Assembly: GCA_047285805.1 (NCBI GenBank)
Contig: JBJBCN010000002.1
Coordinates: 128,001 to 192,000 of the forward strand
Source of the DNA: Synechococcus sp.
Lineage (GTDB): Bacteria > Cyanobacteriota > Cyanobacteriia > PCC-6307 > Cyanobiaceae
Length of the DNA: 64,000 bases
Reading direction: 5' to 3'
Shown: positions 1 through 64,000 of the stretch, one piece after another
How positions within the stretch are numbered: the stretch's first letter is position 1
Layout of the letters: the number at the start of each line of letters is the position of its first letter
Made by a program: the position numbers and the translations under genes
The notes under the pieces: generated by a model
What the model was told of the DNA's origin: nothing
Seen by the model: only the letters and a program-made list of their open reading frames with translations
Databases searched by the model: none

Positions 1-118
1 CGTCCGCCTCTTTCACCATCCCGTCGAAATGACTGGTCGCGCGCTTCAGCTTCTCTTCGGTGTACTCGCGGATGGCTGGAGTGACCTCCAGATTGCGGCC
101 GTGAATCACAAGCTTCAT
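1..118 (-). CDS. hpf: Ribosome hibernation promoting factor / LrtA (5' part, runs off the window)
   Basis: Manual translation MKLVIHGRNLEVTPAIREYTEEKLKRATSHFDGMVKEAD; AGGAGG RBS upstream. Confidence 0.9.
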   Translation of the reverse strand, partial: MKLVIHGRNLEVTPAIREYTEEKLKRATSHFDGMVKEAD

Positions 119-165
119 CCCTTGCCTCCTGGGCGATGGACCCTTTTAAACGCTAGGAACGGTCA

Positions 166-861
166 GTGATTTCAACCACGGCCTCGCCCGCTCACGACGC
201 AATCTGTTTCGAGCCCCCTGGCTGCGTTCCGTTTGCTCAGGGCTGGAGTTGGCAGCAGCAGTTGCAACGGCGGCTGCTGGAGAACCCCGATGGGCCTGAG
301 GCGTTACTGCTGCTGGAGCACGAGCCCTGTTACACCCTGGGTCGCGGCGCTGACCCGGCCTTCCTGGGCTTTGATCCGGCAGATCCCCCGGCACCGCTGT
401 TTCGGATTGATCGGGGCGGTGAAGTGACCCACCACTGCCCGGGGCAGTTGGTGCTCTATCCGGTGCTCAACCTGCAGCGCCACGGCGCTGACCTGCATCT
501 TTACCTGCGAGAGCTGGAGGGGGTGGTGATCGCGTTGTTGGCCGAGCTGGGTCTGGAGGCTGGCCGGATTGAAGGGCTGACGGGGGTCTGGTTGGAGGGC
601 CGCAAGGTGGCCGCCATTGGGGTCGGTGCCCGCCGCTGGATCAGTCAGCACGGCCTGGCCCTCAATGTCGAGGCGGATCTCGCTGGTTTTGCCGAAGTCG
701 TGCCCTGCGGGATCGCCAATCGGGAGGTCGGGCGCCTGGTGGATTGGCGTCCGGAGCTCTCGGCGGCGGCCCTGCGGCCGCGGCTGCTGGAGACCTTTGC
801 ACGTCGCTTTGGTTTGCAGTTGCGCCCGCCAACCCTTCAGGAGCAGCTCCAGGGGTGGTAA
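166..861 (+). CDS. lipB: Lipoyl(octanoyl) transferase
   Basis: [45 protein letters not shown] motifs. Confidence 0.95.
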
Positions 862-873
862 GAACGGTGCCAA

Positions 874-2805
874 TTGATTGGTGCACCCATGCCCCTCGCC
901 GAGATCAGCTGGATGGGCAGTCGCCACGATCAGCGCGCCTTGGCCGAGAGGCAGGACTGGAGTGCACTCCACGGCCTTGAGCAGCTGTGGGGGCAGTTGG
1001 CGGAGCTCCATGGCGACTCCCCAGCCCTGGATGCCCCCCATGCCAAGCCGCCGGAGCAGTTGAGCTTCCGCCGCCTGCATCAGCAGATCGAGCAGGCCGC
1101 CGCCGGTTTTGGGGCCCTCGGGGTCCGGCCGGGCGAGGTCGTCGGTTTATTCTCAGAGAACAGCCCCCGCTGGATAGTGGCGGACCAGGGTTTGATGCGT
1201 CTTGGAGCCGCGGATGCGGTTCGCGGCAGCGGCGCACCGTTGGATGAGTTGCGCTACATCGCTGCTGACTGCGGTGCGGTGGCCCTGGTCCTGGAGTCGG
1301 CCGAGCTGCTGGAGCGTTTGCAGTTAAGCAGTGAGCTGCTCGGGCAACTGCGCTTTGTGGTGCTGTTGCAGGGGGGCCGCGGTGCGGTCGTGCCGCTTAT
1401 TCCCTGCTTGACCTGGGAGGAACTGATGGCCAAGGGGGCTGCTAGTCCGGCTCCGGCTTGGCCCGAGGGCGGCGTGGAGCGCCTGGCCACGGTGCTCTAC
1501 ACGTCAGGCACCACGGGCCGTCCCAAGGGCGTCCCCCTCAGCCATGCCAACTTGCTGCAACAGCTGCGCAACCTCGGGGTGGCGGTGGCGCCGAGCCCGG
1601 GTGATCGGGTGCTAAGCGTCCTGCCGATCTGGCATGCCTATGAGCGCAGCGCGGAATACTTCCTGCTCTCATGTGGTTGCCAGCAGACCTACACGACCCT
1701 CAAGCAACTGCGCCCGGACCTGCAGGGTGTTCGTCCCCACTACCTGATCAGTGTTCCTCGGCTCTGGGAGGCCCTGCTGAGCGGCTTCGAAGATGCCCTC
1801 GCGGCCATGCCGGTGAGTCGAGCCAAGTTGCTGCGTTCGGCCCTGGGCGTCAGTCGGTATCACTGCCTCGCAAGGCGGGTGGCGGCCGATCGAACCCTGG
1901 CCCCCGAGCGCAAGCGTCGCCGCGTTGCCGCTGCCGCCGGCGCCTTGCTGAGCTGGCCCGTGCATGGTCTTGCCGAGAAGCTGTTTTGGCCGAAGGTTCG
2001 GACCCAGCTGATCGGTGGTCACCTCCGTACGGCCATCAGTGGTGGTGGTGCCCTGGCGATCCATGTCGATGGCTTCTTTGAGGCCATCGGCATTGAGTTG
2101 TTGGTTGGCTACGGCCTGACCGAAACCAGCCCGGTGTTGACCTGCCGGCGCCGTTGGAACAACCGCCGCGGCAGCTCCGGCCAACCGCTCCCCGGCACCT
2201 CCATCAAGATCACCGATCCCGAGAGTGGTGCGGTGCTGGCGGTCGGCGAACGGGGGAAGGTCTTGGCCAAAGGAACCCAGGTGATGGGGGGGTATCTGGG
2301 TAAACCCGAAGCCACCGCCAAGGTGCTCGATGCCGAGGGCTGGTTTGACACCGGTGACCTGGGGCACCTGCTGGCGGACGGCACCTTGGTGCTTACCGGC
2401 CGCGCAAAGGACACGATTGTGCTCAGCAGCGGCGAGAATATCGAGCCAGGCCCCCTCGAGGAGTGCCTGGTGGCCTGCACCCTGGTCGAGCAGGTGATGC
2501 TCGTCGGTCAGGACCGCAAGGCCCTGGGTGCCCTGGTGGTGCCGAAGTTGGAGAGCCTGGAGGCCTTTGCTGCAGAGCAGGGGCTGACGCCCCCGGACCC
2601 GGCTCTGTTGAAGGCCCTGACCAGTCGACTGAACCGGCGCCTGCAGGCGCGGGTAGGGGCCCGACCGGATGAGCGGCTGGCGGGGGTTGCCCTGGTGGAG
2701 CCCTTTAGCATCGACAACGGTCTGCTGACCCAAACCCTCAAGCAGAAGCGCGATCGCATCGCCAATCGCGACACCCAGGCGATCGAGTCGATCTACGGCC
2801 GCTAG
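874..2805 (+). CDS. Long-chain acyl-CoA/acyl-ACP synthetase (AMP-binding)
   Basis: YTSGTTGRPKGV, GYGLTETSP, FDTGDLG, GRAKDTIVLSSGENIEP. Confidence 0.92.
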   Translation: MIGAPMPLAEISWMGSRHDQRALAERQDWSALHGLEQLWGQLAELHGDSPALDAPHAKPPEQLSFRRLHQQIEQAAAGFGALGVRPGEVVGLFSENSPRWIVADQGLMRLGAADAVRGSGAPLDELRYIAADCGAVALVLESAELLERLQLSSELLGQLRFVVLLQGGRGAVVPLIPCLTWEELMAKGAASPAPAWPEGGVERLATVLYTSGTTGRPKGVPLSHANLLQQLRNLGVAVAPSPGDRVLSVLPIWHAYERSAEYFLLSCGCQQTYTTLKQLRPDLQGVRPHYLISVPRLWEALLSGFEDALAAMPVSRAKLLRSALGVSRYHCLARRVAADRTLAPERKRRRVAAAAGALLSWPVHGLAEKLFWPKVRTQLIGGHLRTAISGGGALAIHVDGFFEAIGIELLVGYGLTETSPVLTCRRRWNNRRGSSGQPLPGTSIKITDPESGAVLAVGERGKVLAKGTQVMGGYLGKPEATAKVLDAEGWFDTGDLGHLLADGTLVLTGRAKDTIVLSSGENIEPGPLEECLVACTLVEQVMLVGQDRKALGALVVPKLESLEAFAAEQGLTPPDPALLKALTSRLNRRLQARVGARPDERLAGVALVEPFSIDNGLLTQTLKQKRDRIANRDTQAIESIYGR

Positions 2806-2881
2806 GGCCGGGAACCCGCCCGGACCAGACGTTGTCGGCCCTGGCTAGCACTGACAGGCTGAGCGCCGCAATTGATCTCCC

Positions 2882-3325
2882 ATGGCCGAGGGTTCACTCT
2901 CCGTAAAGCGCTCCATCACCGTCCGCGCGGTGGTTACCCCCCGCTGGAAGGAGGACGCTGAGCGTGAAATCAGCGCGGCCATCGCCAACAGCGACGCCCA
3001 GCTGGGGCAGCTCGAGCAAGAGGGGCAGCAGCTGGTGGAGGCGATCCGCAGCCAGAGCGCCAATCCCCTGGACCCCCGCGTTCAGGAGCAGGTGGGTTCT
3101 GTACAGGAGCAGGTGGCTGCCAAGCGCGCCGAGCTCGAGGAGCAGAAGCGTCAGCTGCTCGAGCAGCAGCGCCAGGTCCGCGACCTGGAGATGGAGCAAA
3201 TCGTCGAGCAAGGCCAGCTCGATAGCTTCACGGACGTCAAGGTGGGCGACAACCTGGTCGAGAAGCTCCAGGTGGCTGTTGTCGTCCGTGATGGGGTGAT
3301 CGAGGCGATCGAGGGAGCCCTCTGA
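2882..3325 (+). CDS. YlqD family protein
   Basis: KRSITVRAVVTPRWKE, coiled coil, VGDNLVEKLQV; usual position before pdhC. Confidence 0.85.
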   Translation: MAEGSLSVKRSITVRAVVTPRWKEDAEREISAAIANSDAQLGQLEQEGQQLVEAIRSQSANPLDPRVQEQVGSVQEQVAAKRAELEEQKRQLLEQQRQVRDLEMEQIVEQGQLDSFTDVKVGDNLVEKLQVAVVVRDGVIEAIEGAL

Positions 3326-3391
3326 GGCTTTCCATCAGGGGGCTGCCGCTGAGCCGCGTAAAATCGGCCTCAAACGAGCGGCAGACCTCCG

Positions 3392-4708
3392 TTGGCGATC
3401 CACGAAATCTTCATGCCCGCCCTCTCCTCCACGATGACAGAGGGCAAGATCGTGGAATGGCTTAAGAAGCCAGGTGACAAGGTCGGCCGTGGTGAGTCCG
3501 TGCTGGTTGTCGAGTCCGACAAGGCGGACATGGACGTCGAGTCCTTCAACGAGGGCTACCTTGCCGCAGTGTTGATGCCCGCAGGTGGTACCGCGCCCGT
3601 CGGCGAAACCATCGGTCTGGTGGTGGAAACCGAGGCAGAAATTGCAGAGGCCCAGGCCAAGGCCCCTAGTGCCCCTGCAGCACCCGCGCCCGCTGCGGCT
3701 GCCGCTTCCACCCCTGCTGCTGCTCCGGCCCCCGCACCGGTCGTGGCCGCCCCTGCTCCCATTGCCGCTGCGCCCGCTCCCGTGAGCGATGGCCGCGTGG
3801 TGGCGAGCCCCCGGGCCAAGAAATTGGCGAGCCAACATGGTGTAGCTCTCGAGACCCTGCGCGGCAGCGGCCCCCTCGGCCGTATCCAGGCTGAAGACGT
3901 CGAGCGGGCCCTGGGCCTGACCGTCGCGGTCCCCCGTGTGGCCGAGGGTTCGACCCCTGCAGCGAGCGGTGGCAGCAACGGCGCCGCAGCTCCGGGTGCC
4001 GCCCCGGCTGGCAATGCCTTTGGCCGCCCTGGCGAGAGCGTGGCCTTCAACACCCTCCAGGGCGCGGTCAACCGCAACATGGTGGCCAGCCTGGCGGTGC
4101 CGACCTTCCGGGTCGGCTACACGATCACCACCACCAAGCTGGACGCTTTCTACAAGCAGGTGAAGAGCAAGGGCGTGACCATGACCGCCCTGCTGGCCAA
4201 GGCCGTGGGAGTGGTGCTAGCCCGTCACCCCCAGGTGAATGCCACCACCAGTGCCGATGGTTCTGCCATGGTTTACCCGGCTGCGGTGAACGTCGCTGTG
4301 GCCGTGGCGATGGAAGACGGTGGGTTGATCACCCCGGTGCTGCCGAACGCCGACAAGACCGACATCCACTCCCTGGCCCGCACCTGGGCTGATCTGGTGA
4401 GCCGCGCCCGCAGCAAGCAGCTCCAGCCTGAGGAATACAGCACCGGCACCTTCACCCTCTCCAACCTGGGGATGTTCGGTGTGGACCGCTTTGATGCGAT
4501 CTTGCCGCCGGGCACCGGCGCGATACTTGCGGTGGCCGCCTCGCGTCCCACGGTCGTCGGCGGCAAGGACGGTTCGATCCGGGTCGCGAACCAGATGCAG
4601 GTGAATCTGACCTGCGATCACCGTGTGATCTACGGCGCCGATGCGGCGGCCTTCCTCAGGGATCTCGCCCAGCTGCTCGAGACCAACCCCGAGAGCCTGG
4701 CCTTCTGA
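3392..4708 (+). CDS. pdhC: Pyruvate dehydrogenase E2, dihydrolipoamide acetyltransferase
   Basis: Lipoyl domain [10 protein letters not shown], Ala/Pro linker, [17 protein letters not shown]. Confidence 0.96.
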
Positions 4709-5799
4709 TCAGCGACGATCAGCTGCTCTCGAGTTACGTCTTCGACCTCCCGGAGACGTTCATCGCCCAGCGCCCAGTCGAACCGCGTCATGCGGCCAGG
4801 TTGTTGGCGCTCGAGGGGCTCGAGGGCTGCCGCCATCAAAAGGTCTGGGATCTGCAGGATCTGCTGAAACCCGGCGACTTGCTGGTGGTGAACAACACCC
4901 GAGTGCTCAAGGCGCGCCTGCAGGCCCGGCGGCTCACAGGTGGGGCGGTGGAGCTGCTGGTGCTGGAGCCCGTGGGCGGTAGCGATTGGCTCTGTCTGGC
5001 CAAACCGGCCAAGCGCCTCAAGTCGGGCGAGATCCTGCAGCTGGAGCATCCCGGCCAACTACCCCAGCTCCTGGAGATCGTGGCCGTCGACGCCGAGACC
5101 GGAGGCAGGGTCGTGCGTTTTCCGGCAGAGTGCACCAACCCGGAAGCCATCGAGGCCCTGCTGGCGCGCTACGGCGAGATTCCCCTGCCGCCCTACATCC
5201 ACCAACACTCCAGCGATGACGAGAGCCGCTACCAGACCCGTTTCGCCTCCCGGCCCGGGGCGGTGGCGGCGCCCACGGCGGGCTTGCACCTGAGCGATGA
5301 ACTGCTGGAAGCCCTCGAGGCCCGCGGGGTGCAGCGCACGACGGTGACCTTGCACGTGGGTCTGGGCACGTTCCGGCCGGTGGAGACCGAGGACCTGACC
5401 CAGCTGGAGCTCCACAGCGAGTGGGTCGAGGTGTCGCCGGCCTGTGTGGAGGCGGTGGCCCAGTGCCGCGCCCGCGGCGGCCGCGTGATTGCGGTTGGAA
5501 CTACCTCGGTTCGTAGCCTGGAGGCGGTCGCCCAGCTCCACGGTGGTGTGCTGCAACCCCATGCTGGAACTGTGAATTTGGTGATTCAGCCCGGCTATCG
5601 CTTTGCGGTGGTTCAGGGGCTACTGACCAACTTCCACCTGCCGAAAAGTTCCTTGCTTCTGCTGGTCAGTGCCCTGGTGGGACGGCTGCGCTTGCTTGCG
5701 CTCTACGAGGAGGCCAAGGCGGAGGGCTATCGCTTCTTCTCCTATGGCGACGCGATGTGGATCTCGCCGGAGGCGGTCCTCGAGAACGCCCGGCCATAA
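4705..5799 (+). CDS. queA: S-adenosylmethionine:tRNA ribosyltransferase-isomerase
   Basis: [45 protein letters not shown]; conserved N-terminus ([14 protein letters not shown]) lies in frame upstream of the ORF-track start at 4801. Confidence 0.95.
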
Positions 5800-5826
5800 A
5801 AAAGCCCCCGCCTAATCGGGGGCTTG
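5797..5826. terminator. Intrinsic terminator between convergent queA and sodB
   Basis: aaaaaagccccc-gcctaatc-gggggctt hairpin with A-tract (U-tract on minus strand). Confidence 0.8.
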
Positions 5827-5842
5827 GGTTGGATCGCTTGGA

Positions 5843-6442
5843 TCAGGCGGCGGCCAGGTTGGCGGCCACGAATTCCCAGTTCACCAGTTTGTCGAGGTAG
5901 GTGCTGATGTAGTCGGGGCGGCGGTTCTGGTAATCCAGGTAGTAGGCGTGCTCCCAGACGTCCATGGTCAGGAGGGCGTTCTGGCCGTGGGCCAGAGGCA
6001 AATCGGCGTTACCAGTCTTGGTGACCTTAAGTGTGCCGTTGTCGAGGACGAGCCAGGCCCAGCCACTACCGAACTGGGTGGCGCCGGCGGCCTTGAAGGC
6101 TTCGACGAACTTCTCGAAGCTGCCGAAGTCAGCGTTGATCTTCTCGAGCAGAGCGCCGCTAGGGGTGCCGCCACCGTTGGGCTTGATGCACTGCCAGTAG
6201 AAGCTGTGGTTCCAGACCTGGGCAGCGTTGTTGAACACGCCGACCTTGCTGGCGTCACTGGCCACGGCGACGATGGTGTCTTCCAAGCTCTTGCCTTCCA
6301 GATCGGTGCCAGACACCAGGTTGTTGAGGTTGGTCACGTAAGCGTTGTGGTGCTTGCCGTGGTGGAACTCAAGGGTTTGGCGGGAGATATGCGGCTCGAG
6401 GGCATCGAGGCCGTAGGGCAGCGCGGGCAGCGTATGAGCCAT
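5843..6442 (-). CDS. sodB: Fe superoxide dismutase
   Basis: [16 protein letters not shown] (Fe-type AAQ), [19 protein letters not shown]. Confidence 0.95.
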
Positions 6443-6526
6443 GAAACGAAGGATCGTGCTGTTGGATGCCCGGCCATATGCCGGACGGCGGGGGAATTCT
6501 AACGATCGCTTGAAGTTTCGTAAGTC

Positions 6527-6557
6527 GCGGGAACCGCACTGCTGGCGCGGTTCCCGC
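6527..6557. terminator. Perfect 11-bp stem hairpin between fkbp and sodB (terminator or RNA stability element)
   Basis: gcgggaaccgc-actgctggc-gcggttcccgc. Confidence 0.55.
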
Positions 6558-6565
6558 AGCTGAGA

Positions 6566-7174
6566 TCAGCCATTGACCTCGAGCAGTTCCACCTCAAAGA
6601 TCAAGGTGGCGTTGGGGGGGATCACACCGCCGGCACCGCGCGCGCCGTAGGCTAGATCGGGAGGGATGACGAGTTTGCGCTTGCCGCCGACCTGCATGCC
6701 GGCCACACCTTCATCCCAGCCCTTGATCACGCGACCGGCACCCAAGGGGAAGCTGAATGGACCGCGGCCGTAGCTGCTGTCGAACTCCTTGCCGTTCTCG
6801 AGCGTGCCGCGGTAGTTGACCACCACGAGCTGCCCCGAGGTGGCTTCAGGACCGTCACCGATCACCAGGTCGGTGATTCGCAGACCGCTGGGGGTCATCC
6901 GTTCTTTGGCCGCAACCATTTCTCCTCCGAGGGCAGACGCCCCACTGTCGGCGATGACGTCGCTGGCCATCGTGAAGAGGCTGGGGTTGGGATCCTCTGG
7001 ATCGAGTTCGATCTGGCCGCTGAAGCTGGCTTGAGCGGGGGCGCTGGCTACCGCCTCCTGCACGGTGGGTTGGCTGGGGGCGGCTTTCACGGTGGAAGGA
7101 GCCACAATCTGGCTCACCAGTGCAAGCAAGAGGCAGCCCACGCAGACGGCGGAGCTGATGAGGATGTCCCGCAT
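6566..7174 (-). CDS. FKBP-type peptidyl-prolyl isomerase with N-terminal signal/anchor
   Basis: [47 protein letters not shown]. Confidence 0.95.
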
Positions 7175-7221
7175 GTCCGTATCAAAGAGGCATCACAGAA
7201 TGATTCTCGCCTAGTTGCGCC

Positions 7222-7501
7222 TCATTCCGGGATTTCGAGCCGGGATTGCTTCTGCCGCAGCTGCTGTTCCAGCCGATCGATGCTGCCCCGCAGTTCATCG
7301 ACTTCCCGTTGCCGGGCCAGCCCCAGATCCTGCAGGAGGTGATCCAGGTTGCGCTCCACCTGCCGCTCGGTCTGTTTCTCGAGCTCGGGGTTCTCGCCGC
7401 GCAGGCTGGCGAGAACGTCATCGACCAAGGCACTCGCCCACTAGGGAGGTAGTGGCAAAACTGCTGAAGAGCAGTTGTTGAAGGGGGCGACTGGGATCCA
7501 T
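7222..7501 (-). pseudogene. Phasin-like conserved cyanobacterial protein, frameshifted with probable internal deletion
   Basis: ATG 7501 gives MDPSRPLQQLLFSSFATTSLVGECLGR*; the C-terminal half (LVDDVLASLRGE...EVDELRGSIDRLEQQL) is in another frame from ~7428. Confidence 0.6.
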
Positions 7502-8609
7502 AAGACTTAATTATTAGCAACCGCTCTTGGCTGCTCAGTGATGGTTTGAACAGAGTGCCGTAAATCAGATCTCCTTCTGCGCCTTGTCTAGCCACAATAT
7601 GAGTTGAAACCTACACATATATTGGACCAGATCAAAGCTCGCGGAAAGTTCAATTTTCTACAGAGAACCCTGTGGCTTAACCCCTTTCGCGATTCGTTCA
7701 AACCCTCTATGTTCAGTTCCTGAAGTAACTGGTTCCTAGGGTTTTGTCGGACAGTCCAACAGGTTTCGCCTTGCTGAGACAGGTCTCCGGGAGGCACTGT
7801 GCAGCGCCCTGGAGGCTGGCCAGCAGCCTGAGATCAATAAGGGATGAAGGTCGTTTGGAAGCCGATGCAGGCGCTCTTGGGAGCCAATCAGGAGGCTTGA
7901 CCACAGTCGATGCTCAAGCCCACGCAAAACGTTCAGATAACTACAAACGGCACGTCACTGTTGATGCGGCTGCTGGATTATCTGCTCACCACCTCCGGGT
8001 CGGGCAAGGGAGATAGCATAGGCGGGTTGGTACTCGTCTCTTTTTTGTCGGACTTTTCGCTGCTTCTGGGTTTAATTAGCGGACGCCTTTGCCAGTCCTG
8101 CTCAAGCTGGTCGTGGCGATCAAGGGCGTTTGGATTCATTGCAGGTCGTCCAGTACCGCCTACTGCTGGCATCACCTGTTATGGCCTTGCTAGCTGATCC
8201 CAGCGAATGGAAACCAGTTATGAGGGTGGGGTTAACTGGAATACTTCAGAGTAAGTGCAGATGGTTTAAAAATTTGCGGCAGAAACCCAAATCACTGGTC
8301 TCAATTCTTTTAATTGGTGGATCTCCTGAACTCCTGAACTCCTGGCTCTAGAGTCGCTACAGGTTGCATATTGATTTAAATCTAAACAATGACAAGCTGA
8401 TAGCCGGTCTTATGAGTAAGACTGGAATGCTTGTGGATTATTTATTGTTGAAGCATGTAGAAAAAATTTAAGACAATGAGAGGTGTTGGGTGGCTTACTG
8501 ATGGAGAGCTATTTATCTTGTCAATCTGCTTTTGACCAGATTTTGATATAAAAATACCACCGTATTCCTCTGATCTGGTGGCGGTTTGGTAAGTTTAGCT
8601 GTCAAGAGC

Positions 8610-10955
8610 CTAGAGAGGCTTTTTTGCCCAGAACTGGTACATTCCTATGAATGTTGAAGGATATTCTTTTTCAAAATCGCACCAATTTTCTAATGAGGTT
8701 AGTCCCTCATTGTCGGGATATCGCTGATGATAGAGATTTTTTATATTGTCTGCTAGCATGAACCCGCAGAATTCAAGATTTTGGCTGTCCAGAAGAGCAT
8801 TAAGTTCTATTGTTGTGAAACAATGCTCTTGTACATGGAAACACAAGTCTCGGCATTCGGAGAGCGAGTAAAAGTCTCTCACGCATTTAGGTAAATCCAT
8901 CAGCTCATTAATCTCGCCTCGCATTACCTTGCCTCTAAATTCTCGGATACCCTGCGGAGTACTTTCAATTCCTAATCTCTTGATTATTTTCTGTGCCCTC
9001 AAAATGATCTTACGTGCGGTAGTGCTATATAGGCCTAATTTGATGTATCCACCTGGCTTCAGCTGTTTAACTAGTGCAGACAGTCCGCTTGCAGGTCTTT
9101 CCATATGATGGAGGACGCCGCTACACTCAATTACATCAAAAGTTTCTTTTAGACTGGCGGCATTCAAGATATCCATCTTTTTAAACAATACATTTGTCAT
9201 ATTATACTCTGCTGTTTTCCTGATTGAATATGCGATGCTGCTACTGCTGAGGTCAATGGCTGTAACTTGAGCATTCTTATACCGACTTGTTTTTATAACT
9301 TGATCGCCGGTGCCGCAGCCGGCAATCAGTACTTTTGGTCTTTCCAGAGTAGAAGTTAATTCATGGTTGAAGGCAAGCCTATTCTTTGTCGATTCTCGTT
9401 TGATGACCTCTGATGCTTGCTTTGCGAGTGTGCTAGAGGTGTAGTCTGAATACCGGAATCTTGGATATGGATTTTCTTCGTACATTTCTTGTACGTGCTT
9501 CGAGACTGTATCATTGATGCTTTGATTTTGCTGGATGGATATTTTTATTTCTTTTTCTTTGAAGGGTTCTGTTAGGTGTGTCGCAATGAAGTCTTTGCTT
9601 TCAGTCCCAGAAAAGGAATATTGGCTAATTTGCGCCAAGTCTATATTGGCCAGATGCAATGGTGTATAACAGCCCACAGCTGCGATATATTTATTCATTT
9701 CTTCACGGCTTCCGGCAATCCTGCTGGTCAGTAGTGCTGTTAATTGTTCCTCTTCTTGCGACGTTGAATATACGTATTCATTCAAAAAACATTGCACAGC
9801 CAGGGCTTCTGTTAATGGTTTTAGTCTTGGTGGAATTAATCCTTCTTGAATTGTCAACCTCAGTATTTCTTCTCTTAGTCGAGTTAAGAATTGTTCGACA
9901 TCTGAGTTCGGAGGGATTATCAGAGTCAGGGATTTTCGAAATCTCCAATCGGAGGATAACCTGTAGAGAGCCCCATTGCTGTCAGAGACTATCTTTGCTG
10001 GAATGGATGCTTCTCGGATCGTAGGTAAATAGGCCTTCAGGAATATCTTTGATAGGCTTTGATGAGAGATATCTGTCCGGTTTAAAAGTAATTCATATGC
10101 CTTCATTGCGTCCTTGAAATTTGACGGTTGAATTTGGAGCTTCTCGACTATTATCTTTAAATTTTTCAATGCACTCGTCCAGTTCGATTTTAGCTCCAAG
10201 GAATGAAGTGTTGCGGCTAGAGCTTGATCGTTATCGTTTAGGTCTTGGTAGATAATTCCTAGGTTTAGATATGCATCAGGATTGTCAGGCTTGAGTTCGA
10301 GTGATCTAAGCGTGGAATCCAGTGCTCGATATGGTTCGTCGAGATTCTTATATATGATCCCCAGATGAACTAGGGCGTTGGGGTTGTTAGGTTTTAATTC
10401 TAACGATTTAAGAGTTGGGTTAAGTGCTTGATTGGGTTCGTTGAGGTGATTGAAGATGATTCCCAGGTTTAAAAGAGCGTTTGGGTTGTGAGGTTTTAGG
10501 TCGAGTGATTTAAGAGTGTGTTCAAGAGCTTTCTCGGTTTCGTCGAGGCTTTGGTAGATAGTGCCCAGATTCATATGAGCGTTTGGGTTGTCAGGTTTTA
10601 ATGTTATTGACTTAAGGGTGGTGGCCAAGGCCTGGTCCAGTTTGCCTAGCATTAGGTATGTATGGCCTAGGCTAAAGTATGCATCGGGGTGTTTTGGGTT
10701 TGCATTGATCCATGCTTGTTGTAGAGAGGCTGCCTCGGTGAAGCGACAGCTGCTTGTATAAATGATTCCCAGGTTTAGGAATAGAGAGTCATCTGTGCAC
10801 CCAAGCAGCATTGCATGCCTGTAAAGCTCCTCGGCTGTCTCCAGGTCTCCTTTTGTGTGGTGTCTAATACCGGATTCGAGCACGCTCTTTTTTTTTGGCA
10901 AGTTTTTTTTGCCGGATTTATTCTTGTTGTTTCTTTGCTTTCCGAACCCGCTCAT
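8610..10955 (-). CDS. TPR-repeat protein with C-terminal class I SAM methyltransferase
   Basis: Tandem 34-aa TPRs (LKPDNPNAHMNLG...), MYEENPYPR, VLIAGCGTG, SGVLHH, CRDLCFHVQE, MYQFW; AT-rich; likely start MSGFG. Confidence 0.9.
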   Translation of the reverse strand: MSGFGKQRNNKNKSGKKNLPKKKSVLESGIRHHTKGDLETAEELYRHAMLLGCTDDSLFLNLGIIYTSSCRFTEAASLQQAWINANPKHPDAYFSLGHTYLMLGKLDQALATTLKSITLKPDNPNAHMNLGTIYQSLDETEKALEHTLKSLDLKPHNPNALLNLGIIFNHLNEPNQALNPTLKSLELKPNNPNALVHLGIIYKNLDEPYRALDSTLRSLELKPDNPDAYLNLGIIYQDLNDNDQALAATLHSLELKSNWTSALKNLKIIVEKLQIQPSNFKDAMKAYELLLNRTDISHQSLSKIFLKAYLPTIREASIPAKIVSDSNGALYRLSSDWRFRKSLTLIIPPNSDVEQFLTRLREEILRLTIQEGLIPPRLKPLTEALAVQCFLNEYVYSTSQEEEQLTALLTSRIAGSREEMNKYIAAVGCYTPLHLANIDLAQISQYSFSGTESKDFIATHLTEPFKEKEIKISIQQNQSINDTVSKHVQEMYEENPYPRFRYSDYTSSTLAKQASEVIKRESTKNRLAFNHELTSTLERPKVLIAGCGTGDQVIKTSRYKNAQVTAIDLSSSSIAYSIRKTAEYNMTNVLFKKMDILNAASLKETFDVIECSGVLHHMERPASGLSALVKQLKPGGYIKLGLYSTTARKIILRAQKIIKRLGIESTPQGIREFRGKVMRGEINELMDLPKCVRDFYSLSECRDLCFHVQEHCFTTIELNALLDSQNLEFCGFMLADNIKNLYHQRYPDNEGLTSLENWCDFEKEYPSTFIGMYQFWAKKPL

Positions 10956-11024
10956 CTGACGCCTGAAATTCACCTAGCTTAATCCTTGTATGAATCACTC
11001 ACCTTCTCTTGATACTTTACTGCT

Positions 11025-11336
11025 TCAGAGCTGGCGCTTGCGTTCCAGCTTGCGCCGCAACCGTACGGTGATCTCCATCTCGACACTTTGTGAGAGGGGA
11101 TCCATCTCAAGGGGCAAGCGGGCAGCGACCTGCGCTAAGCAGATCGCGAGCAGTACTCCATCATTTTGATGAGCGGCACCAGGCCTCGCTAGGCCTTCCT
11201 CTTAAGTTGCTGGTGATAGAAGTCCCGTTGTCGATCACCGCGAACTTGAAGCAGACATCTTTGAGATCCTTTTCCCTGAGTGAGTTCTCGAGGATGTTCA
11301 GGTTCTCCTTTTGGTTATCTGAAGTAAGCCATGGTT
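11025..11336 (-). pseudogene. Degenerate IS607-family serine resolvase (TnpA) relic
   Basis: Manual translation in two frames: WLTSDNQKENLNILENSL...FAVIDNGTSI and VLLAICLAQ...SVEMEITVRLRRKL, resembling IS607 TnpA motifs (VSSxDQKxDL; LVFAICE; DVLEIITVF). Confidence 0.45.
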
Positions 11337-11406
11337 GAAATCTGCGGTTGTGCCGGAAGGGTTTCTCGGGAATGACTTTGATGTTTTGAGGGGTTCTTCA
11401 TAAAGG

Positions 11407-12876
11407 ATGGTGATTGTGAGATCGCCAGCTTTGATGGTCTGGATTGGCGCCCTCCTGGCTGGGCTGCTCGCCGGCGCGGCCCTACCTCCTTTGGGCTCGC
11501 CTCCCCTGCTGTGGCTCGCGCTGGTACCGCTCTGGGCCTTAGGGCCAGGGCCGGCGGCCCTTTGGGCTGGGGCGGTGGTCTTGCTCAGCCATCGCTGGTT
11601 GCTCTGGTTGCACCCCCTCGATTGGATCGGGGTGCCGCTTCCCTTGAGCCTGCCGCTCTGTCTCGTGCTCTGGTTGGCACTGGGGCTGCTGGGTGCGGCA
11701 TTGGTCTCCCTCTGGCGCGGGCTTGTCGGGCGCCTGGGGGCCAGCCGTTGGTCCGTGGCGCTATTGGCCTCTGCGCTCTGGGGCCTGGGCGAGGTCTGGA
11801 TGGCGAAGGGGCCGTTGTTTTGGCTGGGGTTGGGTTCAGCGGCCCTGCCCGGTGATCGCGCCCTGGCGGGACTGGCTCAGTGGGTCGGTGCTGGCGGGCT
11901 GGCGGCCCTGCAATTGTTGCTTGCTTGGGGGCTGTGGCGCCTGCTGGTCGCTTGGTGGGAGGGGCGACGGGGCCTCTGGCGCGGCGGCCTGGCTTGGATG
12001 TTGGTGGTGGCATTGCTGCATGGCCTGGGCTGGCAGCAGCTGCAGCGCAGCGCCCTGCCTGATCCGGCGGCTCCGTGGCTACCGGTGCTGGTGCTTCAGC
12101 CCGATATCCCCACCCGGGAGAAGTTCAGTTGGACCCAGCAGCGGGCCTTGGAGCGGCGATTGCGACAGGCCCTGGCGGAGGCGGAGGTCCAGGGCGCGGA
12201 CCTGTTGGTGCTGCCTGAGGGGGCTTTGGCTCCGGGGCAGGGGCTTCCTTCCCCAGGGGATGTGGAGGTGCTCAGCGGTGGCTTCCGCCAGGAGGAGCTT
12301 GAGCTGCGCAGCAGTGTTCTGCGCTTTTCTCCAGGGGCGCTGGAGGCGGAGGGGGCGATTGACAAACACCGGCTGGTGCCCCTGGGGGAATGGGTCCCCG
12401 GTGGGTCCCTCTTGCGTTGGGCGGGATTGTCCGCGGTCGGCGGTGTGGAGCCGGGGCCGGCCTCGCGGTTGCTGCGGCGCCCGTCGGGTGATCTGGCCGT
12501 CGCCATTTGCTACGAGATCGCTGATGGGGCGGGCCTGATCGCTGCGTCTCAGGCCGGGGCTGGCTGGATCCTGGCCAGCGCCAACCTGGACCCTTATCCG
12601 CGGCTGTTGCAGCAACAGTTCCAGGCCCTCTCCCAGCTGCGGGCAATCGAGGCCAGTCGCTGGTTGGTGAGTGCGGCCAATAGTGGGCCGAGCCTGGTGG
12701 TGCGGCCCGATGGGGCGTTGGGGTCGTCCCTGCCCCCGATGCAGCACGGGACGCTGCTTGTGCGCCTGCAACTCCGGTCGGGCGGGACCTTGTATGGCCA
12801 CCTCGCGGAATGGCCGCTGCTGCTGGCCGCCGCCGGAGGCTTCGCCGCAAGCCGGTCTCGCGTGAGACAGCCTTGA
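11407..12876 (+). CDS. lnt: Apolipoprotein N-acyltransferase
   Basis: Multi-TM N-terminus plus nitrilase triad motifs LPEGA, KHRLVPLGEW, ICYE; RAIE. Confidence 0.92.
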   Translation: MVIVRSPALMVWIGALLAGLLAGAALPPLGSPPLLWLALVPLWALGPGPAALWAGAVVLLSHRWLLWLHPLDWIGVPLPLSLPLCLVLWLALGLLGAALVSLWRGLVGRLGASRWSVALLASALWGLGEVWMAKGPLFWLGLGSAALPGDRALAGLAQWVGAGGLAALQLLLAWGLWRLLVAWWEGRRGLWRGGLAWMLVVALLHGLGWQQLQRSALPDPAAPWLPVLVLQPDIPTREKFSWTQQRALERRLRQALAEAEVQGADLLVLPEGALAPGQGLPSPGDVEVLSGGFRQEELELRSSVLRFSPGALEAEGAIDKHRLVPLGEWVPGGSLLRWAGLSAVGGVEPGPASRLLRRPSGDLAVAICYEIADGAGLIAASQAGAGWILASANLDPYPRLLQQQFQALSQLRAIEASRWLVSAANSGPSLVVRPDGALGSSLPPMQHGTLLVRLQLRSGGTLYGHLAEWPLLLAAAGGFAASRSRVRQP

Positions 12877-12888
12877 GACTTGCTTAAG

Positions 12889-13423
12889 ATGCCTTTGTTT
12901 TCCATCCGCTCTAGTTTTCTGGGTCTGGGCTTGGTGGCCGCCGCTGCGCTGCTTCCTGCGCCTGGACGGGGAGTGGATCGGGGGGGATGTGGTCCTGGAG
13001 GCCGCCAAGGGCTTGGGGGTTGTGGTGATTCAGCAGGCCCAGTGCGGCGGACCGCGGCAGCTCGCTACCTACAACATGGGCGCCAATGTCCTCTGTCTCT
13101 CGACTGAGCTCGAGCGTGACCCGCTTCTGCGGGTCACGCTGATCCAGCATGAGTTGGTGCATGTGGTGCAGGACTGCCTGGATGGCTTGGCGACGCCCAC
13201 ATCCCTGACCTTGGCGGAGGGTCTGCGCTCCAGCGGTCAGCTCAGCGGTGAGCAGGTGAATAGATTCTTCCTGCAGCACCTGCGCAAGCAGGGCAACTTG
13301 AATCACGTTGTGGCTTCAACGGTGCAGTTGCCCCTGGAGAGCCGTCAGCGTGAATTTGAGGCCTATGCCCTGCAGGCGGATCCGGCCATGGTGGCTTACC
13401 TGCTGAAGGTCACCTGTAAGTAA
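12889..13423 (+). pseudogene. Secreted HExxH (zincin-like) hypothetical protein split by a frameshift in a G7 tract
   Basis: Signal peptide MPLFSIRSSFLGLGLVAAAALLPAPG in one frame; HELVHVVQDC and REFEAY in the next; G7 run at 12980-12986. Confidence 0.65.
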
Positions 13424-13520
13424 GAAAGGCTTCGCCAAGCGAAGGGCTTCTCTCGGGTGGTTGTGCTGCTCTCTCTGTAGGTATTCAGCCGCAGGTTGTT
13501 CTACCTAAATCGCCAAAAGT

Positions 13521-13760
13521 GTGGCATTTATACCTGGAAGAAAAAGGGGCTCCAGGGCTAGGAACAATGGAGTTACCGCTTTTGCTGTGACCGCTTATCC
13601 CTGTTGCGCTGCTTGTAAGAACTTCATCATCGCTGGCGGCATGGGGGCCTGCCGCTGCTGGCGGATGACGATGAGTTTGAAGGATGCTGAGGCGCAGGTC
13701 CGTTGTCCCTATTGGCTGCGTTCTGAAGCGGTGGAGGATCCCTACGAGACCTTCAATTGA
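13521..13760 (+). CDS. Small Cys-rich hypothetical protein
   Basis: 79 aa with CCAACKNF, CRCW and RCPYW. Confidence 0.5.
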   Translation: MAFIPGRKRGSRARNNGVTAFAVTAYPCCAACKNFIIAGGMGACRCWRMTMSLKDAEAQVRCPYWLRSEAVEDPYETFN

Positions 13761-14036
13761 GTTCTGCGTCACAGGTGGAGGTCGCCTGCTTGCTCTTGAT
13801 TGGGCACCTTAAGGCTCAGGATAGATGCGCACTTGTCGCAAGCACGATGCCTGACCTCGTGTCTCTGATGGCGATTCTTCTCTATTTGACTGCCAAGGGG
13901 TGAATGCCTTCTGGCTGGGCGATGCCGCATCGGCGCGCCGTCTTGGGAAGGGCTGAAACCTGCAGAGATTCCGCTCGAAAAGACGCGCAACTACCCGATC
14001 TGCGTCCACTGTGACCAGGGGTGAGAGTGGTGGCTT

Positions 14037-14533
14037 TTGCTGGTCTCTGGCGCTAGTCGTTGGCTGGCCCAAGCAGCACATTTGCTGGGGTTTGCTCTCA
14101 TGGCCTCTCCCGCGAGTGCGGAGCGCCTCAGGTCCAGTGCACTGCTTCAGGGGCTGCTGCGCCGGACGGGAACCGGGACCTTGGTGGCGCAGGATTGCCT
14201 CATCAATGGATGGATGCGTTTGTCCTCGCCCGCAATGCTGTGGTCCTATGTGGGAACAAACTAAAGGGTGATCCGCAGCGGGTTTGGGGAACCTTGGCTC
14301 ACGATTCTGCCCACGTGATGCAGCACTGCCGGCGTCAGTCGATCTTTGAGAGGAATCGCTTGGGCTTGGATTTTTTGCTCGCCCATCAATGCTCACTGAA
14401 GCTGTTCAAGGCGGTTGGCTCATACCACCCCAGTCAGCACCGCTCTGAGATCGAGGCGCGCATCGTCCAGGGGGTGCCCGCCGAGTAGGTGATGAATCTC
14501 TTCCGCCGCTCCTGCGTGGATCGCCTGCTCTAA
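14037..14533 (+). pseudogene. Second HExxH-type paralogue, degraded
   Basis: Frameshift near 14198 (DC|PHQWMDAF), motif altered to HDSAHVMQHC, EIEAR, in-frame TAG at 14486-14488. Confidence 0.6.
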
Positions 14534-16209
14534 GACGAGCAGCTGTAGTGGGAGAGCCCGCCGGTGTTGAAGAACTCGCGGGGCTTGAGTTGGTTGTAGG
14601 TGGCGGCGAGCTTGGCGGGCGGGAGGAGGTAGGGATCGCGGAAGACCGCCTGCAGTTCTTGGATTAAGCTCAGGTCGCAGTCGGCAGCCCGTTCGTAGGC
14701 CGGTGCCACGAGCCATTCGCGCCAGGTGATCTGCGGATTGGCTCGCCGCATCGTCGCTTTGGCATCGGAGCTTGTTTGCATGTGCCAGCGCTCTAGCCAA
14801 TCCGCCCAGCGTTGCTCAAGCTCGGCGTCGATGGGCAGGTAGAAGGCGGCCTTGAGGGCCCCGACCTGCTCGGGGAGGTCCGAGAGCACGCGGAAGCCCG
14901 CGGTGTAATCAGCCCTGGAGCTGGCCAGCAATTGCAGCAGGTCCTTGAGCAGGCCGTCGTCGTACCGGGGTAGTCCGAGCTTGCGGCACCACATCGCCTC
15001 CAGAGCCGTACCCATCGCCTGGCTGAAGCCCTCGCGCAGGGCATCGAGTTGGGCCAGGGCCTCCGCATCTCCCTCGAGCAGTGGCCGAAGGGCGGACCAG
15101 AACATCTGGTAGTTGGCTTCCGCCGCCCCTGGTTGGTTGAAGAAGCAGAAGTGCTCGCCGCCGCCGGTCCAAGGCTGGAAGCGTGGATCGAAGAGTTCGC
15201 AGAAACCGAAGGGGCCGTAGTCGAGGGTGTAGCCGCCTGCGGCGCAGTTGTCGCTGTTGAAGTTCCCCTGGCAGTAGCCGACGCGGATCCAGTCCGCCAC
15301 CAGCGTCGTTAGGCGCTCTCTGAACAGCCGGGCCAGCTCGAGGACTTGCTGCGGGAAGGGCAGAGCTGCGTTGATCTCCGTGCGGTAATTCCGCTCGATC
15401 AGGTGAGCGGTGATCTGCTGCAGTTCCCGCAGGGCCCTGGGGTGGGCGTTGCTTCGCGCCCGGCGGGCAAACAGTTCTAGTTGGCCCACCCGAAGGAAAG
15501 ACGGCGCGACCCGGGTCGTTATCGCCGCTGGGTTGTTGACCATGACGTCCGGCTCAAAGGAGCAGGACTGATGCGAGTACCAGGGCCGCCGCACGCCTTC
15601 AGAGCGGGACATGTAAAGGCTGAGGGAGCGGGTGGTGGGCACCCCCAGGGCGTGCATGAACTCCTGGGCGAGGAACTCGCGCACGCTCGAGCGCAGTACA
15701 GCCCGCCCGTCGGCGCCTCGGCAGTAGGGGGTCGGGCCGCCCCCCTTGAGTTGCATCTCCCAGCGCTGGCCTTCAAAGACACCTTCGAAGATCGAGATCG
15801 CCCGGCCGTCGCCGTAGCCATTGCCGGTGCCGAAGGGACACTGCTGGATGTATTCGGTCCCGTAGATCGATAGGGCGTAGCCCGTCGCCCAGCCATAGGG
15901 GCGCATGGCGCCACGGGCCACGCGGCTGTCGCCGGAGAAGAGTCGGCGGAAGTCCTCGTCTCGGGCTAGCGCGTCGCTGAGGCCGAGTTCGGCAAAGAGG
16001 TCGGCGCTGTGGGCGACGTATTCCGGCTGTGGCAGTGGCGTCGGGGTGACGGGGACGTAGTGCCCGGAATAGACCTGACGTGGCCGGTGGTCATCACCAT
16101 CGCTGCTGGCCTCGGGATCCGCTTGGAGGGAATCCAGCAGGGAGTAGTCGACTTGACCGGCGAAGGCCTCAAAGCTCTCGATGGCCCGGGCGTTCTCGCT
16201 GCTGCTCAT
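14530..16209 (-). CDS. selO: Protein adenylyltransferase SelO (YdiU family)
   Basis: [48 protein letters not shown]-terminal CSS. Confidence 0.93.
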
Positions 16210-16224
16210 GGGGAGGGGTGGGCA

Positions 16225-16253
16225 CAAAAAAGCCCAGGACAAACCTGGGCTTT
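16225..16253 (-). terminator. Intrinsic terminator downstream of the displaced tRNA 3' end (probably the original tRNA terminator)
   Basis: aaaaaaagcccagg-acaaa-cctgggcttt. Confidence 0.75.
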
Positions 16254-16256
16254 CGG

Positions 16257-16302
16257 TAAGTGGAGCCGAGGAGACTCGAACTCCTGACTCCATGCATGCC
16301 AT
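16257..16302 (-). repeat. att site: duplicated 3' half of tRNA-Ala
   Basis: 46-bp match to 37511-37556 with 3 mismatches. Confidence 0.93.
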
Positions 16303-17305
16303 TTAGGCGTTTCAGGAGGCAAAAATCCGTCCCTAGACTAGATTCTGACCAAATTATCACGAATTATTTGCGCAGAAGTGTGCGCAGATCTGTCCTGCCC
16401 TGATAACCGCTCTAGCGGCTGGTCTTGCACTGCTGAGGAAACCAGAGCCATAAACGCTTAGTAAGGGGCATGTGCCAGCGCCGTGATCCGAGGATGGGGG
16501 TGAATTCAGCACCCCCTCACCCAACACTCCCAGCTACTGAGCAGTGTGTCGGGGAGCTGTTGGGAGCTACTCCTCTTCTTCTTCCCAGCGTGAGCGTCGG
16601 TGAGCAGCGCACAGCTCACACCTGCACGGCAATACAAAGTCACCACCTATCCAGCAGCTGTAAGGGGGTTTGCGGCCACAAAAGGGCTAAATCCTCGTCG
16701 CTCGGACGGGTATTGAAACTCGTTTCCATTCCCAAATCGTGCACATAGATCGGCGATGGCGCCGTTAACCGCTATGGGCAGTGATATCAGAGGTATGTGC
16801 ACTGTCTGCTTGTGATTCGTGATGTCTTGCTTCAACATCACCGGCCGTCGCGAATGCGGCCACTCACAAAATACAAGATTCTCAGTATGAACTACGCGGC
16901 ATGATTGTCATCCCGTAAGCCGCCCTTAATCCGCTGATCCATACCCTCTTTCGCCAAACCTTGGTAGTCAATGACCAGCTCACTGCAGCAGCTTGGGAGG
17001 GCAAAGAGGTCTGGACAATCGCGCAACGAGAGTTGACGCTGCTCGATATCCGCGACGCTTACTTCAGAGCCTGGCGATGGCATTCGGACATAGGTCGCAG
17101 TGCTAAAGCGATGATCTCAAATCTCGATTTCCCAGCAAGCAACGTCTTCGTTTGCGAGTCAAGAAATGACCGGAGCACAACGCTTTCTCCCAGGCCCAGC
17201 AGGAGAATCCGGCAGAACTACGAATTCAAAAACAGATCGGTATTTCCCCTCTCTCACCATGAAGACGAGGCATCGTTATCTCAGGAAAACAAGTCCGTCT
17301 GCACC

Positions 17306-17521
17306 ATGGCTGTCTTGATCCAAAGCCGCGCCAGCACCGAAGAGTCTTGGCAAGACGAGGGCAGCAAGCGCAATCATTTCAAGGCCTACCTGACGGCACT
17401 GGCGAAATCACGTGTCACAGGCCGTGTCTATCGACTGGTCACGAGCGACGGAGACGTTCTCGAGCAGATCGGCGGAACAGCCTGCGGCGACAAAGTTCAT
17501 CGCAATGCTCAGGCGAACTAG
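17306..17521 (+). CDS. Small hypothetical protein
   Basis: MAVLIQSRASTEESWQDEG...YRLVTSDGDVLEQI; ATG within the longer ORF 16961-17521. Confidence 0.5.
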   Translation: MAVLIQSRASTEESWQDEGSKRNHFKAYLTALAKSRVTGRVYRLVTSDGDVLEQIGGTACGDKVHRNAQAN

Positions 17522-17669
17522 TTCGTAGAAGCCTTGGAGCTGCCAACTGCAAGCGCCGCCGCTTAAGAGCGCCAAGGCACCGAACGCAAAAAAACATTGA
17601 TTTGTATCGGTTGTCTCGTGCGGGTCTCTTGCCGGGACAGTAGGACTGGGGTTGGTTGCAAGAGTCTTG

Positions 17670-17900
17670 ATGGATCTCCGATTCGTCCCATCTGAACCAG
17701 CTCCAGGAAAAGGAACACTTCAACCACTGGGGCACAACGAATACCGCGTATGCGGTCCTGCTGGATGCACTGTCGTGAAGGGCTATGCCAACGCCCTGTA
17801 CTTGAGCCGAAACGTTCCGGAAGCCAACGCCAAAGGCGATGGAGGCGGACAATTCCCTCCCTATTGGGGAAGTCGTGACGGATTCCCTTTGCATTCCTAA
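17670..17900 (+). CDS. Small hypothetical protein
   Basis: MDLRFVPSEP...LQPLGHNEYRVCGPAGCTVVKG; plausible composition. Confidence 0.45.
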   Translation: MDLRFVPSEPAPGKGTLQPLGHNEYRVCGPAGCTVVKGYANALYLSRNVPEANAKGDGGGQFPPYWGSRDGFPLHS

Positions 17901-18457
17901 GCAGGGAATAGCCATAGCGTCTAAGCACACGGTTGAGGCGTGCCGCCCTTCTTAATCTGCGGTTTCCTTGGGGGAGTGTTCTTGACCTAACCCCCAGCGA
18001 CTGTTGTCCTGCTCGTGTGGCTGCTAAACCCTGAATAGACCTGATTAGATCAAGGGACAGGACCGCAAACCCCCGGGAGTCGAACACCAGGGCTTTTTCT
18101 TGCTCAAACCTGACTGTGAATCTCCCCCCTTTTGTGGTTGCACCAATGAGGAGAATCGGTTGGGTCGGGATGGTGCCAACACGGTCACCAGGGCACTCTC
18201 TATCGACCTCAGAGCCCACATAGGAGCGCTAGACCAGGTTGCTTAAGCTGGAAACCAGAGAAACTGGTCGTCATTCTTATCTTGGGACTGCGCGAGGGAG
18301 CCAAAGAATATCTTTAGATGAAGATGGCGATAAGTTTGATGTCCAACTTGTCTGGAAGTGAAAAGTTTTCAGTCGACTCCTGTTTTTTCATTAAGCTCTT
18401 TGCTGTTTGCCGATTAATCAGCAGATAGTCGTTCCACGTCGTAAGCGTAATGGTTGT

Positions 18458-18955
18458 ATGAGTAATCGCGATGCAGGATATGGGCATCCATTTCTTAGCC
18501 CTGAGAATCCATCGGCAAAAGATTCTGTCTTGGCGGTTCCTGATGAAAAGGAATCAAGTCTTACGCTGAAAGAGGCCGAAGGAGGTGAGCTTGTCACTGC
18601 ACCATCTTTGGAATCTGAGGAAAAAAATGAAAGTGACTTAGGCAAAACTCTGGATCAATTTCTGCACGGCATTAGGCTCCTGGAGAAGCTTAACCTTTCC
18701 GAGTTCAGACAGATTTATCCTGTATTTCTGACATTGATGTGGTCCGTGCTCATTGGAAGCGCTCTTGCAGTAGGAATCAGCTGCCTTAACTCTGTAAACA
18801 GCATTCCAATCGTGGGAAGTATATTAGAAAACATTTTTGAACTAACTGGCGGTGCTGTGATCGTTCGCTTTGTGGTGTCGAAGCTGCTCTTGCATCGCAC
18901 AAGAGCGGATCTCTTTGCGAGGATTGCAATGGTCAAGAAAGACTTGCTTAACTGA
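18458..18955 (+). CDS. CAAD/CURT1-domain membrane protein
   Basis: Acidic N-terminus, two TM helices, NSIPIVGSILENIFELTG, LLHRTRADL typical of CAAD. Confidence 0.75.
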   Translation: MSNRDAGYGHPFLSPENPSAKDSVLAVPDEKESSLTLKEAEGGELVTAPSLESEEKNESDLGKTLDQFLHGIRLLEKLNLSEFRQIYPVFLTLMWSVLIGSALAVGISCLNSVNSIPIVGSILENIFELTGGAVIVRFVVSKLLLHRTRADLFARIAMVKKDLLN

Positions 18956-19486
18956 GGTGCTTCATGTGAGATTCTTTCAAGTTGCTTGAAAAAAATTGTC
19001 GCTACAGCTTTTATGTAACTAATACCTCAGTATTTACTTGTATCTATTGTCAAATGACGTTGAGAGCAAGCATGAAGTCTCTCTATACGTGCTGTGGCTC
19101 ATGCTCATAATGAGCACGGTTTCCTGAGGTTTCTGAAGTCAGCCCTTTGAATCCGGTTGGTCCAAAACGGCTAAGGTCTGCTTCTTGAGGGCTCTGTCTT
19201 GTCGGTGTCTCAGTCATGGAACGTGAGGGGGCCGGATCTGCATGCTGTGGGAATAGATACGAACGGGAACGAGGGCCCCCAGATTCATAACCTCTAAGGA
19301 GCTGGTTGAGTTGTCTCCCCCCCCCTGATCCGAGAAGGGGGAGTGCCAAGCTCCCCCACCCCAACGCTCCCCGCCGCGAGCTGCGGCCAGTAGAGCTGTC
19401 TGGCTAGAGGCAATTGCGAATCCATGCATTTGATGCGCATGGATTCGCTATATTTCTGTCAATATACGTAAGTTGGGAACTTCTTC

Positions 19487-19759
19487 ATGACCTTTTTGAT
19501 GCACTGGTCTTTCAAGACTGGCTATCACGAAATTGCCGCCAAGAAGTTCATGGCGACAGGTGCTCCTTTCCCGGCGTGCAAGTCCTGGAAACGCTTTCAC
19601 GCACCTGGCTCGGTAGAGGGTTGGATTCTTGTTGAGGCGGACGATGTCTCTGCTTGCTACGAGCATGCAGCTGAGTGGGCTGAGTGCCTGGATTGGGAGG
19701 TGACTCCAGTTCTGTCTGACGAAGAAGCTGGTCCGCTGATCGCCAAGGTCTACGCGTAG
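19487..19759 (+). CDS. DUF3303-like protein
   Basis: FLMHWSF, RFHAPGSVEGWILVEADD, WEVTPVLSDEEA. Confidence 0.8.
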   Translation: MTFLMHWSFKTGYHEIAAKKFMATGAPFPACKSWKRFHAPGSVEGWILVEADDVSACYEHAAEWAECLDWEVTPVLSDEEAGPLIAKVYA

Positions 19760-19861
19760 TCCTTACCGGGGCGCTGCCTGACGCAGTCGCCCCGGTCTCA
19801 ACACCCCACGCCATTTAGCAGTGGTCAGAGGGTCTGTTGACTGAGTTCGTATGAGCTGCCA

Positions 19862-20089
19862 TTAATCCAGAGGTTTAGACGTGAACTCCTCGATCAATGC
19901 GTCCATGGCTTCGTGCGCCCAGTCGCCAAACAACACCATCATGTCGCTTCTTTCTGAAGTTGGATGGACTGTTGCGCACTTAAATAGCTCTTCAGACGCT
20001 GAAGATCGTTCATCCCACGAATCTTGATGGTGGGACTTAGCGCTTGGATCGTCCAATCGGATGCGCCACCCTTGCGTCATAGGCAGCAC
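19862..20089 (-). CDS. Small hypothetical protein
   Basis: 75-aa ORF with plausible composition. Confidence 0.4.
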   Translation of the reverse strand: MLPMTQGWRIRLDDPSAKSHHQDSWDERSSASEELFKCATVHPTSERSDMMVLFGDWAHEAMDALIEEFTSKPLD

Positions 20090-20642
20090 CGACTACGTAC
20101 CTCCTCTGTAGACGGCTGCCGCAAGCGCCGATGCCAGAAACGTGACAGCGGAAACCTCTCGAGCTTCGACACTCCATCCCAATAGATTTGTTCAAGAGAG
20201 CTTCAACTTAAAAAGCAAAAGTGTGCAGGAACTTCTTAGCAAAAAAAGATCAACGAAATCGCACCGACAATGGCCAAGACCTTTCGAAGCCGCTTAAGAG
20301 CGATTTTGCAGCTCATGCGACAAAACATCCTGAATCAGCAGGGTGATCGCTACACCCATCAAAGCCAGAGAGATTCCCATCTTTGTGTCTGACGCCTTTG
20401 CTACTTCCTGCGAAAGATTTAGGTGCTTCCCCCATTCGAAATGCATCAAAGCGTTCCAGCTACTGACAAATTAGGCCATAAGAATCTGTTGTTGCGTCCA
20501 TAAGTGCAGAAGGCTTAAGGCTGTGTACCACAGCTTGTGTCTGCGGATCTTGATGCAGCCGCCCAGAAGGCAGCAGTTCATACCATTTGCAAAACAGATG
20601 GCATCGAGTCACGATAAGTTACAGGAGTGACAAGGGGATTCA

Positions 20643-20831
20643 GTGAAACAGCTATCGCTTTCAACGACTCAGCACTTTGAGATAGAGCGTTTTAGTCGCC
20701 AAATTGACAAAACTGAAGATATCGATAGCTTGCAAAAACTTGCCAAGAGTTTGCTCAGAGCCTGGATTCAGCAAAAAGCAGCAACCAACTGGGCCATATC
20801 AGAGTCAGCCAAAAACATAGGTAGTGAGTAA
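20643..20831 (+). CDS. NblA-like small helical protein (phycobilisome degradation adaptor family)
   Basis: LSTTQHFEIERFSRQID...LQKLAKSLLRAWIQQKAA fits the NblA LS/T-x-x-Q-x-F helix-loop-helix pattern; GGGGA RBS-like sequence. Confidence 0.65.
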   Translation: MKQLSLSTTQHFEIERFSRQIDKTEDIDSLQKLAKSLLRAWIQQKAATNWAISESAKNIGSE

Positions 20832-20884
20832 ATTCGCAAATTTTAAACTCAATCAGTCTTTCTTTCCATTTATAGCTCTCTGAG

Positions 20885-21736
20885 ATGAAGAAAAGCATTG
20901 CCATTATTGGATGCGGCTATGTTGGCGGAGATTCTGCAATTGCTCTTAGGTACTCCGGATACAGGGTTACTGGTACATCCCGATCAACCCAGGGACTGAT
21001 CGGAATTCGCGAGATTGTCGATGAGGCTTTATTGCTGGACATTTCCGATGAATACTTTCCTTCGTCTTTTCTGGAGCATCAGAATGCAGTCCTTGTCTCA
21101 GCAGCTCCAACTCGGCAAGGCGAAGGATATGAATCTCTATTCGAAAAGGGGATAAACAATCTTGCAAACGCGTTGCGTAGGCGTAGGAGCAGTCATCCCC
21201 TGCAACTTATATACATTAGTTCAGTGGGAGTCTATGGTGACTGCGGAGGTGAGATGGTGAATGAGACTTCAGACGTCGATTCTAGTCATTGGGTGAATAA
21301 ATTGATGGCAGCTTCAGAAAAGTCGCTTCTGACTTTAGATAGAAAAGATACAGTCACCTGCATTCTGCGGCTGGGCGGAATATACGGCCCAGGACGTGAC
21401 ATGATCTCATTGATTAAGTCAGCGGCTGGCAGTCAGATACCCAAGAAGGGAGATGATATTCAGTCATGGACTAGCATAATTGATGCGACAAGAGCGATCA
21501 AGTTTTCGCTCGACAACGACTTGCAGGGTATATACAATGTTGTTGATGATACGCGGCTTACTCGCCGTCAGCTGTCAAGCAAGATTTGCGAGGCAGAAGG
21601 GCTCCCGCCTGTTATCTGGGCAAACACGAACCTTCCGGGTATGAGAGTATCAAATGCCCTCGTCTCAAACCAAAAAATAAAAGACGCAGGCTTTAAGTTC
21701 TCTTCGCCAAAGATGTTTGTTGAAGTTGCCGCTTGA
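20885..21736 (+). CDS. NAD-dependent epimerase/dehydratase (atypical SDR)
   Basis: IIGCGYVG, YISSVGVYG, LRLGGIYGPGR, YNVVDD, VSNQKIK. Confidence 0.88.
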   Translation: MKKSIAIIGCGYVGGDSAIALRYSGYRVTGTSRSTQGLIGIREIVDEALLLDISDEYFPSSFLEHQNAVLVSAAPTRQGEGYESLFEKGINNLANALRRRRSSHPLQLIYISSVGVYGDCGGEMVNETSDVDSSHWVNKLMAASEKSLLTLDRKDTVTCILRLGGIYGPGRDMISLIKSAAGSQIPKKGDDIQSWTSIIDATRAIKFSLDNDLQGIYNVVDDTRLTRRQLSSKICEAEGLPPVIWANTNLPGMRVSNALVSNQKIKDAGFKFSSPKMFVEVAA

Positions 21737-21956
21737 ACTTGATGGCCCCTGTATTTAGCTATGCCAGTCTTTTGCCTCATGTTGCATTGCTGGCAAGGTT
21801 GCGGTGCTCGGAAATAAACTAAGCAACTTACCTATTTCCATTTATAAATGGCGATCTGTGTGAAGGACCGCTTCTTCTGTGAGCAGAGCATCTGCTGAAT
21901 AATCAACTTTCTGTCTCCTCAACAAAGCAAGACAGTAGTGTTTTGCTTCAGGCTGC

Positions 21957-22748
21957 TCAAGGTAGAGCGAATAAAAGCCGTTCCCAGTAACGCAACCTGT
22001 GATGTTCATCAAAGTCGATGCGCAGCTCTTGAAAGCGTGAAGGCTGCAAACATCCGACCTCCAGGCGAAAGCCACCATATGGCAAGCGCTCAGGAACACC
22101 ACACGCCAATCCATCATTAAATACTCCTCGTAGCTCTGCTTGAAGAAAGGGTTCGGGATCCCACCGTACCGACTCTGGCGTTGATGACCGGCCAGTAACC
22201 CCGGAAAGCGGATTGAAGCGTTCGACAACTCCAGAGCAACCATCCAACGGCTTCAATAACGCACCGATCGAGCTGGCCTGGGGCCTTGATGGTTCCATCT
22301 CCTCGCTGAGCTGACAACGAAACGCCACAGCACCAATTGTATTCAGGCGCCAATTCAATCCATCCGGCTTCCAAATCAGCACCAGCATCGAGCGAGATCG
22401 GCCGTGGAAGAAATTGATTTCGTGGCCAAACCGGCGCATATCATCGGAAACCTCCAGGCTCGACTGACCCCCAGCACCTGCAAATTGCCAGCAGGCTCCT
22501 GAAGCGTTGTAATCGGATCGACTCAAGGCGTACTGCGCTGCACCACCAGGAGCAAAGAACAATCCAGTGCCGTCCCAAAGACCGGTATCGGCATCCTCAA
22601 AGCTGATTGCGTAGCGGGTCTGACCCACGATGCTGGTGGGCTGACGCAAATCAAGTTCGCCATCGTCTCGACGGACATACCAATGGCTGTTCCCTTGCCA
22701 CAAACCCTCAAAGTTGAGGCGGTTGTGTTCCCACTGATCTGTCATCAC
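21957..22748 (-). CDS. DUF3598-like hypothetical protein
   Basis: QWEHNRLNFEGLWQG N-terminus, HEINFFHGRSRSMLV. Confidence 0.6.
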   Translation of the reverse strand: MMTDQWEHNRLNFEGLWQGNSHWYVRRDDGELDLRQPTSIVGQTRYAISFEDADTGLWDGTGLFFAPGGAAQYALSRSDYNASGACWQFAGAGGQSSLEVSDDMRRFGHEINFFHGRSRSMLVLIWKPDGLNWRLNTIGAVAFRCQLSEEMEPSRPQASSIGALLKPLDGCSGVVERFNPLSGVTGRSSTPESVRWDPEPFLQAELRGVFNDGLACGVPERLPYGGFRLEVGCLQPSRFQELRIDFDEHHRLRYWERLLFALP

Positions 22749-23317
22749 TGCTTCTTAGCTAAATGACGTGAATAGGGCTCAAAGCAACTATGCGTCCGTA
22801 GGCAAGTACACAAGCCGGAAACTTGAAAGTGGACTAAACAGAAGCGTCGAAGTCCTTTCAGTATTGTGGCAACCAGCGAAGGAATGCTATGAGCCGCCCG
22901 CCTGGCTTTCTGCATCGTAGTGAAGCTTTCATCGACTAGAGCGCCCCGATACCAGTCACTCCCTTCGCGAAGTCGGCATCGTCCGCTAGCTCAATGCGCT
23001 GGTAGCTGTCGCTCCATAGCAATGGCCTGGGGATGGGTTGCTGTAATTGACACTCGCCAATATCGCGATTGATTAAGTCGACAAAGCTAGTGATCCATCT
23101 ATTGACAGGGCCAGTCACAGATGCTGGAGGCAAATGCTGCTTGTCCTGACTACGGCTCTTCGTGTAGGCGTAGGTGGCGCCTCTTCACGAAGAGATCGCA
23201 CAGCGCCCCTGCTGTCGCGCTCAGGTCTTTTCTGAATTTGGAATGTCTTGAACATGACATTCCTCTAGCGCTTGCTGTATCCGACGCGCCTTAAGGCTGA
23301 GAGCCGCAATCTCTTCG

Positions 23318-23536
23318 TCAAGGTATGGCGCTCGCGTCGGCTGAGGTCTGTGGCATCCACGTCCTCACCGATTCGCTGCCATGCCCGCTTGAGCAACCGG
23401 TAAGCCTGGCGGCAGCTGTCCCCCCCCACTCCTGTGACGAATGGGCGACACAGGCGGAGTTGGACGAGTCCTCCAGCAGCATCAGCTGCAGGATGTCGAT
23501 CCGCTCAGCGATGGCGGAGGTCGTAGCCCTAGCCAT
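23318..23536 (-). pseudogene. Truncated copy of the element HTH protein (paralogue of 31596-31952)
   Basis: MARATTSAIAERIDILQLMLLE...QEWG matches MARATAATIADRVETLQEKILE...REWG, then diverges. Confidence 0.7.
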
Positions 23537-23690
23537 CGGCTTTCTCCCGCCAGAGGTGCATCAACAGCTCGCGCTGAGCCAGGTCCAGGCCCACCCCCAG
23601 CCAGGGCAACAGCTCCGGCAGTGAATCAGTGGAGAGTTCGAGGGTGCCTGTCATGGCCTGGGTCCCCACAGCGAGGTCGGAATGGATCAC
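23529..23690 (-). CDS. 53-aa element protein, copy 1
   Basis: Manual translation from GTG: MIHSDLAVGTQAMTGTLELSTDSLPELLPWLGVGLDLAQRELLMHLWREKADG. Confidence 0.7.
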   Translation of the reverse strand: MIHSDLAVGTQAMTGTLELSTDSLPELLPWLGVGLDLAQRELLMHLWREKADG

Positions 23691-24389
23691 TGGACCGCCT
23701 GCTCAACCTGAAGGTTGTCATTTGCCTCAAAACCCTTTCCGGGAACGGGCTCAACTTTCCCTCTTGATGTTTTCGGGCGCGGAATGGGGCCCAGAACACC
23801 GACCCACTGCTCAGTAGCGGGGAGTACTGAGGTGGAGTGGGGCTCCCGTATTGCCCCACCCCGCCCCGCACTTAGAGAGAAAACCCTCTGCCCAGGACGA
23901 GCAGAAGGCCGTCGTGTTTTCCCTCCCGATGACGGTATGAAGAGCGCAGCCACATGCCGGTGCTCGAAATCACTTCGGTGCCCTCTGTCATTTACCTACG
24001 TCTGTGCCCAACCAACAGCTCCCCTAGCCACTGCTCAGTAGCGGGGAGTGTTTTGGGGGAGCGGGATGACCTCCCCCCGCTCGGATCACGAACCCACCGG
24101 GGACCGTGTCCTCAGTGGTTATGGCTCAAGTTTGGCTGGGCGTGCAACCCTTGGTCCAAAGATTTGGTGGGGCGAGATGCACCTCGCCCCTGAGGCGATG
24201 TCTTGACGAAGAGAAACGCCTCAATCCCGGTATGCCACTGCAATCTCGGGGGCATGTACGCCTCTATACAAACTGAAAAAATCCCCTACTGGAAGCCAGT
24301 AAGGGAGAGCGTCTCTTCGTCAAAAAGCGCAGTTCTTTCCTACGAAGCCGACCTGCCCTGGCGCAAGAAGCATTTGTTACTACCGCTCG

Positions 24390-24731
24390 TTACTGGCGCT
24401 CCTGGGGATGATCTGACAGTCCGACGATCCAGTCAAGCTGCCCGACGCTAGCCGCCAGTGCCCCTGGCTGATTTGTGTGCAGGCACATTTGGCAGCCTTC
24501 CAACAGCAAGTTGATCACCTGGGCGGTCAGAGCCCTCCTGTCCCACCCCGATTCTTCGTAGTCATCACGAAACAGGTCGAAGGCGTCAGCCACGGCGCGC
24601 TGGGCAGTCCTGCGACTGCAGGGTCCGCCCCCTACCCCCTGCGACAGAAACGTCACGACGGCACTGGGGCTTTTCCCCTTGTGGAGGAGGTCCAGAGCGT
24701 CTTCAGCGCGGGCTGCGGTGCGTTTCTTCAT
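24390..24731 (-). CDS. Element HTH protein (distant paralogue of 31596-31952)
   Basis: SRRTAQRAV, DRRALTAQ, NQPGAL...LDWIVGL align with the paralogue. Confidence 0.7.
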   Translation of the reverse strand: MKKRTAARAEDALDLLHKGKSPSAVVTFLSQGVGGGPCSRRTAQRAVADAFDLFRDDYEESGWDRRALTAQVINLLLEGCQMCLHTNQPGALAASVGQLDWIVGLSDHPQERQ

Positions 24732-24889
24732 TGCCGGTACTCCTGGCGTAAGCAGTGCATGAGCAGTTCCCTGAGGAGGAGGGCGACGCCGACGGCGAAG
24801 AGCGGCACCAGCTCCGGGAGGGACTCAGGCGAGATCTGCAGGGTGCGGGTCATGGCCTGTGCCCCTTTGACCAGGTCGGGGTGGATCAC
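24728..24889 (-). CDS. 53-aa element protein, copy 2
   Basis: IHPDLVKGAQAMTRTLQISPESLPELVPLFAVGVALLLRELLMH; GTG start; ATGA overlap with the next gene. Confidence 0.7.
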   Translation of the reverse strand: MIHPDLVKGAQAMTRTLQISPESLPELVPLFAVGVALLLRELLMHCLRQEYRQ

Positions 24890-25173
24890 CTGCCCAGCAC
24901 CCCGTTGAGCGAATCCAGCTCGCTGTCGAGCAGAGAACACTCTGCGGCGACCTCACGCTCTGCCCTGGCGACCTTCTCGTTGAGGTCATCCCGCTTGGCT
25001 GTCAGCTCCGCGATGCGGGCTTCGACCTGGTTGTAGACCGCCGGCTTGCTGCAGAGCCGCGGCAGTTCTTCCAGCCAAAACCGCTCAAGTCATGCCGGGG
25101 GCAGTCCAGAGGCGCTGGGGTCGCTCAGGAGCTGCTTGTCGCGATCGTTGAGGACAGCATCCAGGGCACGGCT
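24886..25173 (-). pseudogene. 5'-truncated coiled-coil element gene with an internal stop
   Basis: ...DPSASGLPPA*LERFWLEELPRLC...LNGVLGR*; its stop overlaps the GTG of the next gene. Confidence 0.5.
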
Positions 25174-25196
25174 GTAATCGCCCCCATCAACCCGCA

Positions 25197-25290
25197 GCCA
25201 ATCAGCGCAGGGGCAACGACCTCCGCTGGACGGCAGAAGAAGGCATGGGGCAGGGCTGAGCAGTCCTTAGTGATGGGCTGGATGGCTATG
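25197..25290 (-). pseudogene. 5' fragment of 3-methyladenine DNA glycosylase (MPG family), copy 1
   Basis: ALPHAFFCRPAEVVAPALIGC resembles the MPG N-terminus. Confidence 0.6.
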
Positions 25291-25403
25291 GGAGTGGCTT
25301 CTGGTCTCCCTTCAGCTTGCTGACGACCAATCAACTGCTCTAAGCCCAGTGGCAATGGTGGATTTCCTGGCGAAACTCCCGCCAGAAGTTGAGCGCGAGC
25401 GCA

Positions 25404-26441
25404 ATGCAGCAGTCCACTCGCCTGAGCCTCTCCCTCACTGGTGCAGCTGCTTTGGCACTGGCATCAATGCCTCAGGTGAGCGCAAAGCCTGCAGTGGTGG
25501 CGCAAGGGAGCGCGGAAGACCTTGGTGTGATGCGCATCCGCCTCAAGGATGTGGTCAAACCGCAGGTTGGAGTTCAAGGTCAAACTCAAGCGGCTGGTAC
25601 CCCGAATGAGGCAGGCATTGGCGGCTTTATGCCGCTGGTGGTGGGAGAGAACAGCGTTTTCTTTGCTGATGTGCTGGCGAATGCGAACTTCGCGGACTGG
25701 GGCAACAGCAGCAGCATCATCAATACGAAGGTGGCGGGTCCCACCATCAGCACGTCATCCAGGCTTGGGTATCGCTGGCTGAATGGTGACCGCAGTTGGA
25801 TGTTTGGTGTCAACGGTGGGTATGACACCCGACCGATGGCAACGGGTGATGCCGATACAGGTGTTGCGGTCTCTGGTCAGCGGACAGTCTTTTTCCAGCA
25901 GGCAGCGTTTGGCTTGGAGGCAGTGAATGATGACTGGAGCTTCAATGCCTATGGATTAATACCAACTGGAACAACGGAATACAGGTTGAATAGTGCTTAC
26001 AACGGGGGAGCACTGGATACGTATGGGTTTGATGCGGGCTACAGCATCACGCCAGAGTGGAAGCTGAGTGTTGGCTATTACTACCAGAATGGCGACCTCA
26101 ATACAGCTGATGGCTCAGGCGTGCTGGGGCGACTGGCTTACAGCATCAATGAGGGAGTAACGGTTGGCACCAATCTGTCTTATGACAGCGCGTTTAAGTC
26201 ACGCTTCTCAGCTGACATTAAGTGGCGGTTCAATACGGCAGGAATTTCGCAAAGCGAGAAGCAGAAGAAAGCGTGGGAGAAGCCAACGATTAAGGCATTA
26301 ACTGAGAGCGTGAAGAATAGGGATGTACGGGTGCACGATACGACCTGGTGTAATACCCCAGGCGGGGAACCGGGAGTATTAGTAAATACCCCTAGAACCG
26401 GGAAGTCTGTGTGTGTCACGATTAGACCCGCCCCAATGTAG
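25404..26441 (+). CDS. Outer-membrane beta-barrel, inverse-autotransporter (intimin/invasin beta-domain)-like, with a 33-aa C-terminal peptide
   Basis: Signal peptide, amphipathic strands, RLGYRWL...WMFGVNGGYD, QQAAFGLE, NAYGLIP, linker ESVKNRDVRVHD. Confidence 0.75.
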   Translation: MQQSTRLSLSLTGAAALALASMPQVSAKPAVVAQGSAEDLGVMRIRLKDVVKPQVGVQGQTQAAGTPNEAGIGGFMPLVVGENSVFFADVLANANFADWGNSSSIINTKVAGPTISTSSRLGYRWLNGDRSWMFGVNGGYDTRPMATGDADTGVAVSGQRTVFFQQAAFGLEAVNDDWSFNAYGLIPTGTTEYRLNSAYNGGALDTYGFDAGYSITPEWKLSVGYYYQNGDLNTADGSGVLGRLAYSINEGVTVGTNLSYDSAFKSRFSADIKWRFNTAGISQSEKQKKAWEKPTIKALTESVKNRDVRVHDTTWCNTPGGEPGVLVNTPRTGKSVCVTIRPAPM

Positions 26442-26465
26442 GGTGAGCCTAACCACCCAACGCCC

Positions 26466-26493
26466 AAAGCCCCTGTAACCGCAGGGGCTTTTT
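26466..26493 (+). terminator. Intrinsic terminator after barrel gene 1
   Basis: aaagcccctg-taaccg-caggggcttttt. Confidence 0.85.
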
Positions 26494-26745
26494 ATTTCTT
26501 CAGTCACACCAATAAGCCAGCAAATCAGCATCCAATACCTGGCACCATCGCCTTCGGCTCAGCCCAATGGCAGGTCACTCACGGCATTCTTTGCCTCATC
26601 GCAAGACCACAAGACACACCAAAGCTATCCTCAATATCTTTATCCCTACTTCTATCCTTATTTTCTCAACGCATTCACCAATAACTTCGCTCTCTATCGC
26701 CATCATTGATGCCATTGGTGCGTCTAAACATCACCGTCACCTGAT

Positions 26746-26838
26746 GCCAATCAGCTCAGGGGCAACGACCTCCGCTGGACGGCAGAAGAAGGCGTGGGGC
26801 AGGGCTGGGAAATCTCTGGTGACGGGCGGGGTGGCTAT
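26746..26838 (-). pseudogene. 5' fragment of MPG-family glycosylase, copy 2
   Basis: DFPALPHAFFCRPAEVVAPELIG. Confidence 0.6.
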
Positions 26839-26951
26839 GGGAGTGGCTGCTGGTCTCCCTTCAGCTTGCTGACGACCACCCAACTGCTCTAAGCCCTGTG
26901 GCAATGGGGGATTTCCTGGCGAAACTCCCGCCAGAAGTGAGCTCAAGCGCA

Positions 26952-27941
26952 ATGCAGCAGTCCATTCGCCTGAGCCTCTCCCTCACTGGTGCAGCTGCTT
27001 TGTCACTGGCATCAATGCCTCAGGTGAGCGCGATACCTGCCGTGGTGGTGCAAGGGAGCGCGGAAGACCTTGGAGTGATGAGCATCCGCCTCAAGGATGT
27101 GGTGAGACCGCAGGTAGGAGTTCAAGGTCAAACCCAAGCGGCTGGCACCCCGAATGAGGCAGGCATTGGCGGCTTTGTGCCGCTGGTGGTGGGAGAGAAC
27201 CGTGTCTTCTTTGCTGATGTGCTGGCGAATGCGAACTTCGCGGACTGGGGCAACAGCAGCAGCCTCATCAACACCAAGGTGGCTGGCACCACCATCAGCA
27301 CGTCATCCAGGCTTGGGTATCGCTGGCTGAATGGTGACCGCAGTTGGATGTTTGGTGTCAACGGTGGGTATGGCACCCGACCGATGGCAACGGGTGATGC
27401 CGATACAGGTGTTGCGGTCTCTGGTCAGCGGACAGTCTTTTTCCAGCAGGCAGCGTTTGGCTTGGAGGCAGTGAATGATGACTGGAGCTTCAATGCCTAT
27501 GGATTAATCCCAACTGGAACAACGGAATACAGGTTGAATAGTGCTTACAGCGGAGGAGCACTGGATACGTATGGGTTTGATGCGGGCTACAGCATCACGC
27601 CAGAGTGGAAGCTGAGCGTTGGCTATTACTACCAGAATGGCGACCTCAATACAGCTGATGGTTCAGGGGTGTTGGGGCGACTGGCTTACAGCATCAATGA
27701 GGGCGTAACGGTTGGCACTAACCTGTCTTACGACAGCGCGTTTAAGTCACGCTTCTCGGCTGATATTAAGTGGCGTTTTAATACGGCAGGAATTTCGCAA
27801 AGCGAGAAGCAGAAGAAAGCGTGGGAGAAGCCTACGATTAAGGCATTAACTGAGAGCGTGAAGAACAGGGATGTGCGGGTGCACGATCCAGATATATATA
27901 CCATTTGCATGTTTCACCTTTCATATACATACTGTGGGTAG
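26952..27941 (+). CDS. Second inverse-autotransporter-like beta-barrel with a different 17-aa C-terminal peptide
   Basis: Near-identical to 25404-26441 up to RDVRVHD, then an unrelated tail. Confidence 0.75.
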   Translation: MQQSIRLSLSLTGAAALSLASMPQVSAIPAVVVQGSAEDLGVMSIRLKDVVRPQVGVQGQTQAAGTPNEAGIGGFVPLVVGENRVFFADVLANANFADWGNSSSLINTKVAGTTISTSSRLGYRWLNGDRSWMFGVNGGYGTRPMATGDADTGVAVSGQRTVFFQQAAFGLEAVNDDWSFNAYGLIPTGTTEYRLNSAYSGGALDTYGFDAGYSITPEWKLSVGYYYQNGDLNTADGSGVLGRLAYSINEGVTVGTNLSYDSAFKSRFSADIKWRFNTAGISQSEKQKKAWEKPTIKALTESVKNRDVRVHDPDIYTICMFHLSYTYCG

Positions 27942-27952
27942 CCTGACCACCC

Positions 27953-27981
27953 AAAGCCTTTGCGTTTGCAGGGGCTTTTTT
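27953..27981 (+). terminator. Intrinsic terminator after barrel gene 2
   Basis: aaagcctttgc-gttt-gcaggggctttttt (with G-U pairs). Confidence 0.75.
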
Positions 27982-28382
27982 ACTTCTTCAGTCACGCCAA
28001 TAAGCCAATAAGCCAGCCTCCAATACCTGGCACCTTCTTCATCAACGCAACCTGATGACAGACCCATAAGGGCACTGAGCGCCTTATCGCAAGACCGCAA
28101 GACACACCAAAACTATCCCCAATATATTTCTCCCGGCTTCTATCCTCATTCCCTCAACGCATTCACCAATAACTTCCCTTTCTATCGCCATCACGTATGC
28201 CATTGGCTCGTTTAAACCTCACTGCTATCTGGTGCTACTCGTCAGGGATTTGATTGAGCCGCATAGCAAGCGCAAAAGGTAGTTGCTTCTGCCCTGGCGA
28301 TACATGCTTGCGATTCCATGTGTTTCTGGCTATTGTTTTGGTCTTTGGTTTAGCGTAATTCTGCAATAGGGGGTCGCGCCTG

Positions 28383-28670
28383 GTGGTGTCTGTTTCTGAT
28401 TTTGACAAACGCTTTAAGCGCAGTCCACTTGTTGTTTGCAGTGAGCTTGATGGTCAAATCACTTTATTTCAGAGCAGTACTTGTGACTACTTAGTGCTTA
28501 ATGAAACCGGCTCTGCGATCTGGGATGCATTGCATTCGCCTAAGACGCTCGAGCAGATTTGTGAAAAACTCTTGGCGGAATATGAAGTCACTCCTGAGCA
28601 GTGCCGGATGAGCGTGGAGGAGTGGCTTTCAATCGCAATCGCAAAAGAAATTATTGCTTTAGTCCGATGA
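28383..28670 (+). CDS. PqqD family / RiPP recognition element (lasso B1-like)
   Basis: SELDGQITL, YLVLNETGSAIWDAL..PKTLEQICEKLLAEYEVTPEQC. Confidence 0.9.
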   Translation: MVSVSDFDKRFKRSPLVVCSELDGQITLFQSSTCDYLVLNETGSAIWDALHSPKTLEQICEKLLAEYEVTPEQCRMSVEEWLSIAIAKEIIALVR

Positions 28671-28709
28671 TCTGGTGGTAAATATTATTGCTAGGGGGGT
28701 AGATAAAAG

Positions 28710-29252
28710 CTAGAAGGTGAATGTTGTTTTTAGCGCTAGTGCCCATATTTCGCTCTTGACTTTATTCTGTCCAACCATCTTGAATCCATGCCGCGCAAAA
28801 TATCGCCTCATAGATGCGTTTCGCAGGCCTGGGTTGACATTCGCTGTCAATAAATGTCTTGCTCGATGATCTCTGTTTAGGTTGTCGTTTTTAAACTCTC
28901 TGAGGAATGTCGTATAGAGCTGATTGCTCAGTCTTGGGGCGCGATGGTCGGGAAGGACATACATTCTTTGAAAGTAGGCGTGGCTTCCTAGATGCAGTTC
29001 TGAGTCTAGTGTTCGAAGGGAGACAAAAACGATTCCGGTAATCCGGCCCAGTGAATCTCGGGCTGTGGCAGCTGTGTGTATACTTAATGGTCGAAAAGCG
29101 GATCTTTGATTGATCGTTGAGATGGTTGTTGATTCTTTGAATCTCCTGAGCTCAGATTGGTAGGATTCCAGATTGGTATCCCAGAACTCCTTAAGTTCTG
29201 ACTTGAGCTCATCATTAATGGCTCCGAAGATATAGTCAACTGTGAACGTCAC
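28710..29252 (-). CDS. Hypothetical protein with a probable GNAT-like fold
   Basis: YFQRMYVLPDHRAPRLS (motif A-like), NPGL...YFARHGF. Confidence 0.55.
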   Translation of the reverse strand: MTFTVDYIFGAINDELKSELKEFWDTNLESYQSELRRFKESTTISTINQRSAFRPLSIHTAATARDSLGRITGIVFVSLRTLDSELHLGSHAYFQRMYVLPDHRAPRLSNQLYTTFLREFKNDNLNRDHRARHLLTANVNPGLRNASMRRYFARHGFKMVGQNKVKSEIWALALKTTFTF

Positions 29253-30134
29253 TTATTGATTCGTTGGTCCCGTGTAGCCAAAGCGCTTCATGGTTGCCGA
29301 CAGATTCTTTTCCAATCTTTGGCGCTGCTCGATCGTCAGTTGCTCTGCGCCCTCTCCCGTTCGCCCTGAGCGAAAGAACCGTTCACAACCGGCAGGTTTT
29401 TCTGCAAAGCCATCCACATCCTCCTCGAGCTTTTTCAGTCGATCAATGGAGGTGTTGTCTAAAGCCTTCTGAATGAGATTAGGCTCATTAGGAAGACCCA
29501 AGAATTTGACTAAGTTTGTAAACGTCTTCAATCCCTTTGCCAACATGTCTTCATAACGCATGATCAAGACTGGCAGTTGAGTTTGATCGGCCCAGGACCT
29601 CACATGCTGATCCCAGCGGCCCATGTGCTGCCGCACTTGGTGGCTACCAAAGCGCTCCCCTGGCACCAGAGCTGCATTGTGATCTAGCAGATGATCAACA
29701 CAACGCTCCAATGGCCATGAAAAGAAGTGGCTAAGTGATACGGCCACATCTTCTGGGTGGCGCAGGATATAAACAACACCAGAGCAGCCTGTTGTACTCA
29801 CCACTGGGCGCCCACGGGAATCAGGTGACTTGAATGCATCATGCACTTTGTGAAAGCGCTCTCCTTCGGCGAATAGCCACGGACTGGCACCAGCACGTCC
29901 GCGCAACGGATCAAGTTCACTAAAACTTAGATCACAACTATTGATTCCCAATTGATCGTCTAGCCATAGCCTGGAAGAGGCAATCGCTCCAGTTTCAATA
30001 TCTTGATTAAGGTTTAATTCTTCCCTAGGTTTGTCTCCGGCTAGACGCAACAGCTCAGTGATAAATACCCGGCACCAGGTGTTGCCTGATTTGGGATAAG
30101 AAGCGAGATACCAGTAACTGTAGTTGTCAGTCAT
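29253..30134 (-). CDS. Sulfotransferase (PAPS-dependent)
   Basis: LASYPKSGNTW (5'-PSB), YILRHPEDVAVS (3'-PB), RYEDM, FFRSGRTG. Confidence 0.92.
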   Translation of the reverse strand: MTDNYSYWYLASYPKSGNTWCRVFITELLRLAGDKPREELNLNQDIETGAIASSRLWLDDQLGINSCDLSFSELDPLRGRAGASPWLFAEGERFHKVHDAFKSPDSRGRPVVSTTGCSGVVYILRHPEDVAVSLSHFFSWPLERCVDHLLDHNAALVPGERFGSHQVRQHMGRWDQHVRSWADQTQLPVLIMRYEDMLAKGLKTFTNLVKFLGLPNEPNLIQKALDNTSIDRLKKLEEDVDGFAEKPAGCERFFRSGRTGEGAEQLTIEQRQRLEKNLSATMKRFGYTGPTNQ

Positions 30135-31242
30135 TGCTGGCGACTACTTCCTTGTCCTCGCTCTGCTGTTGAATCGATTCTGGTTGCATCAGGTCCACCT
30201 TCTTGAGACTTTCGGCCATTACTTTGATTCCATCTGGAACCACTAAGGCATGCACCGCAACCGATCTCGCTAACGCAGCTGCCTGCATAAAGAGCTGTGC
30301 TTCTGCCTCCATGCCGCGATACATTCTGGCGTGAAAGGCCTGGTTGCGCAGTCTCATTAATGCGGCTGTTTGTGAGAAACTGCGTGAAGCCCTGATAGAT
30401 GGTTTTGCCTTGTTAACGCCTTCTTCAGTGTCATTCTCTTTAACCGATTCTTCTTTAGCCCGATTTAAATTATAGACGAGTCGCAATGGTGTTGGCTGTG
30501 GCATGCAAGTTAAATCTTCAGCTAGCAGTGCATAGCGCTTTAGACCCTTCCGTACCGGTGGTAGCTGCGCCCAATTTAGATCCAATGCCATAGCTGCGTC
30601 ATGCCAGAGCTTGAGTTGATGCATCCCTGGCTGCACAATCCCATCGTTGCCAATGGCAACAAGTTCACTACTGAGTAGGCGCCACCCTTCTTGAAGTAGA
30701 CACCAGGCCAAGGTGGACTTGCCAGCAGCTGGATGGCCCATTAGGAGGATGGCCTCACCATCACGCTCCAGTGCTGTTCCATGCAACACCAATAAACCAC
30801 GCTGGATCGCCAACGCCCCGAGCCCACTGGTGACAGCAAACGTACGAATGTCGCGATCGCTGACGCTGTCGTCCCAGCGCTGCCATTCCAAACATTCACC
30901 ACCCGTGGCACGAAACCAGCCAATACCTTCTAGTTCCAGGCGCCAATCTTGCTGTGCTAACTGCAACGTCGGCGTGCTGTGAGGGCTCGGCTCAAGGCTG
31001 GGCCATTGCTGGTGATCAGCTTCCTTCAGCTCCACTAGCGTCTCACTGCCGGCGAGTGGAACTGCATCGGCTGGCATCAACTCCGGCAAAACCAACGACG
31101 ACGACAGCAGCATCCCGAAAGCTTGATAGGTTCCAGGAGTCGCGGCAGCCATCAGCTCAAGAACTGGCGTTGCGATGTCAATGCTCTCATCTCTGCGCGT
31201 TTTAATCGCGCAATCGATGCCAATATGAACAATCGCGTTCAA
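30127..31242 (-). CDS. HPr kinase-like P-loop kinase (lasso-peptide-cluster type)
   Basis: QRGLLVLHGTAL, Walker A GHPAAGKSTLA, LLSSEL, LKLWHDA; start may be ATG 31152. Confidence 0.85.
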   Translation of the reverse strand: MNAIVHIGIDCAIKTRRDESIDIATPVLELMAAATPGTYQAFGMLLSSSLVLPELMPADAVPLAGSETLVELKEADHQQWPSLEPSPHSTPTLQLAQQDWRLELEGIGWFRATGGECLEWQRWDDSVSDRDIRTFAVTSGLGALAIQRGLLVLHGTALERDGEAILLMGHPAAGKSTLAWCLLQEGWRLLSSELVAIGNDGIVQPGMHQLKLWHDAAMALDLNWAQLPPVRKGLKRYALLAEDLTCMPQPTPLRLVYNLNRAKEESVKENDTEEGVNKAKPSIRASRSFSQTAALMRLRNQAFHARMYRGMEAEAQLFMQAAALARSVAVHALVVPDGIKVMAESLKKVDLMQPESIQQQSEDKEVVASND

Positions 31243-31441
31243 AAAGGAACTGAGGCTGCATGCTCGCCATGCCCCTGGACTACCGACGCGCCATCACCAT
31301 CAATACGAATCGGACCGGCCCCTTATTGACCGTCACCCGCAAAAGAACGGGGAAGGCTGGCTGCTGATCAAACAGGAGCGGCTTGGAGCTGCCTTAAGTA
31401 CAAACTTGATTCTCTTGTTAGAGGACAATCTGGTCCCAGTG

Positions 31442-31603
31442 TTGATTCATTCAGACATTCTCAAAGGTGCTCAAGCACTAAACCATTCATTAGAGATCAG
31501 GTCCGAGTCCCTTCCAGAGCTTTTCCCGCTCTTCGCAGTTGGTCTGGTCATCACTCAGCGCGAGCTGTTGATGCACCTATGGCGCCATGAGGTCGATGGC
31601 TAG
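31442..31603 (+). CDS. 53-aa element protein, copy 3
   Basis: IHSDILKGAQAL...SLPELFPLFAVGL...QRELLMHLWR. Confidence 0.7.
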   Translation: MIHSDILKGAQALNHSLEIRSESLPELFPLFAVGLVITQRELLMHLWRHEVDG

Positions 31604-31952
31604 AGCAACCGCTGCCACCATTGCTGACCGGGTCGAAACCCTTCAGGAGAAGATCCTGGAGGGGACATCGAACACCGTCTGTCTCGCCTATGCGCGACGT
31701 GAGTGGGGGGTCTCAAGGGCTCAGGGCTACCGACTGCTCAAGCGGGCGTGGCAGCAGATCGCCGAGGACATTGATCGTGTCGGGATCGACCGGCGCGAAA
31801 TGTTGAGCTGGGCTATCCACCAGCTCCAGTCAGCGGCTGGGCTGGCCCTCAGTCAGAAGAACCCTGGAGCGGTGGTCGGTGCCATCAGGGAGATGGATGT
31901 ACTGCTTGGGCTTGGCGCCAGCAGCAACGCCCGTGGCCAGCGGTGGCGCTGA
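31596..31952 (+). CDS. Element HTH protein (possibly terminase small subunit-like or a regulator)
   Basis: YARREWGVSRAQGYRLLKRA HTH-like segment; overlaps the upstream gene. Confidence 0.7.
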   Translation: MARATAATIADRVETLQEKILEGTSNTVCLAYARREWGVSRAQGYRLLKRAWQQIAEDIDRVGIDRREMLSWAIHQLQSAAGLALSQKNPGAVVGAIREMDVLLGLGASSNARGQRWR

Positions 31953-32198
31953 TCAGAAGTACTGGCGGTAGGGACGCCCTTCCTTGGTGGTGCCCTCGGT
32001 GTATCGCCCGCCTCGGGGGCCGTACTGGGTTTCGTTGTTGAAGCTGGCTGCACTGTTGCGGCTCTGCCGCTTCAGCTCAGAGCTGCGAGCAACAGACTCA
32101 GCAGCTTTTTTCATGGCTTGAGCCGCCCTTCGGAGCCTGACGTTCGGCGGATCTTTCGTGTCCCCGTAAGGACTGCCTGACCAGTTGATCAACGGCAT
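31953..32198 (-). CDS. Small basic hypothetical protein
   Basis: GPRGGRY...RPYRQYF; AGGAGGA RBS upstream. Confidence 0.6.
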   Translation of the reverse strand: MPLINWSGSPYGDTKDPPNVRLRRAAQAMKKAAESVARSSELKRQSRNSAASFNNETQYGPRGGRYTEGTTKEGRPYRQYF

Positions 32199-32237
32199 TC
32201 CTCCTGTGACCGCCCCAACATTAGGCGGCTGATTCCA

Positions 32238-32438
32238 TCACCAAGGCTCCTTCTCCCAATGGTCACGCCGGAGCTTGCGGCAGAGGTCGCACATGCAGGT
32301 GAAGTCGTCACCCTCGCCCTCGTACCCGTTGAATCCACCCACGCCCCAGCGGGTGTGAAGGGTCCAGCGGAACTCGACGGCCAGCTCCTCGTCAGTGGGT
32401 CGGGTGTTCAGGCCGCTGGTCATGCCTCCATGGTGCAC
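32238..32438 (-). CDS. Small hypothetical protein with CxCxxC
   Basis: CMCDLC; GGAGG before the internal Met at 32423. Confidence 0.5.
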   Translation of the reverse strand: MHHGGMTSGLNTRPTDEELAVEFRWTLHTRWGVGGFNGYEGEGDDFTCMCDLCRKLRRDHWEKEPW

Positions 32439-32452
32439 CTAGCGTCTGCGGC

Positions 32453-32659
32453 ATGAAACGCCTGCTTCTGCTGCTGGTGCCGATTGCCCTCCTGGCAGGG
32501 TGCCAAAAGACTTACCCAGATTCCGAGGCGGCTTACTTCGCCTGCCTTGAATTTGAGATGGAGAAGAAGGTGGACAGGACCCGCTGTCGATCCGCAAGGT
32601 CCTCAAAGCCGCACTACAAGACCGAGTTCCGAGGCAAGGACTACCGCTTCTACTACTGA
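32453..32659 (+). CDS. Small lipoprotein
   Basis: MKRLLLLLVPIALLAGC lipobox. Confidence 0.7.
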   Translation: MKRLLLLLVPIALLAGCQKTYPDSEAAYFACLEFEMEKKVDRTRCRSARSSKPHYKTEFRGKDYRFYY

Positions 32660-32914
32660 GGCATCGTGTGCCAGTGGGTTTGAGACGCCGGAGACCTTGT
32701 CCAGCCAGGTCTGTCCAGACCCTCGATCCGAAGTCGTATCGCTGAGGTTCCGGCCAGGTGGCCGGTGGTGAGACGCCAAAACCCAGGCCCAGCTGGGCCT
32801 AAGACTCACCGCCGCCGGCGAACTGTCCTGCGTCACTGCCTATCCCGCCGGTACGCCAGGGCTGCATCTGATCCAAAAGATGTGTGCAAGCATCCTCCGA
32901 GCTTCTAGAAGGAC

Positions 32915-33217
32915 ATGGCCAAGGGCTACTGGAACGTCGCGGGCACAATCACCAATCCAGAAGGGATGGGGCCTTACATCGCAGCCGCAGGAACCTATCT
33001 CGCCAAATGCGGAGCACGCTTCCTTGTTCGAGAGCTGAACACTGATGTCCGCGAAGGCAACCCGGGCCATCTGACCGTGATCATCGAATTCGAGAGCCTG
33101 GCTGCTGCGAAGGCTGCTTACGAGGCTGTTGAGTACCAGGAACTCAAGAAACTCCGCGACCCGCACAGCAATGTCTGTGTTTCCATCATCGAGGAAGGCG
33201 ATCATGCCGGGCACTGA
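32915..33217 (+). CDS. DUF1330 family protein
   Basis: MAKGYW, GARFLVR, VIIEFESLAAAKAAY..EYQ. Confidence 0.85.
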   Translation: MAKGYWNVAGTITNPEGMGPYIAAAGTYLAKCGARFLVRELNTDVREGNPGHLTVIIEFESLAAAKAAYEAVEYQELKKLRDPHSNVCVSIIEEGDHAGH

Positions 33218-33335
33218 GCTTTCCGTAGCCATGAAAAAACCGCGGTGGCTTCTCCGCGGCTTAGATCTCCCTACCCAGGAATCCTCCCGGATGTCGTCAT
33301 GGTGCCGGCGCTCGTAGCCGTTTCAATCCGTACGT

Positions 33336-34763
33336 CTACTCAGGCTCATCGTCCTCCATCAGGTAGGGCAGTGCCCCTCGGGCGGGAGGTACTTGCTCCA
33401 GACCCATTGGCAGCATTGGGATCTCTTTAGTTCCCGGCACTTCCCCTGCGGGTAAAGCTGGGCGTTCTGGAGTTCCCGGGGGGAAGTCGTCGGGAACTTG
33501 GGAGACTTCAGTCACTGACTGACTTCTCGCTAAATTCCTTCCTTCCTCCCTTGCGTCCCCACGCGACTGGAGCCGCTGAAGCTCTTTCGGTGGCAGGGCG
33601 TAGTGACCGCGGTGCGGCCTGACGATTCTCTTCTCGCCGAACAGGCTCCCGAGGGTGTTGTCCACGGTTTTCGCCGCGAAGCTGTGCTTCTGGAACACCT
33701 CGTCGACTACGCCTCTGCGGCTGATCGACATCACCCCGCGCTGATGCCCGCCCCAGAGGACATCGATCACGGCTTCCGAGCAGTTGCCGACGATCTCGAC
33801 TTCCGGTGCGATCAGTAGCTGGCCTGTCTCCCGGTTCAGGCTGTAGACCACACCCCGCAGGGGATCGACCACAGCTGCTCGATCCTTCTTGAACTCGGCT
33901 TTGACGCCAAGGTCTTTGCCTTCGTCATCCTGTTGCCGGCTCAGCCGGATGACCATCGATGGCTCTTCAGCCCTTGCCTTTGCCCCGCTGTGGGCACCGT
34001 CTTTGGTTCCGTCATGGGACAGGAAGACGATGCTCGCGTCGTGTGGCTGGCAGATGCTTTGCCGCAGGTAGCGCAACATGTTGCCGACGCTTTCGTTCGA
34101 CGAGTAGCTCCACCCAGCTGCGCTGCTGACTGACTTCGCAGAGTCGATGAGCACCAAGTCGATCGAGTGCTTTTGGATGAACCGCTTCAGCTCGACAACT
34201 CCGTTGATGTCGGCTCGCCAGGCTTCATGGCCTTGATCTGGGGCGTGAGCCCAAGTCCAGATCATTTGAGCGGGGTCGCCGTTGGTCAGCAGCGCGTCGT
34301 GCGGGTCGATGGCCAGGTCATCCATCGCTTTGATCAGCGGCCCGGCGCCGCTGTCAGTCGCGATGAAGAGGCTGCGCCCCGTGTTGCTGTTGCCTGTTCG
34401 ATCTAGGAACGGCAACCCCTTGGCGAGTGCCCATGCCAAACCCAGCGCCATGGTGGTTTTGCCACAGCCGTAGGACCCGTAGATCAGGGCCGCATCACCC
34501 CTAGGTACCCATCCATCGATCAGATACCGGAGCTGCTCGATCCTGGTGAGGTCAACACCGTCGTGCTTTTTCCTGACCTTGGTTGTGGCCTGGTCTCCAA
34601 GGATTCGGAACAGGCGGCTGTTGATCTGCTCGTCGGTCAGTCGGAACTGCCCCTTGAGCGTCGATCGACAATCCATCTCGTCGTCTTCGCGCCGGTCCCT
34701 AATCGCTTCCAGCAGGAGCTGAAGGGTTTCCGTGAAAGCCAGAGCGTCGCTTGCTTCACTCAT
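33336..34763 (-). CDS. AAA/RecA-like (RepA-type) replicative helicase
   Basis: Walker A GSYGCGKT, Walker B LVLIDS, VFLSH, C-terminal wHTH-like region. Confidence 0.85.
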   Translation of the reverse strand: MSEASDALAFTETLQLLLEAIRDRREDDEMDCRSTLKGQFRLTDEQINSRLFRILGDQATTKVRKKHDGVDLTRIEQLRYLIDGWVPRGDAALIYGSYGCGKTTMALGLAWALAKGLPFLDRTGNSNTGRSLFIATDSGAGPLIKAMDDLAIDPHDALLTNGDPAQMIWTWAHAPDQGHEAWRADINGVVELKRFIQKHSIDLVLIDSAKSVSSAAGWSYSSNESVGNMLRYLRQSICQPHDASIVFLSHDGTKDGAHSGAKARAEEPSMVIRLSRQQDDEGKDLGVKAEFKKDRAAVVDPLRGVVYSLNRETGQLLIAPEVEIVGNCSEAVIDVLWGGHQRGVMSISRRGVVDEVFQKHSFAAKTVDNTLGSLFGEKRIVRPHRGHYALPPKELQRLQSRGDAREEGRNLARSQSVTEVSQVPDDFPPGTPERPALPAGEVPGTKEIPMLPMGLEQVPPARGALPYLMEDDEPE

Positions 34764-35358
34764 CTCCCCGCTCCAAAGCTGCGATGTCCTCAGGGGTTGG
34801 GATTCCGAAGAACCACCTCGCGTTGTCGCGCTGGTAGGCGATGGCCTTCATTCGGTTTCTCAGAGTTTTGAGGTGCCGCTTCCAGCTCGGGTCGGCTGCG
34901 GCGATTGACTTCACCACCGGCTCCAACGCCAGCCCCTGGTCGGCGGTGCTGATGATCACGGGTAAATAGCGATCGGCTTCGTCGGCAGTTAGCAGTTCGA
35001 ACTCGGGGCACCGCAATGCTTCGCGGAAGCTGAGGTTGAACTGACGCAGTCGTCGGTAGGCCGCAAGTTGGCGGACCCGTCGTTCTGGTGCCTCTAGCTT
35101 TCTGACTCGCTTGGAAGCAGCCCCTCGGTCGGGCCTGAACTCGAAGGCGTTACCACTGAATCCGGCATCGGTCCTGCCCAGGTGCCAAGCGGCACCGTTG
35201 ACTGAGATGACATCACCAGGTCGCAGGTGTTGCGGCGGATGGAACCGTGTGCCGGAATGGCACAAGATCAGGTCATCGCTGAAACGGCAGTCACCATCAA
35301 CGTTTCGCCCGCAGGCGGGGCATGGCTGTCGCGGACTTAATTTCTGGAGGTGCATCAC
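34756..35358 (-). CDS. Primase-associated Zn-finger protein
   Basis: CPACGRNVDGDC...ILCH N-terminus; overlaps the helicase start. Confidence 0.7.
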   Translation of the reverse strand: MMHLQKLSPRQPCPACGRNVDGDCRFSDDLILCHSGTRFHPPQHLRPGDVISVNGAAWHLGRTDAGFSGNAFEFRPDRGAASKRVRKLEAPERRVRQLAAYRRLRQFNLSFREALRCPEFELLTADEADRYLPVIISTADQGLALEPVVKSIAAADPSWKRHLKTLRNRMKAIAYQRDNARWFFGIPTPEDIAALERGDE

Positions 35359-35532
35359 CGACCTCCTTGCGCATGCTTTGGCGCACTTAGAGCCTTGTCG
35401 GCGAAGTTGAAGCTAGTGGCCTCACTCTTCTTGGCTGTTTTGAACGGTTGCTCCGTTAGCAGCCGATCCGGTCTTAACGTTGGCGTAGCGATATTCCAAC
35501 GGTGACCGGCGCGTTTTGCGTCGGTCATTTTT

Positions 35533-35775
35533 TTATTGGAGTGTCTTCAGAACTGCTTCTGCTCCAAGTCGCATGAGCCCGCGACGGTGAAACTCTGCTC
35601 TGCACGCAGTGACGTTCCAGCTAATCGCCGATGCACCGGTTGGTCCGTAACTCCAGTGACGACCGGCAACTAAAAAGCCGCCATCAATGTCGCGATAACG
35701 CTTGAGAGTTTTTGCGCTGTAGCAAAGCGCGTGAATAGCCAGTGGCGTTGGCAGCCACTCGTCTGAGGAATTCAT
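35533..35775 (-). CDS. Excisionase-like HTH protein
   Basis: 80 aa, WLPTPLAIHALCYSAKTLKRYRD...GRHW; directly downstream of the integrase. Confidence 0.7.
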   Translation of the reverse strand: MNSSDEWLPTPLAIHALCYSAKTLKRYRDIDGGFLVAGRHWSYGPTGASAISWNVTACRAEFHRRGLMRLGAEAVLKTLQ

Positions 35776-36049
35776 TTCTCATTGGAGGTGCCTTGCTCTA
35801 CGAGTGTTCCGCTTAAGCCTCTTCTCTCCCGTAAGGAGTGGGCAGAACTAACTCGGAGACACCCACCGGCGTAGCCGTCAACTCAGACTCCCACAGGGAG
35901 ATGGGCACAGCCCTCAAACTGAATTCAGTGGTTCAATCCGATTACGACGCGGCACAGCCTTGTCGATTTCGCAATCGAGCCTTGGCACAACCATGACTCG
36001 AAGGTTCTTTGTCCGGATGAGCAAGTTATCCGGCGTGAACAAATTACTT

Positions 36050-37381
36050 CTAGATGGATTCCCTGGGTATGTCAAGGGTCGCCAAGGTGCACCAGGGATT
36101 AATTCCATTGTTGGATCCTATTTGTAGCTTCGCTACTGCATCTTTCAGCCCCGCGTCATCTACCCATCGTCCGTAAGTTGAGTGGTGGACTTGTGGGCTG
36201 TGTCCCATGAGTGCTGCTGCATCTCTGATCGCCATGGGTCGGTCGTAAGCCTTGTGCGCCCGCCATGCCCACCCGTGCCGAAGGCTGTATGGCGTCAGGC
36301 CGGGATGTTTCGCCACCAGCGACTGCCAGGGCTTGTATCGCTCTAGTTGTTGGCGGAACTCATCACCAACAGGCTTCCAGCCTTTCTCGTCCACTGTGTT
36401 GATGCGTTTCAGCAGTGCCGCTGGGAACTGGACCATCCCGCTGCGCCACAACGCCAGTATTCGCTGCCCCTCGCCCTCGCGTCCAGGGATGTCCAAGGGT
36501 TGAACAAGTCGGGGCGCTTTCACCCGCTGCCTCAGTGTCTTGCTGTTGCGTTTGACGGTGCTTCGGACCTTCAGGTCACCGTCTTCAACCACCAAGGCGC
36601 CCAGTTCGGCTGGTCGGAGCCCGTAGAGCCCAACTAGTGCCGTCGCCAGCATCAAGCCCACCTTGTCGTCAGCACGCATTGCGTCCAGGAGATTCCCTAG
36701 GTCCTCGGGCATCACCGGCGGGGTCAGGGCGTACTCGGTTGGTCGGTCGTCCGCCCCGACTAGCTCTCGGACTTCCTCCCGTTCCAGAGGCAGCCATCGC
36801 TGGTCGTATCCGAAGTGCTTAACGGCAAAGCGCAGAAGCCCGGAAACGTTGTTGAGCTGCGTGACCCGTCCGCTTCCCCCAGGGCGGCATTGAGCGAAGT
36901 GCTGTGCGGCATAGCAGCGCATCAGTTGACTTCCGTCTCTCGGGCGCGGCTTGCGGTCCAGGGTCTCCAGTACCCGCTGCATGTGGCAGTTCAGATCCTT
37001 GAGGGTTGTTCCACGACGGTTGGCTCGTGAGGCAATGAATTCCTCCACCACCAGCGGCCACCCTTGATCTGCCACGGGCTTGGAGGACGTCGCCGGAGCT
37101 GCCTCTCTGGCGCTCCATAGCGCCTTCGCATCAGCCAGGGAGCAATGCCGGCTATCCACCAGCTCTTTGATGCTGCAGACCGCCGTGAGGATCGCTGCGG
37201 AGTCGGTGGCGGACCATCCCGTGCCCAGCATCACGCTCTGCCTGGGATTCGCCTGCTGCCTGCCCTCGTTGAAGCGCCTTGTGAGCTGGCAATCACCATT
37301 GCGCTCGGCAATGCCCCAGCCGGGTCCGCAGGAGTGCTTGATCTGCCGTCTCAAGCCCTGAAACCACTGTTCCCGACTCAT
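36050..37381 (-). CDS. Tyrosine recombinase / integrase
   Basis: GLRPAEL (R), YSLRHGWA, LMGHS, HSTYGRW (Y); adjacent to the tRNA att. Confidence 0.93.
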   Translation of the reverse strand: MSREQWFQGLRRQIKHSCGPGWGIAERNGDCQLTRRFNEGRQQANPRQSVMLGTGWSATDSAAILTAVCSIKELVDSRHCSLADAKALWSAREAAPATSSKPVADQGWPLVVEEFIASRANRRGTTLKDLNCHMQRVLETLDRKPRPRDGSQLMRCYAAQHFAQCRPGGSGRVTQLNNVSGLLRFAVKHFGYDQRWLPLEREEVRELVGADDRPTEYALTPPVMPEDLGNLLDAMRADDKVGLMLATALVGLYGLRPAELGALVVEDGDLKVRSTVKRNSKTLRQRVKAPRLVQPLDIPGREGEGQRILALWRSGMVQFPAALLKRINTVDEKGWKPVGDEFRQQLERYKPWQSLVAKHPGLTPYSLRHGWAWRAHKAYDRPMAIRDAAALMGHSPQVHHSTYGRWVDDAGLKDAVAKLQIGSNNGINPWCTLATLDIPRESI

Positions 37382-37479
37382 GTGCGCAGAAATTTCCCCA
37401 TGCGCAGAATCATGCGCAGAAGTGGGGTTCTCTGGGATGCCCCAGGTAGGACAACATGCGCAGATGCTGCGTCCTAGGC

Positions 37480-37506
37480 ACAAAAAAACCCAGTCAGTGA
37501 CTGGGT
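37480..37506 (-). terminator. Element-supplied terminator after tRNA-Ala
   Basis: Minus strand acccagtcactgactgggttttttt. Confidence 0.75.
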
Positions 37507-37514
37507 CCTCTAAG

Positions 37515-37587
37515 TGGAGCCAAGGAGACTCGAACTCCTGACCCCCTGCATGCCATGCAGGTGCTCTACCAGCTGAGCTATGGCCCC
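37515..37587 (-). tRNA. tRNA-Ala (GGC)
   Basis: GGGGCCATAGCTCAGCTGGTAGAGCACCTGCATGGCATGCAGGGGGTCAGGAGTTCGAGTCTCCTTGGCTCCA folds as a cloverleaf. Confidence 0.97.
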
Positions 37588-37677
37588 TTTGGGTATCGAT
37601 GAACTCGCCTGGCGCTGGTCGTCAGGGATGGCCCGAAGGCCGTGTCTCCGATGGAGAAAGCTTACACCGCAGAGGGT

Positions 37678-38304
37678 TTAAACCTGACGCCAGACCGCCA
37701 CCAGCTTCCCTTGGATGGCCACTTGCTCGGCATCCACCAGGATCGGTTCGTAGGCGGGATTCGCGGCCTCAAGGCGCACCTGCCGGCCGTCGCGATGGAA
37801 GTGCTTGAGGGTGGTTCCGCTGCCGGGCACCATGGCGCTGACGATCGTGCCCTCCCGCAGTCGGCTCGGCTCCATGACGGGCTCCATCAAAACGACGTCA
37901 CCGTCGGCGATGTGGGCATCCACCATCGAGTCGCCGTTGACCGTCAGGGCGAAGAGGCCGCGGGTGGCCAGCACCGGCTCCAGCTCCAGCCGCTGCTCGA
38001 CGTCGTCAAAGGCTTCGACCAGACCACCGGCAGCAACGGCACCCAGCACAGGAATGCCACCACCTATGGCGTCGCCGAGCAGTTGCAGGGTTCGGGCCTG
38101 GCCTTCATTCCAGGTGATCCAACCCTTCTGTTGCAGGTGGCGCAGGCGGCTCTGAATCGGCGCCGGAGAGCGAAGCCCCATCGCCTCCATCATTTGCCGA
38201 ATCGAGGGGCTGTGGCGGTGTTCGCCGATGTACTCGGAGAGCCAGTCGTAGAGCTCTTGCTGGGCGGTGGTCAGGGGCTCAGGCGATCCAGCGGGCACCG
38301 GCAA
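37678..38304 (-). CDS. lexA: LexA repressor
   Basis: SPSIRQM HTH, VAAG cleavage site, GDSM, TLKHF, ANPAYEPI. Confidence 0.96.
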   Translation of the reverse strand: MPVPAGSPEPLTTAQQELYDWLSEYIGEHRHSPSIRQMMEAMGLRSPAPIQSRLRHLQQKGWITWNEGQARTLQLLGDAIGGGIPVLGAVAAGGLVEAFDDVEQRLELEPVLATRGLFALTVNGDSMVDAHIADGDVVLMEPVMEPSRLREGTIVSAMVPGSGTTLKHFHRDGRQVRLEAANPAYEPILVDAEQVAIQGKLVAVWRQV

Positions 38305-38317
38305 TGCATTTGTTCGT

Positions 38318-38333
38318 CAATACATTTGTACCG
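38318..38333. promoter_or_regulatory. Putative LexA (SOS) box upstream of lexA
   Basis: cggtacaaatgtattg (minus strand), close to the cyanobacterial AGTACWNWTGTACT palindrome. Confidence 0.65.
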
Positions 38334-38359
38334 CCGGGCCTTTGCTTTGGCAACCGGTT

Positions 38360-39304
38360 TCAGGAGAGCACGGCCGCCAGTAGGGCCTGCTGGGCGTGCA
38401 GACGGTTTTCGGCTTGATCGAAGATCCGGCTGCTGCTTCCTTCCATGGCGCCGGCGCTGATCTCCAGGCCGCGGTAGGCGGGCAGGCAGTGGAGCACGAT
38501 CGCTTTGGGATCGGCCTCGGCGACCAGCTCCTCATTGAGACACCAGCCGCTGAAGGCTTGCTCCCGCTCGCTCTTCTCCTCTTCTTGGCCCATCGAGGCC
38601 CAGACATCGGTGTATAGGGCATGGGCACCGCGGACGGCTGCAACCGGTTCTTGAATGACCTCGATGCTGCAGCGGTCGCCCGCCAGATCCCGGGCCTGCT
38701 GCAGAACAGCCGCGTCGGGTTCGTAGCCCTTGGGGCAGCCCACGCGGATGTTCACCCCCAGCAGGGCACCGCAGAGCATGAGCGAGTGGGCGACGTTGTT
38801 GCCGTCTCCGACGTAGGAGAGGGTGAGCCCTTCGATCGAGCCGAAGGCTCCCTGCAAAGTCAGGAAATCGGCGAGGGCCTGGCAGGGGTGCTCCAGGTCG
38901 GTCAGGGCATTGATGACCGGAATCGAGGCCCAGTGGGCGTACTCCGCGAGCTCCTCTTGGGCAAACGTGCGGATCGAGAGGGCGTCGACGTAGCGGCTCA
39001 GCACCCGGGCGGTATCCGCGACGGGCTCTCCGCGCCCCACTTGGCTGACCTGGGGATTGAGGTCGATGGTCTGGCCGCCCAGGCGGGCCATGGCCACGCT
39101 GAAGCTGACCCGGGTGCGGGTGGAGGCCTTGCTGAAGATCAGGCCCAGCACTTTCCCGCTCAGGTCCACGCGTGTGCTGCCGGCCTTAAGATCCGCCGCC
39201 AGCTCGAGCACGGCTTGGGTTTGCTCCGCCGTGACATCGGCTGACGAGAGGTAGTCGCGTCCGCTGAGGCCGGCGAGGTAGGGATAGCCGCTGAGTGCAG
39301 CCAT
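38360..39304 (-). CDS. argF: Ornithine carbamoyltransferase
   Basis: STRTRVSF, HPCQ, GDGNNV, HCLP, QAENRLH. Confidence 0.96.
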   Translation of the reverse strand: MAALSGYPYLAGLSGRDYLSSADVTAEQTQAVLELAADLKAGSTRVDLSGKVLGLIFSKASTRTRVSFSVAMARLGGQTIDLNPQVSQVGRGEPVADTARVLSRYVDALSIRTFAQEELAEYAHWASIPVINALTDLEHPCQALADFLTLQGAFGSIEGLTLSYVGDGNNVAHSLMLCGALLGVNIRVGCPKGYEPDAAVLQQARDLAGDRCSIEVIQEPVAAVRGAHALYTDVWASMGQEEEKSEREQAFSGWCLNEELVAEADPKAIVLHCLPAYRGLEISAGAMEGSSSRIFDQAENRLHAQQALLAAVLS

Positions 39305-39365
39305 GGGCCCGTCTTCAAAGAACCCTTATCTGAGATAACGGGCCCCCGCGTCAACCCCTTGCGGA

Positions 39366-41246
39366 TCAAGCGATTGCTTGAGCGTCCTCGGGCATGACGC
39401 TGCTGGCTAGCAGATCCTTGAGATCATCGCCTTCGATCACCTCTTTTTCGAGGATCTGTTGGGAGATGCTCTCCATCAGCTCGCGGTTATGGCGAAGGAT
39501 GGACAGGGCCCGATCATGGGCGCGGTCCACCAGGGTGCGCACCTCCTTGTCGATCGCCTGCGCGGTGGCGTCGCTGACGGAACGGCGCGGGTTGTTGGCG
39601 GCGCCGAGGAAGCGGCTGCCGCCCTGCTTGTCATAGGCGAGGGGGCCAAGGATGTCGCTCATCCCGTAGGTCCCGACCATCTGCTCGGCGATGTCCGTAG
39701 CGCGCTGCAAATCGTTGGCCGCACCGGTGGTGACTGCACCAAAGACGATCTCCTCAGCGCTGCGGCCGCCCAATAGGGTGGCGATCTGTCCCTCGAGGTC
39801 TTCCTTGGAATTCAGGAAGCGCTCTTCGGTGGGCAGCTGCAGGGTGTATCCCAGGGCGGCCATGCCGCGCGGAACGATCGAAATCTTGGCGACCTTGCTG
39901 CCGCCAGGCATCAGGTGGCCAACGATGGCGTGGCCGACCTCGTGATAAGCCACGACCTTCTTTTCGTCGGGCTGGAGCACGCGGCTCTTTTTCTCGAGGC
40001 CAGCCACGACCCGCTCGATTGCCTCATTGAGGTCGACTTGTTCCACACAGGTCCGCTTGGCACGGGCGGCCAGCAGAGCCCCTTCATTGACGAGATTGGC
40101 CAGATCCGCACCGGCGAAGCCACTGGTGGCCTGGGCGATCCGGTCGAGATCAACGCCCGGGGCCAGCTTCACCTTGCGTGCGTAGATGTCGAGGATGGTC
40201 TTGCGGCCGGAGAGGTCTGGGCGGTCTACCAGCACCTGGCGGTCGAAGCGACCGGGACGCAGAAGGGCGGCGTCGAGGGTTTCCGGTTGGTTGGTCGCGG
40301 CCAGGACGATCACCGGCTTGTCCTTGGCGGCAAAGCCATCCATCTCGGTGAGCAGCTGGTTGAGGGTCTGCTCGCGTTCGTCGTTGCCGCCGACGACGCC
40401 CATCGAACCCGCACGGCTCTTGCCGATTGCATCGAGTTCGTCGATGAAAATGATGCAGGGCGCTTTTTTCTTGGCCTCTTCAAAGAGGTCACGCACGCGG
40501 GCTGCACCGGCGCCAACGAAGAGTTCAACGAACTCCGAGCCGCTTATGATGAAGAACGGAACGCCCGCCTCACCGGCTACGGCTTTGGAGAGCAGGGTCT
40601 TTCCGGTGCCGGGAGGGCCCACCAGCAGAACGCCCTTGGGGATGCGGGCGCCGATCGCCGTGTAGCGCTCGGATGACTTCAGGAAGTCGACGATCTCAGT
40701 AAGTTCCTGTTTGGCCTCGTCCACGCCGGCCACGTCGGCAAAGGTGATCCGGGATTCCTCGTCCGGGACATAGACCTTGGCCTTGCTCTTGGTGAAGCTC
40801 AGGGCACCTTGGGCGCCACCCATGGAGCGGCGGGCGAAGAACTGCAGCACCAAGATGAAGATCAAGGGCGGAACGATCCAGCTCAGGGCTGTGGTGATGA
40901 AGCTGGGCTTCTGGGGCGGGGCGGCGGCGAACTCAACGCCGTGTTCCTCGAGCCGCTTCGGCAGATCCATATCGAAGATCGGCGTCGTGGCGAGCACCGA
41001 GGGGGCGTCATCCTCGGGAGGCGCCTTGAGTTCGTAGCGGATCTGCTCTTGGGTGATGTAGGCGCGGCGGACATTGCCGTCGTCCACCTGGCTCACGAAG
41101 AGGGAATAGGGAACCCGGGGCACCTGCTGCATGCCCTGGTTGGGCAGGAAGCTGCTCACGAGCAGCAGCACGCCAAAGCCAATCAGGAGCAGATTGACGA
41201 GGCCGAAGCGCCGGTTCGGGGGCGTGTCGTCCTTGCGGATAGGCAT
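39366..41246 (-). CDS. ftsH: ATP-dependent zinc metalloprotease FtsH
   Basis: [25 protein letters not shown]. Confidence 0.96.
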
Positions 41247-41329
41247 GCGACGGGTGCGCGTTTGCCCCAAACTAGGCTTGTCTACAGGCCCCAGTGGGGG
41301 GTGAGAACCGAACGGGAGCGCTCCAGGCC

Positions 41330-41977
41330 ATGTGCGGTCGTTACTCCCTGACCTCTCGCCTCGATCAACTCCTCCCCAAGCTCGGCGGCAGCTTGCCCGA
41401 CGGCTTAATGGCCCACTACGCCCCGCGCCCCCTGATCCGCCCCGGAGAACCCGTGCTGGCCCTGCGGCAGGAGCACGGCCAAATCAGTCCTGCTCTGATG
41501 CTCTGGGGTTTGCTGCCGGAGTGGAGCAAGGATCCCTTGAACGGACCCAGGCCCTTCAACGCCCGCTCGGAGACCGTGGCCGAGAAGGCCAGCTTCCGCG
41601 GCGCCTGGCGCCACCGCCGTTGCCTACTGCCGGCCGATGGCTTCTACGAAAAGGGACATCGTCTGGCCCCGCTTGATGGCCGGCCGTTTTGGCTCGCGGG
41701 CATTTGGGACCGCTGGATTGGCCCCGATGGCAGCGAAGTGGAGACCTGCTGCGTGCTCACCACGACCCCCAATGCCCTGGTCGCGCCGCTGCATGACCGG
41801 ATGCCGGTGGTCGTTCCGGAGGGTGTGGAGGAGGCCTGGATGGAGCCCGTGGATGGTCCTGGCCTGCGGGCCCTGGAACCGTTGATGCAGGGCTGGTCGC
41901 CGGAGGGCTGGGCCGCTGAGGCCCCGGTCAAAGCCAAGCCCAAGACCAACACGGAGCAGTTGCCCCTGTTTGGTTGA
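41330..41977 (+). CDS. SOS response-associated peptidase (SRAP/HMCES)
   Basis: MCGRY N-terminus, FNARSET, ADGFYE, HDRMPV. Confidence 0.93.
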   Translation: MCGRYSLTSRLDQLLPKLGGSLPDGLMAHYAPRPLIRPGEPVLALRQEHGQISPALMLWGLLPEWSKDPLNGPRPFNARSETVAEKASFRGAWRHRRCLLPADGFYEKGHRLAPLDGRPFWLAGIWDRWIGPDGSEVETCCVLTTTPNALVAPLHDRMPVVVPEGVEEAWMEPVDGPGLRALEPLMQGWSPEGWAAEAPVKAKPKTNTEQLPLFG

Positions 41978-41992
41978 TCGCCAGACTGGGCC

Positions 41993-42739
41993 ATGGCCTG
42001 CACGAACCAACGCCATCTCGGCTATCGCCTGCTGCTAGCGAATGGCCTGACGGTGATCGGCTGTCTGATGCTCCCCCAGGGCATGCGTCAGTTGTCGACC
42101 TTGGGGTATCTGGCGATGCCCTGGGTCTTGCTGTTCAGCCTGGGGTCGCGGGTGGAGCCCGGCCGCTGGTCGCGGCAGCGCACCCGGGCCTATCGGTTGT
42201 TGGCCGTGCTCACCTTTGCCTCATCCCTGGGCTGGTACTTCACGAGTGCGATGGAAAGCCGTGCGGGCTTCCCTCTTCTCTTTGTCTGGACGCTGTTGGT
42301 GGGCTGGAGCTGCGAGCGCCTGATCCGCAACCTGGCCAAGGAGCGCTCCATCAGCCGTGATGTCCTGATGGGAGCCTTGGCGGGCTATCTGCTGGTGGGC
42401 CTGGCAGCGGGACTGCTGTTTGCGGTGCTGGAGTCGCTGGCGCCGGGCAGCTTTTTGAACACCGTCGCCACGGATGTTTCGCTCCTGCATGGCGCCGCGG
42501 GGCCGGCGCCCAAGATTTTCTCGCTGGATTTTGTCGAGCTCAACTACTACGCCTTCATCACCCTGACGACAACGGGCTATGGCGACATCAGCCCGGTGAC
42601 GCCCCAGAGTCAGATGCTGAGCGTGATGGTGGCGGTCTCCGGCACGATCTATTTGGCCCTGGTGATGGGTCTATTGATCAGCCGCTACACCGTTCAGGAC
42701 GTGGAAGAGGAGATCGCCGAAGAGTTGGAAGACTCCTAG
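41993..42739 (+). CDS. Potassium channel family protein
   Basis: TM helices and YYAFITLTTTGYGDI pore signature. Confidence 0.88.
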   Translation: MACTNQRHLGYRLLLANGLTVIGCLMLPQGMRQLSTLGYLAMPWVLLFSLGSRVEPGRWSRQRTRAYRLLAVLTFASSLGWYFTSAMESRAGFPLLFVWTLLVGWSCERLIRNLAKERSISRDVLMGALAGYLLVGLAAGLLFAVLESLAPGSFLNTVATDVSLLHGAAGPAPKIFSLDFVELNYYAFITLTTTGYGDISPVTPQSQMLSVMVAVSGTIYLALVMGLLISRYTVQDVEEEIAEELEDS

Positions 42740-43818
42740 CTCTGCAGCTCGATCAACCAGTCCTTGCCGAGCGACTGGAGCCGTTGCTGGCCCCATTGCT
42801 CGACTTGGTTGACATCGACCATGCCCAGGTCGCCGAGGGGGGTGCGAGCGGCCAATCCCCCGAGCAGTTTTGGAGCGATCACGCCGGCCACCTGTTGCAC
42901 GCACCCGTACCGCAGGGCGGCGGCGGCGAGCTCCGGGCCGCATTCCCAGAGCACCTGATTGCAGCCCCGCTGGGCTAGTAGTTCCAGGGCGGCCTTGGGT
43001 TGGCAGTCCGGCAGGGCGAGGTGCTCGACCCCCAGGCGATCCAGCTGCTGTTGCTGTTCAGAGGGGACGTCGTTGCCATAAAGCACCAGGGTGGCGGCGT
43101 CGCTTTGGTCCCAGAGCTGGGCCGTGCTGGGCAGATCCAGGCTGCGGCTGAGCACAACCCGCAGCGGTTCAGGGCTGCGCTGCCCGCGACTGGTCAGCAG
43201 GGGATTGTCAGCGCGGAGGGTTCCGCCACCGACAAGGACCGCGTCGCATTGGGCCCGCAGCCGATGGACCCAAGCGCGGGCCGGTGGCCCGGAGATCCAT
43301 TGACTGGAGCCATTGGGCAGGGCGGTGCGGCCATCGAGGCTCATCGCCCACTTCAGGATTCCCCAGGGGCGCCCGGTCTTGACCCGCTGGATGAAGCTGC
43401 GGTTGAGGGCTTCGGCCTCCGCTTCGCAGACCCCGCTGATCACCTCGATGCCGGCGGCCTCGAGTTGGGCGATGCCGCCCCCGGCGACCCGTGGATCGGG
43501 ATCGCGCATGGCGACTACAACGCGGCGAACGCCCGCGGCCATCAGCGCTTCACTGCAGGGGGGCGTACGGCCGTGGTGGCAGCAGGGCTCCAGGGTGACG
43601 ATGGCCGTGCCGCCTTGTGCCCGCGCGCCTGCTTGGCGCAGGGCATGGACTTCCGCGTGGGGTGTGCCGGCTTGGCGGTGAAAGCCCTCCCCGACCAGGG
43701 CCCCGGAGCGATCCAGGACCAGGCAGCCCACCAGCGGGTTGGGGCTCGTGCGTCCGGACCCGAGGGAGGCCAGTTGCAGGGCCCGCTGCATCCAGGGCCG
43801 CCAGGCGCTGTTGCTCAT
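42736..43818 (-). CDS. ribD: Riboflavin biosynthesis deaminase/reductase
   Basis: PNPLVG, HAEV, TLEPCCH..RTPPC, SLDG. Confidence 0.95.
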   Translation of the reverse strand: MSNSAWRPWMQRALQLASLGSGRTSPNPLVGCLVLDRSGALVGEGFHRQAGTPHAEVHALRQAGARAQGGTAIVTLEPCCHHGRTPPCSEALMAAGVRRVVVAMRDPDPRVAGGGIAQLEAAGIEVISGVCEAEAEALNRSFIQRVKTGRPWGILKWAMSLDGRTALPNGSSQWISGPPARAWVHRLRAQCDAVLVGGGTLRADNPLLTSRGQRSPEPLRVVLSRSLDLPSTAQLWDQSDAATLVLYGNDVPSEQQQQLDRLGVEHLALPDCQPKAALELLAQRGCNQVLWECGPELAAAALRYGCVQQVAGVIAPKLLGGLAARTPLGDLGMVDVNQVEQWGQQRLQSLGKDWLIELQS

Positions 43819-44303
43819 CCGGCGTCGCGCCAGCTCGGCAGGCTGCGCCATTCACCCACCACAAAGGGAGGAACGGGCAGTTCCACGAACACCCCCGGGA
43901 GCTCCAGGCGGAGGGGCCGGTTCTGGTGCAGATCGGCCAGGAGGGGATTGAGGTCAAACTCGGCCGCGGCATCACGGCCATCGCTCGCCAGCTTCGGGTT
44001 GGCGGTAGTTATGTCCTCGAGTTTCCAGGTCCCTCGACCGGAGTGCACGATTAGCGAGGTGGGGTGATCGAGCCGCACGCGGCCGGGATAGCCAACGATC
44101 CGCAGGGTCACCGGGCCGCCCGGGGGACCAGAGCGGTAGGCCACCGCCTGCCAGCTCTGGTAGTCCAGATCCCTCAGGCTCTCCAGGCTGCGGACGATCT
44201 CCGTGCCGTTCTCATCGGGGTGCAGGTGCACCTGGGCGTTGGCGGTTTGTAGGGGGAAAACCAGCAAGACCGCAGCCAAGAGGAGACCAAACCAGTGCTT
44301 CAC
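43815..44303 (-). CDS. DUF3122 family protein
   Basis: RSLESLRDLDYQSWQAVAYR, LRIVGYPG; usual ribD neighbour. Confidence 0.8.
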   Translation of the reverse strand: MKHWFGLLLAAVLLVFPLQTANAQVHLHPDENGTEIVRSLESLRDLDYQSWQAVAYRSGPPGGPVTLRIVGYPGRVRLDHPTSLIVHSGRGTWKLEDITTANPKLASDGRDAAAEFDLNPLLADLHQNRPLRLELPGVFVELPVPPFVVGEWRSLPSWRDAG

Positions 44304-44354
44304 CGCAGACGAGCTTTCTTTGCCCCAGCGTAAGAAAGCTGAGTGGGAGAGGAC

Positions 44355-45956
44355 CTAACTGCGGGGCTGGCTCTGAAAGCCGTCGCAGCCGATCGTGCTC
44401 GATCGGGAGACCAGAGCTGTGAGCCGGCCCATGGCCAACGAAGGAGTGTCAAAGCGGTAAGAGACCAATCCCTCATGGTTTGACGTTGGTGAGATCTCCA
44501 GCCCTCCGTAGCGCTGGACGAATCGATCAACGAACTCCGGCTCGATGGATGTTTTCCGGATTATGGCTTCGGGTGCTCCTGCTCGAAGTGCAACTGCGAG
44601 GTCGCTTTTGGAGTAATGCCAGAGCCAGGGGTTGCCATCAGACGCGATCGGCAGAGTTCGGATCTTCCCGCCCGAAAACAGCTCTAACTGAAGGGGGTCA
44701 AGACTCGAGTCGATAAGATAGAAGTGCTGTTGGCCGTCATTGAGTTGAAGAAGATCTGCTTTGGGCTGCCATTGCGAGGCAAGGGTCTGGCTGGCTTGAA
44801 TCGCAGGTAGGCACAGGCTGATGAGGACGACTGCGGCGGTCATTGAAATCCCACTGCGAAGCTCTTTCGAGAGTTTCCAGGCTCTTTCGCTCAGGAATAA
44901 GGCTGAGATAGAAAGCAAGAATGGTGAGATAAGAAGCGGCAGGAGGATGTATTTGACTGAGTTCAGTCTGTGGTCTGAAATGTATGTCAGCGAAGCGATC
45001 GTTAAAGCACTACCGAGGGCGCTCCCCATCAAAAGCTTTGCTGCTTGATGGGATTTGCGGTTTGCAAGGCTCGCGCACAAGCTCGCGGCATAAGCAAGTC
45101 CGCAGAGCAGGAGAAGGGGGCTCCCTTCCTTGGGATCAAGGGAGCTGTGGAGCTTGATTGATTCGGTCAGGATGCTGAGATTTGCTGTCAGCGAGTTTCT
45201 GCACTCGGTTGGGACAGAATTCAGCAAGATGTAACCCAGAAGGCAGCCAAAGGTTGAGGCGAGGCAAAGCCGCAGCCAGTTTTTTCGGGTCGCATGGATC
45301 GTTGTTCGTTTCAGTGTAGCGATTGCAATTGAGAGCGCCGTGAGGGGGGAGAGAAAGGTGATCAGAAAAAAGAGGTTGTTAAAGCAGAAGAGAGCCGCTC
45401 CGCTAATCGTCGCGATGGCTGTAACGCGCCTCCAGGGTTTCTCTGCCTGATAGGCGATCCAGGCCCAGGCGAGAAACGTTGCTGTGACGTTTCCGCCATG
45501 GTGGATCGGCATCGTGGCTAATCCTGCAGTGGCGCCGAACTGCGCAATCCATGCACCAATGCCAACCACTGCGATGGAGCTCAGGAGGCAGGAGCTCCAG
45601 AACGAACGCTTGGTGATTTGGCTGACAAAGAGTGCACCGGAACAGCCCAGCCAGGCCCCATTCAGAACGCTGGAGGTAAACATCCACTGCCTGATGTCAG
45701 TGCGTAGCCCACTCGTGATGAGTGCGTCCAGGTAGTCGGGAAACAGGCTGGGCAGCCTTGAAAACCTCGGGATACTGCCTAGCCCGCCACTGAAGAGCGT
45801 CTGAATTTGCAGGTAAGGCCTTAGATGGTCGCCGATAAAAATCGACTGCGTTTCATTCCAAAACCCACTCGACTCAGAGGCCCAGGCGAGGCTGATGAGT
45901 AGGCCCCCTGCAATCCAGCTCCCGGCCCGGCGGACGTTTGCCCAGGGTCTAACCAC
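44355..45956 (-). CDS. Polytopic membrane protein, possibly GT-C glycosyltransferase-like
   Basis: About 10-12 hydrophobic segments, PSLFPD loop, soluble C-terminal domain; lower GC than its neighbours. Confidence 0.6.
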   Translation of the reverse strand: MVRPWANVRRAGSWIAGGLLISLAWASESSGFWNETQSIFIGDHLRPYLQIQTLFSGGLGSIPRFSRLPSLFPDYLDALITSGLRTDIRQWMFTSSVLNGAWLGCSGALFVSQITKRSFWSSCLLSSIAVVGIGAWIAQFGATAGLATMPIHHGGNVTATFLAWAWIAYQAEKPWRRVTAIATISGAALFCFNNLFFLITFLSPLTALSIAIATLKRTTIHATRKNWLRLCLASTFGCLLGYILLNSVPTECRNSLTANLSILTESIKLHSSLDPKEGSPLLLLCGLAYAASLCASLANRKSHQAAKLLMGSALGSALTIASLTYISDHRLNSVKYILLPLLISPFLLSISALFLSERAWKLSKELRSGISMTAAVVLISLCLPAIQASQTLASQWQPKADLLQLNDGQQHFYLIDSSLDPLQLELFSGGKIRTLPIASDGNPWLWHYSKSDLAVALRAGAPEAIIRKTSIEPEFVDRFVQRYGGLEISPTSNHEGLVSYRFDTPSLAMGRLTALVSRSSTIGCDGFQSQPRS

Positions 45957-48465
45957 TCGCCTCCGCCCCCGGGATCCGCTGCCAATCGGTGTGGGTCGCC
46001 CAGACCCCCCAGAGCGCCATCGCCCGCAGGTAGTGGCAAGCGCGGAAGGTGTTTACCGCCGTGATCGCTTCGGGGGTGCGGAACTGCAGGCCGCCGGAAT
46101 ACACCTGATCGACCACCGCTGAGGTGATCGCCAGGGCGGTCTCGGTCTCGCCCATCAGCCGGAAATAACTGGCGATGCCGAAGTTGATTCCGGTCCAGAC
46201 CTCCAGCGGGTGCGTGCCATTGGGGTCGAGCGGTGTGCCATCGCGGCGGAGTCCATTGGCCACGCCAAGGCTGCCGCCTTCGAATTGTTCGAAGCAGGAC
46301 TCCCGCACGGCGTTCAAGGTGCTGCGGCTGTTGGCCTCGCTCACCACCGGCTCCAGGCCCAGCAGGCGGGCATAGAAGTCACCGCAAAGCTGATCGGCCA
46401 TCACCACGGGCGTCCCGCTTTCGGCATCGATGTCGTAGTACTCGCCGTTCCACAGGAGGGTGTCGAAGTTCCCTCGCGATTGCGCCAGCCAACCGCTGAA
46501 TTCCTGTTGCTCGGCCGAGGTGTCAAGGCCGGTACTCAGTTGCAGCTGCTGGGCGATCGCCAGGGCCGCTTCCAAGGCCGCGATCCAGAGGGCGCCGCAG
46601 TAGGCGCTGACGCCCTTGAGCGGCCAGTCATCAAAGGTCTGATCCGGTGCGCCGCCGTTGTCGGGCAAGCCGTCGTTGTTGATGTCAAAGGTCTTCAGGT
46701 ACCGCAGTGATTCCACGGCCGCCGGCCAGCACTCCGCCAGGAAGCGCAGGTCCTCGCCATTGGGGGCGAGCTTGAAGGTGCGCCAGACCTGCAGCACGTA
46801 ATCACTGGCCAGGTCCTTCCAGAGGTTGCAGTCCTGATAGGCCGTGTAGTTAGTGGCATCCCACGGACGCTCGTTGGGGGCCCCAAGGTCATGGGGAGTG
46901 GCACCCTTGACCTTGCGGGCGGCTTCCACGCGGCCCTTGCCCTGAGTGAAGTACCAACCAATCGGCCGCGGCGTGGCGTCGGCTGCGGGGATCGCCCGTG
47001 CAAAGCTGCGCAGCACCGCCTTGTCGAGCTCCGGCCAGAGCTGCAGTAGTGCCAGGGAGCCATAGAGCCGCACGTCCAGGCTCTCGTACCAGGCGTAGTC
47101 CAGGCACTCCAGGACCCCGAAGCGGCCCACGGGATCTTCGCGGCTGGCGGAACTCCAGAGGCTGCCGCCGCTGCAGAGGTCATAGAGCTCGTTGAAGAGC
47201 GCCATCCGCAGCGGCTCCGGCAGATCGCCGCGCTCCAGCACCGGCTGCTGCCAGGCCTCGATCTGCGCTTTCCACTCGCGCCAGTGGTTTAGGCCGTCTG
47301 AGGCAATGGCGGCCGCGTTCAGGCCGCTGGTCCCAAAGAAATCGGTGTAGCGGCGTAGGGCGCTTGTGCCGGTGGCGAAGGCCGTGACCGGCAGATCCCA
47401 GCTGATGACCACGGGGATCTCGATGCTCTGGCCAGGCTCCAGCCGGCAGCGGACAGCCAGGGCGGCACTGACCGGTTCAGCGGCGCCGCTGCGGCGGTTG
47501 TTGTTGCTTTCGGGGATCGAGCCATCGCGGCTGAAGCTGCCCCAGAGCTCCGAGCCATCACTCGTCGGATTCCAGCGGCTGCAGCGTTGGATGCTTACCC
47601 CGGGCTGCTCGCTGGTGGCGATGCACCATTGGCCCTCGCCTTCGTGCACCGGGCTGGAGATGTCCCCCCCCAGGACGACTCCCTCGCAGTTGCCGTCCTC
47701 GATCCACGCGTTGCGGTGGCCCTCGCTCTTGCCGATGGCCGGGGCGTAGTTGTGCTCCGGGCTGCCGTCATCGCGGAAGTGCACCTCGGCGGAGGAGTCG
47801 GTGTTGGTGAACCAACCGCAGGTGTTCCGCCAGCTCAGCATTAAAGAGAGATCCAGCGGCTGGCTGCTTGGGTTGCGCAGGGTCCAGACGAAAACCGCCA
47901 GCGGATAACTAGTCTGCTGGTAGTTTCCCGGCAGGATCGGGCTGAAGGCCTCGCAGCTGACCTCGGCGTCAAAGACCCCTTCGTAGTGTGTCCAGCTCAG
48001 GGGGTAGCGGGCGGCGTAGGTGCCGGTCTGATTCGTCTCCGTGCTGGCGGGGTACCAATCCCAGCTCTGCAGTGGTGCGTCGGCCTCGGGTCTGGAGGCA
48101 TCGCGGCTGGGCTCGACCGCGAGGGCGTGGGCGCGGCTGCTGGTGCCGTTGCTCTCAAACAGTGAGAACTGGCAATCGGGCAACACCCCGAACCAGTGCT
48201 CACCGCCGTCGAGGTGCCAGAGGTTGAAGGAGCCATCCGGGGCGCGGCCGATACAGCCGGCGCCGAAGCCACCGAGGGGCATGCCGTGGTTCGGCCCGTC
48301 GTCGAGGTTGCTTGCGTAGCGAACCGTGTAGGGCGAGGTCCAGTCCTGACCCAAGGGGCGGCTCCAGCTCGCGGCAGGGGGCTGCCAGGTGGCTGGACGC
48401 GTGGAGCGACGGAGGCCGGTGCGGCGCAGCAGGGACTTCAGGGCGGAGAGGCCGAGGCGCGCCAT
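45949..48465 (-). CDS. GH116 glycoside hydrolase (GBA2-like beta-glucosidase)
   Basis: GMPLGGFGAG, LECLDY, SLDVRLY, PDQTFDDW, EVWTG, FRTPEA. Confidence 0.9.
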   Translation of the reverse strand: MARLGLSALKSLLRRTGLRRSTRPATWQPPAASWSRPLGQDWTSPYTVRYASNLDDGPNHGMPLGGFGAGCIGRAPDGSFNLWHLDGGEHWFGVLPDCQFSLFESNGTSSRAHALAVEPSRDASRPEADAPLQSWDWYPASTETNQTGTYAARYPLSWTHYEGVFDAEVSCEAFSPILPGNYQQTSYPLAVFVWTLRNPSSQPLDLSLMLSWRNTCGWFTNTDSSAEVHFRDDGSPEHNYAPAIGKSEGHRNAWIEDGNCEGVVLGGDISSPVHEGEGQWCIATSEQPGVSIQRCSRWNPTSDGSELWGSFSRDGSIPESNNNRRSGAAEPVSAALAVRCRLEPGQSIEIPVVISWDLPVTAFATGTSALRRYTDFFGTSGLNAAAIASDGLNHWREWKAQIEAWQQPVLERGDLPEPLRMALFNELYDLCSGGSLWSSASREDPVGRFGVLECLDYAWYESLDVRLYGSLALLQLWPELDKAVLRSFARAIPAADATPRPIGWYFTQGKGRVEAARKVKGATPHDLGAPNERPWDATNYTAYQDCNLWKDLASDYVLQVWRTFKLAPNGEDLRFLAECWPAAVESLRYLKTFDINNDGLPDNGGAPDQTFDDWPLKGVSAYCGALWIAALEAALAIAQQLQLSTGLDTSAEQQEFSGWLAQSRGNFDTLLWNGEYYDIDAESGTPVVMADQLCGDFYARLLGLEPVVSEANSRSTLNAVRESCFEQFEGGSLGVANGLRRDGTPLDPNGTHPLEVWTGINFGIASYFRLMGETETALAITSAVVDQVYSGGLQFRTPEAITAVNTFRACHYLRAMALWGVWATHTDWQRIPGAEASG

Positions 48466-48492
48466 GGGGCAGCAAATAGTGCCGCTAGCTTG

Positions 48493-48744
48493 TCAGAGTT
48501 GAGAGGGGTTCGCCCGTTCGTTCGCCTCCTGTTCCACCAGCGCATCGAGGGTCGCCGCGGAACGCACCAGCGCCTGGTAGCGCTGCACCACACGGCGGTT
48601 GCGCTCCAGCCAGCCCGCAGGGTTGCCTTGGGCCACCGCAAGGCTGCCGCTGTTGTCGTCATCGAGCAGATCCAGGTCGCTTTGTTGGACGATCAGCGCC
48701 ACGACAAACTCATGTAGGCGTTGACGGCGATCGGAGGTGTTCAT
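48493..48744 (-). CDS. Conserved hypothetical protein
   Basis: RRQRLHEFVVALI...WLERNRRVVQRYQALVRSA; host-like codon usage. Confidence 0.7.
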   Translation of the reverse strand: MNTSDRRQRLHEFVVALIVQQSDLDLLDDDNSGSLAVAQGNPAGWLERNRRVVQRYQALVRSAATLDALVEQEANERANPSQL

Positions 48745-48766
48745 CGCTCAGCAGCAGAATGCACCC

Positions 48767-49996
48767 ATGATTGAGGTGATTGGTACTGACGCGGGAGCTC
48801 CGGCATCGCTGCCCCACGACAAGCAGCAGCTGATTCGCCAGGCGCCCCTGGTGGCGGCCCCCCGTCGCCTGCATGACGCCTTGCAGGGCTTGAGCAGCGC
48901 CCCTCTGATCGCCAGTGACCAGCCCGAAGTCCTGATCGATCAGCTCCAGGGGGCTGAGCAGGCGGTGGTCCTGGCCAGTGGTGACCCCCTCTGGTTTGGC
49001 ATTGGCCGGCTCCTGATCCAGGGACTTGGCGCTGAGCGTCTGCGCTTCCACCCTTCCCCCTGCTCCCTGCAGCTCGCCTTCTCCCGGCTGGCACGTCCTT
49101 GGCAGAACGCAAGCTGGATCAGCCTCCATGGTCGGGATCCCGAGATTTTGGCGGCTCGCCTGCAGCAGCGCCCAGAGGCCCTGGCGGTGCTGACCGACCC
49201 CAGCCGCGGCGGGGTGGCGGAAGTGCGGGAGCTGCTGCGGGCCTCCGGGCTGGAGCAGGCCTATGGCCTCTGGCTCTGTGAGCGGCTCGGACATCCCGAG
49301 GAGCGGGTGCAGCGGCTGGCTTCCTCGGCTGGGCTGCCCGCGGATCTGGATCCCTTGCACCTAGTGGTCCTGCTGGCTGAGCAGCCCGATCCCCAACCAC
49401 CGGAGTCCCTGCCGCTCTTGGGGTTGCCCGAAGGCGTCTACCTGCAGCATCCGGATCGCCCCGGGCTGATGACCAAACGTGAGGTCCGCATTCAGCTGCT
49501 GGCTGACCTCGACTTACCCGCCTCCGGGGTGCTCTGGGATCTGGGGGCCGGGGTTGGCTCCATTGGTCTGGAGGCCCTGCGCCTGCGGCCAGACCTTTCT
49601 CTCTGGGCTGTAGAGCAGCGAGGTGGCTCGGCCGTGTTGATCCGCGCGAACGCCGAGCGGCTCGGGGTGACGCCAGCGGGGGTGATTGAAGGCCGCGCCC
49701 CGGAGGCCTTGGCGGAATTGCCCGACCCCGATCGGGTCTTGATCGGCGGCGGCGGGCGGGATCGTGTGGCCCTGCTCGAGGCCGTGTTGGCGCGGCTGAA
49801 TCCTGGCGGACTGGTGGTCATTCCCCTGGCCACCGTGGAGGCCTTGGCGGACTTGCGTCCGGTTTTGGAGCGAGCCGGCCTGGTGGTCGGCATCGCTCAG
49901 CACCAGGCCTGGCGGGGCTCCGCCTTGGCGGACGGTACTCGGCTGGCGCCCCTTAATCCGGTGCTGATCCTGCGGGGACAGAAGAAAGCGGACTGA
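48767..49996 (+). CDS. cobL: Precorrin-6Y methyltransferase/decarboxylase CbiE-CbiT fusion
   Basis: LASGDPLWFGIG, SLHGR, MTKREVR, WDLGAGVGS. Confidence 0.9.
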   Translation: MIEVIGTDAGAPASLPHDKQQLIRQAPLVAAPRRLHDALQGLSSAPLIASDQPEVLIDQLQGAEQAVVLASGDPLWFGIGRLLIQGLGAERLRFHPSPCSLQLAFSRLARPWQNASWISLHGRDPEILAARLQQRPEALAVLTDPSRGGVAEVRELLRASGLEQAYGLWLCERLGHPEERVQRLASSAGLPADLDPLHLVVLLAEQPDPQPPESLPLLGLPEGVYLQHPDRPGLMTKREVRIQLLADLDLPASGVLWDLGAGVGSIGLEALRLRPDLSLWAVEQRGGSAVLIRANAERLGVTPAGVIEGRAPEALAELPDPDRVLIGGGGRDRVALLEAVLARLNPGGLVVIPLATVEALADLRPVLERAGLVVGIAQHQAWRGSALADGTRLAPLNPVLILRGQKKAD

Positions 49997-50390
49997 TCAC
50001 TGCGGGCATGCCGACGCGGATGCCCAGGCGTTGGGCTTCCCCGGCTCCGAGCTCCACGACCCCGTCGCCGGGTTCCTGGGGGCCGTAGCTCCGGCAGGGC
50101 AGGTGTGGGCAGGGCGTCGTATTGGCCTCAATGCCGATCACCCGGTTGCCATTGAGGAAGACCATGTCGAGGGGAGCCGGGGTCTTGTGCATCCAAAAGC
50201 GCAGCGGTTGCGGCTTGGGGAAGGGAAACCACATCCCGCGCAGCGGCGCTAAGGGCGGCCTGCCCTGTAGGCCCAAGCTCTGCTGCTGTTGGCTGCGGGC
50301 CACCTCTAGGGCAATGCAGGGCAGATCCCTAGTTATGCACCAATGGGCCTCAACGGGAAGCTGTTGCGGCGGAAGGGCAGGGGTTGGCAT
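49953..50390 (-). CDS. DUF192 family protein
   Basis: LEVARS..Q..GL, GMWF, FWMHKTPAPLDMVF, VVELGAG. Confidence 0.88.
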   Translation of the reverse strand: MPTPALPPQQLPVEAHWCITRDLPCIALEVARSQQQQSLGLQGRPPLAPLRGMWFPFPKPQPLRFWMHKTPAPLDMVFLNGNRVIGIEANTTPCPHLPCRSYGPQEPGDGVVELGAGEAQRLGIRVGMPAVISPLSSVPAGSAPD

Positions 50391-50394
50391 CGCG

Positions 50395-51063
50395 TTAGCC
50401 CAGCTGGGGTGGTCCGTCGCTGAGGCAGTAGCCCCGGCCGCGGACGGTGTGGATCAGGCGCTTGCCGCCTTCGGCCTCTAGTTTTTGCCGCAAGTAGCGG
50501 ATGTAGACCTCGATCACGTTGCTGGCGGCCCCTTGCTGATCGCGCCAGACCGTCGCCAGGATCCGCTCGCGGCTGACCACCTCCCGGGCGTGCTCCATCA
50601 GCAGCTCCAGAAGCGCATATTCCCGTGCAGTCAAGCCAATCGTTTCGCCCTGGCGGCGCACCTCATGGCGGCTCGGGACGATGGTCAGATCCCCCAGTTG
50701 CAAGAGATCCCGCGGCGGCCGCTTTTTGTCCTGCAGCTTCAGGTGCACCCGCAGCCGGGTCAGCAGGTCGCTGGCGCCGGCCGAGGACAGCCAGAAGTCG
50801 TCGCCCCCCTGGAGCAACATCTCGGAGCGGGCCGGAATGCTGTCCTCAACGATGTCCAGCAGCAAGGGGACAGGCCCCAGGCTTTGACGCAACTCCTGGA
50901 TCCGGCCTCCCCAATCGGCTGAGAGCACCACCAGTTCACAGCCGTCCTGGGCGGCCTGCTTCAGGCCGGGTTCGCCAAGTAGGGGGGAGTAGCCGGAGGC
51001 ACTTAGGCGCTCGGCGAGGTCTTCGGATGTCTCCCCCAGGAGCAGGACACAAAAGTCGTTCAT
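50395..51063 (-). CDS. OmpR-family response regulator with a degenerate receiver domain
   Basis: LTAREYALL, NVIEVYIRYLRQKL, IHTVRGRGY. Confidence 0.88.
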   Translation of the reverse strand: MNDFCVLLLGETSEDLAERLSASGYSPLLGEPGLKQAAQDGCELVVLSADWGGRIQELRQSLGPVPLLLDIVEDSIPARSEMLLQGGDDFWLSSAGASDLLTRLRVHLKLQDKKRPPRDLLQLGDLTIVPSRHEVRRQGETIGLTAREYALLELLMEHAREVVSRERILATVWRDQQGAASNVIEVYIRYLRQKLEAEGGKRLIHTVRGRGYCLSDGPPQLG

Positions 51064-51974
51064 CAAGTGCCGCTGCCGGGCTTGGCCACGTGGGGCAGGC
51101 CCCATCCGAGCTTGTTGCGCAGCACCTGGAAGAACTCGTGGTCCGCCAGTCGCACAAAGCGCACGGGGTGCTCGCTGCGGCGGATCAGGACCCGATCCTC
51201 CGGCCAGACGTAGCAACCGGCGCTGCCGTCCACGACCATCATCAGCCGCTCGGGGGTGGCCGGGAAGACCGTCACCGGCTCGTGATCACTGAAGACCAGG
51301 GCCCGCGAGGCCAGCGAGTGGGGGGCGATCGGGGTGAGCTGCAGCACCGGGCAGTCGGGGCTGATTACCGGTCCCCCTGCGCTCAGTGCATAGGCGGTGG
51401 AGCCGGTCGGGGTGGAAAGGATCACGCCATCGGCGGCGATGTCCACCGGGGCGTGGCGGCCCACGGCGATCTCGAAATGGCACATCGAGGTGATGGGCTC
51501 GCGGTGCAGCGCCATCTCGTTCAGGCAGAGCAGCTCCCAGCGGCGTTGGTCCCCGCGCATCACGGTCACCACCAACGTGGTCCGCTCCTCGACGGTCCAG
51601 TCGCCTGCGATCACCTGGTCGAGGGCTTCCTCGAGCTTGGGCAGGTAGGTCTCCGCTAGGAAGCCCAGGTGACCGGTGTTGATCGTCAGGATCGGCACGT
51701 CGATCGGTGCCGTCATCCGGGTGGCCGACAGCACGGTGCCATCGCCCCCAAGCACCATCGCCATGTCCATCCCCGCTTCGAAGTGGGGGGGAACGCAGGC
51801 GACGTGGCCTTTGCTGCGCAGGTGCTGCTCAGGGTTTGCGAAACCGACCATCCCGGCGGCACTGCTGGCGCGCAGCACGTCGAAACCCGCCTCCTTCAGG
51901 CGGGCCTCAATGGTGTCGGCAGTGGACAGGGCCAGGTCCTTGCCGTCGTTAATGATCAGTCCGACGCAGGGCAA
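51063..51974 (-). CDS. nadK: NAD(+) kinase
   Basis: [24 protein letters not shown]. Confidence 0.93.
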
Positions 51975-52011
51975 AGAGCGGCTCAGATGGTCCCCCCAGA
52001 GTTTATGGGGA

Positions 52012-53019
52012 TCAGAACTGTTCGAGGAAACGCAGGTCGCTGGTGAAGAGGCGACGGATGTCATCTATGCCGTGGCGCACCATGCAGAAACGCTCCACCC
52101 CCAGGCCAGCGGCGAATCCGCTGTAGCGCTTGGGGTCGATGCCCATGCCCTGGAGCACCGCCGGATCGACCATGCCGCAGCCCATCACCTCGAGCCAGCG
52201 GCCGCGCCACTGCACGTCCACCTCCGCGGAGGGCTCGGTGAAGGGGAAGTAGCTGGCGCGGAAGCGCACCGGCAGATCACCAAAGAACTGCTGAAGGAAG
52301 GAGGTCACCGTGCCGCGCAGGTGGCTGAAGTCCAGGCCCTCATCGATGGCCAGTACCTCGACTTGGTGGAAGACCGGGGAATGGGTGGCGTCAACGGCAT
52401 CGCGGCGGTAGACGCGGCCCGGGGCAATGATCCGGATCGGTGGGGCGTTGTTCTCCAAGTGGCGAATCTGAACCGGTGAGGTGTGAGTGCGCAGCAGCTG
52501 GTGATCACCCACATAGAAGGTGTCCTGCATGTCCCGGGCGGGGTGGTGCTCGGGGATGTTCAGGGCGGTGAAGTTGTAGAAGTCGCTCTCGATCTCAGGC
52601 CCCTCTTCCACCTGATAACCCAGGCCCGAGAAAATATCGACGATCTCTTCCACCGTGCTGATCAGGGGGTGGCGGTGGCCCACCGGCGTGAAGCTGGCCG
52701 GCATGGTGACGTCCAGGGTCTCGCTGGCGATGCGCTCGGCCATGGCCGCGCTCTTGACCGCTTTGAGGCGATCGCTGAGCAGGGTATGCACCTGCTCTTT
52801 GAGGACGTTCGCCCGTTGTCCCACCAGCGGACGTTCATTGCCCGGCAGCTTGCCCATCGCGCCGAGCACCCCAGAGAGGCGACCTTTCTTGCCCAGCAGA
52901 CCAACGCGCAGGTCTTCGAGGGCGGTGGCATCAGCGGCGGCAGCGATCTTTTGGGCTGCCTCGGCCTCCAGCTGATCTAGTTGATCGGTGAGCTGCTGCA
53001 GGCTGACGGTGGAGCTCAA
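52012..53019 (-). CDS. pheS: Phenylalanine-tRNA ligase alpha subunit
   Basis: [30 protein letters not shown]. Confidence 0.97.
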
Positions 53020-53088
53020 GGATCGGCTTCAACGACCGCCGACTTTAAGTAGACGCCTGCTTAGCCTCGGGCCAGGCGAGAGGACAGC

Positions 53089-53877
53089 GTGCGGATCCTG
53101 ATCAGTAATGACGATGGCGTCTTCGCTGATGGCATCCGTGCCTTAGCGGCCGAAGCCCTGCGCCGAGGCCACCAGGTCACAGTGGTTTGCCCCGACCAGG
53201 AGCGCTCCGCCACGGGCCATGGTCTGACCCTGCAATCCCCCTTACGGGCCGAGCGGGCCGATGAGCTCTTTGCCGATGGCGTCACCGCCTGGGCCTGCAG
53301 CGGCACCCCCAGCGACTGCGTCAAGTTGGCCCTCTTTGCCCTGCTGGAGGAGTGGCCCGACATGGTCCTCTCCGGCATTAACCATGGCCCCAATCTGGGG
53401 ACCGACACCCTCTATTCGGGCACGGTCAGTGCCGCGATGGAGGGCACGATCGAAGGCCTGCCCGCCCTGGCGGTGAGCTGCGCGGATTACAAGTGGCGCG
53501 AGTTCGAGGCCTCCGCCCGCATCGCCCTCGATGTGGTTGAGCAGAGCCGCCGCGAAGACTGGGATAAGGGGATGCTCCTGAACCTCAACGTCCCGGCCCT
53601 GCCCCTGGAGTCCATCGGGCAGCTGAGCTGGTGCCGCAAGGCGGTGCGCCGTTACACCGATCAATTCGTCAAGCGCACCGACCCTCGGGGCCGCACCTAC
53701 TTCTGGCTAGCCGGCGAGGTGGCCAATGACCTGGATGCCGAAGTGGCGGGGCCCAATTACTGGCCGATAGATGTGGCCCATGTGGCTGATGGCGGTGTCT
53801 CGCTGACACCCCTTCAGCCCGAGCTGTTCTGGCGCGGCGATCTCTCAGCCCTGGAGCAGCCTCACTTCGCGCGGTAG
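53089..53877 (+). CDS. surE: 5'/3'-nucleotidase SurE
   Basis: [31 protein letters not shown]. Confidence 0.96.
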
Positions 53878-54437
53878 ATCCGCTGCAGGAACCAGAGCGA
53901 GAAGATCAGGCCGATGGTGTGGGCAAAGAGCACCTGGGTGTTGCTCAGCACCGAGAGCATCTCGATCGAGGTGATCGGGTAGCCCACCAAGCTGCGGGCG
54001 CTGGTGCCGCCCACCGGCGAGCCAAAGAAGCCCGGGGCCTGCAGTGAGGCTTGAACAAAGAGGCTGCCGGCGAGGGACTGGTAGCCCAGCGAGGCAAAGA
54101 CCATCCCCAGGACGTCCGCGAGTATTCCCCGTTTGATCAGCTTTCCGGCCTCGCTGCGGCTGGGCTTGGCGCTGCTTCCCAGCGCTCGGCCGAGGCGAAC
54201 GATCAGCCAGCCCTGCCAGAGGCTGTAGAGCAGCACTAAAAAAGAGAGGGTCGTTAGAGAGAGGCCAGGCCCGAGGCCCAGGGCTCGCTCGGAATTTCGC
54301 GCCAGGCTGCCGCCGATGTTGTTAAAGAGAAGGACCCCCACCACCACGATCCCCAGGGCGGTCTGGGTCCAGAAGCGAATCCAGGCCATGCGCCTCAGCC
54401 CTAGGGAGAGCAGCTGAAAGTCGAGGCGATCGGCCAT
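53862..54437 (-). CDS. DUF3611 family membrane protein
   Basis: MADRLDFQ...[15 protein letters not shown]. Confidence 0.8.
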
Positions 54438-54553
54438 GGGACGTGGGGGGATGCCCAAACCTGCCATGGGAGAATGCATCTGGCGAGGCATTGAGCGCTT
54501 TTGGTTGTGATTGCAGCGCTCCAGATCGAGCCCATGTCCGCTGGCGCAGCCCT

Positions 54554-55492
54554 GTGATTCCGCTGCTCGAGCCAGGGCAAGCAAAGGGGCCCACGGCGGT
54601 GGCCCTCGGCAGCTTTGACGGTCTGCATCCAGGCCACCGCAGCGTGATTGCGGCCGTCACCGAACGCGCCTCCCAACAGGGGCTGGTGCCCACGGTGGTG
54701 AGTTTCTGGCCTCATCCGCGGGAGGTCCTCTTTGGCGAGCCTCGCCTGCGGCTGGACCTGCCTGCTGAGAAGTTGGCCCTGCTGGAGCCGCTGGGGATTG
54801 AGCAGTTGGTGCTGGTCCCCTTCACGCGGGCGCTGGCTTCGCTTTCGCCGGAAGCCTTTGTCCAGGAGGTGCTGCATGGGCAGCTCCAGGCAGGCTTCGT
54901 GGTGGTGGGCGAGAACTTCCGGTTTGGGGCGGGCCGCAGCGGCACGACAGAGACCCTGCGGCAACTGGGCTCTGAGCTGGGCATCGATGTTCAGATCCAA
55001 CCGTTGCTCTCGGAAGGGAGTGAGCAATTCAGCAGCAGTCGTATCCGCCGTGCCCTTGCGGGCGGGGACCTGCGGGAGGCGACCCGGCTCTTGGGCCGGC
55101 CCTATCGCTTTGGCGGCAGTGTTGTCAGCGGCCGTGGCTTGGGGCGTCAGCTAGGATGGCCCACAGCAAACTTGCAAGTAGACGGCCGCAAGTTTTTGCC
55201 GCTGGAAGGGGTCTATGCAGCATGGGCCTCGCTTGGGGACGAACGGCTCCCAGCGGTGATGAACCTGGGCCCTCAGCCCACGGTGGATCCCACGGCTCCC
55301 TCGGCCGTCGAAGTCCATCTGCTGGGTCGCAGCCTCGACCTCAACGGCAAGGAACTGTGGGTTGAGCCGGTGCAGTTACTGCGGACGCAGCAGCGCTTTG
55401 AGAACCTCGAGGCCCTGGTGCAACAGATCCAGCGGGACGCCGACCGTGCGGCGGCGCTCCTGGACTCAGCTGCCGGGGTAGGCGTTGGATAG
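54554..55492 (+). CDS. ribF: Bifunctional riboflavin kinase / FAD synthetase
   Basis: GSFDGLHPGH, GENFRFG, SSSRIR, GWPTAN, EVHL. Confidence 0.95.
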   Translation: MIPLLEPGQAKGPTAVALGSFDGLHPGHRSVIAAVTERASQQGLVPTVVSFWPHPREVLFGEPRLRLDLPAEKLALLEPLGIEQLVLVPFTRALASLSPEAFVQEVLHGQLQAGFVVVGENFRFGAGRSGTTETLRQLGSELGIDVQIQPLLSEGSEQFSSSRIRRALAGGDLREATRLLGRPYRFGGSVVSGRGLGRQLGWPTANLQVDGRKFLPLEGVYAAWASLGDERLPAVMNLGPQPTVDPTAPSAVEVHLLGRSLDLNGKELWVEPVQLLRTQQRFENLEALVQQIQRDADRAAALLDSAAGVGVG

Positions 55493-55588
55493 GCCCCAGC
55501 TGATGAAGGCGGCGATCGCCCCCAGCAGCAGAATCCCTGAGATCAGCACCACCATTGGGCTGTCGGATTCGCCCTGGGCCATCGCCAT
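55466..55588 (-). CDS. Small single-TM protein
   Basis: MAMAQGESDSPMVVLISGILLLGAIAAFISWGLSNAYPGS. Confidence 0.65.
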   Translation of the reverse strand: MAMAQGESDSPMVVLISGILLLGAIAAFISWGLSNAYPGS

Positions 55589-55642
55589 TCCTGTTGGATT
55601 GCGCCTCAAACCTAGGCAGAGACTCCTGCTCCTGCAGACGCC

Positions 55643-56710
55643 ATGACCACACCTGAACAGCCGGATACGGTCTTGCGGTTGCTGGACGCCAACCTCGACC
55701 GCGCCCGCGAGGGGTTGCGGGTGATCGAGGACTGGTGCCGCTTTGGCCTGGGTCGGGCCGATCTGGTGGCCCGTAGCAAGGACATGCGCCAGCGCTTGGG
55801 GCGTCTGCATGATGAGCGCTACAAGCGCGCCCGCGACGCCGCCGGTGATGTGGCGAGCGGCATGGCCCATCCGGCCCAGCGGGAGCGTGAACAGCCGCAG
55901 GAGGTGGTGGCGGCGAACTGCGGCCGGGTTCAGGAGGCCCTGCGGGTCTTGGAAGAATTTGGGCGGGGGGTGGATGATCGCCTGGCTGAGCAGGCCGCGG
56001 CGGTTCGTTACGCCCTCTATGACCTGGAGGTGGATGTGATCCGAGCTAGTGCCGGCGGACAGGAGCGGCGCGAACGCCTGCGGGCGGCGCGCTTGTATCT
56101 CGTGACCAGTCCGTCGCCTCGGCTGGAGGCCGTGGTGGAGGCGGCGCTGGAGGGTGGCGTGCGTTTGGTGCAGTATCGCTCCAAGGACGGAAGCCTGGCG
56201 CCCGACGGCCAACCGATCACCGATGCCGTGCGCCTGTCGCAGGCCCAGGCGCTGCGCCAGCTCTGCAGCCGCTATGGCGCCCTCTTTCTGGTCAATGACC
56301 GCATTGACATCGCACTGGCGGTGGATGCCGACGGGGTGCATCTCGGCCAGGGGGATCTGCCGCCGGCCCTGGCCCGGCAACTACTCGGTCCGGAGAAGTT
56401 GATCGGCCGCAGCACCCACGCCCTGGCGCAGTTGGAGCAGGCGATGCGCGATGGCTGTGATTACGTCGGCGTTGGTCCGGTGAATGCCACCCCGACTAAG
56501 CCTGGCCGGGAGCCGGTTGGGCTCGATTACGTCCGCCAGGCCGCCGGGGCGAGCGCCATCCCCCTCTTTGCCATCGGGGGAATTGAGAAGGCGAACCTCC
56601 AGGCCGTGTTGGACGCCGGTGCTACCCAGGTGGCGGTGGTGCGGGCGATTACCGAGGCTGCGGATCCGGCCCAGGCCGCTCGAGAACTGCTGGAGATGCT
56701 GCAGGGATGA
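55643..56710 (+). CDS. thiE: Thiamine-phosphate synthase (cyanobacterial long form)
   Basis: DANLDRAREGLRV, VNDRID, GVHLGQGD, TPTK, AIGGI. Confidence 0.95.
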   Translation: MTTPEQPDTVLRLLDANLDRAREGLRVIEDWCRFGLGRADLVARSKDMRQRLGRLHDERYKRARDAAGDVASGMAHPAQREREQPQEVVAANCGRVQEALRVLEEFGRGVDDRLAEQAAAVRYALYDLEVDVIRASAGGQERRERLRAARLYLVTSPSPRLEAVVEAALEGGVRLVQYRSKDGSLAPDGQPITDAVRLSQAQALRQLCSRYGALFLVNDRIDIALAVDADGVHLGQGDLPPALARQLLGPEKLIGRSTHALAQLEQAMRDGCDYVGVGPVNATPTKPGREPVGLDYVRQAAGASAIPLFAIGGIEKANLQAVLDAGATQVAVVRAITEAADPAQAARELLEMLQG

Positions 56711-56913
56711 TTCAGGTCCGCGTCAATGGTGAAGCCACCAGCTGCCCGGAGGGTTTGAACCTGGTGGAGATGCTCGAGCACCTCGGCTACCGCCCACAGC
56801 TGGTAGTGGTGGAGTTCAACGGTGAGATCCTGCCGCGGGCCCGCTGGGCGGAGCAGGCGGTTCGGGAAGCCGATGGTCTGGAGGTGGTCACTATCGTTGG
56901 CGGGGGTTCTTAG
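56707..56913 (+). CDS. thiS: Sulfur carrier protein ThiS
   Basis: VNGE, VVEFNGEIL, EVVTIVGGGS. Confidence 0.92.
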   Translation: MIQVRVNGEATSCPEGLNLVEMLEHLGYRPQLVVVEFNGEILPRARWAEQAVREADGLEVVTIVGGGS

Positions 56914-56937
56914 ATTCCAGAGAAATAGAGCTATGCC

Positions 56938-57882
56938 GTGGCCGCTTCACGTCTCTCTTCGCTCGTGCGCCGGCTCCTCAGTGGCTTGATGGTTCCGGCC
57001 CTTGTGCTCACGCTCCTGCTGGCGCTGCCGCAGGCCAGCCAGGCCGCCAGTGGCGGTCGCATTGGTGGTGGCAGCTTCCGGTCCGCTCCGATGCCCCGCA
57101 GCTATGGCGGGGGTGGCTACCGAGGCGGCGGGTATCAGCGCGGCTATGGCGGCGGCTTCGGCTTTCCGTTTGTGGTGCCCTTCTTCTTTGGCGGCGGCGG
57201 CCTCTTTGGCTTCTTGATCCTGATGGCCGTGGTCGGTCTGCTGGTGAACGCGGTGCGCGGAGGTGGCGGCGCATCCCTGCCGGCGGGCATGCAGGGCGGT
57301 TCGATCGACCGCGCACCGAGCGATGGTCCGGTCTCGATTGCCCAACTCCAGGTCGGCCTTTTGGCTTCGGCACGGGAGTTGCAGGAGGACCTGCGCGAAC
57401 TCGCCGACCAGGCCGACACCAGCAATAGCAGCGGTCTGCAGCGCGTCCTGCAGGACAGCACTCTCGCCCTGCTGCGCCAGCCCGATCTTTGGGTCTATGC
57501 CAATGCTGAGGTGGGGCAGGTTCCCTTTCAGGCGGCGGAATCCACCTTCAATCGCCTCTCGATGACCGAGCGCAGCAAGCTGCGCAGCGAGGTCACCAGC
57601 AACGTTTCGGGAACGGTCAGCACCAACACCGGCGGTAAGGCTGGTGATGCCGATGCCGTCAGCGATTACATCGCGGTTACTCTCCTGGTGGCGAGCCGCA
57701 CGCGTCTGAACCTCAAGCCGTTGAACGGCTCGGAGGAGTTGAGTGAGACCCTGCGCATCCTCGGCTCTGTCCCCTCCAGCCAGCTCTTGGCCCTCGAGGT
57801 GATATGGCAGCCGGATGGCGCGGGTGATGTGTTGAGCGCCGATGAGCTGATCACGGCCTACCCGCAGCTCAAACACCTCTGA
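56938..57882 (+). CDS. DUF1517 family protein
   Basis: ASGGRIGGGSF, LQVGLLA, ERSK, EVIWQP. Confidence 0.88.
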   Translation: MAASRLSSLVRRLLSGLMVPALVLTLLLALPQASQAASGGRIGGGSFRSAPMPRSYGGGGYRGGGYQRGYGGGFGFPFVVPFFFGGGGLFGFLILMAVVGLLVNAVRGGGGASLPAGMQGGSIDRAPSDGPVSIAQLQVGLLASARELQEDLRELADQADTSNSSGLQRVLQDSTLALLRQPDLWVYANAEVGQVPFQAAESTFNRLSMTERSKLRSEVTSNVSGTVSTNTGGKAGDADAVSDYIAVTLLVASRTRLNLKPLNGSEELSETLRILGSVPSSQLLALEVIWQPDGAGDVLSADELITAYPQLKHL

Positions 57883-58005
57883 ATTTTTTCTTCAGATTTC
57901 CTCAAGATTTGGTGAATTAAAGAAACTCTTCGGCTCCTGATCGCCTCAACCTGTTGTTGATCAGGGGGGTTAATCCGTAACGTCGGAGAACTTATTTTTT
58001 CATCT

Positions 58006-58170
58006 GTGTCCAGCCCACGCCACAACGCCGACACCTCCGCCATGAAGTGGCAGGCCAACGGTGAACTGACGGGCGTGGACTTGCAGTCGCTGCTCAGTCG
58101 CCTGAGCAAGGTGGAGACCGAGGAGTGTGTCCGCGAGCTTGAGTGGTTGAGCCGTCACGAAGCGGTTTGA
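58006..58170 (+). CDS. Small hypothetical protein
   Basis: Manual translation ...MKWQANGELTGVDLQSLLSRLSKVE...; below the ORF-track cutoff. Confidence 0.55.
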   Translation: MSSPRHNADTSAMKWQANGELTGVDLQSLLSRLSKVETEECVRELEWLSRHEAV

Positions 58171-58285
58171 CACGTATCGGGGCCGCCTAGCAGAGCCAAT
58201 TCTGAAGGTCACCCGCAGATGCGTCTCGCATCCGTTGCACCCCACAGGGGTGCTCAGCACACTGCGGAGCACCGGCGCGGTGTGC

Positions 58286-58444
58286 ATGGCTCGGCGATCG
58301 ATGCAGTGGGTGAACACTCCCGTGTTGATGGAGGCCTTGCACCGCTATGAACAGGGACGTCTACCCCGCTCGATGAGTCTCTGGGTGGAAGCCGTGCTGG
58401 AGCTGGATCGCCCGCTTACCTCTCCGCTGCGGCCCCACTGCTGA
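58286..58444 (+). CDS. Small hypothetical protein
   Basis: WVNTPVLMEALHRYEQGRLPRSMSLWVE. Confidence 0.6.
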   Translation: MARRSMQWVNTPVLMEALHRYEQGRLPRSMSLWVEAVLELDRPLTSPLRPHC

Positions 58445-59096
58445 GCAGGATCCGCAGGGCGGCCATCGCGGCGCCGTAGCCGTTGTCGATGTTCACCACG
58501 CTTAGGCCTGGGGCACAGCTGGCCAGCATTCCGTGCAGGGCGGCCTTGCCCCCGGCACTGACGCCATAGCCGACGCTGACCGGGACGCCGATGACCGGCT
58601 GTGGCAGGAGGCCGGCCAGGACGGTGGGCAAGGCTCCCTCCATCCCCGCGCAGGCGATCAGCACCCGGGCCTGGCGCAGGCGATCGAGTTCCCCCAGCAA
58701 GCGGTGTAGGCCCGCTACGCCAACATCCAGCACGCGCTCACAGGTGATGCCGTGCCAGTGCAGGGCCAGTTGCGCTTCCGCGGCAACCGGCAAATCACTT
58801 GTGCCGCCAGTTACCACCACCACCTCCCCCAATTCCGGACGGACTGGGGCCGCTGCGCCAAGGCTCAGGCAGCGCGCCTCCGCGTGGAACTGAAGCAGCG
58901 GCTCATCCGCCATGAGCGCTGCGACGGCCTGGGCCTTGGCGGCATCCACCCGGGTGGCCAGGGCCAGTTCACCGAAGCGCTGCTGCCGCACCAGGATCGC
59001 CGCGATCTGCTCTGAGGTTTTGTGCTCTCCCCAAATCGCTTCGGCCATGCCGAGGCGTTGCCGCCGCTCGAGATCTAGGCGGGCCAGCTCGCTCAT
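58416..59096 (-). CDS. larB: LarB / CpmA (PurE-like) protein
   Basis: GTSDLPVAAEA, DVGVAGLHRL, AGMEGALP, VNIDNGYGA. Confidence 0.9.
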   Translation of the reverse strand: MSELARLDLERRQRLGMAEAIWGEHKTSEQIAAILVRQQRFGELALATRVDAAKAQAVAALMADEPLLQFHAEARCLSLGAAAPVRPELGEVVVVTGGTSDLPVAAEAQLALHWHGITCERVLDVGVAGLHRLLGELDRLRQARVLIACAGMEGALPTVLAGLLPQPVIGVPVSVGYGVSAGGKAALHGMLASCAPGLSVVNIDNGYGAAMAALRILLSSGAAAER

Positions 59097-59524
59097 GCCG
59101 CCGGGATTAGTTCCCCTTCAAAGACCAGGGGGAAGGGGTTGCCTTGACGCTGGCCGGTGGCTTCGCGCGCGAGTTCTTCAAAGCGTTCTTGCACCGCTTC
59201 CACGTCCGCCTCGGGGATCGCTTTCCATTGGTCGCGGCTGGCCCAGCGGATCAGCAGCGTGCCTTCTTCGCGCTCGCTGTCCCAGAGCAGTTCTCGGCTC
59301 AAGAACCCGTCTTGGCTCTGCAGCCAAGGTTCCCAACTGCCCTGTTCAGCCTGTAGCCAGGCCTGGCGACCATCCGCCGGCACCTTGATGCGCAGGTGCT
59401 CGACGACGACCACCTCGAGCTGGCCGCCGGGCTGCTCAGTGGCGGCGATCGCCACGTCAGGATGGCCGGCCAGCAGCATCGCCAGGCAGAGAACAATCTC
59501 GGCGACCTTAGCGAGCAGGCTCAT
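59093..59524 (-). CDS. TIGR03792-like (ABM-fold) protein
   Basis: [32 protein letters not shown]. Confidence 0.75.
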
Positions 59525-60006
59525 GCGTGTTGCAGAAGGGCGACGGCCTGGGAGGAGATGCCTTCTTCGTTGCCCTCGGCGCCGAGCTTTTCATTGGTGG
59601 TGGCCTTCACCCCCACCTGATCGGGCTCCAGGCCCATCCGGGAGGCTATCGAGCAACGCATCGCTTCGATGTGGGGTTTGAGCTTCGGCCGCTCGGCGAT
59701 CACAACGGAATCCACATTGACCACGCTCCAGCCCCGCTCGTTGACCAGGGCGACGACCTGCTCCAGCAGCACCAGGCTGTCGGCCCCTCTCCATTTGGGG
59801 TCGTCGGGGGGGAAGTACTTGCCGATGTCCCCAAGGGACAAAGCCCCGAGCAGGGCATCCATGATCGCGTGCACAAGCACGTCGGCATCGCTGTGGCCAT
59901 CGAGCCCCAGGCCGGCGGGGTGCTCCAACCGTTTGCCCCCCAGGATCAGCGGCCGACCCGGCACCAGCCGGTGAATGTCGTATCCGTTGCCGATCCGAAG
60001 CTGCAT
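59521..60006 (-). CDS. ispF: 2-C-methyl-D-erythritol 2,4-cyclodiphosphate synthase
   Basis: [25 protein letters not shown]. Confidence 0.96.
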
Positions 60007-60034
60007 GGGTGCCGGTTGCACTTGGTTTTGGAAC

Positions 60035-60460
60035 CTAGGCGCTCGGCAGCACCTGCAGGTTGGTGCCGTCCCGGCCAGTCACCAGGACCTGGCTGCCGGG
60101 TTGAAGGGCTTGGCCGGGCTCCAGATTCTCCGCTGCCCAGCTTTGGCCGTGCCAGAGCACCCGCCCCTGGTCGCTCCCTGTCTCAAAGCCACTGATCACC
60201 TCGGCGTACTGGGCCGCGTCGCTTTGGCGGATGGCCCGCTCTCGTTTGCGCGCGGACCAGCGCTGCAGCAGCACAAGCAGGGCGAGCGAGCCGGCGGGAA
60301 AGAGCAGCAGCTGCAGCCCCAGGTTCAGGGGCAACCAGGCGCACAGCAACGAGACCAGTAGGGCGGAGAGGGCCGCGGCGAGCAGACCGTCGAATTCCGC
60401 TCCGAGCCACTCCAGGGCCAAGAGGGCCAAGGCAACCAGAAACCAGAGCAGCGCAGTCAC
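60035..60460 (-). CDS. NfeD family protein
   Basis: TM helices plus OB-fold [19 protein letters not shown]. Confidence 0.85.
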
Positions 60461-60516
60461 GGGGTTGCGATCAGGCAGCTGCTGCCTAGCTTGAAGCCGA
60501 CTGAGCGATTGGGCCA

Positions 60517-61428
60517 ATGGAAGCGCTGTTTGGCTTGCCGGCCCTCCTGGTGATGGCCTTTCTGGGGCTAAACAGCATCAAGGTCACCAGCGGCGGCCAG
60601 TCCCGACTGGTGGAACGGCTCGGCAAGTACGACCGGCAACTACAGCCCGGCCTCTCCCTGGTGCTCCCGATGGTGGAGCGTGTGGTCAGCCATGAGTCCC
60701 TGAAGGAGCGGGTGCTCGACATTCCGCCCCAGCAGTGCATCACCCGCGACAACGTCGCCATTGAGGTGGATGCGGTCGTCTACTGGCAGCTGCTGGAGCA
60801 CGAGCGGGCCTATTACTCCGTCGACAACCTGCAGGCGGCGATGGTGAATCTGGTGCTGACCCAGATCCGCGCCGAGATGGGCAAGCTCGACCTCGATCAA
60901 ACCTTCACGACCCGCCAGGAGGTTAATGAGGCGCTGTTGCGGGAGTTGGATTCCGCCACCGATCCCTGGGGCGTGAAGGTGACCCGGGTGGAACTGCGCG
61001 ACATTCAACCCTCCCGCGGGGTGCAGCAGGCGATGGAGCAGCAGATGACCGCGGAACGGGAGAAGCGCGCCGCGATCCTGCGCTCAGAGGGCGAAAAGGA
61101 GTCCCAGCTCAACGCGGCCCGGGGCCGCGCCGAAGCCCTCGTGCTCGATGCGAAGGCCAAGCAGGAAGCCTTGGTGTTGGAGGCGGAAGCCCAGGCCAAG
61201 CAGCAGGCCCTCTTGGCCCAGGCCCGCGCCGATGCGGCCAGCCGTTTGGCCGTGGCGATTCAGGAGAATCCCGAGGCGGCTGAGGCGATGCGCTTGCTGC
61301 TGGCAGGCGATTGGATGGCGATGGGCGAGCAGATGGCCCAGGCTCCTGGAGGCAGCGTCTTGATGGTGGACCCCCAAAGCCCGGCGGCCTTGATCTCGGC
61401 GCTCAAGGGGTTCCAGCTGCAGGATTAG
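60517..61428 (+). CDS. SPFH / band 7 (stomatin-like) protein
   Basis: VERLGKY, ITRDNV, WGVKVTRVE, QMTAEREKRA. Confidence 0.92.
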   Translation: MEALFGLPALLVMAFLGLNSIKVTSGGQSRLVERLGKYDRQLQPGLSLVLPMVERVVSHESLKERVLDIPPQQCITRDNVAIEVDAVVYWQLLEHERAYYSVDNLQAAMVNLVLTQIRAEMGKLDLDQTFTTRQEVNEALLRELDSATDPWGVKVTRVELRDIQPSRGVQQAMEQQMTAEREKRAAILRSEGEKESQLNAARGRAEALVLDAKAKQEALVLEAEAQAKQQALLAQARADAASRLAVAIQENPEAAEAMRLLLAGDWMAMGEQMAQAPGGSVLMVDPQSPAALISALKGFQLQD

Positions 61429-62120
61429 CTCTGCTGCTTATCTTGCCAGCGGGCGTAAAGGTCCGGCCGGCGCTCGCGGGTGCGCTCCTCTTGCTGTTCA
61501 GCACGCCAGCGGGCAATGGCGCCGTGGTCGCCGCTGCGCAGAACAGCCGGGACGCTCATGCCACGAAAGTCCGCCGGGCGGGTGTAGTGGGGATGCTCCA
61601 GCAGCAGCGCGCTGTGGCTCTCCTCCTCCAGGCAGGCCTCGGTGCCGACGGTGCCGGGCAGCAGGCGAACCACCCCATTGATGATCGTCATCGCCGGCAG
61701 TTCGCCTCCGGTCAGCACGAAGTCGCCGATTGAGACCTCCTCGTCGGCCAAGGAGCGAATGCGCTCATCGAATCCTTCGTAGTGACCGCAGAGGAAGACC
61801 AGCTGGTTGTAGTCCGCCGCCCAGCGGCTCAGGTTTACCTGACGCAAGGGTTGCCCCTGGGGGGACATCAACAGGGTGCGCCGGCGCGGTTGCACCGGGA
61901 TCGACTCGAAGGCCGCAAAGACCGGCTCCGGCTTGAGCACCATGCCGGCACCGCCGCCATAGGGCTCATCGTCCACCTTGCGGTAGCGATCTGTGGCGAA
62001 GTCCCGCGGGTTGTGAACGTGAAGTTCAGCGCGTCCGGCGGCGAAGGCGCGGCCGATTACCCCCAGACCCTGCAGTGGCGCAAAGGCCTCCGGGGTCAGG
62101 CTGACCACATCGAGACGCAT
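61425..62120 (-). CDS. trmD: tRNA (guanine-N1)-methyltransferase
   Basis: DDEPYGGGAGM, CGHYEGFDER, SIGDFVLTGGE, YTRP. Confidence 0.97.
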   Translation of the reverse strand: MRLDVVSLTPEAFAPLQGLGVIGRAFAAGRAELHVHNPRDFATDRYRKVDDEPYGGGAGMVLKPEPVFAAFESIPVQPRRRTLLMSPQGQPLRQVNLSRWAADYNQLVFLCGHYEGFDERIRSLADEEVSIGDFVLTGGELPAMTIINGVVRLLPGTVGTEACLEEESHSALLLEHPHYTRPADFRGMSVPAVLRSGDHGAIARWRAEQQEERTRERRPDLYARWQDKQQS

Positions 62121-62123
62121 CGC

Positions 62124-62591
62124 TTAGGCGGCGGGCCGGCTGACCCGGCGGATTTCAGAGCTGAAGCTGGCGCGGCCCGGGGTGCCATCGGCGGGCTGCT
62201 CGATGGTGGAGCGCAGGCGCAGGTTTGGTTTGTTGAACCAGATCCGCTCACGGATTTCGCTGTCGTCCTGCTTGACGATCAGCTCGAGGCTGCTGTCGGG
62301 CCAGAGGGTCCAGCGGCCCTGCTGCTCTCCGGCTTGGAACTGGCCATCGGCCTGGAACTGCAGTTGTCTCGGGGCCTGGTCCTTGGGGCCGACGCTCAGG
62401 CCGCCGGGGTTGCCTTCGAGGTGGCGCACCACCAGTTCCCCGCGTTCGCTGCTATGCCATTCATCGCCCTCACCTCCCTCGCTTTCGTCGCCAAGGACAA
62501 AGCGGGATCGAAGGCACATCCATTCGCCTTCGCAGAGCTGCAGGAAGGCTTCGATCGAGTCCGGGGGAAAGGAGGCGGTGTCGCTCATCAA
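62124..62591 (-). CDS. CpcS/CpeS-like phycobiliprotein lyase
   Basis: F..LCEGEWMCLRS, ERIWFNKPNLRLRS, SFSSEIRR. Confidence 0.85.
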   Translation of the reverse strand: MMSDTASFPPDSIEAFLQLCEGEWMCLRSRFVLGDESEGGEGDEWHSSERGELVVRHLEGNPGGLSVGPKDQAPRQLQFQADGQFQAGEQQGRWTLWPDSSLELIVKQDDSEIRERIWFNKPNLRLRSTIEQPADGTPGRASFSSEIRRVSRPAA

Positions 62592-62600
62592 TGGATTCTC

Positions 62601-63584
62601 TCAGCTGTCGCCGCGGTACCCGAGTTCCGCGAGCCGCGATGAGCTGCGGCGCCAGTTGGGAACGACCTTGACGAAGAGCTCCAGGTATACCGGGCCGGAG
62701 ATCAGCTTCTGCATCTGTTGGCGAGCGCCCGTGCCGATCTGGCGAAGCATCCGTCCGCCTTTGCCGATCAGGATTCCTTTCTGACTGGTGCGCTCCACGA
62801 GCACGGTGGCAAGGACCGCGGTGCGCTCCTTGTCATCGACGATCCGCTCGATTTGCACGGCGACTGAGTGGGGGATCTCTTCGCGGGTGTGCTGGAGGAC
62901 CTGCTCGCGAATCAGCTCCGCCAGCAGCAGCTGCTCCGGTTGGTCGCTGACCGCATCGGGGGGGTAGAGGTGCGGCCCCTCCGGCAGCTCAGCCGCCAGG
63001 GCATTGACGAGCGCATCGGTGCCATCGCCATTGAGGGCGCTGACGGGGTGGAGGGGCCAACTAGGTACGAGTTCGCGGTAGCTGGTCTCCAGCTCGGCGG
63101 CCTGGTCGGGATCCACGAGATCGCATTTGTTTAGGGCGACCTGGACTGGCACTTTGGTGCGCTCGAGCAGCTCGACGATGAAGCCATCCCCGCGGCCGGC
63201 GGCCTGGCTGCCATCCACAAGCAGCAGCACCTGATCGACTTCACCGATCGCGCCACGGGCGGTCTGTACGAGCCGCTCCCCCAGCAGGTGATGGGGCTTG
63301 TGGATCCCGGGGGTGTCCACGAGCACCAGCTGGGCCGTGGGCGTGGTGAGGATCGCCCGCAGCCGGTTGCGGGTGGTTTGGGCCACCGGGGAGGTGATTG
63401 CCACCTTCTCGCCGACCAATTGATTCATCAGGGTGGACTTGCCCACGTTGGGCCGTCCCACTAGGGCGACAAAGCCTGAACGAAAGCCTTCGGGGCTCTG
63501 CCCCAGGGTGAAGCCACCGGCTACGGCCTTGGCCGGCAGATCGCTGAGATCTGGGAAAGGCAGCAACTGGTCGTGTGACTCCAT
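62601..63584 (-). CDS. era: GTPase Era
   Basis: GRPNVGKST, QTTR, DTPG, NKCD, EEIPH, KH-domain GILIGKGG. Confidence 0.96.
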   Translation of the reverse strand: MESHDQLLPFPDLSDLPAKAVAGGFTLGQSPEGFRSGFVALVGRPNVGKSTLMNQLVGEKVAITSPVAQTTRNRLRAILTTPTAQLVLVDTPGIHKPHHLLGERLVQTARGAIGEVDQVLLLVDGSQAAGRGDGFIVELLERTKVPVQVALNKCDLVDPDQAAELETSYRELVPSWPLHPVSALNGDGTDALVNALAAELPEGPHLYPPDAVSDQPEQLLLAELIREQVLQHTREEIPHSVAVQIERIVDDKERTAVLATVLVERTSQKGILIGKGGRMLRQIGTGARQQMQKLISGPVYLELFVKVVPNWRRSSSRLAELGYRGDS

Positions 63585-63702
63585 AGTCTCAACAAATGTG
63601 TTCAAGCGTTGCTATTACTGAGATCACAGGCGTGCACTGACCTCTGGACAGACACTAAGCACAGACATTTGACCTCTTTCACGCATCGTTCCACTCAACT
63701 CC

Positions 63703-64000
63703 ATGGCCCGGCCTGTCTCTGGTCCAAGACGCATCGACAACAGCGGTACGTGGTTCGCCGTGAAGATCATTGGCGGCCGCAAATTCATGAAGTCCCTCGG
63801 GACGAAGAACAAGGTTGAGGCACTGAGGCGCTGGCCCGCTGCTCTCGAAGATCTCGAGCGTCGAGCAAACCCTGAGAAGCCAAGACCTACTGATGTCCTG
63901 GACGTCAGCCACCTCGATCCGACCACTGGGAAGCAGTGGGAGGAGCGGGAACGTGCCATCGACTTGCTCCCTGCCTCAGCCATCGACTGGTCCGAGAATG
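63703..64000 (+). CDS. Probable integrase N-terminus (DUF6538-like); runs off the window
   Basis: Manual translation MARPVSGPRRIDNSGTWFAVKIIGGRKFMKSLGTKNKVEALRRWPAALEDLE..., open to the window end. Confidence 0.65.
   Translation, partial: MARPVSGPRRIDNSGTWFAVKIIGGRKFMKSLGTKNKVEALRRWPAALEDLERRANPEKPRPTDVLDVSHLDPTTGKQWEERERAIDLLPASAIDWSEN

Follow-up and report, generated by a model that had tools for sequence, protein, structure and literature searches.

Barrel genes with exchanged, even-cysteine tails in a Synechococcus genomic island: a probable surface-display library of disulfide-looped peptides

A 64,000-nucleotide stretch of a Synechococcus sp. genome (the window) contains two copies of a gene for a predicted membrane barrel protein, nearly identical up to a sharp border and then continuing into unrelated tails with two Cys residues each. 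These genes probably encode minimal inverse autotransporters which, in their multiple copies, would display a natural library of disulfide-looped peptides on the cell surface; recombination would shuffle the peptides, and diversifying selection would act on them. Downstream of both tails lie a hairpin and a facing tnpA_REP remnant, and many other family members lie next to this module, which is the one reported for prochlorosin genes and is new for barrel genes.

Two barrel genes in a genomic island

The proteins encoded by the two copies (ORF1 and ORF2, Table 1) are 96% identical over residues 1–312. At the DNA level, 42 of the 900 nt leading up to the junction differ, and identity stops at ...gtgcacgat (26339 in ORF1, 27887 in ORF2). 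The two tails have no DNA similarity (z −0.5); beyond them the alignment restarts at about the stop codons, runs through the hairpin and continues for ~270 bp at 78%. The first-pass annotation of the window had described this match, the unrelated tails with exactly two Cys each and a re-convergence at the stop codon, and its coordinates and counts proved exact. Re-convergence at the stop is a property of this pair; in the family the fixed 3' landmark is the hairpin, which lies 5–129 nt (median 40) past the stop in 59 loci. Tail 1 is one of five sequences in its tail family, and this genome has two other variants as well. In the contigs, joints bridge tail 1 (26344 to 26463) and tail 2 (27887 to 27978), and loose ends fall at 27887 and 26465–26466. 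Contigs from RNA runs overlap parts of the barrel, an overlap that does not in itself demonstrate transcription in this strain.

Table 1. Features of the two barrel loci and of the surrounding island (positions in the window)
Feature	Position	Strand	Remarks
Island, tRNA-Ala 3' repeat to tRNA-Ala	16257..37587	.	~21 kb
tRNA-Ala 3' repeat	16257..16307		island end
MPG (methylpurine-DNA glycosylase) 5' stub	25185..25343	-	divergent, upstream of copy 1; tblastn 64% to full PF02245 protein
Barrel gene copy 1 (ORF1)	25404..26441	+	345 aa; predicted signal-peptide-like segment 1–27, 12-stranded barrel 54–276, helices and linker 277–312, tail 313–345
Codons of conserved linker end NRDVRVHD	26316..26339	+	5' border of variable cassette; aligns with intimin linker end
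Variable tail 1	26340..26438	+	33 aa, 2 Cys
First hairpin, terminator-like	26466..26491	+	matches procA-tnpA_REP intergenic hairpin, z −4.8
Conserved spacer, hairpin to tnpA	26492..26677	.	
Short 3' tnpA_REP remnant facing copy 1	26678..26752	-	72% over 25 aa to full-length TnpA of locus L139
Second MPG 5' stub	26740..26898	-	divergent, upstream of copy 2, abuts tnpA remnant; locus L076 arranged alike
Barrel gene copy 2 (ORF2)	26952..27941	+	329 aa
Variable tail 2	27888..27938	+	17 aa, 2 Cys
Second hairpin, terminator-like	27953..27978	+	z −2.2
3' tnpA_REP remnant facing copy 2	28166..28312	-	one internal stop; 75.5% over 49 aa, residues 262–310 of L139 frame
AAA_25 helicase	33336..34763		
Integrase	36050..37483		
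tRNA-Ala	37514..37587		island end

An Rfam search returned a tRNA as its sole match. In the accessible text of their description, tycheposons are recognized by a tRNA-targeting integrase of the tycheposon lineage together with a replication module; the island has a tRNA-Ala att repeat, an integrase-like gene and a helicase gene. The MPG stub at 25185..25343 is part of a duplicated unit of ~1.55 kb.

Barrel fold and distribution of the family

Both ORFs are predicted to encode an intimin/invasin-type (inverse autotransporter, type Ve) barrel with its linker. Sequence searches with the barrel against Pfam, NCBIfam and PDB gave nothing significant; the IAT_beta family (PF11924) has no match in the window proteins and weak matches in 72/108 members (best E 0.014), and among Atlas neighbours at 0.97, 43% of members carry PF11924. 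The AF2 model, of moderate confidence (pLDDT 70.8; 60–67 across linker and tail), has 12 long strands between residues 54 and 276, and its best Foldseek matches are invasin 4e1t (E 2.9e-11) and intimin 4e1s/5g26. In the VIA comparison model residues 51–313 correspond to intimin 209–449 (Z 23.3, rmsd 2.6, 220 residues aligned; second match Z 17.8). The D00 domain of intimin is given as K450–S550 in the accessible part of PMC7718877, and because the alignment ends at model residue 313 and intimin residue 449, the tail would occupy the position of the extracellular passenger. This modelled homology supports display of the tails on the cell surface.

The likeness to inverse autotransporters extends from the signal-like N-terminus through the barrel to the helix and linker, but identity is ~14% and there is no significant Pfam match. 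LysM, Ig-like (Big) and lectin passengers are absent, and the passenger site is instead taken by a hypervariable, even-Cys peptide. Cyanobacterial inverse autotransporters are described as barrel-only in the accessible text of Tsai et al. 2010 (PMC3008723) and Heinz et al. 2016 (PMC4943183), the latter accepting barrel-only members within the family, whereas the members studied here carry variable tails. One source annotates a member as 'inverse autotransporter beta domain-containing protein'; others are mis-annotated as 'carbamoyl-phosphate synthase L chain'.

With weak matches counted, the family is present in 78/395 genomes of this picocyanobacterial family, about a fifth. This genome has 11 barrel copies, and another has up to 18 matches. 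Five of the barrels in this genome are 93–100% identical and differ chiefly in the tail; four of the 11 copies are broken, one of them with a frameshift read-through tail.

Cysteine parity of the tails

Tails have a median length of 23.5 aa (range 2–242), some being just 2–10 aa long. Cys occurs in 207 of 250 tail families and is absent from the other 43. Its number is even in 203 of the 207, so that 4/250 families have an odd number, against 118 ± 7.9 expected (5000 shuffles, minimum 92). An independent set of 97 further tails shows the same pattern (5 odd, 45.4 expected). Cys content is 7.4% in tails and 0.02% in barrels. The Cys pairing and bias proposed in the first-pass annotation are thus strong across the family. 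Two other features that it had read in the window tails were not borne out: Thr, Ser and Tyr are not enriched in tails relative to the barrel, and the [T/S]-x-C context of the window pair is coincidental, with Ser or Thr at position −2 of 71/477 Cys (14.9%, against a background of 14.5%; p 0.85) and both Cys in that context in only 5/150 two-Cys tails. The genome has a VKOR gene. Exported proteins in general tend to have even numbers of Cys, and parity therefore indicates an oxidising location, not a function.

Tail replacement and selection

The sharp junction is family-wide and far beyond chance: in 92 pairs, drawn from 60 loci, the last 300 nt are at least 90% identical and the tails unrelated, identity dropping to ~0.2–0.35 at the first tail base. 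Replacement of a core between conserved flanks, first noticed in the window pair, is general, and tails are replaced en bloc between near-identical flanks. Loci L077 and L075 have no mismatch in the upstream 900 nt and different tails (patchy likeness by eye, z 0.9). Two pseudogene copies have two stops in common and three differences in the last ~615 nt, and end in different two-Cys tails. Related tails are also found on differing barrel subtypes. Gradual drift of the tails was rejected: tail DNA has a mean z of 0.57, above 3 in 2/66 pairs, while 46% of stop-to-hairpin spacers remain similar. A site-specific DNA signal at the junction (G4 or chi-like) was not supported, codon choice in the last 8 codons being no more conserved than elsewhere among 51 dereplicated barrels.

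A comparison of substitutions in barrel and tail, suggested with the original observation, separates the two clearly: 28 nonsynonymous and 3 synonymous changes in tails, 35 and 87 in barrels (p 3e-10). Barrels are under strong purifying selection. A tail pN/pS of ~2.7, from five pairs, does not exceed 1 significantly (p 0.12).

For 133 tail-DNA queries, the matches in the genome and the fetched loci were all to other barrel tails. Among 401 genomes of the family, tail 2 DNA was found in one (its own) and tail 1 DNA in two, plus one 21-nt chance match. No donor was found in 50,697 phage records and IMG/VR, and no orphan tail cassette in the genome.

The hairpin and facing tnpA_REP

The hairpin is present at 59/121 barrel loci, against 6/3000 random genome windows, and agrees by eye with the consensus printed for procA genes (Laurenceau et al., bioRxiv 10.1101/2020.03.09.984088). 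A tnpA faces the barrel gene in 39/121 loci, about a third, and none is detectable in the other 82; the distance from hairpin start to tnpA end is 202–222 bp across 23 loci. Both window copies are faced by tnpA_REP remnants. HuH and Y---NP motifs are the signature of class 2 TnpA_Y1, which the facing partner fits: the protein of L139 matches PF01797 above cut-off, and HLH and YIHANP are visible in the partner sequence. The best NCBIfam match of the transposase is REP_Tyr_transpos, at 63 bits, below its cut-off of 80. This genome has no intact TnpA, and no Y1_Tnp catalytic domain was found in it. The module is not confined to barrels: it faces Nif11 precursors and further genes for small peptides, and on a tree the module DNA of barrel and Nif11 partners interleaves. 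In this genome the hairpin is absent from all 10 Nif11-domain genes checked.

The first-pass annotation had likened the tails to diversified prochlorosin precursors, and with the same hairpin and facing tnpA_REP downstream the parallel is closer than it claimed. A broader and more speculative reading is that hairpin and TnpA_REP form a general, scaffold-independent peptide-diversifying device of picocyanobacteria, in which a single-stranded DNA nuclease acting at the hairpin would drive replacement of the coding 3' end 10–400 bp upstream. At least four unrelated scaffolds would have come to use such a device: Nif11/procA, the barrels, and CCRG-2-like and lasso-like precursors. The barrels would then be a naturally evolved bacterial autodisplay library of disulfide-constrained peptides.

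A display model and its alternatives

In the reading we consider probable, the protein would be exported by Sec via its N-terminal signal peptide. The barrel would insert in the outer membrane, with the RDVRVHD linker threading the pore and the tail lying outside at the intimin passenger site. The paired tail Cys, a pattern evident in the sequences, would be oxidised in the periplasm to a disulfide loop, with no dedicated maturation enzyme. Tails are swapped whole, with a near-identical barrel on one side and the downstream hairpin module on the other; a tail that survives goes on to change chiefly at the amino-acid level. Such exchange would proceed by recombination, flanked on one side by the 3' end of the barrel gene and on the other by the hairpin-tnpA_REP module; stimulation by TnpA_REP nicking at the hairpin is possible rather than probable. 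Expression of the family is supported by the presence of a member in published vesicle proteomes (PMC9298688). The tails may mark the identity of the cell surface or serve in binding, as a tag that changes fast in conflicts with phages, grazers or neighbouring cells.

Alternatively, the barrel could be a leader or exporter, and cleavage behind the conserved Asp would free the tail as a diffusible cyclic peptide (a signal or antagonist), much like a RiPP that needs no modifying enzymes. The linker ends in a nearly invariant His-Asp, and where the tnpA module has other partners, these are leader-core peptide precursors. The protease Glu-C can cut after Asp. In the supplement of PMC9298688 a family member appears among the vesicle proteomes, and one of its peptides equals the complete tail and begins exactly after the linker Asp; those samples were reduced and alkylated, Glu-C was used, and the peptide is absent from the trypsin vesicle list. 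No protease or immunity gene recurs among the neighbours of 145 loci, and the linker motif aligns with a structural linker of intimin, so that we consider release unlikely.

A similarly low probability attaches to the tail as a variable, disulfide-stapled cap that masks or gates a barrel which is itself the functional part (a pore or phage-receptor-like surface protein). Purifying selection on barrels, the very short or Cys-free tails and the barrel-only status of cyanobacterial members in the accessible text of published surveys would suit such a cap. By homology, however, the pore is already filled by the linker, tails reach 242 aa, and up to 11 paralogues, including five near-identical barrels with differing tails, fit a repertoire of tails better than a transport need.

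The first-pass annotation had left open disulfide or thioether cyclisation of its displayed library; display and paired Cys are supported by the intimin homology and the parity, and the thioether option has lost its ground. Lanthionine precursors modified by ProcM/LanM or by neighbouring PqqD, kinase or sulfotransferase enzymes would explain the module common to procA genes and the PqqD-GNAT-sulfotransferase-kinase block within 3 kb of the barrel in 10–13 of 145 loci, the window included. Yet thioethers do not need even parity, [T/S]-x-C is not enriched, 20/207 Cys-bearing tails lack Ser and Thr altogether and 59/207 have fewer Ser plus Thr than Cys. This genome has no LanC-like gene (the PF05147 search was negative in genomes G000, 100% complete, and G023, and positive in 3/3 control genomes), there is no double-glycine leader, and one tail was identified as a plain peptide in the reduced, alkylated proteome; the thioether reading is largely refuted and highly improbable.

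Hardly more credible is neutral decay, with tails as read-through or remnants of truncated long passengers: broken copies do exist, but parity and Cys enrichment are confined to the coding frame (114 even, 3 odd; no even bias in other frames), which refutes it, the frameshifted copy has its two-Cys tail in the +1 frame, no homologue of 577–2000 aa was found among 7999 candidates (a weak test), and the long tails of 19 proteins contain no Pfam family above cut-off. Absence of Cys bias, random read-through and truncation of a long passenger, named beforehand as evidence against a peptide library, were all looked for and do not describe the tails.

Comparison with other variable systems

Diversity-generating retroelements concentrate variation in a C-terminal, surface-exposed region and have a downstream hairpin; the barrel genes likewise combine C-terminal variation, in a region predicted to be surface-exposed, with a hairpin downstream. 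Barrel tails, in contrast, differ in length and at all bases, and a retroelement was rejected, the genome having no reverse transcriptase (control positive in 3/14) and no template repeat. Polymorphic toxin systems and other C-terminal cassette-swapping surface proteins combine a constant export domain, a sharp border motif and swapped C-terminal modules. The barrel genes resemble them in all three and in having broken paralogues as possible donors. Unlike the toxins, tails are mostly shorter than 40 aa, contain no known toxin domain and are followed not by an immunity gene but by the terminator-like hairpin and antisense tnpA.

As in the procA genes that face tnpA_REP (Laurenceau et al., bioRxiv 10.1101/2020.03.09.984088), a conserved 5' scaffold precedes a hypervariable 3' core, with the same hairpin consensus and a convergent tnpA_REP, either full-length or reduced to a C-terminal fragment, whose distance is conserved. 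By homology, the barrel genes have an outer-membrane barrel as scaffold and not a Nif11 leader (no Nif11 or leader match was found in the window barrel proteins), and cyclisation would be by disulfide, not lanthionine, with no need of ProcM. Barrel tails look replaced en bloc, whereas procA cores evolve by indels according to Laurenceau et al., who name procA as the sole tnpA_REP partner. A post-submission note regards the transposase as cause of procA diversification as likewise unproven.

Implications

A family known as 'barrel-only' or mis-annotated as carbamoyl-phosphate synthase would hold constrained peptides by the hundred, unrelated to one another: after the prochlorosins, a second large peptide library, and one that needs no modifying enzyme. 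The common hairpin-tnpA_REP module makes diversification of prochlorosin cores testable, as the agent must act on unrelated scaffolds without leader-specific signals. As the library would remain bound to the cell, its targets should be directly screenable by display, and a small barrel with tolerance for arbitrary disulfide peptides offers a candidate scaffold for display in cyanobacteria.

Tandem barrel genes with unrelated tails

The two barrel genes (copies 1 and 2) lie in tandem within a duplicated unit of ~1.55 kb, and their products are 96% identical over residues 1-312. As the first-pass annotation had described, after ...gtgcacgat (linker end RDVRVHD, the junction) they switch to unrelated tails of 33 and 17 aa; similarity returns near the stop codons and continues through the hairpin. 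Both genes lie in a tycheposon-like island at tRNA-Ala(GGC).

Features of the window
Feature	Position	Strand	Remarks
Barrel gene copy 1	25404-26441	+	345 aa, tandem with copy 2
Barrel gene copy 2	26952-27941	+	329 aa, tandem with copy 1
Hairpin, copy 1	26466-26491		3' of copy 1
Hairpin, copy 2	27953-27978		3' of copy 2
tnpA 3' remnant	26678-26752	-	faces copy 1; 72% over 25 aa
tnpA 3' remnant	28166-28312	-	faces copy 2; 75.5% over 49 aa, one stop
Island	16257-37587		lower GC, ~21 kb; bounded by tRNA-Ala(GGC) repeat; integrase-like and helicase genes inside
Small unknown gene region	23422-23627, 31505-31710		in island; twice, inverted, 71% similar
Repeated elements	16497, 23792, 24012		in island; ~50-70 bp
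Methylpurine-DNA glycosylase 5' stubs	25185-25343, 26740-26898
PqqD, GNAT, sulfotransferase, HPr-kinase-like block	28383-31242		after copy 2
TPR-repeat protein	8610-10973		outside island; low GC; C-terminal half appears methyltransferase-like

The window's genome (G000) encodes 11 barrel copies, seven intact and four with stops or frameshifts; five of its barrels share 93-100% identity with copy 1, and three unrelated tail types occur among these five. In one broken copy (L136, G000:C2:726350-727360) the in-frame tail runs on through the hairpin, and the +1 frame encodes a two-Cys tail that stops before it. We found no lasso-like precursor in this genome. Of the 99 barrel loci that offered enough sequence, 17 have a methylpurine-DNA glycosylase gene, or its 5' stub, in divergent orientation upstream; this probably marks the ancestral site of that barrel subfamily; the gene is intact beside the barrel copy on contig C3 (G000:C3:202795-203463). 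Of 145 loci, 10-13 have PqqD, GNAT, sulfotransferase and HPr-kinase-like genes no more than 3 kb from a barrel, mostly downstream of it and in the same layout.

A module shared with prochlorosin genes

Judged by its sequence, the DNA downstream of the barrels is the prochlorosin hairpin-tnpA module: the window hairpins match, by eye, the consensus printed by Laurenceau et al. (bioRxiv 10.1101/2020.03.09.984088). Full-length copies of the transposase whose remnants face copies 1 and 2 face barrels in other genomes; they score above the PF01797 cut-off and carry HLH and YIHANP motifs, a type that an excerpt of bioRxiv 10.1101/279083 gives as the class 2 signature. Among 142 distinct junction loci, 121 had at least 400 bp downstream. 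The hairpin was present in 59 of these (versus 6 of 3000 random windows), a facing tnpA in 39 (12 near full length) and both in 23, with 202-222 bp from hairpin start to tnpA end.

The reverse search, biased because its transposase query came from a barrel locus, gave 61 loci with 50 scorable 3' ends. Labelled by motif, with TIGR03798 confirming four Nif11 calls, the partners were Nif11-type precursors (23), barrels (10), WxTPKI peptides that we take to be lasso-like (3), presumably CCRG-2-like peptides (2), another family (2) and nothing recognisable (10); neither of the two assumed names had a family match. The WxTPKI peptides (L159:2841-3050, L178:3580-3822, L179:2930-3142) have their own clade of the module and no NCBIfam match. 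CCRG-2-like genes with variable cores face tnpA fragments at L153:5073-5393, L203:3237-3440 and L021:5201-5575. The other family has frames of ~240 aa that face tnpA_REP and vary at the C-terminal end (L148:3551-4252, L161:3457-4188); an NCBIfam search with the L148 frame gave no match.

Inspection by eye placed at least 14 of the 30 top TnpA matches in 395 genomes convergent to a listed barrel. In a tree built from 73 module sequences (290 bp), the barrel, Nif11 and CCRG-2-like partners are intermixed; the label 'barrel' changes at least 10 times on well-supported branches and forms a single group in 0 of 200 bootstraps, so the module changes partners or recombines often. The barrel genes diversify much as prochlorosin genes do, yet they are not prochlorosin genes. 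TnpA itself could be proposed as the cause of tail diversification, but the window's genome lacks a catalytic TnpA domain, no facing tnpA was seen in 82 of the 121 loci, the hairpin may be a plain two-way terminator, and Laurenceau et al. themselves call causality unresolved.

Neither the tails nor a barrel-tnpA link is described in the full-text literature searched, a corpus outside which most subscription papers fall, or in excerpts of PMC10783134 and the tycheposon preprint.

Replacement of whole tails

Tails are replaced en bloc. Across 92 pairs (60 loci) whose tails are unrelated and whose last 300 nt agree to at least 90%, identity is 0.55 at the wobble position of the final Asp and ~0.2-0.35 further on. 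Junction codon choice is no more conserved than the rest (51 dereplicated barrels), so the 5' border reflects protein constraint and not a DNA site. DNA similarity between unrelated tails reached z above 3 in only 2 of 66 pairs; 46% of the stop-to-hairpin spacers are still similar. Loci L077 and L075 have different tails, with 0 mismatches in the 900 bases upstream and 1 in the 85 that follow the hairpin. Two in-frame stops are common to two pseudogene copies that show 3 differences over their last ~615 nt; their two-Cys tails and their N-termini differ, which indicates recombination among paralogues.

For selection, 5 of 11 related-tail pairs were pooled (two identical-tail and four redundant pairs excluded). 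Nonsynonymous to synonymous changes were 28:3 in tails and 35:87 in barrels (p 3e-10; one pair dominates the barrel total), and tail pN/pS, ~2.7, was not significantly above 1 (p 0.12; five pooled pairs). We found no reverse transcriptase in the window's genome, no outside donor of tail DNA in that genome, the fetched loci or 401 family genomes, and no phage copy in phage records or IMG/VR.

An intimin-like scaffold and its expression

Pfam and NCBIfam searches with the barrel returned no significant match; relatives bear database names such as 'carbamoyl-phosphate synthase L chain' or 'inverse autotransporter beta domain-containing protein'. The AF2 model (108 sequences, pLDDT 70.8) has 12 long strands (54-276) and two helices (285-297), followed by the linker. 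Foldseek ranked invasin 4e1t (E 2.9e-11) and intimin 4e1s/5g26 at the top, and an exhaustive structure search gave intimin Z 23.3 (rmsd 2.6, 220 aligned; next Z 17.8). Model residues 51-313 align with intimin chain 209-449, and an excerpt of PMC7718877 places the first extracellular domain of intimin at K450-S550; the tail therefore starts at the passenger start of inverse autotransporters, a position at which it would be surface-exposed. Residues 1-27 resemble a Sec signal peptide. The barrel family would work like the inverse autotransporters, of which it is a distant structural member, but has no Ig passenger. Excerpts of Tsai 2010 (PMC3008723) and Heinz 2016 (PMC4943183) describe cyanobacterial members as barrel-only.

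Matches to the barrel family occur in 78 of 395 genomes of the picocyanobacterial family, weak matches counted, and in a few gammaproteobacterial records. Close homologues with even-Cys tails occur in a Halioglobus record (L060, L061) and in gammaproteobacterial MAGs (L025, L052, L056, L064, L067); one record with barrels is a complete chromosome with three copies, and transfer or mis-binning are possible sources.

The supplement of Biller et al. (PMC9298688) lists 12 spectra of a family member from vesicles digested with trypsin/Lys-C, where linker-region peptides were seen; its 16-residue two-Cys peptide is confined to the total proteome. The product of locus L213 contains these peptides in order, and the 16-mer makes up its entire tail after RDVRVHD; translation of one member thus includes the tail, and this member reaches vesicles. 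Because sample preparation involved reduction and alkylation, and Glu-C was among the proteases, the tail peptide demonstrates neither a disulfide nor natural cleavage. Release of the tail from the barrel is unlikely, and we hold it just as doubtful that the tail is a variable lid on a functional barrel.

Cysteine parity of the tails

Of 8000 candidates, 2412 received a score in the homologue search; the best 120, 91 cluster members, 126 locus tails and 11 genome copies yielded 343 tails (276 distinct, 250 families), leaving out the 7 of 213 proteins that miss the junction. Families with 0, 1, 2, 3, 4, 6 and 8 Cys numbered 43, 3, 150, 1, 45, 7 and 1, so that 4 of 250 have an odd count, where 118 +/- 7.9 were expected (5000 shuffles, minimum 92). 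Cys accounts for 7.4% of tail residues and 0.02% of barrel residues; tail length has a median of 23.5 aa (range 2-123). An independent 50%-identity set (97 new tails, 150 proteins; lengths 2-242) gave 5 odd against 45.4 expected. The bias is frame-specific: the coding frame of 138 tails has 114 even, 3 odd and 21 without Cys, and in the other five frames odd counts exceed even ones. Protein P0253 (1010 aa), possibly an assembly chimera, has a Baseplate_J domain N-terminal to a barrel fragment and two-Cys tail.

The [T/S]-x-C context first ascribed to the tails is not enriched (71 of 477, 14.9%, versus 14.5% background), nor are Ser, Thr or Tyr, in which they had been called rich. The proposal of cyclised peptides survives for disulfides, which we infer as the crosslinks, and fails for thioethers: a thioether RiPP is highly improbable, as 20 of 207 Cys-bearing tails lack both Ser and Thr, and no LanC-like genes were detected in G000 or a second genome (G023), with hits in 3 of 3 control genomes. 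A VKOR gene is present in the window's genome. Decay as the source of the tails is scarcely credible. Exported proteins in general tend towards even Cys counts, so parity is of limited value as evidence on tail function.

We consider it probable that these tails are disulfide-looped and displayed. Sec would export the barrel protein, the disulfide would form in the tail in the periplasm, and the barrel would insert into the outer membrane and display the looped tail through it. Recombination that has the barrel end and the hairpin module as its flanks would swap whole tails, selection would then tune them, and the tail may act on the cell surface as a variable tag for identity or binding.

Follow-up and report, generated by a model that had tools for sequence, protein, structure and literature searches.

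Paeninodin-type lasso peptide clusters combine an RRE, an HprK-like kinase, a sulfotransferase and a nucleotidyltransferase (PMC8498205). The linear polyphosphorylated peptides (LPP) are likewise built, cyclase-free, from lasso accessory parts, with a conserved RRE motif and a variable C-terminus; their precursors are soluble peptides of 35-200 aa with YxxP, their kinase is active on Ser3, and they depend on signal-peptidase-like cleavage and export by an MsbA-like pump (PMC13381572). The same source gives the RRE-motif consensus as [Y/W]xxPx[L/V/I/A/F/Y], with W nearly invariant in paeninodin types and a Lys at -3 that anchors (PMC13381572). RRE-stimulated modification in cyclase-free systems has precedent (PMC10368454; PMC13381572), and for BsfK an Asp-Asp pair is reported to be important for catalysis and Thr is accepted (PMC10368454).

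On the secretion side, the inverse autotransporters (type Ve; intimin, invasin; PF11924) are characterized by a 12-stranded barrel, a periplasmic helical turn, an Arg-bearing pore linker and a C-terminal passenger. Modification of a passenger before export is familiar from the autotransporters AIDA-I and TibA, which are glycosylated in the cytoplasm by AAH and TibC before Sec export, and sulfation of a bacterial peptide by a neighbouring enzyme is familiar from the tyrosine sulfation of RaxX; both resemble what we propose here. We know of no RRE, leader-like motif or hypervariable peptide library in either system. Cyanobacterial inverse autotransporters have been described as barrel-only, and the portions of these two sources at hand mention neither a hypervariable paired-Cys tail nor an RRE motif for the cyanobacterial members (PMC3008723; PMC4943183). 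Finally, prochlorosin genes form a multi-copy family with a constant 5' part, a hypervariable 3' part, a near-identical intergenic hairpin and a convergent full or truncated tnpA-REP, and the preprint describing them treats it as unsettled whether TnpA-REP is the cause and makes no mention of barrels (bioRxiv 10.1101/2020.03.09.984088). Within the literature searched, mostly freely accessible papers and the main text of that preprint, no description of a barrel-cassette system was found; lasso, PqqD, RRE and sulfotransferase go unmentioned in PMC10783134, as do invasin, intimin and autotransporter in PMC4949707.

The locus considered here lies in a 64,000-nucleotide stretch of Synechococcus sp. 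DNA (the window), inside a mobile element, as claimed in a first-pass annotation made from the sequence, here an integrative element of approximately 21 kb. By repeat comparison, the element is bounded by 51-nt direct repeats (16257-16307 and 37511-37561), both att-like, the right one within the target-site tRNA-Ala(GGC) (37514-37587, minus strand), beside which stands a tyrosine-integrase-like gene (36053-37483, minus strand; weak PF00589 match, E 0.05). Two tandem plus-strand genes, barrel 1 (25404-26441, 345 aa) and barrel 2 (26952-27941, 329 aa counted from ATG), are 96% identical over their first 312 residues and diverge directly 3' of NRDVRVHD (DNA 26339 and 27887). Their translated tails measure 33 aa (26340-26438, plus strand; 2 Cys, 5 Thr) and 17 aa (27888-27938, plus strand; 2 Cys, 2 Thr, 3 Tyr), which bears out the description of near-identical tandem barrels ending in different short Cys peptides. 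A conserved upstream segment (25190-25403; second copy 26739-26951) was duplicated together with the barrel. Conserved hairpins follow both genes on the plus strand (26466-26491 and 27953-27978), the first resembling the procA/tnpA-REP intergenic hairpin and also terminator-like. Facing barrel 1 is what remains of the 3' end of a TnpA-REP (Y1) transposase gene (26669-26752, minus strand; tblastn E 1e-5), and a second such remnant lies between barrel 2 and pqqD (28157-28312, minus strand; tblastn), where many relatives have the full-length gene.

The PqqD gene is indeed located 3' of the barrels, but not directly, as had been stated: a 441-bp gap with the hairpin and the 3' transposase remnant intervenes. 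It encodes a stand-alone PqqD/RRE protein (28383-28670, plus strand; PF05402, E 1.5e-15; best NCBIfam match of lasso B1 type, under the cut-off) and is the sole copy in the genome. On the minus strand stand genes for a GNAT-like protein (28710-29252; PF13508, E 0.002, under the cut-off), in which acetyl-CoA-binding glycines were not evident, a PAPS-dependent sulfotransferase with intact motifs (29253-30134; PF00685, E 2e-17) and an HprK-like protein (30127-31242, likely start 31152; TIGR04352, E 2e-13, under the cut-off), a set that by profile search matches the earlier description. The host genome, which is 100% complete, carries 11 barrel copies and this single cassette; its two full-length asparagine synthases lie about 90 and 290 kb from the locus, and it contains 0 matches to the B2 leader protease (PF13471).

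Barrel 1 is predicted to comprise a Sec-type signal peptide (assigned by inspection), a 12-stranded inverse-autotransporter beta-domain, a periplasmic helical turn, a pore linker and the variable tail. The structural model is moderately confident (pLDDT 65; about 55 in the tail), and Foldseek placed it closest to intimin 4E1S (E 1.6e-11; TM 0.78 by target) and invasin 4E1T (E 3e-11), and hhalign gave 96% to a locus protein having a PF11924 match. The Pfam search of the barrel did not reach the gathering cut-off, Pfam alone does not name the fold, and PDB sequence searches did not find the family; fold search alone found it. Model and Foldseek together confirm the predicted intimin/invasin fold, with its helical turn and Arg-bearing pore linker, and with it the claim of an inverse-autotransporter-type barrel. 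Unlike intimin and invasin, these barrels bear no Ig-like passenger.

The barrel family, borne by some marine picocyanobacteria, is present in 67 of 400 family genomes; searches of viral contigs with two patterns returned no barrel relative. Its members are constant up to RDVRVHD, and the tails beyond, ranging from 2 to 226 aa, are unrelated to one another. Odd Cys counts occur in only 6 of 165 distinct tails, compared to 75.7 +/- 6.4 in shuffles, and the Cys content of the barrel body is 0.04%. Since tail Cys counts are even, disulfides are favoured over lanthionines, and the tails are probably disulfide-closed; lanthionine rings as the main role of Cys are rejected, as Thr-rich tails are still even (1 odd of 85). 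The variable paired-Cys tail is a feature of the whole family, most of which lives without a cassette, which corrects the first-pass annotation. The hairpin is found 66-130 nt past RVHD in 9 of the 11 host-genome barrels, a loose hairpin pattern follows 47 of 114 other barrels, and of 30 tnpA-REP loci, 12 stand within 1.5 kb of a barrel; none of the host genome's 11 Nif11-domain matches adjoins the hairpin. This layout is that of prochlorosin cores facing TnpA-REP, from which the barrels differ in having an outer-membrane barrel in place of the Nif11 leader and, by their even Cys counts, disulfides in place of lanthionines. Tails may be exchanged between RDVRVHD and the conserved hairpin.

The cassette of PqqD, GNAT-like, sulfotransferase and kinase-like genes was found in 18 of the 400 family genomes, every one of which has barrels, compared to 0 of 10 genomes having the lasso-type sulfotransferase only. 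Of 17 cassette copies that could be read, 16 have a barrel adjoining PqqD, and one cassette, that of G115, has only a broken barrel nearby; among 18 metagenomic contigs found, the 7 that reach far enough all show barrel adjacency. These counts run over kin and overstate the association, because the cassette kinases form one clade and hence point to a single cassette origin. The nearest relatives of the cassette are picocyanobacterial lasso-type clusters, and it shares with paeninodin types a homologous RRE, kinase and sulfotransferase and the WxxP leader motif (PMC8498205). It differs in having no cyclase, B2 protease, ABC exporter, nucleotidyltransferase or free precursor, in the replaced Asp-Asp of its kinase, in an extra GNAT-like gene (among examined loci, seen only with the barrel-type cassette), and in a motif carried inside a membrane protein of 330-350 aa. 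No macrolactam synthetase was found in cassette loci, queries for NTP transferase and ABC exporter over barrel-type loci found nothing, and no convincing free precursor lies near 31 barrel-type loci (some duplicates), whereas all 11 lasso-type loci (10 in one search, the 11th in another) have a free precursor with the motif, most ending in Ser. The first-pass annotation had seen no lasso cyclase, B2 protease, ABC exporter or free-standing precursor in the window, and the cassette loci likewise show none of the first three and no convincing example of the last. It had also named as adverse a cassette tied elsewhere to a cyclase and short precursor and never to barrels; the cassette proved to be linked to barrels, with neither a cyclase nor a free precursor tied to it, which speaks in favour of that annotation. 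Collectively, comparative genomics lends strong support to the idea that the barrel may itself be the precursor.

The sequence that would make it one is KKxWxxPx[IV], found by pattern match to the published consensus in barrel 1 (26265-26291, plus strand; K288-I296, W291) and barrel 2 (27813-27839, plus strand). Including 15 barrels read by hand, it occurs in 26 of 27 cassette-linked barrels (one lacks it), in 19 of 41 unlinked barrels of cassette genomes and in 3 of 71 barrels of cassette-free genomes; G194, G369 and G453 are cassette-free and have motif barrels but no PqqD match. Spacing to the tail is 22 residues in 104 of 106, the two Lys, although outside the search pattern, are retained in 83/85 and 84/85, and five of the six genome-wide six-frame matches are barrels. 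The Pro and the hydrophobic residue after it belong to the ancestral structure of the barrel turn, and therefore only KKxW is new. On a quick barrel tree the motif requires 14 changes, of which at least 6 are forced. Lasso-type sister loci carry a matching motif on free precursors, which suggests a putative RRE-type docking site for the cassette PqqD. The earlier proposal of an RRE-guided barrel precursor thus gains a motif in linked barrels and loses its placement in the tail, since the site lies some 22 residues upstream, in the predicted periplasmic turn. To judge from the sources above, an RRE-type motif in cassette-linked barrels, 22 residues ahead of the tail, appears to be new. A predicted complex of PqqD and barrel residues 275-312, with alignments given for both, scored 0.52 and did not stand apart from a control with an unrelated chain 1, at 0.49.

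Several explanations may be weighed against these observations. We consider a barrel with an internal RRE site, served by a lasso-derived cassette, to be the best overall, at a probability of roughly 0.58 on present genomic evidence. Alternatively, barrel, TnpA-REP and cassette might simply co-travel in islands, the cassette having another target, such as an envelope polysaccharide or some unseen peptide, while motif and Thr bias would be inherited marks of the barrel block that happened to be linked to it. The single origin of the cassette kinase is in keeping with this, as are integrases near several cassette copies, TnpA-REP facing cassette-free barrels too, and the 49 of 67 barrel genomes without a cassette. 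Moreover, kin-corrected tests are not significant: independent pairs lean toward association both of motif with cassette (3.1 vs 0.5 of 6 pairs, median p 0.375) and of motif with Thr-rich tails (1.6 vs 0.8, median p 1), both tests being underpowered. Nevertheless, the motif occurs on several barrel backgrounds and matches the consensus read by sister RREs on free precursors, and is almost absent from cassette-free genomes; no alternative precursor was found near the 31 loci, and the layout is kept although cassette proteins have diverged to 43-60% identity; we regard mere co-travel as unlikely. Slightly less likely still is that the RRE binds the barrel and the tail is then cut off at the cell surface, so that the barrel would serve as export leader of a diffusible disulfide peptide, either a signal or an antimicrobial. 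The tails do resemble free disulfide peptides over their length range, and the layout parallels prochlorosin leader/core genes; however, the cassette has no protease, the genome no B2 match, the first tail residues are not conserved, and intimin-type passengers remain attached (PMC13078405).

If the barrel is the substrate of the cassette, the chemistry must be considered. Phosphorylation, as originally suggested among other changes, is doubtful: the HprK-like protein at the locus keeps the P-loop Lys-Ser-Thr and has Ser-Glu for the catalytic Asp-Asp (codons ~30664-30669), a pair replaced in 27 of 27 barrel-type kinase motif strings but present in 19 of 19 lasso-type strings. Among 120 close homologs none retains it, although one has Ser-Asp. 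A kinase homolog that is still active, now on Thr rather than Ser, with sulfation or acylation playing a lesser part, nonetheless has arguments on its side: most of the 120 homologs retain the His and P-loop Lys-Ser-Thr, dN/dS is 0.22, Glu could replace one Asp, BsfK accepts Thr, and Thr is enriched in tails after the motif (10.7 vs 5.3% and 12.4 vs 4.9% in two non-overlapping sets), also within three barrel backgrounds. Given the lost pair, we judge it improbable, on a par with co-travel. All four cassette genes are under purifying selection, and the sulfotransferase is intact and the most conserved (dN/dS 0.08), which together with kinases lacking Asp-Asp makes sulfation likelier than phosphorylation; as the main change, it is a tentative candidate at somewhat under even odds. 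The nearest solved sulfotransferases act on phenols (Teg12, StaL), and an APS kinase is encoded in the host genome, so PAPS can be made. Tyr sulfation is not favoured, as Tyr is not enriched (3.8 vs 3.7%), and a C-terminal Ser acceptor as in paeninodin is rejected, motif tails having no C-terminal Ser. Asp+Glu is lower in tails behind the motif, Thr is absent from 5 of 42 and from 3 of 44 motif tails, and no conserved acceptor position was found in motif tails.

The internal-site reading would then run as follows. Each barrel would be a minimal inverse autotransporter with nothing but a short hypervariable peptide as passenger. One lineage of paeninodin-like lasso clusters may have shed the cyclase, B2 protease, exporter and free precursor and come to serve the barrel subset with the leader motif in the periplasmic turn. 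PqqD would bind this motif on the unfolded cytoplasmic pre-protein and bring the enzymes to the tail, Thr O-sulfation being the likeliest chemistry. The kinase homolog would serve as an ATP-binding adaptor, or else as a Thr kinase of altered type, and the GNAT-like protein would also take part. RiPP protease cleavage would be dispensed with, and Sec and BAM would replace the ABC exporter, after which periplasmic disulfides would close the tail and hold it at the outer mouth of the pore. A single cassette could act in trans on motif-bearing paralogs (5 of the 11 host copies). As to purpose, one may speculate about a changeable anionic surface signature against phage or grazers, or for recognition. 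The full combination, of an outer-membrane autotransporter as RiPP precursor with an uncleaved RRE site, a pseudokinase adaptor, Thr sulfation, a displayed disulfide library and TnpA-REP-linked rewriting, is one we would bet slightly against.

If true, RRE-guided peptide chemistry would be joined to type V secretion with the precursor staying in the membrane, and picocyanobacteria would run a natural, chemically modified surface-display library, of engineering interest as a display scaffold with a portable modification tag. It would also give the orphan sulfotransferase of paeninodin-like clusters a candidate substrate, provide a testable pseudokinase, and suggest what a large picocyanobacterial barrel family with many copies per genome might do. 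Independent of the cassette, a second, unrelated family with hairpin, TnpA-REP and 3' hypervariability makes prochlorosin core diversification testable. As a minor observation, the database name of the barrel family, 'carbamoyl-phosphate synthase L chain', is a misnomer.

The first-pass annotation placed its genes correctly: all were found, beginning with barrel 1 (25404-26441) and barrel 2 (26952-27941, counted from its ATG), two inverse-autotransporter-like proteins that are 96% identical as far as NRDVRVHD and unrelated beyond. The pqqD gene starts 441 bp beyond barrel 2, and the GNAT-like, sulfotransferase and HprK-like kinase genes, which complete the four-gene cassette, are oriented towards it. 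The surrounding element of about 21 kb is bounded by an integrase-like gene and by a 51-nt repeat that recurs in tRNA-Ala. The genome holds 11 barrel copies (4 broken), one cassette, a single PqqD and an APS kinase, and gave no match to a B2 protease. Six further barrel genes, three of them broken, lie within 19 kb at G000:C2:1134824-1153079 in this genome; two have tails almost identical to that of barrel 1, and the group is a product of recent duplication and decay.

Barrel and cassette constitute a real, recurrent and apparently undescribed module, no description of which was found in the literature searched. A sulfotransferase match occurred in 28 of 400 genomes sampled from the family: a close type (69-92% identity) in 18 genomes, always within the four-gene cassette, and only a distant type (39-62% identity) in 10, where the loci inspected were lasso-like. 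Barrels, present in 67 of the 400, occurred in all 18 cassette genomes (the match in G193 being weak) and in none of the 10 others. Of 21 cassette copies, including that of the window's genome, four are cut off by the end of their contig. Among the 17 readable copies, 16 have a barrel or its 3' part a short way upstream of pqqD, and a TnpA-REP gene or remnant often intervenes; the co-occurrence that the first-pass annotation had proposed to check is thereby borne out. In the remaining copy, from G115, the barrel is broken and lies on the far side of the kinase. Metagenomic contigs agree (a barrel in 7/7 reaching far enough, of 18), some of them duplicating genomes already counted. In most cassette loci the linked barrels share just 57-70% identity with those of the window, and the neighbouring genes are different. 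The dependence runs in one direction: a cassette is absent from 49 of the 67 barrel genomes.

Several cassette loci carry further features. One genome (G162; L141, L142) has three cassette copies, two of them a tandem duplication and one whose sulfotransferase is interrupted by a stop, and also lasso-type clusters (L155), such that two kinds of WxxP reader coexist. A decayed second set (sulfotransferase, GNAT and barrel fragments) lies beside the intact cassette of G115 (L137:13367-14587), and a LodA/LodB-like oxidase pair lies upstream of another cassette (L056:3753-6843).

What the PqqD protein might recognize is suggested by a KKxWxxP[TV]I motif, located in a predicted turn of the linked barrels. 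Discrete lasso RREs bind [Y/W]xxPx[L/V/I/A/F/Y], the Trp being nearly invariant in paeninodin types and a Lys three residues before it anchoring the leader (available text of PMC13381572). A search pattern fixing only W/Y, P and an aliphatic residue matched 26/27 linked barrels, 17/34 unlinked barrels of cassette genomes and 3/63 barrels of cassette-free genomes (the latter two 19/41 and 3/71 with 15 hand-read additions), in a sample of at most five scored matches per genome, part of which were examined. The two Lys are kept in 83/85 and 84/85 cases, the motif-tail distance is 22 in 104/106, and five of the six KKxWxxPx[ILVM] matches in six frames of the window's genome are barrels. Lasso-type sister loci encode free precursors of 40-60 aa with the same motif, most with a C-terminal Ser; none was convincing in 31 barrel-type loci, in line with the first-pass annotation, to which no free-standing precursor was evident in the window. 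On a quick tree of 117 barrel bodies, built with the motif region left out, the motif requires 14 changes, of which strong branches force at least 6. Against this reading, the Pro and the hydrophobic residue after it predate the motif itself, independent-pair tests of the motif associations, with only 6-9 pairs, were not significant, and a motif barrel occurs in three cassette-free genomes that gave no match to PqqD. We put the probability that the RRE targets the barrel at roughly 70%; that the tail is then modified seems somewhat better than an even bet. The module would work like paeninodin/LPP-type RRE pathways, but falls outside both the lasso and the LPP families.

The barrel family is large (2243 matches among 8000 scored candidates) and misannotated in databases. 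A model built from 40 homologs (pLDDT 65) has 12 strands, short helices at 285-291 and 294-300 and then an extended segment; the structures closest to it are the beta-domains of intimin (E 1.6e-11) and invasin (E 3e-11), far ahead of the third (E 2.7e-7). By fold, the barrel is an inverse autotransporter, a group for which the available text of PMC3008723 and PMC4943183 describes no passenger of this type. In intimin, a proline-kinked periplasmic helical turn is followed by the linker that threads the pore and bears an Arg (available text of PMC13078405). By analogy, P294 would provide the kink and R306 would correspond to the linker Arg; the variable tail would start near the outer mouth of the pore. 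Since the motif is in extended-strand form when bound by an RRE (available text of PMC13381572), while the motif in the folded barrel is predicted to be helical and periplasmic, binding would have to occur on the unfolded pre-protein. PqqD would do so in the cytoplasm, the compartment that holds ATP and PAPS. Autotransporter passengers have a precedent for such timing in the cytoplasmic glycosylation of AIDA-I and TibA, which, as proposed for the barrel tails, precedes Sec export.

Two distant cyanobacteria have a lasso-like cluster headed by an inverse-autotransporter barrel (L019:12866-15262, minus strand; L022:4570-7395, plus strand). These barrels have a long beta-helix passenger and no W motif, and the clusters also encode a short YxxPxL precursor that contains two Cys; they possibly hint at how barrel and cluster first met.

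The 165 distinct tails range from 2 to 226 aa, with a median length of 28. The number of Cys is odd in just 6 of them, where shuffled tails give 75.7 +/- 6.4, and this points to selected disulfide loops that would form outside the cytoplasm. Almost the same 16-aa tail occurs on different barrel backgrounds in different genera (L131 of G453; L014 of G041, a gene with an internal TAG), which indicates that tails move between barrels. Contigs from public runs part from the window at 26339-26341 and at 27887 and match it again at a hairpin; they may represent paralogs within the same organism. This hairpin lies 3' of both window barrels, followed by the remnant of a convergent TnpA-REP gene; it stands 66-130 nt from RVHD in 9/11 barrels of the genome, and a barrel, with or without a cassette, lies within 1.5 kb of 12/30 TnpA-REP loci. 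Prochlorosin genes, for which a convergent TnpA-REP layout and hairpin have been reported with the causal role of TnpA-REP left open (bioRxiv 10.1101/2020.03.09.984088), share this layout and nearly the same hairpin. The hairpin may be only a terminator; a looser pattern occurs 3' of 47/114 other barrels, and is thus common, not universal. None of 11 Nif11-domain matches in the window's genome adjoins this conserved hairpin.

With respect to chemistry, Thr is enriched in tails behind the motif, both in genomes (10.7 vs 5.3%; 42 vs 76 tails) and among protein hits (12.4 vs 4.9%; 44 vs 109), with a permutation p of 0.0005 in each set, across 23 residue classes and tails that are not independent. 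The excess appears in three barrel backgrounds and is absent from two small ones; Asp+Glu are fewer, and Ser, Tyr and Cys contents do not differ between motif and motif-free tails. Within the lasso-type kinases of picocyanobacteria, those of the cassette group together as a single clade. The Asp-Asp pair reported as important for BsfK catalysis (available text of PMC10368454) is lost in 27/27 cassette motif strings and in all 120 homologs, and kept in 19/19 lasso-type strings. The kinase fold is still HprK/PEPCK-like (dN/dS 0.22). The sulfotransferase has intact motifs and, at 0.08, the lowest dN/dS of the cassette; among proteins of solved structure it is closest to glycopeptide aryl sulfotransferases. 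The GNAT-like gene lacks the glycines usual in motif A. Given Thr-rich tails, a kinase without Asp-Asp and an intact sulfotransferase, we rank Thr sulfation first and Thr phosphorylation second, with sulfation as the main change on the tail a tentative proposal.

Elsewhere in the window, a conserved segment precedes the barrels (25125-25355 and 26746-26904, both minus strand), with remnants before several barrels of the genome; its opposite-strand translation looks like the beginning of a putative 3-methyladenine DNA glycosylase. Related small ORFs without a family match (31587-31952, plus; 23310-23627 and 24390-24731, minus) form in part a 206-nt inverted repeat and have more paralogs in the genome. 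Outside the element lie a second low-GC stretch (8000-11000, 42%) and a region of strong skew (10000-13000).
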